Shown piece after piece: positions 1-32,000 of a DNA stretch of 32,000 nt (position 1 is the first letter of the stretch; every line of letters starts with the position of its first letter). The translations under genes were made by a program, and so were the position numbers. Below the pieces are notes generated by a model that had not been told where the DNA came from, ran no database searches, and saw only the letters and a program-made list of their open reading frames with translations. Source of the stretch: Candidatus Saccharimonadota bacterium (GTDB lineage Bacteria > Patescibacteriota > Patescibacteriia > 2-12-FULL-60-25); contig JALHOH010000001.1 of NCBI GenBank assembly GCA_022843095.1, positions 90,001 through 122,000 on the forward strand. The letters run 5' to 3'.

Positions 1-44
1 GCCGTGCAAGCTAACCGTTCGCAAGTTGTTTTCCTCTTTCGTAC

Positions 45-72
45 CGAGCGAGGTCGAGGAATATCTCGCTCG
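45..72 (-). other. Perfect 8-bp stem hairpin just downstream of the helicase stop; the loop contains TCGAGGAA
   Basis: CGAGCGAG (45-52) pairs with CTCGCTCG (65-72). No U-tract follows on the minus strand, so this is not a canonical intrinsic terminator. Confidence 0.5.
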
Positions 73-79
73 TGTGCGC

Positions 80-3000
80 TTAGCGTTTCTTCTTCATCGA
101 AGAAAGAAACGCTGTGACCGCATCCGCCGAAGCGGGTGCGGTCGAGTTCTTTGCCTCCGGCGCCGGCGCTTTTGGCGCGGGCGAGGGCGGAACGGGCTTC
201 GGCGCCGCTTTCGACGGCTCCGAAACCACGCTTACTTCCATCGGGATGATCTCACGACCATCCCGGTAGAAGATCACGGGGTAGATCATAGCGGGCTTCT
301 GGGTATCCCCATAAGCCCAGCCAATCGCCCACACCCCGTCGGTGAGCGTCGTGGGAAGGATCACCGTCCCCTCCCAGTTGACGTTCCCCTTCCAGGACAA
401 ATCACGGACGGTGATCCGAAGCCCTGGAACGGTTTCGATCCAGAAGCGTTCCTTTCGCCGCTCATCGAGCGACTCCAGGCGGGATTCGGCGGCGCCCTTC
501 GCGGGAAACACCTCGAACCCCTCGGCTTTTTTGCCGCTGCTTACGTAGACGCGGCCAGCGTCCACGAGCAGAAAGATCTGTCCTTGCGGAAGCGATTGGA
601 TCTTCTCCAAGATCGTGTCGCGTCGCGCAAAGGCCTCTTGCTGCGCCCTCGCCTCTTCGGCTTTCTTATCAGCCAAAGATTTGAGTGCCGCTACCGCCTC
701 GCCAAGAAGCGCATTGGCCTCCTGCGTCCAGGTCTGGAGGTCTTCCAGTCCGGACGGCAGGTACTCGTAACGCTTGCTGTCGACGCGCGAACGGAGGTCG
801 CCGTCCAGATCGTACCAACCCTCGCGGGACTGGACGCTCCGGAGCGACTCCTGCGCTGCCTCGGCCATGGCCTTGGTCTCGTCGAACTGCTTCTGCTTGA
901 TCGCCTCCTCGCGGATGCTCTCGAGCTTGGCAGCCGACTTCGCACGCGCGGCATTGGCCTCCTCGCGAACCTGGAACCACTTGCCCTCGAACCAGGGGTC
1001 CGAGGAGTAGTACCGGTAGTCCTTGAGGTCGACCGCGCCAAAGGCGACGAGTGACGTTCCGTCGATGACCGAGATGCCGTACCGGCATTCGATGATCTCC
1101 GGAACGACCGACGTCGGATCGGCGGGGTCCGGCAGCCCGATGGCCGGACGGCCTTCGGTCGGCCAGTTGTCCCAGAGGCACTTGTTCGCGCGGCTCACGC
1201 AGCGCGTCTTGAGCTCCGGGATGTCCCGGCCGCTGACGGTGTCGTAGTAGCCGAAGGGCACTACGACTTCCACCACGCGACCTCCCGGGAGCTTGACCCC
1301 CGCGTCCGGCAGCTCGCGCCAGCCGTGCGCGGTGATCGTGTCTCGATCGAGCGTAATCCGCGGGGTGTGACCCTCACGGTACTCGACCCGGAACGTCCGA
1401 CCGATCACCGTGATCTCGTCGGGGTTCTCGCCCATGACGAGCTCGACCAATTCCGCGTCGGGCGCGGGTGGCTCGAGCGCTGCAGGGTCAACGACCTCTG
1501 CCATTCGCCGAGCGCCACAAAGACACTTCTTCAGATAGGCGCCGACCTCCTCCGGACTCATCACCGTGAAGATCGTCTCGCCAGCACGCGTGTTGAGCGC
1601 GCGAGCTTCAGTCTGCGCGTAGCGCGGTTGTGCCGCGAGCCACGCGCAGAAGATGTTTGCCGCCTCGACGTGCTCGGGATCGGCGACCGCCTCCTCCTTG
1701 ATCTTCTGCCCGTTGAAGAACGTCTCGGTGGTCGAAACCACGGAGTCCTTCGCCGAGTCGAAGTACGGGCGGAGACCGGTCTTCCGCTCCACGAGCTGCG
1801 GGGCGACGTCGGCGAGCAGCTGCGGATCGACCGCCGTGGCCATCGAGACGAGGCGCAGGGTCACGAGACGACCCCGACGATCCTTGATCTGGATGTCCTT
1901 CGGTAGGCCGACGAGCCACTCGGGACCGCCGCGCACGACCGACTCACGCGCGAGCTCGCGCTCGACCGGCGAACCGTTGATGTACCGGCCGTACTGGCTC
2001 CGGTACAAATGATCCACCATGCCGGCGACACAGGCCTTCAGGATGGCCTGCCGCTCTTCCTCCTTCGAAGCGAACTTCTTGGAGTCGGAGCGAACCTCGC
2101 TGCGCGTCGCGTCCAGGAGCTTCCGGCGGAGTTCGTCCGCGCGGAAGAAATCCTTGACGAAGATGCCCGCCTCACGGAGGGCCTCCGCCTTGGACTGTCC
2201 GTTCCGACCCTTCATCTCCTTGCCCTTCTCGAACACGTCGAGGGTGGCGAGGAGGTCGGATTTGGACTCCTGGGTGAGCGACCGCCACTGGCCTTCGCGG
2301 CCGCGGATGTCGCCGGCCTCGAGGCATCCAGCGATGGTCGCCACCTGCTCGACCACGCCGTGACGCTCCGCCTCGATCAACATGCGAGCGTACTCGCACG
2401 AGACCGAGAAGCGCGCCATGCGACGGCCGATCTTGGTGACGTTCCCCTCGCCGGACATGGCACCGAGCGCCACGAGCGCGCGACGGGCGTCGACCAGCGT
2501 GTCCTTGTCCGGCTGGTGAAAGAACTCCAACGCCGTGGCATCAAAGCCTTGCACTGCCAGACGCAGAACCATCTGGTCGAGACGCGAACGGAGCACCTCG
2601 GCGAGCGGGAACGGGCGGCGATCGTTCATCCCGATGTCGGATGCCAGGACGTAAATCCCTGGCTTGGTCCGACCGGCGCGCCCGGCGCGCTGCGCGGCGT
2701 CGGCTTGGGAAATGGGCTTGAGGTAGAGTCCCTCGATCCCATCCGCCAGCTCGACACGCCTCTCGATCCCGCTGTCGACGACGGCGTCGATGTCGGGGAT
2801 GGTGACCGACGTCTGAGCGACGTTGGTGGCCACCACCACCTTCACCTTACCGTTCGGCGCGGGCGCGAACGCGCGCTGCTGATCGCCGGGCTCCATGTCG
2901 CCATGGAGCGGGAGGACGAGGGCAGTCGTCCCCAGCTGGGTTTCAAGAGCGGAGACGCTTTCGCTAATCTCCTTCTTACCCGGCTGGAAGACGAGGACGT

Positions 3001-3634
3001 TCCTCCCCTCCTTGGCGAGCTTCACCGCCTCGGCGATCAAATCGCGCGAGGAGGCCGCCCGCTTCTCGACGGGGAACAAACGCCCGGGGACCGAAATCAC
3101 CGGTACGCCCTCGCCATAGAAGGCGGACAGCTTCTCGGCCTCGAGCGTGGCACTCATGAGCACCACCTTGAGGTCGTCGCCAGCGCTGATGCGGGACTTC
3201 ACCCACGCCACGAGGACCTCGACGTTGAGGTTCCACTCGTGGACTTCGTCGAGGACGAGAACGGTCTTGCGACCCGTCCCGCCCTGACCGGCGAGCTCGC
3301 GGACGAGCTGCAACCCGTCCGTGACGAACAAGATCTCGGTTGCAGCCGAATCCGAACGCTCCTCGGCGGTCCGGAAGCCGACGCGGTCGCCCAACCGCGT
3401 TCCCATTTCCTGGGCCACGCGCTGGGCGAGCGCGCGGGCGGCGAGCCGACGGGGCTGGGTGCAGATCACCCGGTACCCGGCAGATGCGAGCATCTGCGGC
3501 ACCTGGGTGCTCTTACCAGCACCGGTCTCGGCGGTGATGATGGTCACCGCCGCCCCGCTCACAGTCTTCAGGATCTCATCCTTGAATCCGATCACGGGTA
3601 GGCTCGAACCGTTGCTACCGTTTCCATTCTTCAT
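80..3634 (-). CDS. DEAH/RHA-family (HrpA-like) ATP-dependent RNA helicase with ~600-aa uncharacterised C-terminal extension
   Basis: The translation carries the full motif set: GETGAGKSTQ (I), TQPRRLAA (Ia), DEVHE (II), SAT (III), TNVAQTSVTI (V), QRAGRAGR (VI). The track ORF runs to 3766, but I place the start at ATG 3634 (MKNGNG...), which is preceded by GGAGA 5 nt upstream. The C-terminal half has coiled-coil-like and Pro/Ala-rich segments with no motif I recognise. Confidence 0.9.
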   Translation of the reverse strand: MKNGNGSNGSSLPVIGFKDEILKTVSGAAVTIITAETGAGKSTQVPQMLASAGYRVICTQPRRLAARALAQRVAQEMGTRLGDRVGFRTAEERSDSAATEILFVTDGLQLVRELAGQGGTGRKTVLVLDEVHEWNLNVEVLVAWVKSRISAGDDLKVVLMSATLEAEKLSAFYGEGVPVISVPGRLFPVEKRAASSRDLIAEAVKLAKEGRNVLVFQPGKKEISESVSALETQLGTTALVLPLHGDMEPGDQQRAFAPAPNGKVKVVVATNVAQTSVTIPDIDAVVDSGIERRVELADGIEGLYLKPISQADAAQRAGRAGRTKPGIYVLASDIGMNDRRPFPLAEVLRSRLDQMVLRLAVQGFDATALEFFHQPDKDTLVDARRALVALGAMSGEGNVTKIGRRMARFSVSCEYARMLIEAERHGVVEQVATIAGCLEAGDIRGREGQWRSLTQESKSDLLATLDVFEKGKEMKGRNGQSKAEALREAGIFVKDFFRADELRRKLLDATRSEVRSDSKKFASKEEERQAILKACVAGMVDHLYRSQYGRYINGSPVERELARESVVRGGPEWLVGLPKDIQIKDRRGRLVTLRLVSMATAVDPQLLADVAPQLVERKTGLRPYFDSAKDSVVSTTETFFNGQKIKEEAVADPEHVEAANIFCAWLAAQPRYAQTEARALNTRAGETIFTVMSPEEVGAYLKKCLCGARRMAEVVDPAALEPPAPDAELVELVMGENPDEITVIGRTFRVEYREGHTPRITLDRDTITAHGWRELPDAGVKLPGGRVVEVVVPFGYYDTVSGRDIPELKTRCVSRANKCLWDNWPTEGRPAIGLPDPADPTSVVPEIIECRYGISVIDGTSLVAFGAVDLKDYRYYSSDPWFEGKWFQVREEANAARAKSAAKLESIREEAIKQKQFDETKAMAEAAQESLRSVQSREGWYDLDGDLRSRVDSKRYEYLPSGLEDLQTWTQEANALLGEAVAALKSLADKKAEEARAQQEAFARRDTILEKIQSLPQGQIFLLVDAGRVYVSSGKKAEGFEVFPAKGAAESRLESLDERRKERFWIETVPGLRITVRDLSWKGNVNWEGTVILPTTLTDGVWAIGWAYGDTQKPAMIYPVIFYRDGREIIPMEVSVVSEPSKAAPKPVPPSPAPKAPAPEAKNSTAPASADAVTAFLSSMKKKR

Positions 3635-3870
3635 GATGTCTCCTCGAGCCAGGGGTGCCTTGCGGCTATTCCCACCCTGCTCGGCCAGCTTTTCAAGGCT
3701 GACTTCCTTTCGGCTTTTTGGCCTACAGGCATGCGGGCAGGGAGGCCCGGGAGTTCTATCACTCACGTAGACAGAAACACGTCTCTCTCCTCGAGAGAAG
3801 AAAATCGAGACCGACTCTCTTCTCGCGACGAAATCCTCAATCCGAGGCCGAACCCTGCGTTCGACATCAA

Positions 3871-3923
3871 ATCGAGGAACCCACCATCGCTTGTGCAGGG
3901 CGTTGGTGGGTCTTCGAGTGCAG
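3871..3923. repeat. Intergenic hairpin motif, copy A
   Basis: atcgaggaa, then stem cccaccatcgc (3880-3890), loop ttGTGCAgg, stem gcgttggtggg (3900-3910), then tcttcgagtgcag. The stem has 10 of 11 positions paired. Confidence 0.7.
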
Positions 3924-4202
3924 TGGTTACGCCACTATCCGGCTCGTACACGAGCGTGTCCCGGGGATCAGTCGGGATTGTTCGGCTGGGGATCGCGTTT
4001 CCAGCCGTTTGGGCTCTGATGCTTTGTCGGGGGATGCCTCCGACTCGTCATCTCAAGGGGAGCCCTTGGCAGAAATGTTGCGTAGTCCGCTATGGACACG
4101 CGCATCTGCCGCTCTCCAACTCCGGTTACATCATCTTCTCGACGATGTGGAGCTGTCCCGGTTCACGCCGGTGCGTTTTGCGGCATCCGCTATGCGAGCG
4201 AC

Positions 4203-4709
4203 TCAGCCGACCTTCGCCCACTCGAGACCGAGCTCGAGAGCCTTCGCCGCAGACACCTTGGTGCCGTGCGGAAAGTCTCTCGTCTCAATCCGAGAGGGCA
4301 TGATCGGCTCGCCGGGGAAGAAGGTCCAAACGACCTCCTTCCCGCTCGCGCGGTCGGGTCCGAGGAGGAGGACAGTGAAGTCCACCTCCGGACCGAGGAC
4401 TCCCTCGACCACCGCCTCCACGTTTCCCGTGGACTTGGGGTCAGAGAGGGTCACCTCCGTCTGCGGAACAAGTTCCACGAGACGAAGGAGACCGAATCGC
4501 CCTCGGATCGGAGCCCGAAACCCGCACGCCGACGACGAAATCGCCGGATGCGAGTACTCCTCCCACGCCACGCTCTGAAGATCTTTCAGAGTCGTAGCAG
4601 CGAGGAACCGCGAGCCTGCACCACCGCCCGGCTGACGCTGCGCAAGGCAGCTAGCCAGGTACGATGGATCGGTCGCGGCGAATGCCGCCAGAATGCGCTC
4701 GTGCGTCAT
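4203..4709 (-). CDS. Hypothetical protein (168 aa), no recognisable motif
   Basis: The ORF is on the same strand as its neighbours and its composition is protein-like. It has an ATG start and no strong SD. The plus-strand ORFs that overlap it look like high-GC artefacts. Confidence 0.6.
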   Translation of the reverse strand: MTHERILAAFAATDPSYLASCLAQRQPGGGAGSRFLAATTLKDLQSVAWEEYSHPAISSSACGFRAPIRGRFGLLRLVELVPQTEVTLSDPKSTGNVEAVVEGVLGPEVDFTVLLLGPDRASGKEVVWTFFPGEPIMPSRIETRDFPHGTKVSAAKALELGLEWAKVG

Positions 4710-4885
4710 TCTGGTTTCTTGCGCTGTATATTCTCCGAGCTTCCCCGGATATTCTTAGCGCAAGCCATTCAAGGCCACTTCACTTCGTTTTGTCATTGGC
4801 ACCATGCCGCAGATCAAAACGAAGTTCATCGCTCCTCGATGCGACATCCCATTATTCCTCCCCGGAGGAACGAATGAGATGGCAG

Positions 4886-4936
4886 ATCAAGGATCCCACC
4901 GCAGCCGTGCAAGCGCTGGTGGGTCTTCGAGTGCAG
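4886..4936. repeat. Intergenic hairpin motif, copy B
   Basis: atcaaggat, then cccac-cg-cagc, loop cGTGCAagc, gctg-gtggg, then tcttcgagtgcag. The 3' flank tcttcgagtgcagt is identical to copy A. It starts about 9 nt after the NTase stop codon. Confidence 0.7.
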
Positions 4937-4944
4937 TTGTAGGC

Positions 4945-5457
4945 TCACTTCACGAGGCCACCAGCGATTGCTCGCCGCTCGACCTCGGATCGCGTTTCCG
5001 ACTTGAAGGCTTTGTAGGCCTTCTTGTCGGAGCGAAGTTCCAGCTTGCGCCGACGGACTTCCGCAAGCTCGTTCTCGGTCAGAACGAGCCGATAGAACCG
5101 CGCCCAACCCACGTAAGCGCGATTCCTGAGACACCCCTCGACGTCGAGAGGAAGGACGAGCTCGGGGTGGTTGAGCTTGCCCTCGATCATGACCCCTTGG
5201 CTTTCACCGTGGGGCCAGTCGCCGACCGGAATCACCTTGCGAAAGGCGAGACCGGTGACCTGTTCGATCCGAGAGCGCAGCGACTCGCTCATCGGATTTT
5301 CGGTGAGGAAGCGGACATCGACGTCGATGCAGTCCGCGCCCTCCAGGATAAACAGACCGGAAATGAGGGATCCTCCGAGGATCACCTCGACCTCCGTGCC
5401 CAGCGCATCCTGCCACTGAGCCATGAGACCTTCGACGACCTTGAGGATTTGATCCAC
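4945..5457 (-). CDS. Minimal Pol-beta-superfamily nucleotidyltransferase (170 aa)
   Basis: ILGGSLISGLFILEGADCIDVDVRF matches the hG[GS]-x(9-13)-DxD pattern. A third acidic strand follows at LPLDVEG. The start is GTG at 5457, preceded by AAGGAGG 5 nt upstream. Confidence 0.75.
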   Translation of the reverse strand: MDQILKVVEGLMAQWQDALGTEVEVILGGSLISGLFILEGADCIDVDVRFLTENPMSESLRSRIEQVTGLAFRKVIPVGDWPHGESQGVMIEGKLNHPELVLPLDVEGCLRNRAYVGWARFYRLVLTENELAEVRRRKLELRSDKKAYKAFKSETRSEVERRAIAGGLVK

Positions 5458-5528
5458 GGCCGCCTCCTTCTTTGAATTTTTTTATCGCAGAATGTTTTTC
5501 AAGGAGCTGCGATATCTCCTTTGGCAGA

Positions 5529-6110
5529 CTACTCCCCGCGGTTTGCCATTCCTGCGAGAATCTCGGCGAGCGCCTTGATGGTCGGACGATCTGCGACCGG
5601 TTCGCCGCGCTCCAAATGGTGCACGGATCCCCTGTGGACGCCATCCTCACCGAGCTGAGGGACGTCGTCCGTCTGGCCGTGGTAGTCGCTGTGGATCTCG
5701 GCCAGAACCTTGATCCCCAACTTCTCGCAGAACGCCCTCCACTCCGGAAAGCGGCTCACGTCCCCTGCGAGAAGGACGGCGTGAGTGGCGGTCGAGCAGA
5801 TCTGCTCGTTCTCCGCCGAAGGAATCCCGCCAATGTCTACCACGACCAGCGGGAGCGCAACTTTCTTCACCGAATCCGTTATGCGCTTCACGAACTCGGG
5901 GGTGAACTTCGACTTGTAGGCGGCCTTGAGTTCAGCCGCCGTCTGGGGATCGACGTTCACCGTCTCCTGGAACCACGCGCCCTCCCCATCGGGGCACGCG
6001 GTGATCACGTACGGATACGGCGCGCCAGGAATGCGCCGCACCGCGTCCTTTAAGCCCTGCCTCATGCAGGACTTCCCCGAACGCGGGGGACCGCAGAGTA
6101 CGACTTTCAT
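5529..6110 (-). CDS. Small P-loop NTPase (193 aa)
   Basis: Walker A is GPPRSGKS and Walker B is LPLVVVDIGG. I chose ATG 6110 (MKVVLCG...) because a strong AAGGAGG lies upstream. The 12 nt upstream of the start (ggccgcctcctt on the plus strand, 6111-6122) are identical to those upstream of the NTase gene (5458-5469). Confidence 0.8.
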   Translation of the reverse strand: MKVVLCGPPRSGKSCMRQGLKDAVRRIPGAPYPYVITACPDGEGAWFQETVNVDPQTAAELKAAYKSKFTPEFVKRITDSVKKVALPLVVVDIGGIPSAENEQICSTATHAVLLAGDVSRFPEWRAFCEKLGIKVLAEIHSDYHGQTDDVPQLGEDGVHRGSVHHLERGEPVADRPTIKALAEILAGMANRGE

Positions 6111-6219
6111 GGCCGCCTCCTTGTGAGGAACTATCCACGTACTGCTTCTCGGAATATCCGAGATTATCAGTAGCGATTTCCTTCCTCGATTGAAGCTCCG
6201 ATCCATGATCAGAAGTTCG

Positions 6220-6270
6220 ATCGAGGACCCCACATAGCTTTTGTGCAAAAGCGACATGGGGCTCGAGTGC
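6220..6270. repeat. Intergenic hairpin motif, copy D
   Basis: atcgaggac, then outer stem cccca/tgggg, inner stem gctttt/aaaagc, GTGC at the loop apex, then ctcgagtgc. Confidence 0.65.
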
Positions 6271-6366
6271 TTGCCAGAAGCCGTCTGGCAACGGACCCGT
6301 CGTTTTCTAGAGCCGGGATTTCGCTCAAACTCGGAGATCAATCCGAGGAATTTCTGCAAAGGGTGA

Positions 6367-6705
6367 TCAGCCCTCGAGCACCTCCGCCGCCGGGATCAGG
6401 GATCCGACCGTCCGCTCGGGGTCGTGCGACACCGCGACGACGTAGGCCGCCATCTTCGGATCGAAGCAGGCGACCGCACCGAAGCGGTGGGCCACGGCGT
6501 GCCCGATCGCGATCGCGACGGGGAGCGAGGCGGGGCCGTTGAGGAGGCAGAGCTTGCCCCCCTCGAGACCCAACGCCTCGACGCTGGCGACCGCGTCCTT
6601 GACGATCGCATCGTTCTGCGCGGGAGCGCCGAACGAGAGCGTGAGAAGGCAGGCGGGGACGGAGGCAACGGTGCGGGCGGCGAACTTCACGTTGTAGGTC
6701 GTCAT
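6367..6705 (-). CDS. Csx3/Crn3-like protein (112 aa), putative cyclic-oligoadenylate ring nuclease / RNA deadenylase fold
   Basis: Start is ATG 6705 (MTTYNVKF...) with AAGGAGA upstream. The segment LLNGPASLPVAIAIGHAVAHRFGAVACFDPKMAAYVVAVSHD resembles, from my memory of Archaeoglobus Csx3, the core ...GRGPIWL..AH....VAVYDPRLGAVVVQSHS. The size of ~100 aa fits the family. The coding call is firmer than the family call. Confidence 0.6.
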   Translation of the reverse strand: MTTYNVKFAARTVASVPACLLTLSFGAPAQNDAIVKDAVASVEALGLEGGKLCLLNGPASLPVAIAIGHAVAHRFGAVACFDPKMAAYVVAVSHDPERTVGSLIPAAEVLEG

Positions 6706-7153
6706 GATGGTTTTTCTCCTTTTGGGGAGATGGGGCGAACTTGTGAGAGAACCGTAACTCTCACTCCCGTTATTTTGTCGCTTAGCCCGATACGTCGGAG
6801 CCACGTTCATATCTCTTCCCCACCTCTCGATGGAGCTATCGACCCTGGATACCCGGGCCGGAGGGTATTCGGGATGCATTCGGATTGCCGACGTTCTTCA
6901 CGCGGCTACGAACACATCCCACGGCACCTTCACCGTTGTTCATCCCGCACAGGCATCATCCTCTCCTCGAGGTCATGTCTGTGCATGTGAGCGCCATCGG
7001 CAGGAGTCGCACCTGCTCGCATCCCTGGAACCCGTCTGAGGGGCCGCGCATCTCGCGCGCTTCTGTTGTCCAGGCGATGGCACGTTCGGGTTTCCCCGAT
7101 CTGAAGCCCTGACGTAAGCCCCGCAATAGATGATGTGGGTGTCAGGAATTCGG

Positions 7154-7190
7154 ATCGGATGCCAACGTGTGCATGTTGGCTCCGAGTGCA
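7154..7190. repeat. Intergenic hairpin motif, copy C (short-stem variant)
   Basis: atcggat, then stem gccaac, loop gtGTGCAt, stem gttggc, then tccgagtgca. After that, tttgtaggct parallels copy B gttgtaggct. The stem sequence differs from A and B but still pairs, which is covariation. Confidence 0.65.
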
Positions 7191-7267
7191 TTTGTAGGCT
7201 TCCCCCACTCCCTCTTGCGAGGACTACGGTGTGGTTTTTGTACGGGTAGCCACGCCCGGGATGGTGG

Positions 7268-7687
7268 TCAGTTCGTGTAGAACGTCGTGGACCTGCCCAT
7301 CCAGCAGACCACCACCTGGCGACCGTTGCGCCGCACCACCGCGCTCTTCGGGAGGCTGTTCGACTTGAATGCCTCCTTCAAAGCTTCGGTCGCGAGCGCC
7401 TGCTCGCCCTTCTTCTCGTCCGCTGCCTTCACCGCTGCTACGCGCGCAGCCTCCTTCTGCCGCGATGCCTTGTGACATGAGCGACAGACCTTGGCGTTCG
7501 GTACGGCGGATGGAGCGATGAACTTCGCACCGCAGGCACAGGTGATCACAGGGCGGGCGTTGGCGTTGGTGTTGGTGTTCACTTTTTTCTCCGCTGGTTT
7601 CTCTAGCCAGCGGCCTTTTGTGGCGTCATGGTCCAGCGAAATTGCTGGAGGACATGGCGCCCGACGGAACAGGACGAATTCCTTCAT
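7268..7687 (-). CDS. Hypothetical zinc-ribbon-like protein (139 aa)
   Basis: CxC...CxxC arrangement in VITCACGAKF...KVCRSCH, followed by a Lys/Ala-rich helix. There is no clear SD, and high GC makes spurious ORFs likely, so confidence is moderate. Confidence 0.45.
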   Translation of the reverse strand: MKEFVLFRRAPCPPAISLDHDATKGRWLEKPAEKKVNTNTNANARPVITCACGAKFIAPSAVPNAKVCRSCHKASRQKEAARVAAVKAADEKKGEQALATEALKEAFKSNSLPKSAVVRRNGRQVVVCWMGRSTTFYTN

Positions 7688-8039
7688 CCGTTTTCGTCGT
7701 TTAGTTGTCGAAGAGCGTGGGAGGAACCCCCGTTCCTTCCCTCATCGCGTGTAGTAGCGACTGCAGGATGTTCGACCCTTGGAAGGGTCCAACTCCCGCG
7801 CACTCGTTACTACGAATCCTCTCTGTAGGATTCGAGAGCCACCACGATCTGTTTGCCGTACCGCGATGTAACTCGCGGTTTTGGTATGCCGTCCGTGGCC
7901 TCTCCGATATCAGTTCGGAGCAGTTCAGAGATGTGGCTGATTGCCTTAGGGCAGGATCTCTCTCCTTGGTGATCGCGCGAGGGCGACCATCATCCCCTAA
8001 AACCATCAGCATCACAGAAGTGAAAAGGTGCGTTTTGCC

Positions 8040-8094
8040 AAAAAGCGGCAAAGATCGAGGATCCACTGTGGAGAGAATCATCGATCTTTGCCGC
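8040..8094 (-). terminator. Strong hairpin terminator (14-bp perfect inverted repeat plus T5) reading on the minus strand
   Basis: gcggcaaagatcga (8045-8058) pairs with tcgatctttgccgc (8081-8094). The 22-nt loop has an internal tcca/tgga pairing. On the minus strand the hairpin is followed by TTTTTGG. Confidence 0.65.
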
Positions 8095-8097
8095 TAT

Positions 8098-8212
8098 CTA
8101 GTAGGATGTCGTACTCGGCTCTCTCTTTCCGAGGACGACGGGCTGTTGGAGTTCAAGGTTCGTAACCGGCTCTGTTTCTTCTGGCTCGTTCCGGTCTTTC
8201 ATCTTCACAACA
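8098..8212 (-). CDS. Candidate 34-codon small ORF (MKDRNEPEETEPVTNLELQQPVVLGKREPSTTSY), or a non-coding small RNA
   Basis: It sits exactly between a near-consensus promoter and the 14-bp hairpin terminator. The TAG stop lies 3 nt before the hairpin. There is no SD and the leader is about 6 nt. It is below the length cutoff of the ORF track. Confidence 0.35.
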
Positions 8213-8224
8213 GTATCATACCAT

Positions 8225-8253
8225 GTCTTTCAATTTTTGTCAAGCGTACGTAG
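8225..8253 (-). promoter_or_regulatory. Sigma70-type promoter: TTGACA, 17 nt, TATGAT, with TGg extended -10
   Basis: The reverse complement reads cgcTTGACAaaaattgaaagacatggTATGATactgttgtgaagATG. Confidence 0.6.
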
Positions 8254-8301
8254 TCATTTTTCTAGTTTTTATCTATTTTTAGTATATTTTTTGTATAGTT
8301 T

Positions 8302-8330
8302 TTGTCAGAATAATTTTGGCATGGTATACT
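8302..8330 (+). promoter_or_regulatory. Sigma70-type promoter: TTGTCA, 17 nt, TATACT, with TGg extended -10; predicts a leaderless mRNA
   Basis: TTGTCA at 8302-8307 and TATACT at 8325-8330. The ATG at 8337 lies 7 nt after the -10, at the expected transcription start site. Confidence 0.6.
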
Positions 8331-8336
8331 AATCTT

Positions 8337-9167
8337 ATGAAAAACACCTCTCAAAACCACACGCATCCCGCCACCCCCCTTCTGCAAGAACTCGGCCTCC
8401 ATGAGCAGGAGGCGGCTCTCTATCTCCTCTTATTGACCCAAGGACCCCAAAAAGCGCGGGATCTGACGGCCGCGATCGGGATTGGACGTGGAAATGTCTA
8501 TAACTATCTGATGATGCTCGTGCAAAAGGGGCTCGTTTCCGCGATTGAGGGCAAGCAAACACGGTATGAAGCGGCGGATCCGGCGAAATTGGAACAACTG
8601 TTGGCGCAAAAGAAGCAGGGAATTTCCCATTTGGAAGGGATGTTTCAGCAACTTCTTCCGACACTGACCTCCGCGTTCAACCTTTCTACCGGAAAACCGA
8701 CCGTCCAGGTGTATGAGGGGGTGGATGGATACAAACTCGCGCTTCAGGATGTCCTGACCAGCAAAACAGATATTTTGACCTATATTGATGCCGACGCGCT
8801 CACGGGTCCGCTCGCAACGATCGACGCCTGGTTTACGAAAGAACGTGAACGCCGTGGCATTCGCCAACGCATCCTTGTGGCGGACACTCCGGGGTTACGA
8901 CAGGCGTTTTCTGAAAAGACCGCAGGGGTTGAGGTTCGGTTCCTTAAAAACTTCGCCAATGCCTATCGGGGGGCCATGGAACTCTACGATCACCGCATCG
9001 CGTACTTCTCGCTGACCGCTGGAAAATCCATCGCCTTTATCATTCAGGAGCAGACGATGTACGAGCTACACCGTCAGCAATTTGAGTTTCTTTGGACGAC
9101 CGCATCTCCGCAGACGATGACAGAGGAACCGACGCCTGCTGTTCCGGCTCAAAAACGATATACCTAA
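8337..9167 (+). CDS. TrmB-family transcriptional regulator
   Basis: The N-terminal winged HTH (LGLHEQEAALYLLLLTQGPQKARDLTAAIGIGRGNVYNYLMMLVQKGLVSAIEGKQTRYEAADP) follows the typical TrmB pattern, and a C-terminal effector-like domain follows. The track start at 8316 is TTG; I prefer ATG 8337. Confidence 0.8.
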   Translation: MKNTSQNHTHPATPLLQELGLHEQEAALYLLLLTQGPQKARDLTAAIGIGRGNVYNYLMMLVQKGLVSAIEGKQTRYEAADPAKLEQLLAQKKQGISHLEGMFQQLLPTLTSAFNLSTGKPTVQVYEGVDGYKLALQDVLTSKTDILTYIDADALTGPLATIDAWFTKERERRGIRQRILVADTPGLRQAFSEKTAGVEVRFLKNFANAYRGAMELYDHRIAYFSLTAGKSIAFIIQEQTMYELHRQQFEFLWTTASPQTMTEEPTPAVPAQKRYT

Positions 9168-11148
9168 GCGGTCTCCCCGCTTCTCGATCGATCAGGTACC
9201 GCGTCATCACCATCCCCGGATACCGCCGAAACGCCTCACGCATCCGCGCCTCAAGCGCCGGACCCGTTTCGTGCAGGACTTCCACACGGATGCCGTTTGG
9301 CGCACCGGATGCCGTCCAACTGCGCACGACCTGCAGCGTAATCTCCTTTGCTCGTGATCCGTACCGACGCTGGTCATCCCGTCGCATCGAAACCCATGCA
9401 TGCGTCTTTCCATTTGGGAGACGCTCTTCTTCAAATCCCGTCCCCACAAAACCCATTTTCTCCAAATAAAACGCCCCGACATCGCTGTCTGGATAAAATT
9501 CACCCAACACCACTTTTTCTTTGGCAAACTGATCCACGGACGCACGTAACATCGCCTCACCGATGCCCGACCCTTGAATCACTTCATCCGTATTAAAAAA
9601 ATCTCCGCGTACGGCCTTCTGCCCCGCATGCTCGACCGTATCAAACCGCACAAATCCCAAAACCTTCTCCTGTTTCGTCAACAAAAGAAACTCGTGTGGG
9701 GTATTTGTCCCATGCGGAAGCAACTCCGACCGGGCTTGATCAACCGCCGCTGGACGAAGGTGCTTCCAGTTCCGCTCAAGCAAAAACAGCATCTGACGAC
9801 GTTCGTCATCGGATAATTCTTCCGTCCCCTTCCGGACCAACCGCACGCCATGAAGCCATTCCAGCGATCCTTCCACGTTTCCCAATTTTGCCGCCTTAAA
9901 CACCGAAGCTAGTACCAACACATCTTTCGAATGCCGCTCGAGTCCGCGCAAAACCGCCTCCGCATCCGCCTGACGTTCGTGTGAGATTTCGGTAGCCGTT
10001 TCCAAAATACGGAATGCGCGATCCATCAATTCAGAGGTAACCGTCGCAGGATCCATCTTCTTCATCTCGGCATGCGAAACACTGGACCAAAGCGCCTCCG
10101 CTGAGACATCCGCAACACTCCGAATCTCCTCCATACGCTTCAGCACGGTTCGCATCATCGGGACACCTATTTCCTTCGAAAGCGAAAGGATGGACAACGC
10201 GTTTCCCCCACGCTCCTGAAGCGCAAGCAACAGCTTGATCCCCGGAAGTTGGAACGTTTTTGCGTACCCTCGTACTTCATCCTGCATTTCGGGTGACAGG
10301 GTTGGAAACCATTCAGCAAACCGGCGCTGATCTGCAACGGGGAGCGCACGCAACGAATACCCAACCGCCCCCTCAAACACCTGCAACCGCTTCATCCAAT
10401 CCTGCGTCTGCTCCTGGGAAGAAGAAAACGCCATTCGCTCTTCTTCGGTCGCCGGTTTCCGTTCGATGAGTTGCGGACCCGCGTAGCCACGAGTTCCTTG
10501 TGATCCATATTTTACCTGCGACAATCGCGGATCGTCTTTCGACAGAATCTGAAACGTATACGCAAGTTCTTGTTTTCCCTGTTCAGAAAGCTGAAAAATC
10601 CCGCCTACCCCAGGTCGCAGTTCAACGATCTGGACCTCCTTGCCATGCAGATCCTTTCCCAAATAATGGATCACCCCGCCAAGCATCACCTGGCCACGCG
10701 ATCCCACCGCCATACGCGTCTTACGCTTGTCTTCTGCGGTTGGGGATCCGCTGGTAAGCGATGACGAAAAATCTTCAGGGCGAAGCAACCCTCGCGCCAC
10801 CAATTCTCTGCCATGGGTGGAAAGATACGCATGCGGCTGATCGATACGAAGCGCCTTCTGTTCCGGATCGGAGGCGTCACGGATCTGCCCCAAAAACCCC
10901 CATTCATGAAAAAACCGTGTGGAGATCGGTTGCCGATCCGTGGCACCCGGATAACGAACCAACAACTTGCCCTGTTGATCTCGAATTGCGTCACCAAACT
11001 TCGGATGATACACGAGCGCCGTGAACGCGGTTTCATGAAAACTCGTCCCACACTCGGGATACCGAAGCGTACCCCCTCCGTACTGCAAGCCGAACAATTC
11101 CCAGTACCCCAAATAAAAATCCGCTTTCTTCACCACCTCAGGATTCAA
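9040..11148 (-). CDS. Large hypothetical protein (702 aa) with a C-terminal GNAT acetyltransferase-like domain
   Basis: GNAT motif A-like VIQGSGIGEAMLRASVDQFA. The N-terminal ~500 aa has no motif I recognise. TTG start at 11148 with AAAGGAAGAGG upstream. The 3' end overlaps the TrmB gene by 128 nt. Confidence 0.8.
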   Translation of the reverse strand: MNPEVVKKADFYLGYWELFGLQYGGGTLRYPECGTSFHETAFTALVYHPKFGDAIRDQQGKLLVRYPGATDRQPISTRFFHEWGFLGQIRDASDPEQKALRIDQPHAYLSTHGRELVARGLLRPEDFSSSLTSGSPTAEDKRKTRMAVGSRGQVMLGGVIHYLGKDLHGKEVQIVELRPGVGGIFQLSEQGKQELAYTFQILSKDDPRLSQVKYGSQGTRGYAGPQLIERKPATEEERMAFSSSQEQTQDWMKRLQVFEGAVGYSLRALPVADQRRFAEWFPTLSPEMQDEVRGYAKTFQLPGIKLLLALQERGGNALSILSLSKEIGVPMMRTVLKRMEEIRSVADVSAEALWSSVSHAEMKKMDPATVTSELMDRAFRILETATEISHERQADAEAVLRGLERHSKDVLVLASVFKAAKLGNVEGSLEWLHGVRLVRKGTEELSDDERRQMLFLLERNWKHLRPAAVDQARSELLPHGTNTPHEFLLLTKQEKVLGFVRFDTVEHAGQKAVRGDFFNTDEVIQGSGIGEAMLRASVDQFAKEKVVLGEFYPDSDVGAFYLEKMGFVGTGFEEERLPNGKTHAWVSMRRDDQRRYGSRAKEITLQVVRSWTASGAPNGIRVEVLHETGPALEARMREAFRRYPGMVMTRYLIDREAGRPLRYIVFEPEQQASVPLSSSAEMRSSKETQIADGVARTSSAPE

Positions 11149-11169
11149 CGCCTCTTCCTTTGAAGTGGG

Positions 11170-11667
11170 CTAATAAAATAGCGGCTTCGGCTCTCTAACT
11201 CCATTCGCAAAATCCTCTTCGGAGATCACCTGAATATCCGAGAGTGCATCGTGCGCAACCGCAACGGCGCCCTGTTTTGCGTACGCACCATATTTCCCCG
11301 CAGGCTTAAATCGTGGACTGCGTTGCGAAACGGCGCGAAGCACGCCCTTTTCACGAAAACGATCCAGGTTCGCAATATAGAAGCTTTCCGCTTTCCGGAC
11401 AAAACCTTCTTGTTCTAACACCTCTAGAAACGCATTCTGGAACTCTTTGCGTGAAGGGATGGTTTGTTCCATCGTTGCCAGGGTTTCGCCCAGTTTATTG
11501 GGCTCGGTCGCCAACACATCAGCAAGGGCCTGCATTCCCGGCGTCCCAAACTCGTCCTGAAACACCTCGAATTGACGCGCAATCGAGGCGAGGAGTTCTT
11601 TGCGCACCGTTTGCTCTGTACGAGGCGCCTCTGTTCGAGGTGAGCGCGCTCCACGTTCCAATCCCAT
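11170..11667 (-). CDS. Hypothetical protein (~165 aa)
   Basis: The ORF lies in an operon-like position between the rhodanese gene and the 702-aa gene. Start chosen at ATG 11667 (MGLERG...); the start is uncertain. Confidence 0.6.
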   Translation of the reverse strand: MGLERGARSPRTEAPRTEQTVRKELLASIARQFEVFQDEFGTPGMQALADVLATEPNKLGETLATMEQTIPSRKEFQNAFLEVLEQEGFVRKAESFYIANLDRFREKGVLRAVSQRSPRFKPAGKYGAYAKQGAVAVAHDALSDIQVISEEDFANGVREPKPLFY

Positions 11668-11731
11668 ACCGCTTAGGATATCAACCTTCCCAAGAAAAAG
11701 AAAAACCCAGCAGCTGCTGGGGATCCCTCCT

Positions 11732-12043
11732 TTACGGCACCACGACCGCTTTATACGCCTCCAATCCTCCGCGGAGTGAGAACGTCTGCTCGTATCCGAC
11801 GAACGCCAATCGTTGACACGCCTCACGGGAACGTCGTCCGGACCGACAGAACGTCACGATGGGTGTTTTGTGATCCGGCACCACGCGCTCGATGCGATTC
11901 AATAGCCCCTCCAACGGAACGTGCAGGGCACCGGGAATGGTCCCTCCCTCAAATTCATCGATATCGCGGACATCGATGAGGATCGCGCGATCCAGTGGCG
12001 GAACGCGCGCAAGCCAGTCTTCGACGCTTATTTCTTGCATCAT
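11732..12043 (-). CDS. Single-domain rhodanese-like sulfurtransferase
   Basis: Active-site loop CRSGRRS, with the typical LIDVRxxxEF and G-I-PGA context. Confidence 0.85.
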   Translation of the reverse strand: MMQEISVEDWLARVPPLDRAILIDVRDIDEFEGGTIPGALHVPLEGLLNRIERVVPDHKTPIVTFCRSGRRSREACQRLAFVGYEQTFSLRGGLEAYKAVVVP

Positions 12044-12082
12044 GGCAGACCGATCCTACGAAGAATCCCAGATTTCCGCAAA

Positions 12083-12108
12083 CACAAAACCCCAGCTTTC
12101 GCTGAGGT
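12083..12108 (-). terminator. Intrinsic terminator after the 5S rRNA
   Basis: Minus-strand sense: CCTCAGC-GAAA-GCTGGGG followed by TTTTGTGTTTG. Confidence 0.6.
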
Positions 12109-12115
12109 TCTCTGT

Positions 12116-12231
12116 CCGGCGGCGGGCTACTCTTCCAGGACCGGGTTGGGTCCAAGTACCATCGCTGCTAGAGGGCTTAACGACCGTGTTCGGGATGGGA
12201 ACGGGTGTGACCCCTCTGCTTGGGCCACCGG
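12116..12231 (-). rRNA. rrf: 5S rRNA (116 nt)
   Basis: The reverse complement contains CCCGTTCCCATCCCGAACACGG, GTTAAGCC and GATGGTACTTGG. The terminal helix pairs CCGGUGGC with GCCGCCGG. Confidence 0.9.
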
Positions 12232-12649
12232 TCTTGATGCACAGCATTCTGCGCCCCAAGATCGACAGCCCAACCGTGTGAATCCGAATGTTGTATGTGC
12301 AAGGCAGGACACATCCCACTTGCGTTTGACCGTGTCACAAGGACACTTTGGCGTATTGCTCGCCATCCGATCTGGATGGCCGAAGCATCGGACGATTAGT
12401 ATGGCTCGGCTAAAGGCCTCACGGCCCGTACACCTACCACCTATCAACCTCCTGGTCTCGGAGGGTCCTAAACGAAGACTAATCTTGAAGACGGCTTCAC
12501 GCTTAGATGCTTTCAGCGTTTATCCGTGCCGAGCGGTAGCTACCCTGCGGTGCCCTTGGTAGGACAGCAGGCGCACTAGAGGCTCGTGATTCCCGGTCCT
12601 CTCGTACTAAGGAATCGCCTTCTCAATCTTCCACGCGCACAGTAGACAG

Positions 12650-12745
<96 letters not shown>

Positions 12746-13309
12746 CGATGGGCCGACATCGAGGTGCCAAACCTGGTCGTCGCTGTGGACGCTCGGACCA
12801 GATCAGCCTGTTATCCCCGGAGTAGCTTTTATCCGTTGAGCTTCCGCCGTCCGATATCGTACGGTCGGATCACTATGTCCTGCTTTCGCATCTGCTCGAC
12901 TTGTTGGTCTTGCAGTGAAGCCGGCTTATCCCATTGCGGAATCGGCGCGATTTCCATCCGCGCCTAGCCGACCTTTGTGAACGCCTCCGTTACCATTTGG
13001 GAGGCAACCGCCCCAGTTAAACTACCCACCAGATCCTGTCTCCCAAGCCGGATTCACGGCTCGAGATTAGAGTAACGAAAGGGGAAGGGTGGTGTCTCAT
13101 CGGCGCCTTGCGGCTCCCACCTACACTGAACATCCCAATCCGGTACCCAAGATCAAGTTGTAGTAAAGCTTCACGGGGTCTTTTCGTCTGACTGCGCGTA
13201 CAGGGCATCTTCACCCCACTTGCAATTTCACCGAGTCCCACGTTGAGACAGTCGCAAACTCGTTATGCCATTCGTGCGGGACGGAACTCACCCGTCAAGG
13301 AATTTCGCT

Positions 13310-13556
13310 CTTCGTTTCCTTTCTGACGAAGGACCATCTCTTCATCCATGTTTCCATGGAGCATGACGTATGGCCTCTGAGGGATCCGACGAATCGGACT
13401 TCCCTGCTGATATTTCCGTAGCGAGTAACTCTACGGCTCTTCCCAGCAAATAGTCATGTATGTTTTAGGACCAGTTCTGTATTGCTACAAAACGAGGCAG
13501 CTCTTCCATCCATAATCGTCCCAGTCCTTCGCCAACCCTTCGAAAAGAGTCGGCGA
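13310..13556 (-). ncRNA. Group-I-like intron (247 nt, no ORF) inserted after the E. coli U1931 equivalent of 23S rRNA
   Basis: It interrupts the universally conserved CCUAAGGU|AGCGAAAUUCC. The upstream exon ends in U and the insert ends in G. The insert has R/S-like core elements: CUCAGAGGCCAUA and AAGAGAUGGUCC form a 6-bp P7, and a CCAUG-GAAA-CAUGG hairpin (P8) lies between them. There is also a UCCGA-UUCG-UCGGA hairpin. An IGS-like tract pairs with the upstream exon, including a U-1/G wobble. Confidence 0.75.
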
Positions 13557-14392
13557 ACCTTAGGACGATTATAGTTATCGCCGGCGTTCATCAGCGCTTA
13601 GATTCAAGGCTGCCGGGTTACCCCATGACCTCTCCTCGTGACGTTCTGACACTGGCCAGGCATCACTCCCTATACCTCACCTTGCGGTTTCGCAGGGAGC
13701 TGTGTTTTTGGTAAACAGTCGGTTTGCGTCTTTCGCTGCGGCCCAGCTTGCGCTGGGCAGGCCTTATCCCTAGGTTACGGCCGTTGTATTGCCGAGTTCC
13801 TAAACGCGGGTTCTCTCGTACACCTTGGCACACGTATGCCCACTCACCTGTGTCGGTTTCCGGTACGGTTTCCATGTGCTTAGCCCTAGAAGCTTTTCTC
13901 GGCACCGCAGTCCCAACCCTTGCTCCCCTTTCGGGAAACTCGCGATCGCCCCGAGGCTTATGACCGGCGGATTTGCCTACCAGTCACCCCTGAGCGCCCA
14001 AAGGTTCAATCCAAGAACCTCGATCAGTTGAACGATGCGTCACTCCATCGGAAACACACGGAAGTGCAGGAATATTAACCTGCTGGCCATCGGCTACGCA
14101 TTTCTGCCTCGCCTTAGGACCGACTAACCCAGGGACGATTCTCGTAGCCCTGGAAACCTTGAGTTTATGGTGGACAGGATTCTCACCTGTCTTTTTGCTA
14201 CTTATGCCGACATTCTCACTTCTCTCCGCTCCACGGTGGCTCACGCCTTCCGCTTCAGCGCAAAGAGAACGCTCCCCTACCAGTACATGATTCCGAAGAA
14301 TCATCGTAATCCGCGACTTCGGTACCGCCCTTAAGCCCCGGTAAGTTTTCGGTGCCGAGCAGCTTGACCAGTGAGCTGTTACGCTTTCTTTA

Positions 14393-14430
<38 letters not shown>

Positions 14431-15005
14431 AGCCGCCCGACCTCCTTTGACACTGAGGACGGATTTAGGGACCTTAATCTGCGGTCAAGGGCTGTTTCCC
14501 TTTTGTCCATTGGAGCTTAGCCCCCAAGGACTGACTGCTGGGAACACACACACGGCATTCGGAGTTTGGTTAGAAACTGTAAGCTTGCGCCCCAGTTCCC
14601 ATTCAGTGCTCTACCTCCGCGGTGTTATGGACCAGCGCTAGACCAAAATCTATTTCGGGGAGAACCAGCTATCACCCATCTCGATTGGAATTTCACCGCT
14701 ATCCACACCTCATCCCCGAGTGTCGCACGGCTCGTGGGTTCGGACCTCCATCCACCTTTCGGTGGACTTCATCCTGGGCATGGATAGATCGACGGGTTTC
14801 GGGTCTTGTGGATGCTACGAACGCCCTATTCAGGCTCGCTTTCACTATGGCTTCGCCCCCGCAGGGACTTAACCGAGCAACATCCAGCAAACTCGTCGGC
14901 TCATTCTTCAATAGGAACGCTGTGACGGACTTGCGCCCGCTCCAGCTCTCTTGTAAGCGTACGGTTTCAGATACTGTTTCATCGCCCTCCCGGGCTACTT
15001 TTAAG

Positions 15006-15038
<33 letters not shown>

Positions 15039-15339
15039 GTCAGCGTATTTAGCCTTGGCACATCGTCGTGCCTGCTTCCGGCGGGGTTTCTCGGGCCCCG
15101 TCGTACTATGGATCACACACAGGATGAGACGTCATCTTTCGTCTACCGGGCTATCACCGTCTTTGGCCCCGCTTTCCATCGGGTTCAACTAGAATCATCT
15201 TCTTTCCTTGCTGCACTTGGGAGCAGCATGTTTGTGTCCCTACAACCCCCCTATGACGAAAGCCCAAGCTCGCCCTCCTGCCCGCGGTAAAACTTGCGTC
15301 CTACTCGGTGCAAAAGTTGATCATAAAGGTTTTGGCTCG

Positions 15340-15370
<31 letters not shown>

Positions 15371-15429
15371 ATGCAGGCTTCTTGTCTCGCCCTGACCATT
15401 GCTGATCAAGAGAGACAAGAAGTCTGCGT
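15371..15429 (-). other. ~55-nt expansion hairpin in 23S domain I
   Basis: A 16-bp stem pairs gcaggcttcttgtctc (15373-15388) with gagacaagaagtctgc (15412-15427) with one non-Watson-Crick position. It lies between the conserved GAAACAUCUnAGUA and AGUAGCGGCGAGCGAA blocks, where E. coli has only a few nucleotides. Confidence 0.7.
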
Positions 15430-16075
15430 CGTTTTTCTCTTTTCCTCTAGGTACTGAGATGTTTCACTTCCCTAGGTTCCCTCCTGCCACCTATGTATTC
15501 AGTGGTTCAGGTCTGCAGAGTTCATCTGCAGGGGTTTCCCCATTCGGACATCTCCGGATCAAAGGTTGCTTGCCACCTCCCCGAAGCTTATCGCAGGCTG
15601 CTACGTCCTTCATCGGCGCTGTACTGCCTAGCCATCCACCGTACGCCCTTACGTGCTTCGACCATCCAGATCCTGATCCTGAAGATCAGCACCGGTTGGT
15701 TCGAGCCACCAAGGTGTCTTTGTGTACGTTACATTATTGCAAGTAGATGTGCATGCCTTGCACATACTACATTCTGATTCTCTGAAGATCTTTTCAGACC
15801 TTCAAAAGTTTACTCTGCAATTTTCGATGATCGACCCATCCCGTTTTCTGCCCAAGTGGCAGTGGTCGTGAGATGAGCAAAGAAGAACGTCGAGGTGCCT
15901 CGGCACTCTTCTTTGCGAATCTCTCTTTAGAACAAAAGGACTTGGCTACATGCCAAGTCGGAACTGGAGGTTCCTGCCCTGGCCATTCTCCTCACTTTGA
16001 ATGTGGCGGTGATCTCCATTGCTTCTCTTCGGCCAACCCGCCGGGGAGAAGGTGGTGCTCTCAATTTGTGCCCGC

Positions 16076-16104
16076 ATAATAGTGAAGTCCTGAAGGCCTG
16101 TCAA
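16076..16104 (-). promoter_or_regulatory. Sigma70-type promoter: TTGACA, 17 nt, TATTAT, about 400 nt upstream of the 23S rRNA
   Basis: The reverse complement reads cTTGACAggccttcaggacttcacTATTATgcg. Confidence 0.6.
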
Positions 16105-16239
16105 GAACGGTGGGTTTCATAAAAAAATCCCCATATTTTCTAGTAAAATACGCAAGAGCAAAAGGAAGGCCGATTCGCTCCATTTTTCTGCCTGCATGGT
16201 TATCCACACCGTTCTCCACACGCATGCTACCGTGATGCC

Positions 16240-16719
16240 ATGGAACAGCATCAATTCTTTCTCCGCGCGATCGGTGAACCGCATGCGGACTGGCAAGTCG
16301 AGGCGTTGCAGGACTATCTGCTGCGCCTAAAGCCATTTGCAAAGGTGGATGTACGTATTCTGCGCGAGGGTCATCAAGGTTCTTCGACCCCAAATATCGA
16401 GACGGCACGCAAAACCGAAGCGGATGCGCTGCTCGCGTCGCTCCCGAAAGGTGGAACGATCATTGCCCTGGATGAAACCGGAAGGAACTTCACCAGCCTT
16501 CAGTTTGCGCAAAAACTCCGTACCTGGACGGACGGCGGTGCGCCGGTCACCTTTTTACTCGGAGGATCTTGGGGCCTTGATCCGACCGTACGATCGCAGG
16601 CACACGCGACCATTGCGCTAGGCGCACACACACTCCCCCACATTCTCGCGCGGATCGTCCTCCTTGAACAACTCTACCGCGCAGAAACCATCCTGCGTGG
16701 AAAGACGTATCATAAGTAG
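16240..16719 (+). CDS. rlmH: 23S rRNA (pseudouridine1915-N3)-methyltransferase RlmH (SPOUT family)
   Basis: 159 aa and collinear with E. coli RlmH as I recall it: LDxxG, LLIGG/LLGGSWGL, the HxLxRxxLxEQLYRA block and a C-terminal YHK. Confidence 0.9.
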   Translation: MEQHQFFLRAIGEPHADWQVEALQDYLLRLKPFAKVDVRILREGHQGSSTPNIETARKTEADALLASLPKGGTIIALDETGRNFTSLQFAQKLRTWTDGGAPVTFLLGGSWGLDPTVRSQAHATIALGAHTLPHILARIVLLEQLYRAETILRGKTYHK

Positions 16720-16775
16720 CAGCGCTACCATTCATCCCCTGTTCAAAAACATCTCTCACGCCGGGCCACTCACTA

Positions 16776-16801
16776 AAATCCCCCTCGAACGAGGGGGATT
16801 T
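16776..16801. terminator. Bidirectional intrinsic terminator between the convergent rlmH and SulP genes
   Basis: AAATCCCCCTC-gaac-GAGGGGGATTT, with an A-run on one side and a T-run on the other. Confidence 0.75.
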
Positions 16802-16810
16802 ATGGTCTGA

Positions 16811-18430
16811 TCACACCACCGCCCCAACCGCTTCCAAACACTTACTCGTCCGAGCGAACACGCGTCCTTTCTGCTCGATTTCCTTAAACGCGGCGCTTTG
16901 TCTAAGCATCCCCTCGATCAACGGATTCACACCCGTCACATACACCTCTTTCCCTTGCGCTTTAATCAATCCAACGATTTCGTCAAAGTATTCAACGCCA
17001 TCCAAGTCCACGAAATACAGTTCGCGCAGGCGCAAAATCACATGATCAAATCCCGAGAGCCCGTGCTCAAAGCGATGCACATGCAACGGTCCGTTGAAGT
17101 ATGCCAGTTGTCCTTTCATGGAATAAATCACTGTCTTCCCCTTGGGCGGGATCACCTCCAATGATTCGCCGGTGATTTTTTCGGTACTCCCCTTTCCATC
17201 CCCCACGATGAGCTCAAACTGCGCATGCGATACGCGTTCCATGAACAGCAGAAGCGACGCGGCCGTGCCAAACAAAATCCCCACGATCGGATCCTCAAAG
17301 ATGGTCACAAAGGCAACCACCATCGCGAGCGCAAACTCCTTTCGATCCGTGCGGAACATGCGGGTGAATGCATGCACCTCGACCATGCGAAACGCGACGA
17401 ACATCAGAATGGCTGCAATGGCCGCCATGGGAATATAGCGGAAATAGGCAAGCAAAAAGAACGAAATGAGCGCGATACACACCGAACTGATGGCTGCTGA
17501 CGTTTGATGCGTCGCTCCCGTCTTGATGTTCAACGAGGTGCGGGCAAGCGCTGCGGTCGCCGGAATCCCACCTGCTAACCCCGACGCCACGTTCGCAAGC
17601 CCGAGCCCGAGCATCTCCTTGCGCTTGTGGTGCTTCGTCTTCGTTGCATGATCCGCGATCTTCGCAGAGATCATCGTCTCCAAAATCGCCACAAGCGCGA
17701 CGGTGAGCGCCGGCATGATGAGCGATCGATCCAAGAAAAGCGTCGGTGCCTGAAACAACTTTGGCGCAATGTCCGGGAACTTCATCCCAAGCGTCTGCAA
17801 CGTCAACGGAATCGCCTTTGTTTCAGACAAATACCCAATCATGATGGCGATCGGCGAAAGCAAAATCGCTCCCGGAATTTTTGGCGACCATTTGACGCAC
17901 GCAAACAAAAACGCAAGCGAAGCGAGACAAAACACCAAAGCCGTCGGGGAAAACGCCATCGCATGCGTAAGGGTTTCCCACACATTCTTGATGAACTCCG
18001 GGTGTGACGGCAGCCCCGTTAGTCCAAGCGCGTAGTTAAACTGATTCGCCGCAATGATAAAGGCCACCCCAAGGGTAAACCCTTGCATCGTCGATCCCGG
18101 GACAAACACCAAAAACTTTTCAAACTTACACGCGTACGCAATGAGGACAAAAATCCCCGTCACAAGCGCAAGCATCGGGAGCGTGTGCGCGCCATGCATG
18201 AGCGCAAAGGCGGCAAGGATCCCGGAGAGCGCACCCGTCGGCCCGACGATGTTGTAATGACTGCCTCCAAACACCGCCGCCAGCAATCCCGCCCAAATCG
18301 CGGTGATAATCCCGGCGGTAGGCGTGGATTGAGACGCAACCGCGAGCGAAACGGAAAGCGGGATGGAAACCAACGAGACCGTGAGGCCGGACTTCCAATT
18401 TGCCTTCAACCGATCGACGAACGCAGACAT
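16811..18430 (-). CDS. SulP-family anion (sulfate/bicarbonate) permease with a C-terminal STAS domain
   Basis: Multi-TM protein with the typical SulP N-terminus (GLTVSLVSIPLSVSLAVAS...PTAGIITAIWAGLLAAVFGGS) and a STAS-like soluble tail. Start is ATG 18430 (MSAFV...); the track start at 18439 is GTG. Confidence 0.9.
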   Translation of the reverse strand: MSAFVDRLKANWKSGLTVSLVSIPLSVSLAVASQSTPTAGIITAIWAGLLAAVFGGSHYNIVGPTGALSGILAAFALMHGAHTLPMLALVTGIFVLIAYACKFEKFLVFVPGSTMQGFTLGVAFIIAANQFNYALGLTGLPSHPEFIKNVWETLTHAMAFSPTALVFCLASLAFLFACVKWSPKIPGAILLSPIAIMIGYLSETKAIPLTLQTLGMKFPDIAPKLFQAPTLFLDRSLIMPALTVALVAILETMISAKIADHATKTKHHKRKEMLGLGLANVASGLAGGIPATAALARTSLNIKTGATHQTSAAISSVCIALISFFLLAYFRYIPMAAIAAILMFVAFRMVEVHAFTRMFRTDRKEFALAMVVAFVTIFEDPIVGILFGTAASLLLFMERVSHAQFELIVGDGKGSTEKITGESLEVIPPKGKTVIYSMKGQLAYFNGPLHVHRFEHGLSGFDHVILRLRELYFVDLDGVEYFDEIVGLIKAQGKEVYVTGVNPLIEGMLRQSAAFKEIEQKGRVFARTSKCLEAVGAVV

Positions 18431-18441
18431 ACGAAACACAC

Positions 18442-18476
18442 AAAAAAAGAGTAAGCGAATGGTGAGTACGCTACTC
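18442..18476 (-). terminator. Intrinsic terminator after the kinase-like gene
   Basis: Minus-strand sense: GAGTAGCG...CGCTTACTC (one bulge) followed by TTTTTTTGTGTG. Confidence 0.55.
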
Positions 18477-18511
18477 CTCTCTTGCAGGGTTGGCTAGCCC
18501 AAAGGAATCCC

Positions 18512-19363
18512 CTACTTACGCGTCCGATCATCCATCTCTTCCGTCGCAACCTTGCGCGCCGCGGCAAGCCGCGCCTTTTGCTTTTCTACCTGTTGCCCAA
18601 GCTGTGGATCGCTCCGTTCAAATGGCGGTACCGCACCATGGTCCAACACCTCCTTCAACCGATCCAAAAACAATTCCATCTCTTTCTTCGCAATCTGCAT
18701 CGAATCTTCTGTCACTGCACCGTTCCCATCCTCTTTCTGATGCAAAAAACGAAACACCTCACTCACCGCTTCCGCTTCTTTTCCGGCGCGCACCTCCTCA
18801 GACACGCCGACCTCGGCGGTTCCCTGCTTCATCGCCCGTCGATAGGCGAGCTGTGCAGAGACGGCGTCATAGGTACGTTGCAGCTTCGCGCGCAACCCAT
18901 CGGACATCTTCCAATCAGGATGCGCATGCGTCACCTCGACCGCCGCGCTGTACACCCCGTCCACGGGACGCATCCGCGTGCGCATCTCCCCCGTCGGACC
19001 ACGTTCCGTCGTTGGTTCAGAGAGACCAAGCGCATACCCATTATCAATGGCATGAAACTGCTTGGACGCTTCATCGTAAAACAGGTTTCCCCAATGACGA
19101 TCCGAGCTGTTGACCAAATAATCCATGACCGCAATTTCCATGAGGGATTCCGCCCCGGGATGATCCTTCCCTTCGACCAGTACCTGTTTCGCCTCCTCAG
19201 ATTGCAGGAACGCTCCGGTGTCTCGGGTCCCGGCACGTGCCTGCACGGACAATAATTCCTCCCCGCGCTTCTTCAGAATTGTAGGCGGGACGCGATCGAT
19301 CCCGCAAAGCATTGCGAGTGCGTACACCCCCGCTTCGGCTTTTGCGGTATACCCCACTTCCAT
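18512..19363 (-). CDS. PI3K/PI4K-like atypical kinase, C-terminal portion (catalytic loop and activation segment)
   Basis: DRHWGN matches the DRHxxN catalytic loop and AIDNGYALG is the DFG equivalent. GYTAKAEAGVYALAMLCGIDRVPPT resembles the GYLSEAGASxxD...VPxT block of type II PI4-kinases, as I recall it. Confidence 0.6.
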   Translation of the reverse strand: MEVGYTAKAEAGVYALAMLCGIDRVPPTILKKRGEELLSVQARAGTRDTGAFLQSEEAKQVLVEGKDHPGAESLMEIAVMDYLVNSSDRHWGNLFYDEASKQFHAIDNGYALGLSEPTTERGPTGEMRTRMRPVDGVYSAAVEVTHAHPDWKMSDGLRAKLQRTYDAVSAQLAYRRAMKQGTAEVGVSEEVRAGKEAEAVSEVFRFLHQKEDGNGAVTEDSMQIAKKEMELFLDRLKEVLDHGAVPPFERSDPQLGQQVEKQKARLAAARKVATEEMDDRTRK

Positions 19364-19366
19364 GGA

Positions 19367-19981
19367 TCAGGCCCCAATACGATCCGTTCCCATCGGAACC
19401 GCCTCCGGACGCACGCCATAGGCGGACGCGACACGTGACCGTGTTTCTTGTAACGCCTCTTTTTTATCAACCCAATATGACGCCTGTTCTGCCGTTGAAA
19501 GGTCCGCCGTCTCTTCAAACCCCTCACGGGATTGCTGAATGCGCGCATCTTCTCCATACACACTTTTCACCTTCCATGCCTCCCCCGTACGCACATCGAC
19601 ATCCACGGCGTATTCTCCGTTCTGTGGCTTTCCGAATGCCTCAAGCGACTCCCCGCCATTTGGATCCGCCAGATCCAACTGCACCGTAGTGTTCTCTCCC
19701 GGATCACCCAGTTGTTTTACCTCTTTTACCGCAAGTGCATCCAAAATCCCCAACTGACGATGGTGCTCGACCGCCGTTAAATCATCCTCGGCATGACCAC
19801 GGCGAATCAATTCCGCTTGTAACGCCGATTGAACACGATCCCACGTGCGAAGTGCACGCGTCTGTTCGTGGTTCGCCTGCTGTTCTGGCGTTGGTTGCGG
19901 ACGTTCCGCGGTCGGCGGAGATGCGGGCGCCTCTTTACGACGCACCTTCATCGGCTCGGTACGCGCGATCATTTCCTCCAT
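19367..19981 (-). CDS. Upstream portion of the same kinase-like reading frame (probable N-lobe), ending at an in-frame TGA
   Basis: It is in the same frame as 18512..19363 and separated from it only by TGA plus one codon (..IGA * S M EVGY..). It contains GEAWKVKS, a candidate FKPK-like lysine strand. The start is ATG 19981 or the ATGA-coupled ATG 19972. Confidence 0.5.
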   Translation of the reverse strand: MEEMIARTEPMKVRRKEAPASPPTAERPQPTPEQQANHEQTRALRTWDRVQSALQAELIRRGHAEDDLTAVEHHRQLGILDALAVKEVKQLGDPGENTTVQLDLADPNGGESLEAFGKPQNGEYAVDVDVRTGEAWKVKSVYGEDARIQQSREGFEETADLSTAEQASYWVDKKEALQETRSRVASAYGVRPEAVPMGTDRIGA

Positions 19982-20262
19982 AGTTTTGGTTCTATTTTCC
20001 GCACCGGTTCCGATGTTCGGCGAAACCGAAGCGATGCGTTCGTCAGACACGCAAGCGCCTCTAAAAAGGCGTTCCCGTCCGCAGGGGTCACAAAGGCATG
20101 TGTCAGATGATTCTGCACGCCGTCCGCGACCCAAGATCGAATCGCCTCCGGCAGCGCATCAATCTGCGCAACACCATGCTCATCAACCCAAACGCGGATC
20201 GGTGCACCTTCCTGTCCGGTCGCATCTACCGGGAAAAAATACAGTTCTTTTGTCACTGGCAT
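19969..20262 (-). CDS. Hypothetical protein (~97 aa)
   Basis: MPVTKELYFFPVDATGQEGAPIRVWVDEHG... has protein-like composition. Its TGA stop overlaps the downstream ATG (ATGA at 19969-19972), suggesting translational coupling to the kinase-like gene. Confidence 0.6.
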   Translation of the reverse strand: MPVTKELYFFPVDATGQEGAPIRVWVDEHGVAQIDALPEAIRSWVADGVQNHLTHAFVTPADGNAFLEALACLTNASLRFRRTSEPVRKIEPKLWRK

Positions 20263-20287
20263 GACACTACTATGCACGCGGTGCAAC

Positions 20288-20321
20288 AAAAAAACGAGAG
20301 CCTGTCAGCCCTCGTTTTTTT
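20288..20321. terminator. Bidirectional-looking terminator hairpin flanked by A7 and T7
   Basis: aaaaaaACGAGAGC-ctgtca-GCCCTCGTttttttt, with 7 bp and one mismatch. Confidence 0.6.
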
Positions 20322-20329
20322 CTCTTCCA

Positions 20330-21232
20330 TTACTTCCCTTTACTCGCCACGTTCGCCGTGAGCACGGAATCACGCAGCTGTGCGGCGATATCCGTCAGGT
20401 GTCCCGGCGTGTGCGGAATAAGAATCGTGTTCGTTTCCGCAGAAACGCCAATGTCCTTCAACGTATCAAAGTACTGCGTCATAAGCACAAGCGACAACAC
20501 GTCCTGGGGCGACGTCCCGGGGATGGAGTCCTTGAAGTCCATCACCGATTCTCGCAACCCTTCCACGATCGCACGTCGCTGATCCGCAATCCCCTTCCCC
20601 TGCAACGCTTTGGATTCTGCTTCCGCTTCCGCCTTTTTCACAACCAAGATTTTGTCCGCTTCCGCCTTTTCAGCAGCCGCGACACGCATGCGTTGCGCGG
20701 CGTTGATTTCATTCATCGCTTCTTTCACTTTGTGATCCGGCTCGATCTCCGTCACAAGTGCCTTCACGATCCCGTATCCGTATTCATCCATGACGTGCGT
20801 GAGCTCGCTCTTCACCGCATCCGCAATCTCATCTTTCTTTTCAAACACGTCATCCAACTTCATGGACGGCACGCGCGCGCGAACGACATCGAACACAAAC
20901 GAGGTGATCTGACGCGCCGGATCATCCAAGCGGTAAAACGCGGCGTACACTTTTTCCGGCTGCACAAAAAACTGCACGGACACCACCGCATGGACGAACA
21001 CGTTGTCATGCGTCTTGGTCTCAATCTTCACATCCAGCTGCTGCACGCGCAGGTTCACACGTCCGGCGATCTTCTCGATAAACGGGATTTTGACGTTCAA
21101 CCCTGGTAATGCGATGCGGGCAAATTTCCCGAAACGCTGTACCACCACCGCCGTTTGCTGTTTGACCGTATAAAATAGGCCAAAAAACGTGGCAAGTCCA
21201 AACACCACAACCACCCAAAAAAGGATGTTCAT
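20330..21232 (-). CDS. SPFH/Band-7 (stomatin/prohibitin-like) membrane protein
   Basis: An N-terminal TM helix is followed by the SPFH core (VVQRFGKF..PGLN.KIPFIEK...VDV..QV...) and an Ala/Glu-rich coiled coil. Start is ATG 21232 (MNILFW...). Confidence 0.9.
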   Translation of the reverse strand: MNILFWVVVVFGLATFFGLFYTVKQQTAVVVQRFGKFARIALPGLNVKIPFIEKIAGRVNLRVQQLDVKIETKTHDNVFVHAVVSVQFFVQPEKVYAAFYRLDDPARQITSFVFDVVRARVPSMKLDDVFEKKDEIADAVKSELTHVMDEYGYGIVKALVTEIEPDHKVKEAMNEINAAQRMRVAAAEKAEADKILVVKKAEAEAESKALQGKGIADQRRAIVEGLRESVMDFKDSIPGTSPQDVLSLVLMTQYFDTLKDIGVSAETNTILIPHTPGHLTDIAAQLRDSVLTANVASKGK

Positions 21233-21277
21233 ATGCGGAAAGTGGAACAAACCTCACGCAAAAAATCAAGGGCTGAA

Positions 21278-21306
21278 CAAAAAACATCCTGACAATGCAG
21301 GATGTT
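21278..21306 (-). terminator. Intrinsic terminator after tRNA-Leu
   Basis: Minus-strand sense: AACATCCTG-cattgt-CAGGATGTT followed by TTTTGTT. Confidence 0.65.
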
Positions 21307-21311
21307 CCCGA

Positions 21312-21398
21312 TGGTGCCGAGAGTGGGACTTGAACCCACATCCTCTTTCGAGGGCCAGCTCCTAAGGCTGGTGTGTCTGCCAATTTCACCATCTCGGC
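21312..21398 (-). tRNA. tRNA-Leu(UAG), class II, CCA encoded
   Basis: Hand fold: acceptor GCCGAGA/TCTCGGC, D stem GTG/CAC, anticodon arm CCAGC-CTTAGGA-GCTGG, a 15-nt variable arm, T arm GTGGG-TTCAAGT-CCCAC, then ACCA. Confidence 0.9.
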
Positions 21399-21524
21399 GC
21401 ATGCAAAATGATGACAACCCGACCACGGTACCGCGATGCGAGAAGGATTGACAAGGTGTTCTTACCCCCGGCAGGACACCGCTCGTTCCCTCAAAACATG
21501 AACGCAGTACCTACGTATCATCAC

Positions 21525-21575
21525 TGCACGAAACAACGCACCACCCGGTGCGTTGTTTTGGTACGCGTGCCTGGA
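21525..21575. repeat. 51-bp direct repeat, copy 1 (orphan tRNA-Ile 3' end plus terminator hairpin)
   Basis: tgcacgaaacaacgcaccacccggtgcgttgttttggtacgcgtgcctgga is identical to 21678..21728. Confidence 0.9.
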
Positions 21576-21677
21576 ATCTCACATCGCTCGTGCCTCGCTC
21601 TTGGGAAACCGGCGGTTTCCCAGCCTTCCGCAATGCGGAAACCTCCCGGTTTCCGTCCCTTCCCCGGTTCTCATCCA

Positions 21678-21728
21678 TGCACGAAACAACGCACCACCCG
21701 GTGCGTTGTTTTGGTACGCGTGCCTGGA
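21678..21728. repeat. 51-bp direct repeat, copy 2 (overlaps the genuine 3' 17 nt of tRNA-Ile(UAU) and its downstream hairpin)
   Basis: Perfect identity with 21525..21575. The hairpin is AACAACGCACC-GGGT-GGTGCGTTGTT (minus-strand sense). Confidence 0.9.
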
Positions 21729-21786
21729 TTCGAACCAGGGACCAGGTGTGTATAAGACACCCGCTCTACCACTGAGCTACACGCGC
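21712..21786 (-). tRNA. tRNA-Ile(UAU), CCA encoded
   Basis: Hand fold: acceptor GCGCGTG/CACGCGT (G1-U72 wobble), D arm GCTC-AGTGGTA-GAGC, anticodon arm GGTGT-CTTATAC-ACACC (U33, anticodon TAT, A37), T arm CCTGG-TTCGAAT-CCAGG, then ACCA. Confidence 0.85.
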
Positions 21787-21806
21787 GAAACATCTTTCCA
21801 CCTCGG

Positions 21807-21835
21807 AGCTTACGGCCCTCCACTTCCCTTGACAA
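21807..21835 (-). promoter_or_regulatory. Candidate promoter for tRNA-Ile: TTGTCA, 17 nt, TAAGCT
   Basis: The reverse complement reads aacTTGTCAagggaagtggagggccgTAAGCTccgagg. The tRNA starts about 20 nt downstream. Confidence 0.45.
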
Positions 21836-21900
21836 GTTCGATTTTTTTTGGTCAGCTCAGATCAGTTCTTTGCGCACAAAAAACAAGCAAAGGAGGGACC

Positions 21901-22578
21901 ATGAGCGTCATTTCGCTCGAACAAGCTCGCGAAATTCGTGAGCGAGCCAAAACGGAGCAGGCTGTCGCCGACTTTCGTCGGCGCCTCGTTCAGCGGTTCC
22001 CGGAGACTACAAACTCCGGAGATCCGATTCGCGAGCCCACGCTGAATTGCCGGGCGTTGCGGGACTATTTGCTCACACACACAAAGCCCCGATTCGCCTG
22101 GCATAGCGAGGAGTGGAAAGAAGAACGTGGGATGGTTTCGACGGATCTCGCCCACGCGATGACGAAGCATCCGTCGCTCGCGAACGATCTGCCGTTCCAC
22201 GAAGCGCTCGCCGCCCTGTTTCCAGACACACTTCCCGCGAAGGTCTGGCAGTACTACAAAGCACCTGCCGACAAGGAAAGGCGCCCGAAGTTTGACGAAC
22301 ACGGGATGACAAGGGCTTTCAAGTCACTGTGTACGTGGAGCTGGTACGACGGTCTCGTCTTGAAAGCGCTCACGAACAGACTCGTGAAGCGAGAAATCGA
22401 GACGCCGTCGCCCGCGAGTCACGAGGCGCTCTTCTTCATCTACTTCCACGGCGCGCAAACGTATTACGCGTTTTGCGAAGAAATGGAACGACAACCAAAG
22501 CATTCCGCGACCGCCCTGTACGATCGGCGTAACCCGCTCCTCTGGAAAAGGTCGCTGCATCGCGGAGCGGGTCGATGA
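21901..22578 (+). CDS. Hypothetical protein (225 aa)
   Basis: ATG 21901 is preceded by AAAGGAGGG. The track ORF start at 21553 would run through the tRNA gene, so I reject it. No recognisable motif. Confidence 0.65.
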   Translation: MSVISLEQAREIRERAKTEQAVADFRRRLVQRFPETTNSGDPIREPTLNCRALRDYLLTHTKPRFAWHSEEWKEERGMVSTDLAHAMTKHPSLANDLPFHEALAALFPDTLPAKVWQYYKAPADKERRPKFDEHGMTRAFKSLCTWSWYDGLVLKALTNRLVKREIETPSPASHEALFFIYFHGAQTYYAFCEEMERQPKHSATALYDRRNPLLWKRSLHRGAGR

Positions 22579-23111
22579 ACACACCCACGGTAGAACGATG
22601 CGCGGAAGCAGAAACCGTCGTCGTTCCAACAACGATCGCGTTGTGGCTCCGGTGCTATCCGCGCCTGAACAAGGTTTTCGGAAGCCTCGCGCGCTCGCAT
22701 CCGGCGCTGTTTGCCTCCAAGGAAGCCGTCGCATTCTTTTCCCTGCTCATCTTGGCAGGAAATGGAAACGACACCTGGGGAGACATAGACGGACCGCGCA
22801 GGCACCGATACGCAAACCGAAGTCCGGCTCACCTTGGACGTCGGCTCAAGCGACACTGGCGTGCCACCCGGGAACTCCCACGCACGTTTCCCCGAACAAG
22901 CAGCGGAACGCCGTTCCCGCTTACCCCGATGGAAGGCGCGCTCGCCTTGTGGCGACCGCTCATCCCCATCACCCTCATCGACTTCTGGAGCCAAGCAACC
23001 GGTAGACGGGTCGTTTTGTCCCGTTCCCCCCTTCGCTGGGACTCCCCCGTTGAATTGTCTCTCGCGATCGCCATTTCCCGATCTCTGATCGCTCTTGGCT
23101 ATCGCTGGTAA
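22575..23111 (+). CDS. Hypothetical protein (178 aa)
   Basis: It shares an ATGA start/stop overlap with the upstream gene and is followed directly by a terminator. The composition is Arg/Pro-rich, so confidence is lower. Confidence 0.45.
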   Translation: MNTPTVERCAEAETVVVPTTIALWLRCYPRLNKVFGSLARSHPALFASKEAVAFFSLLILAGNGNDTWGDIDGPRRHRYANRSPAHLGRRLKRHWRATRELPRTFPRTSSGTPFPLTPMEGALALWRPLIPITLIDFWSQATGRRVVLSRSPLRWDSPVELSLAIAISRSLIALGYRW

Positions 23112-23113
23112 CC

Positions 23114-23138
23114 CCCTCCCGTGACGCGGGAGGGTTTT
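23114..23138 (+). terminator. Intrinsic terminator
   Basis: CCCTCCCG-tgacg-CGGGAGGG followed by TTTT. Confidence 0.7.
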
Positions 23139-23160
23139 CTGTATAGGATACGAGAACACT

Positions 23161-24078
23161 ATGCACCGCTGGGAAATTTCGCAGGAATTCGCCAAAATGC
23201 GTTTGGACCATTTTTTGGTTCAAGCTGTTCCATCTTGGTCTAGAAGCGCGGTCCAACAGGCCATCAAACACGGCCACGTGTTGGTGAATGATACGGTCCC
23301 GACCGTTCATCGCTTTTTAAAAGTTGGCGATGTGGTGACCTGGAAGAACACCGCGAACGAGGTACCGGTTTCCGCGCACCCGCTTCCCACCATCACGATC
23401 CTCAAAGAGACGCCGGACTGGATCGTGTTATTGAAACCCGCCGGACTATTGGTTCATCCGTCGCACGCGCATCAAACCGAACCTTCGTTGGTCGATTGGT
23501 TGGTGGCGCATTATCCGCCGATTGGCAGAGTTGGCGAAGATCCCGCACGTCCGGGGATCGTTCATCGTTTGGACAAAGAAGTGGGTGGCGTCATGGTGGT
23601 TGCAAAAACCCAAGCCGGTTTTGATGCCCTCAAAAAACAATTCGCCGGACGCATGGTTGAAAAACGGTACGTCGCACTCGTGCATGGAACTCCACCGGAC
23701 CAAGAGGGTGACATCAAATTACGCATCGCGCGCAGCACCTCCAAAGCGCGCATGGCCGCACGTCCGACGAATGATCCGGGGGGCAAAGCCGCCTGGACCC
23801 ACTATCGTGTCCGCCAAGCCCATGAAGGAGCGACCTTGCTGGATTTGGAGATTCTCTCCGGACGCACGCACCAAATCCGTGCGCACATGCACGCCATAGG
23901 CTGTCCCATCGTTGGAGACGCACTCTACGCTGGTAAGCAGGTGAAACGCGCCATTCCTGCGGAACGCATGTTGCTGCAAAGCACCCATCTCGCGTTCAAC
24001 GATCCGGGAACGGGAGAACGCGTCTCGTTCGACGCCCCGCTTGACGCGCTCTTCTCGGACGTCACGCGAACGCTTTAG
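23161..24078 (+). CDS. rluD: RluA-family 23S rRNA pseudouridine synthase, RluD-like (S4 domain plus catalytic domain)
   Basis: The N-terminal S4-like RLDHFL...V.VN is followed by the catalytic HRLDKEVGGVMVVAKT motif and the GRTHQIRAH block. Confidence 0.9.
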   Translation: MHRWEISQEFAKMRLDHFLVQAVPSWSRSAVQQAIKHGHVLVNDTVPTVHRFLKVGDVVTWKNTANEVPVSAHPLPTITILKETPDWIVLLKPAGLLVHPSHAHQTEPSLVDWLVAHYPPIGRVGEDPARPGIVHRLDKEVGGVMVVAKTQAGFDALKKQFAGRMVEKRYVALVHGTPPDQEGDIKLRIARSTSKARMAARPTNDPGGKAAWTHYRVRQAHEGATLLDLEILSGRTHQIRAHMHAIGCPIVGDALYAGKQVKRAIPAERMLLQSTHLAFNDPGTGERVSFDAPLDALFSDVTRTL

Positions 24079-24087
24079 GATACCGTC

Positions 24088-24645
24088 ATGATTCTCACCA
24101 TCAGTGGAACGCCTGGTTCTGGCAAAACGGCCGCAGCAAAACGCCTCGCCCATGTCCTCGGCTGGGAGTACATCTCAGTCGGCGATTTGCGCGGAGCACT
24201 CGCGAGCGAACGTGGGATCACGATCGATGAACTGAACGCCCTAGGGGAATCCGATAAATCCACCGACACGATCGTGGATGAACGCGTCCGCCAATTAGGC
24301 AAAACGCGGGATAACCTGATCGTCGAAGGGCGGTTGGCCTGGTATTTTATCCCGCACAGCTTCAAGATTTTTTTGACGTGTGACCCGCTGGAGGCGGCAA
24401 AACGCATTTTTCAGGCGCGCACGACCGAACAGGATCGCGCGGATGAGCCTCTCTATCAAACGGTCGAAGAGGTCGCACAAAAAATCCGCCGTAGAATTGA
24501 AAGTGATCGTAAACGGTATCAAACCCATTACGGGCTCGATTTTGAACGTCCAGAACACTACAACGCCGTGATTGATACCTCGGACTTTCCGGACATCGAA
24601 ACCACGGTCAGACACATCCAAGCAGCGCTTCCGCCATCCGTATAA
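24088..24645 (+). CDS. cmk: Archaeal-type cytidylate (CMP) kinase / related small nucleotide kinase
   Basis: MILTISGTPGSGKT P-loop at the extreme N-terminus, with ...SVGDLRG..A...G.. and IVEGRLA. This pattern matches the archaeal-type Cmk family as I recall it. Confidence 0.7.
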   Translation: MILTISGTPGSGKTAAAKRLAHVLGWEYISVGDLRGALASERGITIDELNALGESDKSTDTIVDERVRQLGKTRDNLIVEGRLAWYFIPHSFKIFLTCDPLEAAKRIFQARTTEQDRADEPLYQTVEEVAQKIRRRIESDRKRYQTHYGLDFERPEHYNAVIDTSDFPDIETTVRHIQAALPPSV

Positions 24646-24646
24646 A

Positions 24647-24670
24647 ACCCCTCGACAGTTCGAGGGGTTT
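24647..24670 (+). terminator. Hairpin terminator after cmk (weak T-tract)
   Basis: ACCCCTCGA-cagt-TCGAGGGGT followed by TTAT. Confidence 0.5.
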
Positions 24671-24727
24671 ATGGTAGCGTGCATTTTCCCTAATTTTAGG
24701 GAAAAGAACCTTTCACAGGAGGTATGG

Positions 24728-26503
24728 ATGGAGACACCCATAACTTGGCAACGACTGTATTGGGACACAACGATGCGACATCCGTGGACGTTCGGCATCT
24801 GGGCCACATCTCTGCTCTGCGCCATCGCCTGCACCTACGCACCGCTCATCGCGGTGAAAGCCTTTTTTGATGCCATGCATCAAAACCGCGCGGAGCATGC
24901 GTTCCGCGCACTGGCGGTCGTACTTGGACTTCGCGCGCTCCAGCGGCTGGCGGAGGAAGGGACCAAGTACGCGGATCGTTTCTTGATCCCGGATGGCGTC
25001 CTCTATCTGAATGACGTCGCCATGAAGCGCGGACTGGAAAAGTCCTACGCGTACTACACGGACACGCCAAGCGGACTCATCCTTTCCAAGCTGCTGAAAC
25101 TTGGAGGGTCGTATGAACCGCTCTTTGAGCAGGTGTACGAACTGATGCACCTTGCCACCGCGCTGCTTGTGACGCTCATCGCGCTTTCGTTTCAGAATGT
25201 CTGGCTGTTCGGTGCCGTGGCTGGGTATGTCGCGATCACCCTCTGGTTTGTTCGACGAGCAAACAAGGAGCTTCGCCCCCTCGACGAACAAAAACGCGAG
25301 ACGCGAACGCGACAAAGCGCGACCATGGCGGATATCATCGGTCACGCAACCACGATCCTGTTCCATGCGACGCAAACGAAAGAACGCAAACGGTTCTATC
25401 GGGATGCCGTGGCATTTCGTGACGCATGGCAGACGCGAGCGTGGGCGAATCGACGACACTGGCTCACGGTGGCACTCCTTGCTTTCGCCTTCGAAGTCGT
25501 CGTACTGCTTCTCCTGTTTCGGGCCTGGAGCCACGGGCAGATGTCGGTCGGAACCGTTGTCGCGCTACAAGGCCTGGTCACGATGACCGCTGGACGTATG
25601 CAGATGGTCTATCTGCTGACCCGGCAGTGGCAGGACGTCACGATGGACGCGGAGGATGCTATGAACATCTTGAACGCGCCCTCGCACGTCACCGATAAGC
25701 CGCGCGCACGCATGCTCGATGTCCGAGAAGGGACTATCGCCTTTTCCAACGTCACCTTTGGCTACGAAGGAAAAGAACAGGTCCTCACGAATCTCTCGTT
25801 CGTCATCAAGCCCAGAGAACGCGTTGCCTTGGTCGGACGATCGGGTGCTGGCAAATCGACCATCACCAAGCTCCTGCTGCGCTGCGAAGATCCAACCGGC
25901 GGCTGCATCCGCATCGACGGCGAAGATCTCCGCAACGTCACGCAGCAATCGCTGCGCTGGGCCATCGCCTATGTGCCGCAGGACCCCGCGCTCTTTCACC
26001 GCACCATCCGCGAGAACATCGCCTACGGTCGGCAGGATGCAACGCACGAAGACATTGTGGAGGCAGCCAAACGCGCGCAGTGCCACGACTTCATCTCCGC
26101 GCTCCCAAACGGGTATGACACCTTGGTCGGTGAACGTGGGGTGAAGCTGTCCGGTGGTGAACGTCAACGCGTCGCCATCGCACGCGCCATCCTGAAAGAT
26201 GCGCCGATCCTTGTGTTGGATGAAGCAACGTCCAGCCTGGATCCGGAACACGAGCACGAGGTGCAAGCCGCGATGGAAGAGGTGATGCGCGACAAAACCG
26301 TTGTCGTGATCGCCCATCGCTTAAGCACCGTTCGCAAAATGGATCGCGCGATCGTCATCGACAAGGGAAGGATCGTCGATGAAGGGACGCACGAGGACCT
26401 CATCCAGCGCGACACGCTGTACCGCGATTTCTGGGAACGACAAACCGGCGACGATCGATCAACGCCCGTCCCTCCGCGGACACACTCCTGTGCCAACGAC
26501 TAA
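24728..26503 (+). CDS. ABC exporter, fused permease/ATPase (MsbA/multidrug type)
   Basis: A six-TM-like N-terminal half is followed by Walker A GRSGAGKST, signature LSGGERQR and Walker B ILVLDEATS. ATG 24728 is preceded by CAGGAGG. Confidence 0.9.
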   Translation: METPITWQRLYWDTTMRHPWTFGIWATSLLCAIACTYAPLIAVKAFFDAMHQNRAEHAFRALAVVLGLRALQRLAEEGTKYADRFLIPDGVLYLNDVAMKRGLEKSYAYYTDTPSGLILSKLLKLGGSYEPLFEQVYELMHLATALLVTLIALSFQNVWLFGAVAGYVAITLWFVRRANKELRPLDEQKRETRTRQSATMADIIGHATTILFHATQTKERKRFYRDAVAFRDAWQTRAWANRRHWLTVALLAFAFEVVVLLLLFRAWSHGQMSVGTVVALQGLVTMTAGRMQMVYLLTRQWQDVTMDAEDAMNILNAPSHVTDKPRARMLDVREGTIAFSNVTFGYEGKEQVLTNLSFVIKPRERVALVGRSGAGKSTITKLLLRCEDPTGGCIRIDGEDLRNVTQQSLRWAIAYVPQDPALFHRTIRENIAYGRQDATHEDIVEAAKRAQCHDFISALPNGYDTLVGERGVKLSGGERQRVAIARAILKDAPILVLDEATSSLDPEHEHEVQAAMEEVMRDKTVVVIAHRLSTVRKMDRAIVIDKGRIVDEGTHEDLIQRDTLYRDFWERQTGDDRSTPVPPRTHSCAND

Positions 26504-26518
26504 CGCAGGACAAAACGC

Positions 26519-26547
26519 AAACGACGCCCACTCAGGCGTCGTTTTTC
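26519..26547. terminator. Bidirectional terminator between the convergent ABC exporter and rplS genes
   Basis: AAACGACGCC-cactca-GGCGTCGTTTTT. Confidence 0.7.
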
Positions 26548-26570
26548 TGCGATCGCATCACGCCCACGTG

Positions 26571-26930
26571 TTAGGCGGCGAGCTTGACCTGCTTCATTTC
26601 ACGCAAGCGCTTCTTGGTTTTCGCGATGAACGCGATGTTCTTGCGGCGGACCTTGGCGACCTTCACACATTCGATGCGCTGAATCGCTGGAAGCGTAAGC
26701 GGGTAAATGCGTTCCACGCCGATCCCTTCGGAGACCTTACGCACCGTCATGGTCTTGGACACACCGGCACCTCCCACGGACGTGACGAGACCTTCAAACA
26801 CCTGGACGCGTTCTTTTTCGTCGCCCTGGGCGTTCACATCTTTGATCGTCTGGTGGATCCGGATCGTCATGCCGGTACGCACCTGCGCCGGGGTGATGTC
26901 GACCGGCAAGGAAACGAGTTTCTGTTCCAT
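26571..26930 (-). CDS. rplS: 50S ribosomal protein L19
   Basis: KERVQVFEGLV....G.GVSKTMTVRKVSEGIGVERIYPL matches the L19 core. I prefer ATG 26930 (MEQKLV...). The track start at 26972 is TTG. Confidence 0.85.
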   Translation of the reverse strand: MEQKLVSLPVDITPAQVRTGMTIRIHQTIKDVNAQGDEKERVQVFEGLVTSVGGAGVSKTMTVRKVSEGIGVERIYPLTLPAIQRIECVKVAKVRRKNIAFIAKTKKRLREMKQVKLAA

Positions 26931-26988
26931 AGCAATGGCGGTAGAATAGGGTAATTCAGGAGGTTTCGTCAAGGGACGGGCAAAACCC

Positions 26989-29877
26989 TTATCCCATCGC
27001 CTCTTTCAGATACATTCCGGTCACGGATTTCTTGTTTTTGACCACCTCTTCCGGACGTCCTTCTGCCACAATCTGGCCGCCGTACACCCCGCCTTCAGGC
27101 CCCATATCCAGCACCCAGTCGGCACACTTGGCTACGTCCATGTTGTGTTCAATCACAAGCACCGTGTTCCCCTTGTCGACCAGCGCCTGCAACACCTGCA
27201 ACAGCCGCTTAATGTCATCGAAGTGGAGCCCCGTCGTCGGCTCATCCAGGATGTAGAGCGTTTTTCCGGTCGCGCGGCGCGCAAGTTCCGTGGCCAATTT
27301 TACGCGTTGCGCTTCCCCACCAGAAAGCGTGGTTGCGGGCTGGCCGAGCTTCACGTACCCGAGACCCACCTCGTGCAACACCGACAACTTTTCGTAAATC
27401 AAAGGCTGATCCACAAAGAACCGACGCGCCTCTTCGACCGTCATGTCCAAAATGTCCGCGATGGTTTTGCCGCGATAATGGATTTCCAACGCCTCCGCAT
27501 TGTACCGCTTGCCGTGACATTCCGTACATTCCACGTACACATCCGGCAAAAACTGCATCGAGATTTGAATATAGCCGTCGCCCGAGCACGGCTCACATCG
27601 ACCGCCGCCTTTCACGTTGAACGAAAACTTTCCTGCATCAAACCCGCGCATCTTCGCTTCCGGGATTTCGGTGAACAAATCACGGATGGCCGTAAACACC
27701 CCCGTGTACGTCGCCGGGTTTGATCGTGGGGTGCGTCCGATCGGTGATTGATCCACGCTCACCACCTTGTCCAAGTGTTCGATCCCTTCGATTTTTTTGT
27801 GCGCTCCCACCGGATCCTTGGCGCCGTAAAAATGCGCAGACAATGCGCGACCCAAGATATCCAAGATCAACGTCGATTTCCCCGATCCGGACACCCCCGT
27901 CACACAAATGAACTGACCGAGCGGCAATTTACATTCCACGTTCTTCAAATTAAACGCCGTCGCCCCTTTCACGGTAATGAACTTCCCATTCCCCTTGCGA
28001 CGCGTCTTCGGCACTTCGATTTTTTGCTTGCCTGTGAGATACGCGCCTGTCAACGATTCCTTGTGCTTCTTGATGTCAGACAGCGTCCCTTCGGCGATGA
28101 TTTCTCCCCCGTATTCCCCCGCGCCCGGACCCACGTCCACCACATAATCCGCCGCGCGAATCACCGCTTCATCATGCTCCACGACGATGGTGGTATTCCC
28201 CAAATCCCGCAACCGCTTGATCGTGTTGATGAGCTTGTCGTTATCACGCGAGTGCAGCCCGATGGACGGCTCATCCAAAATATAAATGACGCCGGACAAT
28301 TCACTCCCAAGCTGCGCCGCCAACCGGACACGCTGTGCTTCACCACCAGACAATGACATCGCGGAACGATCGAGGGTCAGATAGTTCAATCCAACATCAA
28401 TCAGATTACGCAACCGTCGCGCAATTTCGGCAGACACCTGATCCACGACCAACCGTTCACGATCCGTGAATCCATGGGGATCCTCTTTTTTCACGATTTT
28501 CGCACGGGTGATTTTGGTGGCTTTTTGCTTGGGCGCCGCACGACCAAGTCCTTCAAAGAACCCCAAAATCTGATCCAGCGGAACGCTCACGACCGCGCCG
28601 ATCGTCTTGTCCGCCACCGTGACCGCCAAGGCTTCTTCACGCAACCGTTGCCCCTTGCACACCGGGCACGTAAGCACGCGCATGTACGCTTCGATCTCTT
28701 TTTGGACGTATTCCGAATCCGTTTCCTTGTATTTTTCTTCAAGCAACGCAACCAAGCCCGACCAGACCTGTGCCTTGCCTTCCACTTGATAGATATCGTC
28801 CTTGGTCCCGTCCATCAACACCGTCATCGCCTTCGTAGAAAAATCTCCCACCGGTTGATGCACCGTGAACCCATGTTTCGCCCCCACAGCTTCGATCAGT
28901 TTCAGGAAGGACGTTTGATTCCCCGCAATGCGCGTGAGTGGCTTAATCGCCCCCTGCGCGATCGTCAATCGCTTATTCGGAATGACGAGCTCTGGTTCAA
29001 GCACAAGCTTGGTCCCAAGCCCCGTACAGGCCGGACACGCCCCATGAGGCGAGTTAAACGAAAACAGTCGCGGTTCAAGCGTGGGGAAGGACTTGTCGCA
29101 CGCCGAGCAATACAACGCCTGCGAAAACAACACCTCATCCAACGACTCTTCAACCAGCGCGTACACCAATCCATTCCCCAAATCCAAGGCCTGCTTCACC
29201 GTTTCTACAATGGAATCAACCACGGCGCTCGCCCCTTTTTCCAACCGGAGTGTGACCACTTCCAACGAGTGTTCCTTGGTTTTATCGATGCGCGTTCCAA
29301 GCAATTCTTCAATCTCGACGACGGTGCCATCAAAACGGACGTCCTGGTAGCCGCCATTCTTTGCGGCCTGCAACACGACTTTGTGCTCCCCTTTTTGGTT
29401 GCGCACCATGGGGGCCAGCAACAAGACGCCGGATTTCTTGGTGAGCTCGAGCACCTTTTCCGCAATTTCGCGAGGCGTCTGTTCACGAAGCGTTGCCTGA
29501 CATGACGTGCAATGTGCACGGCCGGCACGCGAAAACAACACGCGCAAAAAATCGTAGACCTCCGTCACGGTCCCGACCGTCGAACGTGGATTGTGCGAAC
29601 TAGACTTCTGATCAATGGCGATCGTCGGAGACAATCCCGTAATTTCATCGACGTCCGGCTTGTCCTGAAGCTCCAAAAACTGCCGCGCATACGACGACAT
29701 GCTCTCCATGTACCGGCGCTGCCCTTCTGCGTGAATCGTATCAAACGCGAGCGACGATTTGCCCGATCCGGACAAGCCCGTCACCACGATAAACTGATTT
29801 TTTGGCAGGTCGATTGAGACGTTTTTCAGGTTGTGCGCCCGCGCCCCTCGGATGGAGATTTTATCGTGTTGTTTCAT
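26989..29877 (-). CDS. uvrA: Excinuclease ABC subunit A
   Basis: N-terminal IRGARAHNLKNVSIDLPKNQFIVVTGLSGSGKSSLAFDTI, two ABC modules (LSGGEAQR twice) and CxxC zinc modules. Start is ATG 29877. Confidence 0.95.
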   Translation of the reverse strand: MKQHDKISIRGARAHNLKNVSIDLPKNQFIVVTGLSGSGKSSLAFDTIHAEGQRRYMESMSSYARQFLELQDKPDVDEITGLSPTIAIDQKSSSHNPRSTVGTVTEVYDFLRVLFSRAGRAHCTSCQATLREQTPREIAEKVLELTKKSGVLLLAPMVRNQKGEHKVVLQAAKNGGYQDVRFDGTVVEIEELLGTRIDKTKEHSLEVVTLRLEKGASAVVDSIVETVKQALDLGNGLVYALVEESLDEVLFSQALYCSACDKSFPTLEPRLFSFNSPHGACPACTGLGTKLVLEPELVIPNKRLTIAQGAIKPLTRIAGNQTSFLKLIEAVGAKHGFTVHQPVGDFSTKAMTVLMDGTKDDIYQVEGKAQVWSGLVALLEEKYKETDSEYVQKEIEAYMRVLTCPVCKGQRLREEALAVTVADKTIGAVVSVPLDQILGFFEGLGRAAPKQKATKITRAKIVKKEDPHGFTDRERLVVDQVSAEIARRLRNLIDVGLNYLTLDRSAMSLSGGEAQRVRLAAQLGSELSGVIYILDEPSIGLHSRDNDKLINTIKRLRDLGNTTIVVEHDEAVIRAADYVVDVGPGAGEYGGEIIAEGTLSDIKKHKESLTGAYLTGKQKIEVPKTRRKGNGKFITVKGATAFNLKNVECKLPLGQFICVTGVSGSGKSTLILDILGRALSAHFYGAKDPVGAHKKIEGIEHLDKVVSVDQSPIGRTPRSNPATYTGVFTAIRDLFTEIPEAKMRGFDAGKFSFNVKGGGRCEPCSGDGYIQISMQFLPDVYVECTECHGKRYNAEALEIHYRGKTIADILDMTVEEARRFFVDQPLIYEKLSVLHEVGLGYVKLGQPATTLSGGEAQRVKLATELARRATGKTLYILDEPTTGLHFDDIKRLLQVLQALVDKGNTVLVIEHNMDVAKCADWVLDMGPEGGVYGGQIVAEGRPEEVVKNKKSVTGMYLKEAMG

Positions 29878-29971
29878 GCACACCGGATCAGGTCCGCAAC
29901 TGCGGACACGTTGGCGGCGAGACTATCACCGATCGGAAGGCATGGCAAGAGCAAAGGAATCCGCACTGACG

Positions 29972-31501
29972 TTACGAGGGACGACAAAGCGCCGTGGGCT
30001 GACCCGTACGCTGACACTCGGATTTGCAAGCCTCATTATTCCTCCGCGTAGCCGGAGTGACAAAAGGGCCAGAAATCTGACACTGCGCCCCCTGATCGCA
30101 AAGTTGTTCGCAGCCAGAGAGTGCTTGGGCGCGTGATGGAACACAACGCCAAATATCCGCGTCACCTTCGCGTCCAAAAAACCCACAAACGTCGGTGCTA
30201 TTTTTGCACGAAGCAAACAACATTATTTCACTTGCCGCGCCACTCACGGAATAGGTCGATAGATTGCATCCATCACCTCCGCAACGGCAACGATCCCCCG
30301 TTTCCCCTCCGGAACACACACCCCGAAGAGGATCGCGACTTGTCGCAATACACTGCTGACCTGGTCCGCAGGCTGCATTATTTTCACATGTTCTTTCGGT
30401 AGGAATGCGACTTCCGAGCTCCGCAAGATCGCGCGTTGGTGGATTGAGACAAATCCAGGCGCCCACCGTTTCTCCTCGCACCGGAACATTTTGAATGCGG
30501 AGAGAATTATGAAACGAACGATCATGCGGAATGAAAGAACAGGTGAAGCCCGACTGGCAGCGAAACTCGGAAGGACGACCTGCATTATTCGTAGATTCCA
30601 CCATCCCTTGCAAAAAACCATTTCGCGCATTGGACCGCCCGGTTTCATGAGAGATCTCGGATTCATAACGTCCGCGTGATACCTTGCAACCGTCACCTAG
30701 ACAACTGCAGGAGTCTCCTTTTGCTCCCACCGTACAGTAGCCATATCGTGTTGGTGGACTGGAATCGCGACCACTGAGCAATTGCAGAGTGCGTGTTTTC
30801 GTTTGAGGCGTGCCACAAGGATCGTCATCCGAAAAAATATGCAGCGGATTGAACCGATCCAGGACACCGCATGCGAAATCAGAAAAAGAAAAACCTGAAT
30901 CCTGCTCAACGCTATAGACGTTTCGATCCTCTGGACGTCCGCTCGGATTGCCAAAATCATAGCGTAAACACTTCGCATTTGGATTTTGAAGAAGCGACAC
31001 ACAATCATGATCCGTCGTACACATGCGCCAGTTTAAATTCAGCACCTCATCATCGATGGCGATCGTTCCCGTCGTTGCCTGAATTGGAGCCTGATACTCG
31101 ACCCGAGAAATCTTCGGCAACGTCGGCATTTTCAACTGCACAAGCGCCGGATTCACGGTATTCAAAATAAGAAACGCACCGAGCGCAATCACCATCCCCG
31201 CAAGCGCATCTTTGATGATCTCCTTTCCTTTACTGATGGTTCCTGCAACCGGACTAATCAGATATAAAAACCCTCCGTATACCACCATGATCGTCGCGAT
31301 CACGACGACGATACTGATGCCATACCGATACGCACGCGCAATGTAATCCGGCAATCCCGTGACGGATCGCGTCCCCCCGATTGGAACACTTAACTCGATG
31401 TTTCCGTCTGCTGCGAGAACCAACGGCAGAGCAACCGTCATCGCCAGTACAAACACGGCGATGAAGGCAGTGATCCGACGAATCCAGGAGAACGCGCGCA
31501 T
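29972..31501 (-). CDS. Membrane-anchored Cys-rich protein with an N-terminal T4SS-pilin-like (TrbC/VirB2-like) domain
   Basis: A signal/TM segment is followed by IVVVIATIMVVYGGFLYLIS...GKEIIKDALAGMVIALGAFLILNTVNPALV. This resembles the pilin-like domain common in CPR proteins (recollection). A ~380-aa region with roughly 30 cysteines follows. Confidence 0.8.
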   Translation of the reverse strand: MRAFSWIRRITAFIAVFVLAMTVALPLVLAADGNIELSVPIGGTRSVTGLPDYIARAYRYGISIVVVIATIMVVYGGFLYLISPVAGTISKGKEIIKDALAGMVIALGAFLILNTVNPALVQLKMPTLPKISRVEYQAPIQATTGTIAIDDEVLNLNWRMCTTDHDCVSLLQNPNAKCLRYDFGNPSGRPEDRNVYSVEQDSGFSFSDFACGVLDRFNPLHIFSDDDPCGTPQTKTRTLQLLSGRDSSPPTRYGYCTVGAKGDSCSCLGDGCKVSRGRYESEISHETGRSNARNGFLQGMVESTNNAGRPSEFRCQSGFTCSFIPHDRSFHNSLRIQNVPVRGETVGAWICLNPPTRDLAELGSRIPTERTCENNAACGPGQQCIATSRDPLRGVCSGGETGDRCRCGGDGCNLSTYSVSGAASEIMLFASCKNSTDVCGFFGREGDADIWRCVPSRAQALSGCEQLCDQGAQCQISGPFVTPATRRNNEACKSECQRTGQPTALCRPS

Positions 31502-31504
31502 ACG

Positions 31505-32000
31505 CTACTTGGTAAAGACCTGTTTCAAAAGATAATCGATGACCGCGGCAAACATCCGACGATCCATGGCGCCTTCAATCTTCTTGCCGTTAAAGAAAAA
31601 CGCCGGCGTTCCCGAAACCCCCGCCGCAATCCCATCCTGAACGTCACGCTCGACCAAGGCCCTCGTCTCTCCGGAGGTGAGGCAGCGCTGAAACGCCTCG
31701 CGCTCTAATCCAACCCGCGTGGCAAGCGCGATCAGCTGCTCTTCGGAACGCTGATCCATGGATTGATACAACGCGTCATGAAACGACCAGAACTTTCCCT
31801 GTTTTTGCGCGCACCGCGCCGCAAGCGACGGACGCACCGCCTCGGGATGCAGTTCGGGAATGGGAAAATCACGCACGATCAAACGCACCGCCTCGGGATA
31901 GTCCTTCGCAAGCATCCGCCAGGCCGCATGCGATCGCTGGCAAAAAGGACAGTCGTAATCCACGAACGCAACGATGGTGATCGGTGCCGTCGACGGCCCC
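31505..32000 (-). CDS. DsbA-family thiol:disulfide oxidoreductase (5' end outside the window)
   Basis: CPFC active site within APITIVAFVDYDCPFCQ. The frame stays open to the window edge, and the track start at 31963 is an internal GTG. The stop lies 3 nt before the start of the Cys-rich gene. Confidence 0.8.
   Translation of the reverse strand, partial: GPSTAPITIVAFVDYDCPFCQRSHAAWRMLAKDYPEAVRLIVRDFPIPELHPEAVRPSLAARCAQKQGKFWSFHDALYQSMDQRSEEQLIALATRVGLEREAFQRCLTSGETRALVERDVQDGIAAGVSGTPAFFFNGKKIEGAMDRRMFAAVIDYLLKQVFTK

Follow-up and report, generated by a model that had tools for sequence, protein, structure and literature searches.

Why does a Csx3/Crn3-like gene lie in DNA where no CRISPR-Cas system is found, and do the genes around it belong to the same system? 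The window, the whole 32-kb stretch of DNA analyzed here, had been read as carrying five co-oriented genes, encoding a Csx3-like protein, a P-loop NTPase, a small nucleotidyltransferase (NTase; nt170), a 168-aa protein (u168) and a DEAH helicase; all five open reading frames (ORFs) were borne out on the − strand, at the coordinates that the initial annotation gave. That annotation had also reported no CRISPR-Cas nearby, and our searches agree: no CRISPR array was found in the 32-kb window, and no Cas family in Pfam was matched by its 20 other ORFs. For the island proteins, PADLOC returned only Csx3 models and weak helicase matches.

The island and its probable regulator

Region 1–8000 of the window has a GC content of 0.59–0.67, versus 0.50–0.60 in the rest, forming a GC-anomalous island that was probably acquired horizontally. 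The strong ribosome-binding sites claimed for four of the five genes were found: AAAGGAGA with a 9-nt spacer before the ATG at 6705 (Csx3-like gene), AAGGAGG ahead of both the ATG at 6110 (NTPase) and the GTG at 5457 (nt170), and GAGGAGA ahead of the ATG at 3634 (helicase); the u168 ORF is the exception, having no comparable site upstream. The gaps between the island genes are long (256, 71, 235 and 568 nt) and hairpin-bearing, so the island may not be a single operon. A hairpin element, GCAC-UCGGAG-(stem-loop)-UCCGA, occurs in three copies on the − strand, at 7138..7192 (z −3.25), at 4878..4937 directly after the nt170 stop codon (z −2.0), and at 3862..3924 within the 568-nt gap upstream of the helicase gene (z −3.1).

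Divergent from the island, on the + strand, lies a gene for a TrmB-family HTH regulator (8316..9167; PF01978, E 6.4e-17). The divergent promoter-like region between this gene and the island (8204..8341) holds two sites recognized by consensus match only, TTGACA-17-TATGAT with a TG on the − strand (8243–8215) and TTGTCA-17-TATACT on the + strand (8302–8330), together with a candidate operator, a 22-nt inverted repeat with arms at 8204–8225 and 8320–8341. TrmB is the commonest family among the nearest-neighbor ORFs of related loci (12 of 148), gives phmmer matches in more than 20 loci, and in L015 and L016 is encoded within the module. The divergent TrmB-family protein, a putative repressor, probably controls the whole island.

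A split Csx3-AAA pair

Csx3-like protein: The 112-aa product of 6367..6705 (− strand) had been assigned to Csx3/Crn3, and its similarity to Csx3 profiles is significant, with Pfam PF09620 scoring 22.8 bits (cut-off 21) over the C-terminal half only, the PADLOC ‘Csx3 (CARF)’ model matching at E 3.7e-12, and positions 12–102 of the 286-position PADLOC Csx3-AAA model at E 4.8e-15. A profile of its family finds A. fulgidus Csx3 (6yud/3wzg/6vjg/3wzi, E 0.006–0.011) as the best match in the PDB. Residues H69, H73, D82, K84 and H94 are near-invariant among 79 unique relatives, and the equivalents of AfCsx3 H57, H60/61, D69, R71 (here K) and H80, active-site residues whose roles have been described (PMC7371418), are 96–100% conserved in the 79 unique sequences. 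The protein differs from AfCsx3 in replacing R71 with K and S44/R46 with N/P, and in an alignment that is off by one position at H60. As read from its sequence, the domain retains the metal and phosphodiesterase residues.

P-loop NTPase: The neighboring gene (5529..6110, − strand; 193 aa) encodes the ‘AAA’ half, matching positions 108–285 of the same 286-position Csx3-AAA model at E 1.3e-57. Because a single PADLOC model spans both neighboring genes, one half of it matching each, they are identified by profile as a split, two-gene form of Csx3-AAA, a type III accessory protein. Fused Csx3-AAA and AAA-Csx3 are described type III accessory families (PMC6546367), so this part of the gene combination, which the initial annotation did not know as a described system, has a precedent. 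The AF2 model of the NTPase (pLDDT 89.7) retrieves GPN-loop GTPases, SRP54/FtsY, MinD/Soj/Get3 and small kinases as its top Foldseek matches, with TM-scores that are modest for this protein as for nt170 (0.3–0.6). The predicted fold is thus of the kinase-GTPase (SIMIBI/GPN-loop-like) type, resembling GPN-loop/MinD/SRP NTPases and small kinases; an AAA+ fold was rejected, despite the ‘AAA’ in the family name, as no AAA+ protein appears in the top 50 matches. The earlier description of the NTPase as kinase-like stands loosely, small kinases ranking second to the GPN-loop/MinD/SRP NTPases. Its homologues fall into 1088 clusters, of which the best 120 are nearly all stand-alone proteins of about 190–200 aa.

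Linkage and CRISPR context: The two genes lie next to each other, in one order or the other, in 78 of the 80 metagenome loci found via the NTPase, the remaining two being truncated contigs, and the co-occurrence that the initial annotation proposed to check is thereby borne out for this pair. The widespread unit is the pair alone and not the five-gene set. Of 77 non-redundant pair loci, 76 show no CRISPR array within the flanks read (up to 8–10 kb on each side), and no Cas family was matched by at least two of the pair’s 148 nearest-neighbor ORFs. The one locus with an array, L083, is truly of type III: the split pair lies within it, alongside Csm3/Cas7, CARF-RelE, RT-Cas1 and the array. Many of the pair’s neighbors are ordinary housekeeping genes; MoxR-vWA genes (both by profile) and PIN-like genes (assigned by reading the sequence) recur nearby. 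Most of the named homologues and related MAGs belong to Patescibacteria, and the pair is common in ultrasmall bacteria of this type, which are reported to encode CRISPR-Cas only rarely (PMC4742961, PMC6509639). The genome that hosts the island is itself probably patescibacterial.

The nucleotidyltransferase, the helicase and the variable slot

Nt170: This 170-aa protein with a GTG start (4945..5457, − strand) had been credited with an intact NTase signature, and LGGSLxS, D45xD47xRF and E92 are indeed invariant across 28 homologues. Its AF2 model (pLDDT 94), of predicted Pol-beta NTase fold, matches Pol mu/lambda, Cid1/TUT1/TUT7, the CCA-adding enzyme and CutA in Foldseek at a probability of about 1 and a TM of 0.3–0.45, the nearest matches of the predicted fold being 3′-end-tailing enzymes; PADLOC gave no CD-NTase match. 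By its invariant motifs and predicted fold, nt170 is an NTase, and it founds a small, rare and previously undescribed Pol-beta-fold family of about 28 homologue clusters, none carrying a Pfam domain. Nt170 accompanies the NTPase or the pair in 13 of the 14 non-redundant loci found via nt170, in several different flanking contexts, and nt170-positive loci are dispersed over the NTPase tree, deepest branches included. It is present in only 5 of the 80 loci found via the NTPase, and the pair must therefore be able to do without it. Nt170 forms one fusion protein with the NTPase in L015 and L016 and with the DEAH helicase in L014, adjoins a fused AAA-Csx3 in L013, and forms a domain of a giant ddrB-ParB/methylase/SNF2 protein in L017; giant ParB/methylase/SNF2-like architectures are typical of the polyvalent proteins that conjugative elements and phages encode.

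DEAH helicase: Residues 1–650 of the 1184-aa protein (1685..3634, − strand) form an HrpA/HrpB-like DEAH(DEVH)/RHA core, the DEAH assignment being upheld by Pfam domains DEAD, Helicase_C, HA2_N and HA2_C in residues 24–467; matches to TIGR01970 (HrpB, E 1.2e-89) and TIGR01967 (HrpA, E 5.7e-86) both lie below the equivalog cut-offs. The C-terminal 534 aa (80..1684, − strand), where no motif had been recognized, have no Pfam match and correspond to a separate downstream gene in relatives. Homologues of this segment are stand-alone proteins of 340–595 aa that lack Pfam domains; L098 has a 671-aa helicase gene followed by a separate gene for the 592-aa P0150, 77% identical over residues 16–329 of the segment, and L008 has the fusion seen in the window. 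In L002, L003, L006, L008, L012, L014, L026, L049, L074, L075 and L077 a homologous helicase comes after the pair or the NTase, and linkage of the helicase to the pair without nt170 is seen in L075, L077, L079 and L022. The helicase was found in 8 of the 80 NTPase-selected loci; despite this figure and the 5 of 80 for nt170, the gene fusions tie both to the pair.

U168: The slot between the NTase and helicase genes varies in content from locus to locus, and here holds u168 (4203..4709, − strand; 168 aa), which is without homologues in all the related loci examined and has no match in Pfam, PADLOC, PHROG or the PDB. Elsewhere it belongs to a large uncharacterized family (477 representative clusters at E ≤ 1e-3), whose domain also occurs within giant proteins. 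In L100 a member has a PolyA_pol NTase as its neighbor, along with HD, NUDIX and methyltransferase genes, and in P0207 the family and a PolyA_pol_RNAbd region share one polypeptide. U168 is variable cargo, not one of the island's conserved components, and is possibly an NTase-associated accessory. The clustering that had been proposed is therefore non-random for the other four genes and fails for u168, and the further proposal of one five-gene system does not hold.

Several relatives show signs of mobility. L098 shares the GC island and carries a fragment of an integrase as well as an NTPase gene that has decayed, L003 is flanked by an integrase, a DNA methylase and BrnT, and L015 adjoins a serine-recombinase-like gene (assigned by reading its translation).

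A proposed mechanism and its alternatives

The explanation we tentatively favor, at somewhat below an even chance, is of the defense-type nucleotide or RNA kind suggested initially: a TrmB-regulated, mobile conflict module whose targets would be RNA 3′ ends or oligoadenylates. From the observed domain identities, linkage and fusions we infer the following chemistry. The core would be a CRISPR-orphaned two-gene Csx3-AAA, combining the Csx3/Crn3 domain with a dimerizing-switch-type P-loop NTPase, to which this sub-lineage would have added an RNA-acting arm, the minimal Pol-beta NTase nt170 and the HrpA-like DEAH helicase. The helicase would engage RNA; nt170, physically coupled to the helicase or NTPase in relatives, would add adenylate-rich oligonucleotides at 3′ ends or make them from such ends; Csx3 dimers would bind tetra-adenylate, whether as cyclic A4 or within an A-rich 3′ end, and use Mn2+ to cleave it; and the NTPase, its nucleotide state coupled to Csx3 occupancy, would set the output or limit the signal.

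It is unlikely, though conceivable, that the same proteins serve TRAMP-like housekeeping or stress RNA 3′-end surveillance and repair with no conflict role, nt170 tailing RNAs, the helicase unwinding them, Csx3 trimming the tails as a Mn-dependent deadenylase and the NTPase regulating. The NTase-helicase fusion in L014, reminiscent of Trf4-Mtr4, would suit such roles, as would the HrpA/HrpB RNA-helicase type and the similarity of nt170’s predicted fold to terminal uridylyl/adenylyl transferases, Pol X and CCA-adding enzymes. The PolyA_pol-type regions found with the u168 family in L100 and P0207, the housekeeping neighbors of the pair and the first description of Csx3 as a 3′ poly(A) exoribonuclease (PMC8284326) point the same way. 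However, the patchy distribution, the rarity of nt170, the GC-anomalous islands with integrases or recombinases, the decaying copy in L098, the nt170 domain in a polyvalent-type giant protein and the pair’s place in the type III locus L083 all argue against it.

Membership of the pair in L083 and its homology to Csx3-AAA accessory proteins (PMC6546367) would also fit an ordinary ancillary ring nuclease serving, in trans, a type III CRISPR-Cas system elsewhere in the source genome, which was read over 32 kb, with the NTase and helicase unrelated or secondary. This is quite unlikely, given that the flanks read (up to 8–10 kb on each side) are array-free in all but one of the 77 non-redundant pair loci, that no Cas family recurs among the 148 nearest-neighbor ORFs, and that the hosts are mostly Patescibacteria, in which CRISPR-Cas is reported to be rare (PMC4742961, PMC6509639); unrelated neighbors would also hardly be expected to include an NTase that occurs fused to the NTPase and to the helicase.

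We regard as equally doubtful an AcrIII-1-like counter-defense cassette on an integrative or conjugative element, in which Csx3 would destroy the cA4 of a recipient’s type III system while the NTase and helicase neutralize other RNA- or nucleotide-based defenses. Conserved Csx3 catalytic residues, the island features and recombinases, and the nt170 and u168 domains in giant proteins agree with it, but a search of 2.9 million IMG/VR viral contigs turned up no relative of either the NTPase or nt170, and no island protein matched PHROG, so that a phage-borne form of the counter-defense cassette suggested earlier is unsupported; moreover, the pair is common on chromosomes of lineages in which type III CRISPR is rare, is host-encoded in L083, and has no conjugation genes adjacent in the islands read. 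Chance juxtaposition of all five genes is highly improbable, for although u168 lacks relatives in related loci and the slot differs between them, the adjacency of the pair, the linkage of nt170 to it across flanking contexts and three independent fusions (L014, L015 and L016) refute chance for every gene but u168.

Relation to known systems

The mobile conflict module that we favor thus joins a known component to new ones. The Csx3-AAA accessory protein has been described; new are the nt170 family and its joining, with an RNA-type helicase, to a CRISPR-less split pair.

Gene content and co-occurrence

The five open reading frames that the initial annotation grouped into one cluster are all present on the minus strand of the window: a 1184-aa DEAH helicase (80-3634), a 168-aa protein (u168, 4203-4709), a small nucleotidyltransferase (nt170, 4945-5457), a P-loop NTPase (5529-6110) and a Csx3-like protein (6367-6705). 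Four of them carry Shine-Dalgarno sites 6-9 nt before the start codon, also as described, and the 168-aa ORF has none. Related metagenome loci (L-numbered below), found via nt170, the NTPase or other window proteins, bear out the grouping in part. The Csx3 gene directly adjoins the NTPase gene, in either order, in 78 of 80 loci of the metagenome scan via the NTPase, the other two being incomplete contigs, and the NTPase is present in 13 of the 14 non-redundant loci found via nt170; none of the related loci contains a u168 homologue. These co-occurrence counts rule out a conserved single five-gene operon.

Csx3 and the NTPase as a split protein

By sequence comparison, the Csx3-like protein and the P-loop protein correspond to one known protein in two pieces. 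The PADLOC profile PDLC01045 (Csx3-AAA, 286 positions) is covered at positions 12-102 by the 112-aa Csx3-like protein (E 4.8e-15) and at positions 108-285 by the NTPase gene product (E 1.3e-57); PDLC01059 (AAA-Csx3) is matched as well, at E 1.6e-35. The two genes are separated by a stop codon and 256 nt, and 78 of 80 relatives likewise encode them apart; a single-polypeptide Csx3-AAA is therefore rejected for the window. Fused Csx3/NTPase paralogues occur in L013, L034/35 and L045.

The assignment to Csx3 proposed in the initial annotation stands. PF09620 (Cas_csx3) is passed narrowly and over the C-terminal half only (22.8 bits, gathering score 21, E 8.6e-5), and PADLOC Csx3 models match residues 20-108 at E 4.8e-15 and 3.7e-12. 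The equivalog cut-off of NCBIfam TIGR02579 is missed (22.5 vs 55.4 bits), which places the protein in a divergent subfamily. When a family profile from 13 relatives was used, Archaeoglobus fulgidus Csx3 (AfCsx3) was the best PDB match (E 0.006-0.011). Catalytic and ligand roles have been described for AfCsx3 residues G45, H57, H60, D69, R71 and H80 (PMC7371418). G45, H57, D69 and H80 correspond to G57, H69, D82 and H94 of the window protein, R71 to an invariant lysine, K84, and H60/H61 to H73, which aligns with H61 and not with H60. The mapped positions are conserved at 96-100% among 79 unique sequences, a pattern suggesting that the domain is selected as an enzyme. S44 and R46 are replaced by N and P, and the histidine spacing is HxxxH rather than HxxH. 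As judged from these alignments, the residue set is compatible with activity, yet departs from the canonical one in R71K, in N/P for S44/R46 and in HxxxH. Locus L015 has two Csx3 genes, 3109-3456 and 5850-6158; in the copy beside an NTPase-nt170 fusion the conserved histidines are gone (TNSLASS and SSD replace AHxxxH and SHD), and the second copy retains them.

For the P-loop protein, the initial annotation had suggested a fold search. The AF2 model (193 aa, pLDDT 89.7) finds GPN-loop GTPases first among Foldseek PDB matches (7zhk, 5hci, 1yr6), then SRP54/FtsY, MinD/Soj/ParA, Get3 and small kinases, with probability ~1 and TM 0.4-0.6; the kinase-like character considered earlier thus comes after a GPN-loop/MinD/SRP-like best match. 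No AAA+ entry is found among the top 50 of these matches, and the protein has no Pfam AAA match. On both grounds an AAA+ (ASCE) fold bearing a lid domain is disfavoured, and the NTPase probably falls outside AAA+. A kinase-GTPase-class switch would suit its motifs: a Walker A (GPPRSGKS) near the N-terminus, the invariant PDGEG loop that follows strand 2, and a Walker B of the form hhhhDIGG. The modelled protein looks like a dimerising GTPase/ATPase switch more than an AAA+ motor. Single-sequence PDB searches with all four small proteins gave no match; searches with profiles of nt170, the NTPase and u168 returned nothing useful, and the Csx3 profile alone found its own family.

Distribution and CRISPR context of the pair

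NTPase homologues form 1088 clusters, the best 120 of which are nearly all stand-alone proteins of ~190-200 aa; the named sources among the matches listed are Magasanikbacteria, 'Patescibacteria group' or plain 'bacterium'. One homologue, on an NCBI contig of 683,555 bp, has 100% identity to the window protein. As the initial annotation had stated, the window is free of CRISPR-Cas: no array was detected and no Cas family was matched among its ORFs. The same holds for most relatives. A CRISPR array was found in L083 only (98 sequences, 945 kb), and 76 of 77 non-redundant related loci are without nearby CRISPR-Cas, L083 being the one linked locus. A type III CRISPR-Cas association of Csx3 within the window is rejected on these observations. 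In a Pfam census of the 148 nearest-neighbour ORFs of the 77 loci, TrmB was matched by 12, DEAD/Helicase_C by 7 and MoxR by 5-6, and no Cas family was matched by at least two.

L083 (1-14210) is a true type III (III-A/D-like) locus with the split pair inside it, at 5629-6523, together with two Csm3/Cas7 proteins, a CARF-RelE effector, a membrane protein, an RT-Cas1 and an array of 8 repeats (13101-13640). This arrangement indicates that the family has kept an evolutionary connection with type III signalling. CRISPR-Cas is reported to be rare in Patescibacteria/CPR (PMC4742961, PMC6509639), and none of the papers in the collection searched names Csx3 together with Patescibacteria.

A second accessory set, a bpMoxR-type AAA+ ATPase (PF20030) with small conserved ORFs, lies 1.7-7 kb downstream of the NTPase gene in L024, L025, L033, L035, L036, L042, L046, L053, L054, L057, L082, L090 and L094. 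In most of these loci a vWA protein comes next after MoxR (8 loci by clustering, with further probable partial ORFs); ORF clusters 2 and 3, antisense ORFs called in GC-rich loci, were disregarded. The MoxR-vWA set is an alternative to the nucleotidyltransferase-helicase arm of the window.

A minimal nucleotidyltransferase tied to the pair by gene fusion

Homologues of nt170 form only 28 clusters, each of ~170 aa and with no Pfam domains. L27-G-G-S-L-x-S33, D45-x-D47-x-R-F and E92 are invariant in the 28 sequences, and E107 nearly so; the nucleotidyltransferase signature read from the window earlier, here hG[GS]...DxD with a third acidic residue, is present and invariant. Foldseek places the AF2 model (pLDDT 94) closest to Pol mu/lambda/beta (Pol X), Cid1, TUT1/TUT7, CCA-adding enzyme and CutA, with probability 0.9-1.0 and TM only 0.3-0.45; viral poly(A)/tRNA nucleotidyltransferases are weak matches. 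Sequence profiles gave no Pfam NTP_transf_2 or PolyA_pol match. By its motifs and predicted fold, nt170 is a nucleotidyltransferase of the Pol-beta superfamily. A CD-NTase (CBASS) or cGAS-OAS type synthase was considered and rejected: nt170 has no match at E<=1 in PADLOC, CD-NTase models included, and no cGAS, OAS or DncV entry is among its top 50 fold matches.

Csx3 is present in 12 of the 14 nt170 loci, one contig being incomplete, and these loci vary in gene order and have several different flanking contexts. Gene fusions connect the components: L014 has nt170 and a DEAH helicase in a single 786-aa protein, nt170 is joined to the NTPase in L015 and L016, and in L013 a fused AAA-Csx3 lies 430 nt upstream of nt170. 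The new minimal nucleotidyltransferase and the RNA helicase are thus natural partners of the pair, tied to it by gene fusion. Of the 80 loci selected via the NTPase, just 5 contain nt170 and 8 contain the helicase. The nt170-positive loci are scattered across the entire NTPase tree, deepest branches included, so the association is either old and often lost, or has been re-formed repeatedly. An nt170 domain also occurs in L017 (2-14110), within a 4702-aa ORF that combines it with ddrB-ParB, an Eco57I-like methylase and an SNF2 helicase. The source of L017 is a GC-rich MAG labelled Burkholderiales, and the ORF has the domain layout of polyvalent proteins encoded by conjugative elements or phages.

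A composite helicase

Residues 1-650 of the helicase form a DEAH(DEVH)/RHA core in which the helicase motifs are present, with HA2 winged-helix and ratchet domains detected. NCBIfam models match residues 11-653, HrpB at E 1.2e-89 and HrpA at E 5.7e-86, at scores below the equivalog cut-offs (302 vs 546 bits for HrpB, 289 vs 723 bits for HrpA). The DEAD/HA2-type core that the initial annotation had proposed to search for is thus confirmed. OB_NTP_bind, named along with it, was not matched, nor was DUF3418, and the C-terminal 534 aa have no known Pfam domain. This segment is a module unrelated to HrpA/HrpB, and its homologues stand alone, at 340-595 aa; L098 has a helicase gene of 671 aa and, next to it downstream, a gene for a 592-aa protein (P0150) that is 77% identical to the C-terminal part. 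The separate genes of L098 indicate that the window helicase is an in-frame fusion of two adjoining genes, as in L008. An HrpA or HrpB orthologue is rejected on three points: scores far under the cut-offs, a C-terminal half without Pfam match, and its existence as a separate gene in L098. From its sequence, the protein is best described as a DEAH/RHA helicase that is HrpA/HrpB-like and the orthologue of neither. L098 itself is a decaying mobile island, with a GC content of 0.59-0.66 against a background of 0.46-0.55, an NTPase gene reduced to a fragment and an integrase fragment at the island edge.

The u168 family

In other loci the slot after nt170 holds different genes, and the ~170-aa slot proteins found there (cluster 10) were rejected as remote u168 relatives (hhalign probability 1.2%). 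The u168 family comprises 477 representative clusters at E<=1e-3, with the motifs QRxPG..GS, HP, PKGTG and TFHPGxPIxPS; the number of clusters and the clear motifs mark u168 as a real protein. It has no Pfam model or PDB relative. In L100 a homologue (6001-6543) lies beside a PolyA_pol-family nucleotidyltransferase, a Methyltransf_32 protein, and HD and NUDIX genes, and in the 3049-aa protein P0207 a u168 domain occurs together with a PolyA_pol_RNAbd region. There is thus a thin hint that u168 might be a nucleotidyltransferase-associated accessory.

Island setting and candidate regulatory elements

The GC content of region 1-8000 is 0.59-0.67, vs 0.50-0.60 in the remaining window, a jump that suggests an acquired island. 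A PHROG search of the window proteins gave no significant match (the sole match had E 0.78), and a phage origin is accordingly without PHROG support. The remaining window holds 23S and 5S rRNA, two tRNAs and ordinary genes, for which the family scan identified a TrmB regulator, a GNAT-containing protein, a SulP/STAS permease, Band 7, an ABC transporter, UvrA, a pseudouridine synthase, a SPOUT methyltransferase (16240-16719), a rhodanese and DsbA. The 23S rRNA (12376-15663, minus strand) measures 3288 nt vs a 2925-nt model, corresponding to ~360 nt of insertions; an ORF within it (14622-15290, plus strand) has no Pfam match. The 5S gene (12114-12232, minus strand) follows the 23S, and no 16S gene adjoins them.

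The TrmB-family gene (8316-9167) is divergent to the island and represents the commonest neighbour of the pair; in L015 and L016 it lies inside the module. The sole sigma-70-like promoter matches in 1-8400 fall between the TrmB gene and the island (8204-8341), in both directions, and a 22-nt inverted repeat, a candidate operator, encloses them. A strong hairpin with 24-nt arms (8044-8095) is found in the leader of the island transcript. Between the TrmB and Csx3 genes lies p139 (7268-7687, minus strand), an ORF of 139 aa in which a CxC...CxxC motif resembles a zinc ribbon; it has no homologue among related loci and no significant family match, and its status as a gene is uncertain.

A two-tier hairpin is repeated three times on the minus strand of the island: after p139 (7138-7192), after nt170 (4878-4937) and before the helicase (3862-3924). 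The copies are intergenic, on the gene strand, and share the consensus GCAC-UCGRAG-(inner stem-loop, free sequence)-UCCGA/UCGAU. Their inner stems differ wholly in sequence with the pairing always kept, the fold z-scores are -2.0 to -3.4, and there is no U-tract. Copies in relatives were sought by pattern scan, the variable inner stems not being alignable in register (MAFFT); related hairpins were found in L009 (6116-6178), L098 (4701-4752 and 5685-5736) and L037 (about 1094-1135), so that the element is restricted to the island of the window and the loci most closely related to it. No Rfam family was matched in 1-8400 at E<=1.

Possible roles of the module

Homology, linkage, gene fusions, conservation of catalytic residues, island features and the lack of nearby CRISPR are direct observations. 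In the mechanism proposed here, the module would act on adenylate-rich oligonucleotides or RNA 3' ends: these would be made by the helicase-coupled nucleotidyltransferase, then bound and cleaved by Csx3, with the NTPase as a switch and TrmB as a regulator. A conflict (defence-type) role is favoured, tentatively and at less than even confidence, on account of the islands, the patchy distribution, the MoxR-vWA set, PIN-like and integrase neighbours, and type III ancestry. RNA 3'-end surveillance or repair is an unlikely reading; it would sit with the terminal nucleotidyltransferases among the fold matches of nt170, and against it stand the patchy distribution and the rarity of nt170. Quite improbable is a trans-acting ancillary of type III systems, with the split pair of L083 on one side and the CRISPR-free loci on the other. 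A counter-defence function on mobile genetic elements is similarly doubtful, the island setting standing beside scans of IMG/VR viral contigs with the NTPase and nt170 that found no relatives. Chance juxtaposition is very improbable for the cluster and true of u168 only.

A bolder reading, which we regard as speculative and rather improbable, is a CRISPR-independent oligoadenylate pathway of Patescibacteria-type bacteria, in which helicase-coupled nt170 would replace Cas10 as RNA-triggered signal generator and the split Csx3/GPN-loop-like NTPase would be receiver and off-switch. More broadly, the very common orphan pair would then point to an immune or regulatory system, based on nucleotides or RNA and so far unrecognised, in lineages described as nearly CRISPR-free.

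The Csx3-NTPase core is of an already known kind. What appears to be undescribed is the split form of this core, abundant and CRISPR-orphaned, that Patescibacteria-type genomes carry, the apparent non-AAA+ fold predicted for the NTPase, the nt170 family with its fusions to NTPase and helicase, and the u168 family. Csx3-AAA has been an orphan problem of type III CRISPR biology that now becomes testable, as defined proteins for purification and defined interactions are at hand. The pair is much commoner outside CRISPR loci than inside, its 1088 NTPase clusters coming mostly from ultrasmall bacteria, which raises the question of the role of a ring-nuclease-type domain where Cas10 is absent. If the nucleotidyltransferase makes the ligand, a new Cas10-independent signalling route would follow; if it does not, Csx3 would have a second, RNA-end function.

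Comparison with known systems

An AcrIII-1/Crn2 (DUF1874) viral ring nuclease was rejected, as there is no DUF1874 match and IMG/VR scans with the NTPase and nt170 found no viral relatives. The module resembles the logic of CBASS and OAS-RNase L in its island setting and in joining a Pol-beta-superfamily nucleotidyltransferase to a domain known to bind and cleave oligoadenylate. Unlike CBASS, nt170 matches no CD-NTase model, no killing effector is recognisable, and most pair loci are without a nucleotidyltransferase. TRAMP, a non-canonical poly(A)/(U) polymerase joined to a DExH RNA helicase, may offer a likeness to nt170 and the helicase, as may terminal nucleotidyltransferases (Cid1, TUT1/7, CutA, CCA-adding enzyme): nt170 has a Pol-beta core with GS and DxD motifs, its nearest structural matches are such enzymes, and L014 joins it to a DEAH helicase. 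At only 170 aa, nt170 is without a PAP-associated/central domain.

Compared with Crn3/Csx3 of A. fulgidus (AF_1864; PDB 3WZI, 6YUD; PMC7371418), the window protein is weakly similar (E 0.006, C-terminal half only) and not CRISPR-linked, but it shares a length of ~110 aa, keeps the equivalents of G45, H57, D69 and H80 and has a conserved histidine beside H60. The closest known relatives, Csx3-AAA and AAA-Csx3, are type III CRISPR accessory families, clusters 35 and 67 of Shah et al. 2019 (PMC6546367), exemplified by Synechocystis Slr7080 (PMC9676260); their function is unassigned in the literature, where the ATPase half is called 'AAA+ of unknown function' (PMC8284326, PMC12409355). The window pair differs from them in being encoded by separate genes, CRISPR-less and with a nucleotidyltransferase and helicase attached, in belonging to lineages that are mostly Patescibacteria-type and not cyanobacteria, and in an 'AAA' half that models as a GPN-loop/MinD/SRP-like NTPase rather than AAA+. 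What it shares with Csx3-AAA is the homology of both halves, through PDLC01045, and a relative, L083, within a type III locus.

Follow-up and report, generated by a model that had tools for sequence, protein, structure and literature searches.

What are the hairpins that lie between the genes of a small island in the genome of a Candidatus Saccharimonadota bacterium, and how might they act? Four of them had been picked out within the window, by which we mean the whole 32,000-nucleotide stretch of DNA that was analysed. All four are real, and each is the first, 5' half of a ~90-nt two-hairpin RNA element (~75-106 nt, typically 91 nt). This element is an RNA motif without an Rfam match. It occupies the intergenic gaps of a "split Csx3-NTPase" operon that is conserved in ultra-small (CPR) bacteria, and is most likely a protein-read regulatory or processing signal that acts in the mRNA of its own operon.

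The genes concerned and the promoter-like site upstream of them are:

8316-9167, plus strand: TrmB-family regulator gene, divergent from the promoter
8215..8243, minus strand: sigma-70-like promoter, TTGACA-17-TATGAT (11/12), the only such match on the operon strand
6367..6705, minus strand: Csx3-domain protein, 112 aa, island core (PADLOC Csx3-AAA 4.8e-15, Csx3 (CARF) 3.7e-12; Pfam Cas_csx3 8.6e-5)
5529..6110, minus strand: P-loop NTPase, 193 aa, the 'AAA' half of Csx3-AAA, island core (PADLOC Csx3-AAA 7e-58)
4945-5457, minus strand: NTase-like accessory gene, 170 aa
4203-4709, minus strand: accessory gene, 168 aa, no assigned function
80-3634, minus strand: DEAH/HrpA-like helicase, accessory

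The Csx3 domain and the P-loop 'AAA' are here two separate genes, covering positions 12-102 and 108-285 of the PADLOC Csx3-AAA profile respectively, with a 256-nt structured spacer between them. The NTPase has 1111 homologues and, among the 120 listed at 68-87% identity, those that are named come from Patescibacteria; its AF2 model (pLDDT 90.7) is similar to GPN-loop GTPase and MinD. The accessory genes (80..5457) are separated by hairpin units. No CRISPR array was detected by TRF and no cas genes by PADLOC, save for a weak similarity of the helicase to Cas3. The hairpins were themselves rejected as a CRISPR repeat array, which requires near-identical repeats spaced by 25-75 nt, whereas the copies are 0.9-1.3 kb apart, have genes between them and differ in their stems. 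The divergent arrangement of the TrmB gene recurs in six other islands (L001, L002, L009, L291, L292 and L299). As no promoter-like site is present in the inner gaps of the operon, the units are probably co-transcribed, and as they fold on the minus, gene-sense strand, they would be read within a long minus-strand polycistronic mRNA.

From 5' to 3' a unit consists of a single-stranded (G/A)CAC, the segment X (UCGRG), the variable helix P2 with its (U)GCAC(A) loop (UGCACA), X' (YCCUCGAU), the inner part of a second hairpin, HP2, and X2 (AUCGAGGA). Pairing of X with X' forms P1, a short, weak basal helix (UCGAG/CUCGA), and pairing of X' with X2 forms the base of HP2, which is the stronger hairpin and ~45 nt long. 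The ATCGAGGA flank supplies the 3' strand of P1 and at the same time begins HP2, so that P1 and the HP2 base compete and are mutually exclusive. The ends of the element, (G)CACUCGAG and YCCUCGAU, are found in all aligned copies. The flanks had rightly been called conserved, but they are not mere flanks: they make up the basal helix and the start of the second hairpin. Their mutual complementarity, the reuse of ATCGAGGA by a second hairpin and the minus folding strand had all been missed.

The four units in the window are made up as follows, their first hairpins lying within a few bases of where they had been placed:

3834..3924, minus strand: unit A, GCAC with P1 and P2 (loop CUGCACAA), then HP2; between the 168-aa gene and the helicase
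3872-3921, minus strand: first hairpin A, GCAC to the end of P1 (originally 3871-3923)
3834-3878, minus strand: HP2 of unit A, fold -26.5 kcal/mol, z -6.1
4833..4937, minus strand: unit B, GCAC with the first hairpin (HP1), then HP2; begins 10 nt past the stop of the 170-aa NTase-like gene
4887-4934, minus strand: first hairpin B, GCAC to the end of P1 (originally 4886-4936)
4833-4893, minus strand: HP2 of unit B, 61 nt, fold -30.9 kcal/mol, z -6.5
6183..6273, minus strand: unit D, GCAC with HP1, then HP2; in the spacer between the Csx3-domain gene and the NTPase gene
6221-6270, minus strand: first hairpin D, GCAC to the end of P1 (originally 6220-6270)
6183-6227, minus strand: HP2 of unit D, the inverted repeat I17 of the repeat scan, z -5.2
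7096..7192, minus strand: unit C, GCAC with a short HP1, then HP2; in the leader upstream of the Csx3-domain gene
7155-7189, minus strand: first hairpin C (short), GCAC to the end of P1 (originally 7154-7190)
7096-7158, minus strand: HP2 of unit C, 63 nt, from folding

The covariance model R3 matches units A (3865-3924, 62.2 bits), D (6215-6273, 60.2 bits), B (4880-4937, 48.8 bits) and C (43.5 bits), and model R2, built without copy C, recovers that copy with 33.6 bits (E = 2e-6 in 802 kb searched). The composite pattern GCACTCG-N10-24-TGCAC-N10-24-YCYYSRW has three sites in the window, A, B and D, against none in 100 dinucleotide shuffles; copy C is missed only because its stem is shorter. 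It is the composite that matters, since GCACTCG by itself shows no enrichment (9 matches, 6 ± 2.5 expected).

Several shorter repeats had also been noted around these units. Copies A and B have in common a 28-nt block of 93% identity, and GTAGGCT was found beyond B and C, at 4939 and 7194, where in the mRNA sense the region is an 18-mer common to both, AGCCUACAA(C/A)UGCACUCG. The second short repeat, CAATCCGAGG, is present at 3838, where it is part of the second hairpin of unit A, and at 6339, where it belongs to another conserved hairpin, S2. S2, its neighbour S3 and the possible fifth copy are placed as follows:

6310..6348, minus strand: hairpins S2 and S3, just past the Csx3 stop codon, 93% identical in L009
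1..27, minus strand: possible truncated fifth unit, AACUUG, stem strand, UUGCAC, GGC, window edge (direct sequence)

S2 (CCUCGGA-UUGAUCU-CCGAG) and S3 (GAGC-GAAAUCCCG-GCUC) have stems that covary in L001, L002 and L009. The possible fifth copy lies ~50 nt past the helicase stop and has the same loop and three following bases as copy B, with AACUUG where the other copies have GCACUCG; none of the covariance models reported it. In L004 a unit is present 3' of the helicase gene (13145-13182).

Is the fold a property of RNA, and on which strand? The motif had been described on the plus strand, which is the antisense: the functional, folding strand is the minus one, the mRNA sense of an operon whose genes all lie on that strand. 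G·U pairs outnumber A·C pairs by 15 to 3, and HP2 contains 31 G·U pairs. In 18 of 21 units the sense strand gives the more stable fold (mean -6.1 kcal/mol, Wilcoxon p = 0.00085). The excess of G·U pairs and the better folding of the sense strand point to a strand-specific RNA fold. This asymmetry bears directly on the earlier suggestion of a paired operator with TCGAG half-sites. Such a double-stranded DNA site might be bound by the divergent TrmB-family regulator, or by another DNA-binding protein that coordinates the cluster. The TrmB-family gene is indeed nearly always divergent from the island and the flanks contain the palindrome TCGA, but the sites extend up to ~4.4 kb from the sole promoter-like site, and the half-sites are 20-35 bp apart with the sequence between them changing by compensatory substitutions, which speaks for a folded single strand and not for duplex recognition. 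We consider an operator extremely unlikely.

The covariation is genuine, bearing out the proposal of a structured single-stranded element whose stems differ among copies and retain their pairing. In alignment A7 (19 sequences) 93.7% of cells are paired, compared with 59.7% in shuffles, and all 12 of the P2 pairs show compensatory double changes, though such counts come from model-fitted alignments and are biased towards structure. None of 500 shuffles reached the observed covariation score, and sliding the pairing register lowered the paired fraction to 28-49%. HP2 follows the first hairpin on its 3' side in ~16/19 units, starting with X' and ending with X2, with z between -4 and -9. The X':X2 duplex has a mean of -11.9 kcal/mol for cognate and -7.2 kcal/mol for non-cognate partners (permutation p < 0.0002), and the X:X' duplex -4.55 and -3.87 kcal/mol (p = 0.012). 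Copy C, L010, L001 and L004 are among those with matched three-way changes of X, X' and X2; in unit C, P1, X' and X2 have changed in concert to CUCGGA, UCCGAUC and GAUCGG. With P1 being short and its covariation support modest (the p = 0.012 above), it may be that P1 never forms in vivo.

Where else does the element occur? A covariance-model search, which had been proposed as a check, found it in homologous Csx3/P-loop NTPase islands of other Patescibacteria, with R2 and R3 recovering untrained copies in 10+ other islands, including L001, L002, L009, L010, L291 (three copies), L292, L294, L299 and L301. As had been supposed, it is tied to the gene cluster and not scattered: the strong model matches all lie in homologous islands and on the gene-sense strand. 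Island specificity is judged here from the window and the locus flanks, in which (~0.87 Mb, both strands, 50+ loci) no match was found outside islands at E < 0.01; the other 24 kb of the window (8.3-32 kb) have zero. The island gave no match to Rfam 15 at the gathering threshold, and positions 1-8400 of the window gave no Rfam match at E <= 5 on either strand with permissive filters. Only the Csx3-domain protein and the NTPase are common to the islands; beyond this core the gene content varies, with hairpin units at most junctions.

We see a very slight chance that a selfish REP/BIME- or MITE-like repeat has spread through the gaps between the genes and given rise to the units. They are extragenic and built of inverted repeats, with a TCGAGG core three times per unit in alternating orientation, and A and B share their 28-nt block. 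Such a repeat would fit poorly with the zero copies beyond the islands in the window and in the flanks of 50+ loci, or with units at orthologous positions in different Patescibacteria lineages. Within one island the stems are unrelated, which indicates that the copies are old and under selection; neither a RAYT nor a transposase was seen in the island (Pfam, NCBIfam), and the 5' GTAG tetranucleotide of REP/BIME is absent, the conserved 5' element being GCAC-UCG.

The variable gene content would also suit attC-like single-stranded DNA recombination sites at cassette boundaries, at which accessory genes are gained and lost, as would the duplicated intergenic modules of L001 and the combination of conserved ends with a variable stem. 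We nevertheless give this reading only a slight chance. The flanks are CUCGAG/CCUCGA and not the R'' RYYYAAC and R' GTTRRRY boxes, and no integrase was found in the six island proteins of the window (Pfam, NCBIfam, PADLOC) or in the gene lists of L001, L002, L291, L294 and L299; the islands have no integrase or other recombinase in common, and the sole phage-integrase-type gene nearby is that of L292, outside the island. The earlier suggestion of cassette boundaries is thus not borne out in the integron sense. The gaps are moreover long (150-570 nt) and hold further conserved hairpins, the loop is conserved where the terminal structure of attC is variable, and the mRNA-sense excess of G·U pairs fits RNA.

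Of the earlier suggestions, a signal for processing or of a terminator-like kind remains live, as does a site recognised by a protein. It is possible, though rather unlikely in our judgement, that the units are passive mRNA hairpins, i.e. stabilisers of 3' ends, RNase III-type processing sites or leaky U-less terminators, with neither a switch nor a dedicated island factor; were this so, they would set differential expression along the operon. Their position would suit this, as they lie 3' of stop codons, at 4-10 nt in window B, L001 and two units of L291 and at 57-135 nt in others, and in the minimal island of L009 one unit lies past the last gene. How far a unit lies from the stop and start codons on either side varies. 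Two stable hairpins of ~17-20 bp each would stop 3' exonucleases and, in the other gene-order clade, some related GCAC-loop hairpins (L013, L007) are followed by U-rich tracts and resemble plain terminators. The terminator scan, however, called none of the four window units, whose tails are UCCUCGAUYGA and not U-runs; the element is missing from the host flanks, in which a signal serving host RNases or termination in general should also turn up; and X, X' and X2 co-vary. Furthermore, the stems have been wholly replaced but GCAC is kept at both places, the loop and the single-stranded flank, which calls for sequence-specific recognition and not mere stability.

The explanation that we consider best overall, and hold tentatively, is an island-specific cis-acting RNA in which a trans factor reads the two GCAC motifs and which works as a P1/HP2 switch or as a processing site; the passive, attC-like, repeat and operator explanations are less supported. 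In such a scheme the factor would recognise the two GCAC tetranucleotides, at the foot of the helix and in the loop, in a sequence-specific manner; a search for a downstream RNA partner of the 5' GCAC found none (mean z -0.1). Binding would stabilise P1 and P2 and open the base of HP2, whereupon the purine-rich X2 would become available; in several units it could pair with a pyrimidine stretch directly before the Shine-Dalgarno of the next gene. Each copy on the one transcript would thereby tune how its neighbouring cistrons are translated or cleaved, or how stable they are. A candidate for this last link in the chain of alternative pairings is found in front of the NTPase gene:

6108..6131, minus strand: GUUCCUC, complementary to the 3' end of the unit D HP2, followed by ACAA, the Shine-Dalgarno GGAGG and the NTPase AUG

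The statistics of the Shine-Dalgarno link are weak (mean z -1.1 over 20 units), and it is inapplicable where the start codon is distant, as for A (199 nt) and C (390 nt), and to the L009 unit past the last gene.

An island gene probably encodes the factor, and our guess would be the Csx3-domain protein as prime suspect. The Csx3 family (Csx3/Crn3) binds four-nucleotide RNA ligands (cA4). No role of the Csx3 domain is known beyond binding and cleaving this four-nucleotide signal. AfCsx3 has been described as a cOA4 ring nuclease. That the domain has been re-used to read the GCAC of hairpins in its own operon mRNA, or that the ~90-nt units are excised as RNA subunits of a Csx3/NTPase/helicase ribonucleoprotein, is in our view doubtful; reading of GCAC by Csx3, if true, would make the island a CRISPR-independent, self-contained RNA-sensing circuit.

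How does the element compare with known systems? In the Csx3-AAA type III CRISPR accessory locus the domains match those seen here, but the neighbouring type III cas genes and array were not found. Like attC, the element presents one imperfect hairpin per gene junction in a single orientation, with conserved ends, a variable stem and structure kept more than sequence; unlike attC it has no R''/R' boxes, IntI, attI or Pc, its loop is conserved, its spacers are long and structured, and it folds in the mRNA sense with G·U pairs. Intercistronic RNase III hairpins are known from the early mRNA of phage T7, and mRNA-stabilising REP/BIME hairpins from enterobacteria. These too are stable (~20 bp) and lie past stop codons between the cistrons of a long polycistronic transcript, and like them the element could define and protect 3' ends; it differs in being limited to one island, where they are phage-wide or genome-wide, and in its conserved single-stranded GCAC motifs and tandem architecture with a shared strand.

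The put RNA of HK022 consists of two adjacent stem-loops that act in cis, once per operon, just past the promoter. The element resembles it as a cis-acting two-stem-loop RNA of roughly similar total size in a long operon, but there is no sequence or Rfam similarity and the element occurs in multiple copies. Protein-dependent antiterminator RNAs occur at several sites per locus, as with the RAT hairpins (LicT/SacY/BglG), the dual-hairpin ANTAR targets (EutV) and the PyrR sites of the pyr operon, and their regulator is encoded in or beside the locus. Here the UGCACA loop and 5' GCAC fit none of their consensus sequences, HP2 lacks a U-tract in the window copies, and no CAT/PRD, ANTAR or PyrR domain was found in the island proteins (Pfam, NCBIfam). 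As in these systems, however, a single operon holds several copies, placed in its leader and between its cistrons; the stems vary but the nucleotides of loop and flank are kept, and the 3' strand of a weak hairpin overlaps the 5' arm of a stronger downstream one (in ~16/19 units). The tandem-hairpin motif is a new RNA motif of a general kind that is already known.

The four hairpin copies of the original prediction (units A, B, C and D) are present at their predicted places, in the gaps of an operon on the minus strand. Bases 1 to ~8200 of the window have a G+C content of 60-66%, as against ~55% in the rest of it, and all the credible genes of this G+C-rich block, the island, are on the minus strand. 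Only one promoter-like site was found on the operon strand.

Genes and promoter of the island and its border
80-3634, minus strand, DEAH/HrpA-like helicase
4203-4709, minus strand, gene without a family match (168 aa)
4945-5457, minus strand, NTase-like gene (170 aa)
5529-6110, minus strand, P-loop NTPase (193 aa)
6367-6705, minus strand, Csx3-domain protein (112 aa)
7268-7687, doubtful zinc-ribbon ORF, unconfirmed
8243..8215, minus strand, sigma-70-like promoter (11/12 consensus bases)
8316-9167, plus strand, TrmB-family regulator, divergent from the island

By PADLOC, the 112-aa protein is one half and the 193-aa protein the other half of Csx3-AAA (4.8e-15 and 7e-58), a type III CRISPR accessory protein. 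Here each half has its own gene, with a 256-nt structured spacer in between; two Acidobacteria loci have them side by side or fused (L045 1502-2313; L046 6746-7608). No CRISPR array was found in the window, nor were any CRISPR-cas genes found near the split genes or the two Acidobacteria loci. The 'AAA' protein is not an AAA+ ATPase. Its structure model (pLDDT 90.7) has a SIMIBI-class P-loop fold; the nearest solved folds are the GPN-loop GTPases, MinD/Soj and SRP/Get3, all with low TM-scores. A fold of this type, as modelled, says nothing about RNA binding either way. The true start of the NTPase gene is at 6110, not 6113. A GGS...DVDV motif, of the kind typical for minimal nucleotidyltransferases, occurs in the 170-aa protein, which has no match in Pfam, NCBIfam or PADLOC; its gene is kept beside the NTPase gene in four of the loci fetched from other genomes and contigs (L001, L291, L030 and L047). 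In the leader, ~115 nt downstream of the promoter-like site, is a 24-bp inverted repeat (8044-8095; 88% complementary, 4-nt loop). Between the island and the TrmB-family gene, the divergent promoter region holds an A+T-rich 11-nt tandem repeat (8263-8305, 3.9 copies), which may be a binding site for a regulator. Elsewhere in the window a 23S rRNA match (12376-15663, minus strand) spans 3288 nt, longer than the 2925-nt model, which implies ~360 nt of insertion(s) in the gene; a 23S_rRNA_IVP-family protein is encoded nearby in L001.

Each copy folds as a hairpin on either strand. The stems had been described as differing yet complementary, and this is borne out by an alignment of 19 sequences (A7), in which all 12 pairs of the variable helix, P2, show compensatory double changes. 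Paired cells make up 93.7% of A7, compared with 59.7% for column shuffles and 28-49% for slid registers, and the covariation score was reached by none of 500 shuffles; A7 was fitted to the model, which flatters the structure, though the stem sequences are plainly unrelated. The sequences on either side of the stems are conserved, as originally noted, but they are more than flanks, being complementary to one another and so lengthening the helix. In the mRNA sense, G·U pairs outnumber A·C mismatches by 15 to 3, and in 18 of 21 cases the sense strand gives the better fold of the whole unit (mean difference -6.1 kcal/mol, Wilcoxon p = 0.00085). It follows that the fold belongs to the minus strand, which is the mRNA sense, and that the motif first written on the plus strand is antisense to it. 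The compensatory changes and this strand asymmetry also contradict the suggestion that the units act as an operator in duplex DNA. The possibility that the hairpin regions are coding was rejected, as overlapping ORFs are conserved only where real genes overlap in another frame.

When each copy was folded together with the 110 nt downstream of it, X' (UCCUCGAU), the conserved flank on the 3' side, proved to begin a second hairpin, HP2. This is usually 40-46 nt long (z of -4 to -9), and its last bases are X2 (AUCGAGGA). The short repeat CAATCCGAGG at 3838, initially listed separately, is part of the HP2 of unit A.

Second hairpins (HP2) in the window
3834-3878, minus strand, HP2 of unit A
4833-4893, minus strand, HP2 of unit B
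6183-6227, minus strand, HP2 of unit D
7096-7158, minus strand, HP2 of unit C

As X' starts HP2 and X2 ends it, X2 competes for X' with X, the 5' flank that follows GCAC and forms the basal helix P1 of the first hairpin. Cognate X':X2 duplexes have a mean energy of -11.85 kcal/mol, compared with -7.16 for non-cognate ones (permutation p < 0.0002), while for X:X' the values are -4.55 and -3.87 (p = 0.012). HP2 is thus solid and P1 only modestly supported. Matched three-way changes of X / X' / X2 are seen in copy C (CUCGGA / UCCGAUC / GAUCGG), in L010 (GGAG / CUCC / GGAG) and in L001 and L004 (GGG(A) / (U)CCC / GGG). The leader inverted repeat also holds a GATCGAGGATC-type sequence resembling the X' and X2 boxes. 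Directly after the Csx3 stop codon, in the Csx3-NTPase spacer, are two more hairpins on the minus strand, S2 (6330-6348, loop UUGAUYW) and S3 (6310-6326, loop AAAUCC). Both stems covary, and the gaps are thus composite structured RNAs rather than single hairpins. Counterparts of S2 and S3 are found at L009 6515-6586 and at L001 9741-9815 and 11885-11965, with the module in L001 also lying behind a different gene.

A composite pattern matched copies A, B and D, with no match in 100 shuffles; the 7-mer GCACTCG by itself is not enriched in the window. Rfam gave no match at the gathering threshold, and none at E <= 5. In a MAFFT alignment of the copies the stems fell out of register, so the covariance model was seeded from a single sequence instead: R1 from one clean copy, with R2 rebuilt from five real matches and R3 from ten. 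Copies outside its seed that R2 recovered were C, L002a, L010, L009b and L002b, to which R3 added L001, L291 (three), L292, L294, L299 and L301. Over the search space of ~0.87 Mb, both strands, every match at E < 0.01 had the sense orientation of the genes. All but one of them lay no more than ~2 kb from the core genes, the exception being a copy in L294, ~6 kb from the core pair and beside a second Csx3-like gene; the window from 8.3 to 32 kb gave no match. Were the units REP-like repeats, copies would be expected elsewhere in the genome, and none was seen away from the islands in these ~0.87 Mb. For attC-like sites, both the R boxes and an integrase are absent. Loose regex scans of metagenome and viral contigs yielded chance matches, with none of the 240 loci listed encoding an island protein, and a tighter scan of viral contigs gave nine chance matches, lacking both the fold and island proteins. 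Among the loose-regex loci listed, only one hairpin, shared by two IMG/VR contigs (L199 5607-5655; L260 5320-5368), folds like the motif; it has a perfect 14-bp stem, GCACUCGAG...CGCACU...CCCUCGA. No Csx3 or NTPase genes lie near it and the resemblance is probably a coincidence.

The NTPase has 1111 homologues; the best 120 of these share 68-87% identity, and all organism-named entries among them are Patescibacteria. Across 47 loci from species-representative genomes and several metagenome contigs, the common layout is a divergent TrmB-family gene and promoter, a leader of 0.9-1.7 kb, the Csx3 and NTPase genes, often the NTase-like gene, and then variable genes, with unusually long intergenic gaps. 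Only the Csx3-domain protein and the NTPase are common to the islands. Their genes occur in two orders, inverted relative to the window in most other lineages. The L009 island is minimal, with these two genes alone, yet it has an element in its leader and a second one downstream of its last gene. In several genomes the islands are G+C-rich against A+T-rich host DNA (L009 5000-7500; L001 9400-13300), and non-coding stretches of the window and L009 are 87-93% identical despite the different host G+C, which suggests either lateral spread or extreme constraint. Within the L001 island, an intergenic module of ~200 nt that includes a subtype-2 hairpin (loop ACUAGCACUCA) is duplicated behind two different genes (11885-12180 and 13040-13300). 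In L291, nearly all of the island's start codons are preceded by a small conserved hairpin and then AAAACAAAGGAGGC (9040-9067, 9975-10000, 10835-10860, 12600-12625), in what looks like a repeated translation-initiation module.

As the stem sequences change from copy to copy, two GCAC motifs persist, an unpaired one at the base of the helix and another in the loop. A passive stabiliser or terminator would leave these conserved single-stranded motifs unexplained, as well as the island specificity, and the window copies are without the U-tracts of a terminator. The idea that the 5' GCAC takes part in a long-range helix that closes the unit was rejected, there being no systematic downstream pairing partner (mean z -0.1). 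So was a pseudoknot in which the 5' UGCA would pair with that of the loop, since by inspection flank and loop change in parallel, not complementarily (CGCAC in L006). The element has a long and a short form, and in six copies of the long one the spacing between the flanks is 32-35 nt. The constant GCACs, the unpaired 5' motif and the spacing argue for a trans factor that is specific for both sequence and shape. Since the element accompanies the island and was not seen in the host flanks, it would seem simplest for this factor to be island-encoded. Csx3 proteins bind a four-nucleotide RNA ligand, which makes the Csx3-domain protein the prime suspect, though a putative one. Work on Csx3 as a ring nuclease is quoted in one of the papers searched.

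X2 and the bases following it are purine-rich, and about half of the units have a complementary pyrimidine stretch downstream, which in unit D (window 6108-6131), L002a, L291c, L301 and L294 directly abuts the Shine-Dalgarno sequence of the next gene. This would permit alternative pairings to be linked in a chain (X / X' / X2 / anti-SD / SD), for which the statistical support is weak (mean z -1.1), and which cannot account for the units that are distant from a start codon or that follow a last gene. Several units start 4-10 nt past a stop codon, and it is just as plausible that the units serve to process or stabilise the cistron upstream.

The initial observation is confirmed and enlarged: the hairpins belong to a tandem-hairpin RNA element that is specific to the island, lies on the sense strand and shows real covariation. 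The genomes of Patescibacteria are very small, with little non-coding DNA, yet here conserved covarying RNA structure takes up roughly a quarter of the island. We know of almost no characterised regulatory RNAs in this phylum group, and an RNA motif without an Rfam family is now defined and model-ready. It is tied to Csx3-AAA, here without CRISPR and split into two genes by a structured spacer. The papers searched, on Csx3 and Patescibacteria, Csx3-AAA and structured RNAs in CRISPR operons, do not describe the element, and no assigned function for Csx3-AAA was found in them. If the trans factor were the Csx3 or NTPase protein, this would give a first handle on the role of the module outside CRISPR and one more case of an RNA switch inside an operon that is read by a protein; an element that did no more than stabilise the mRNA or provide a site for its processing would be useful all the same as a marker of operon architecture and mRNA processing in uncultured bacteria. 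By analogy, its function may be that of a protein-read switch or a processing signal. For the former the comparison is with RAT, ANTAR and PyrR sites, and for the latter with intercistronic processing hairpins, although the element is a member of none of these families.
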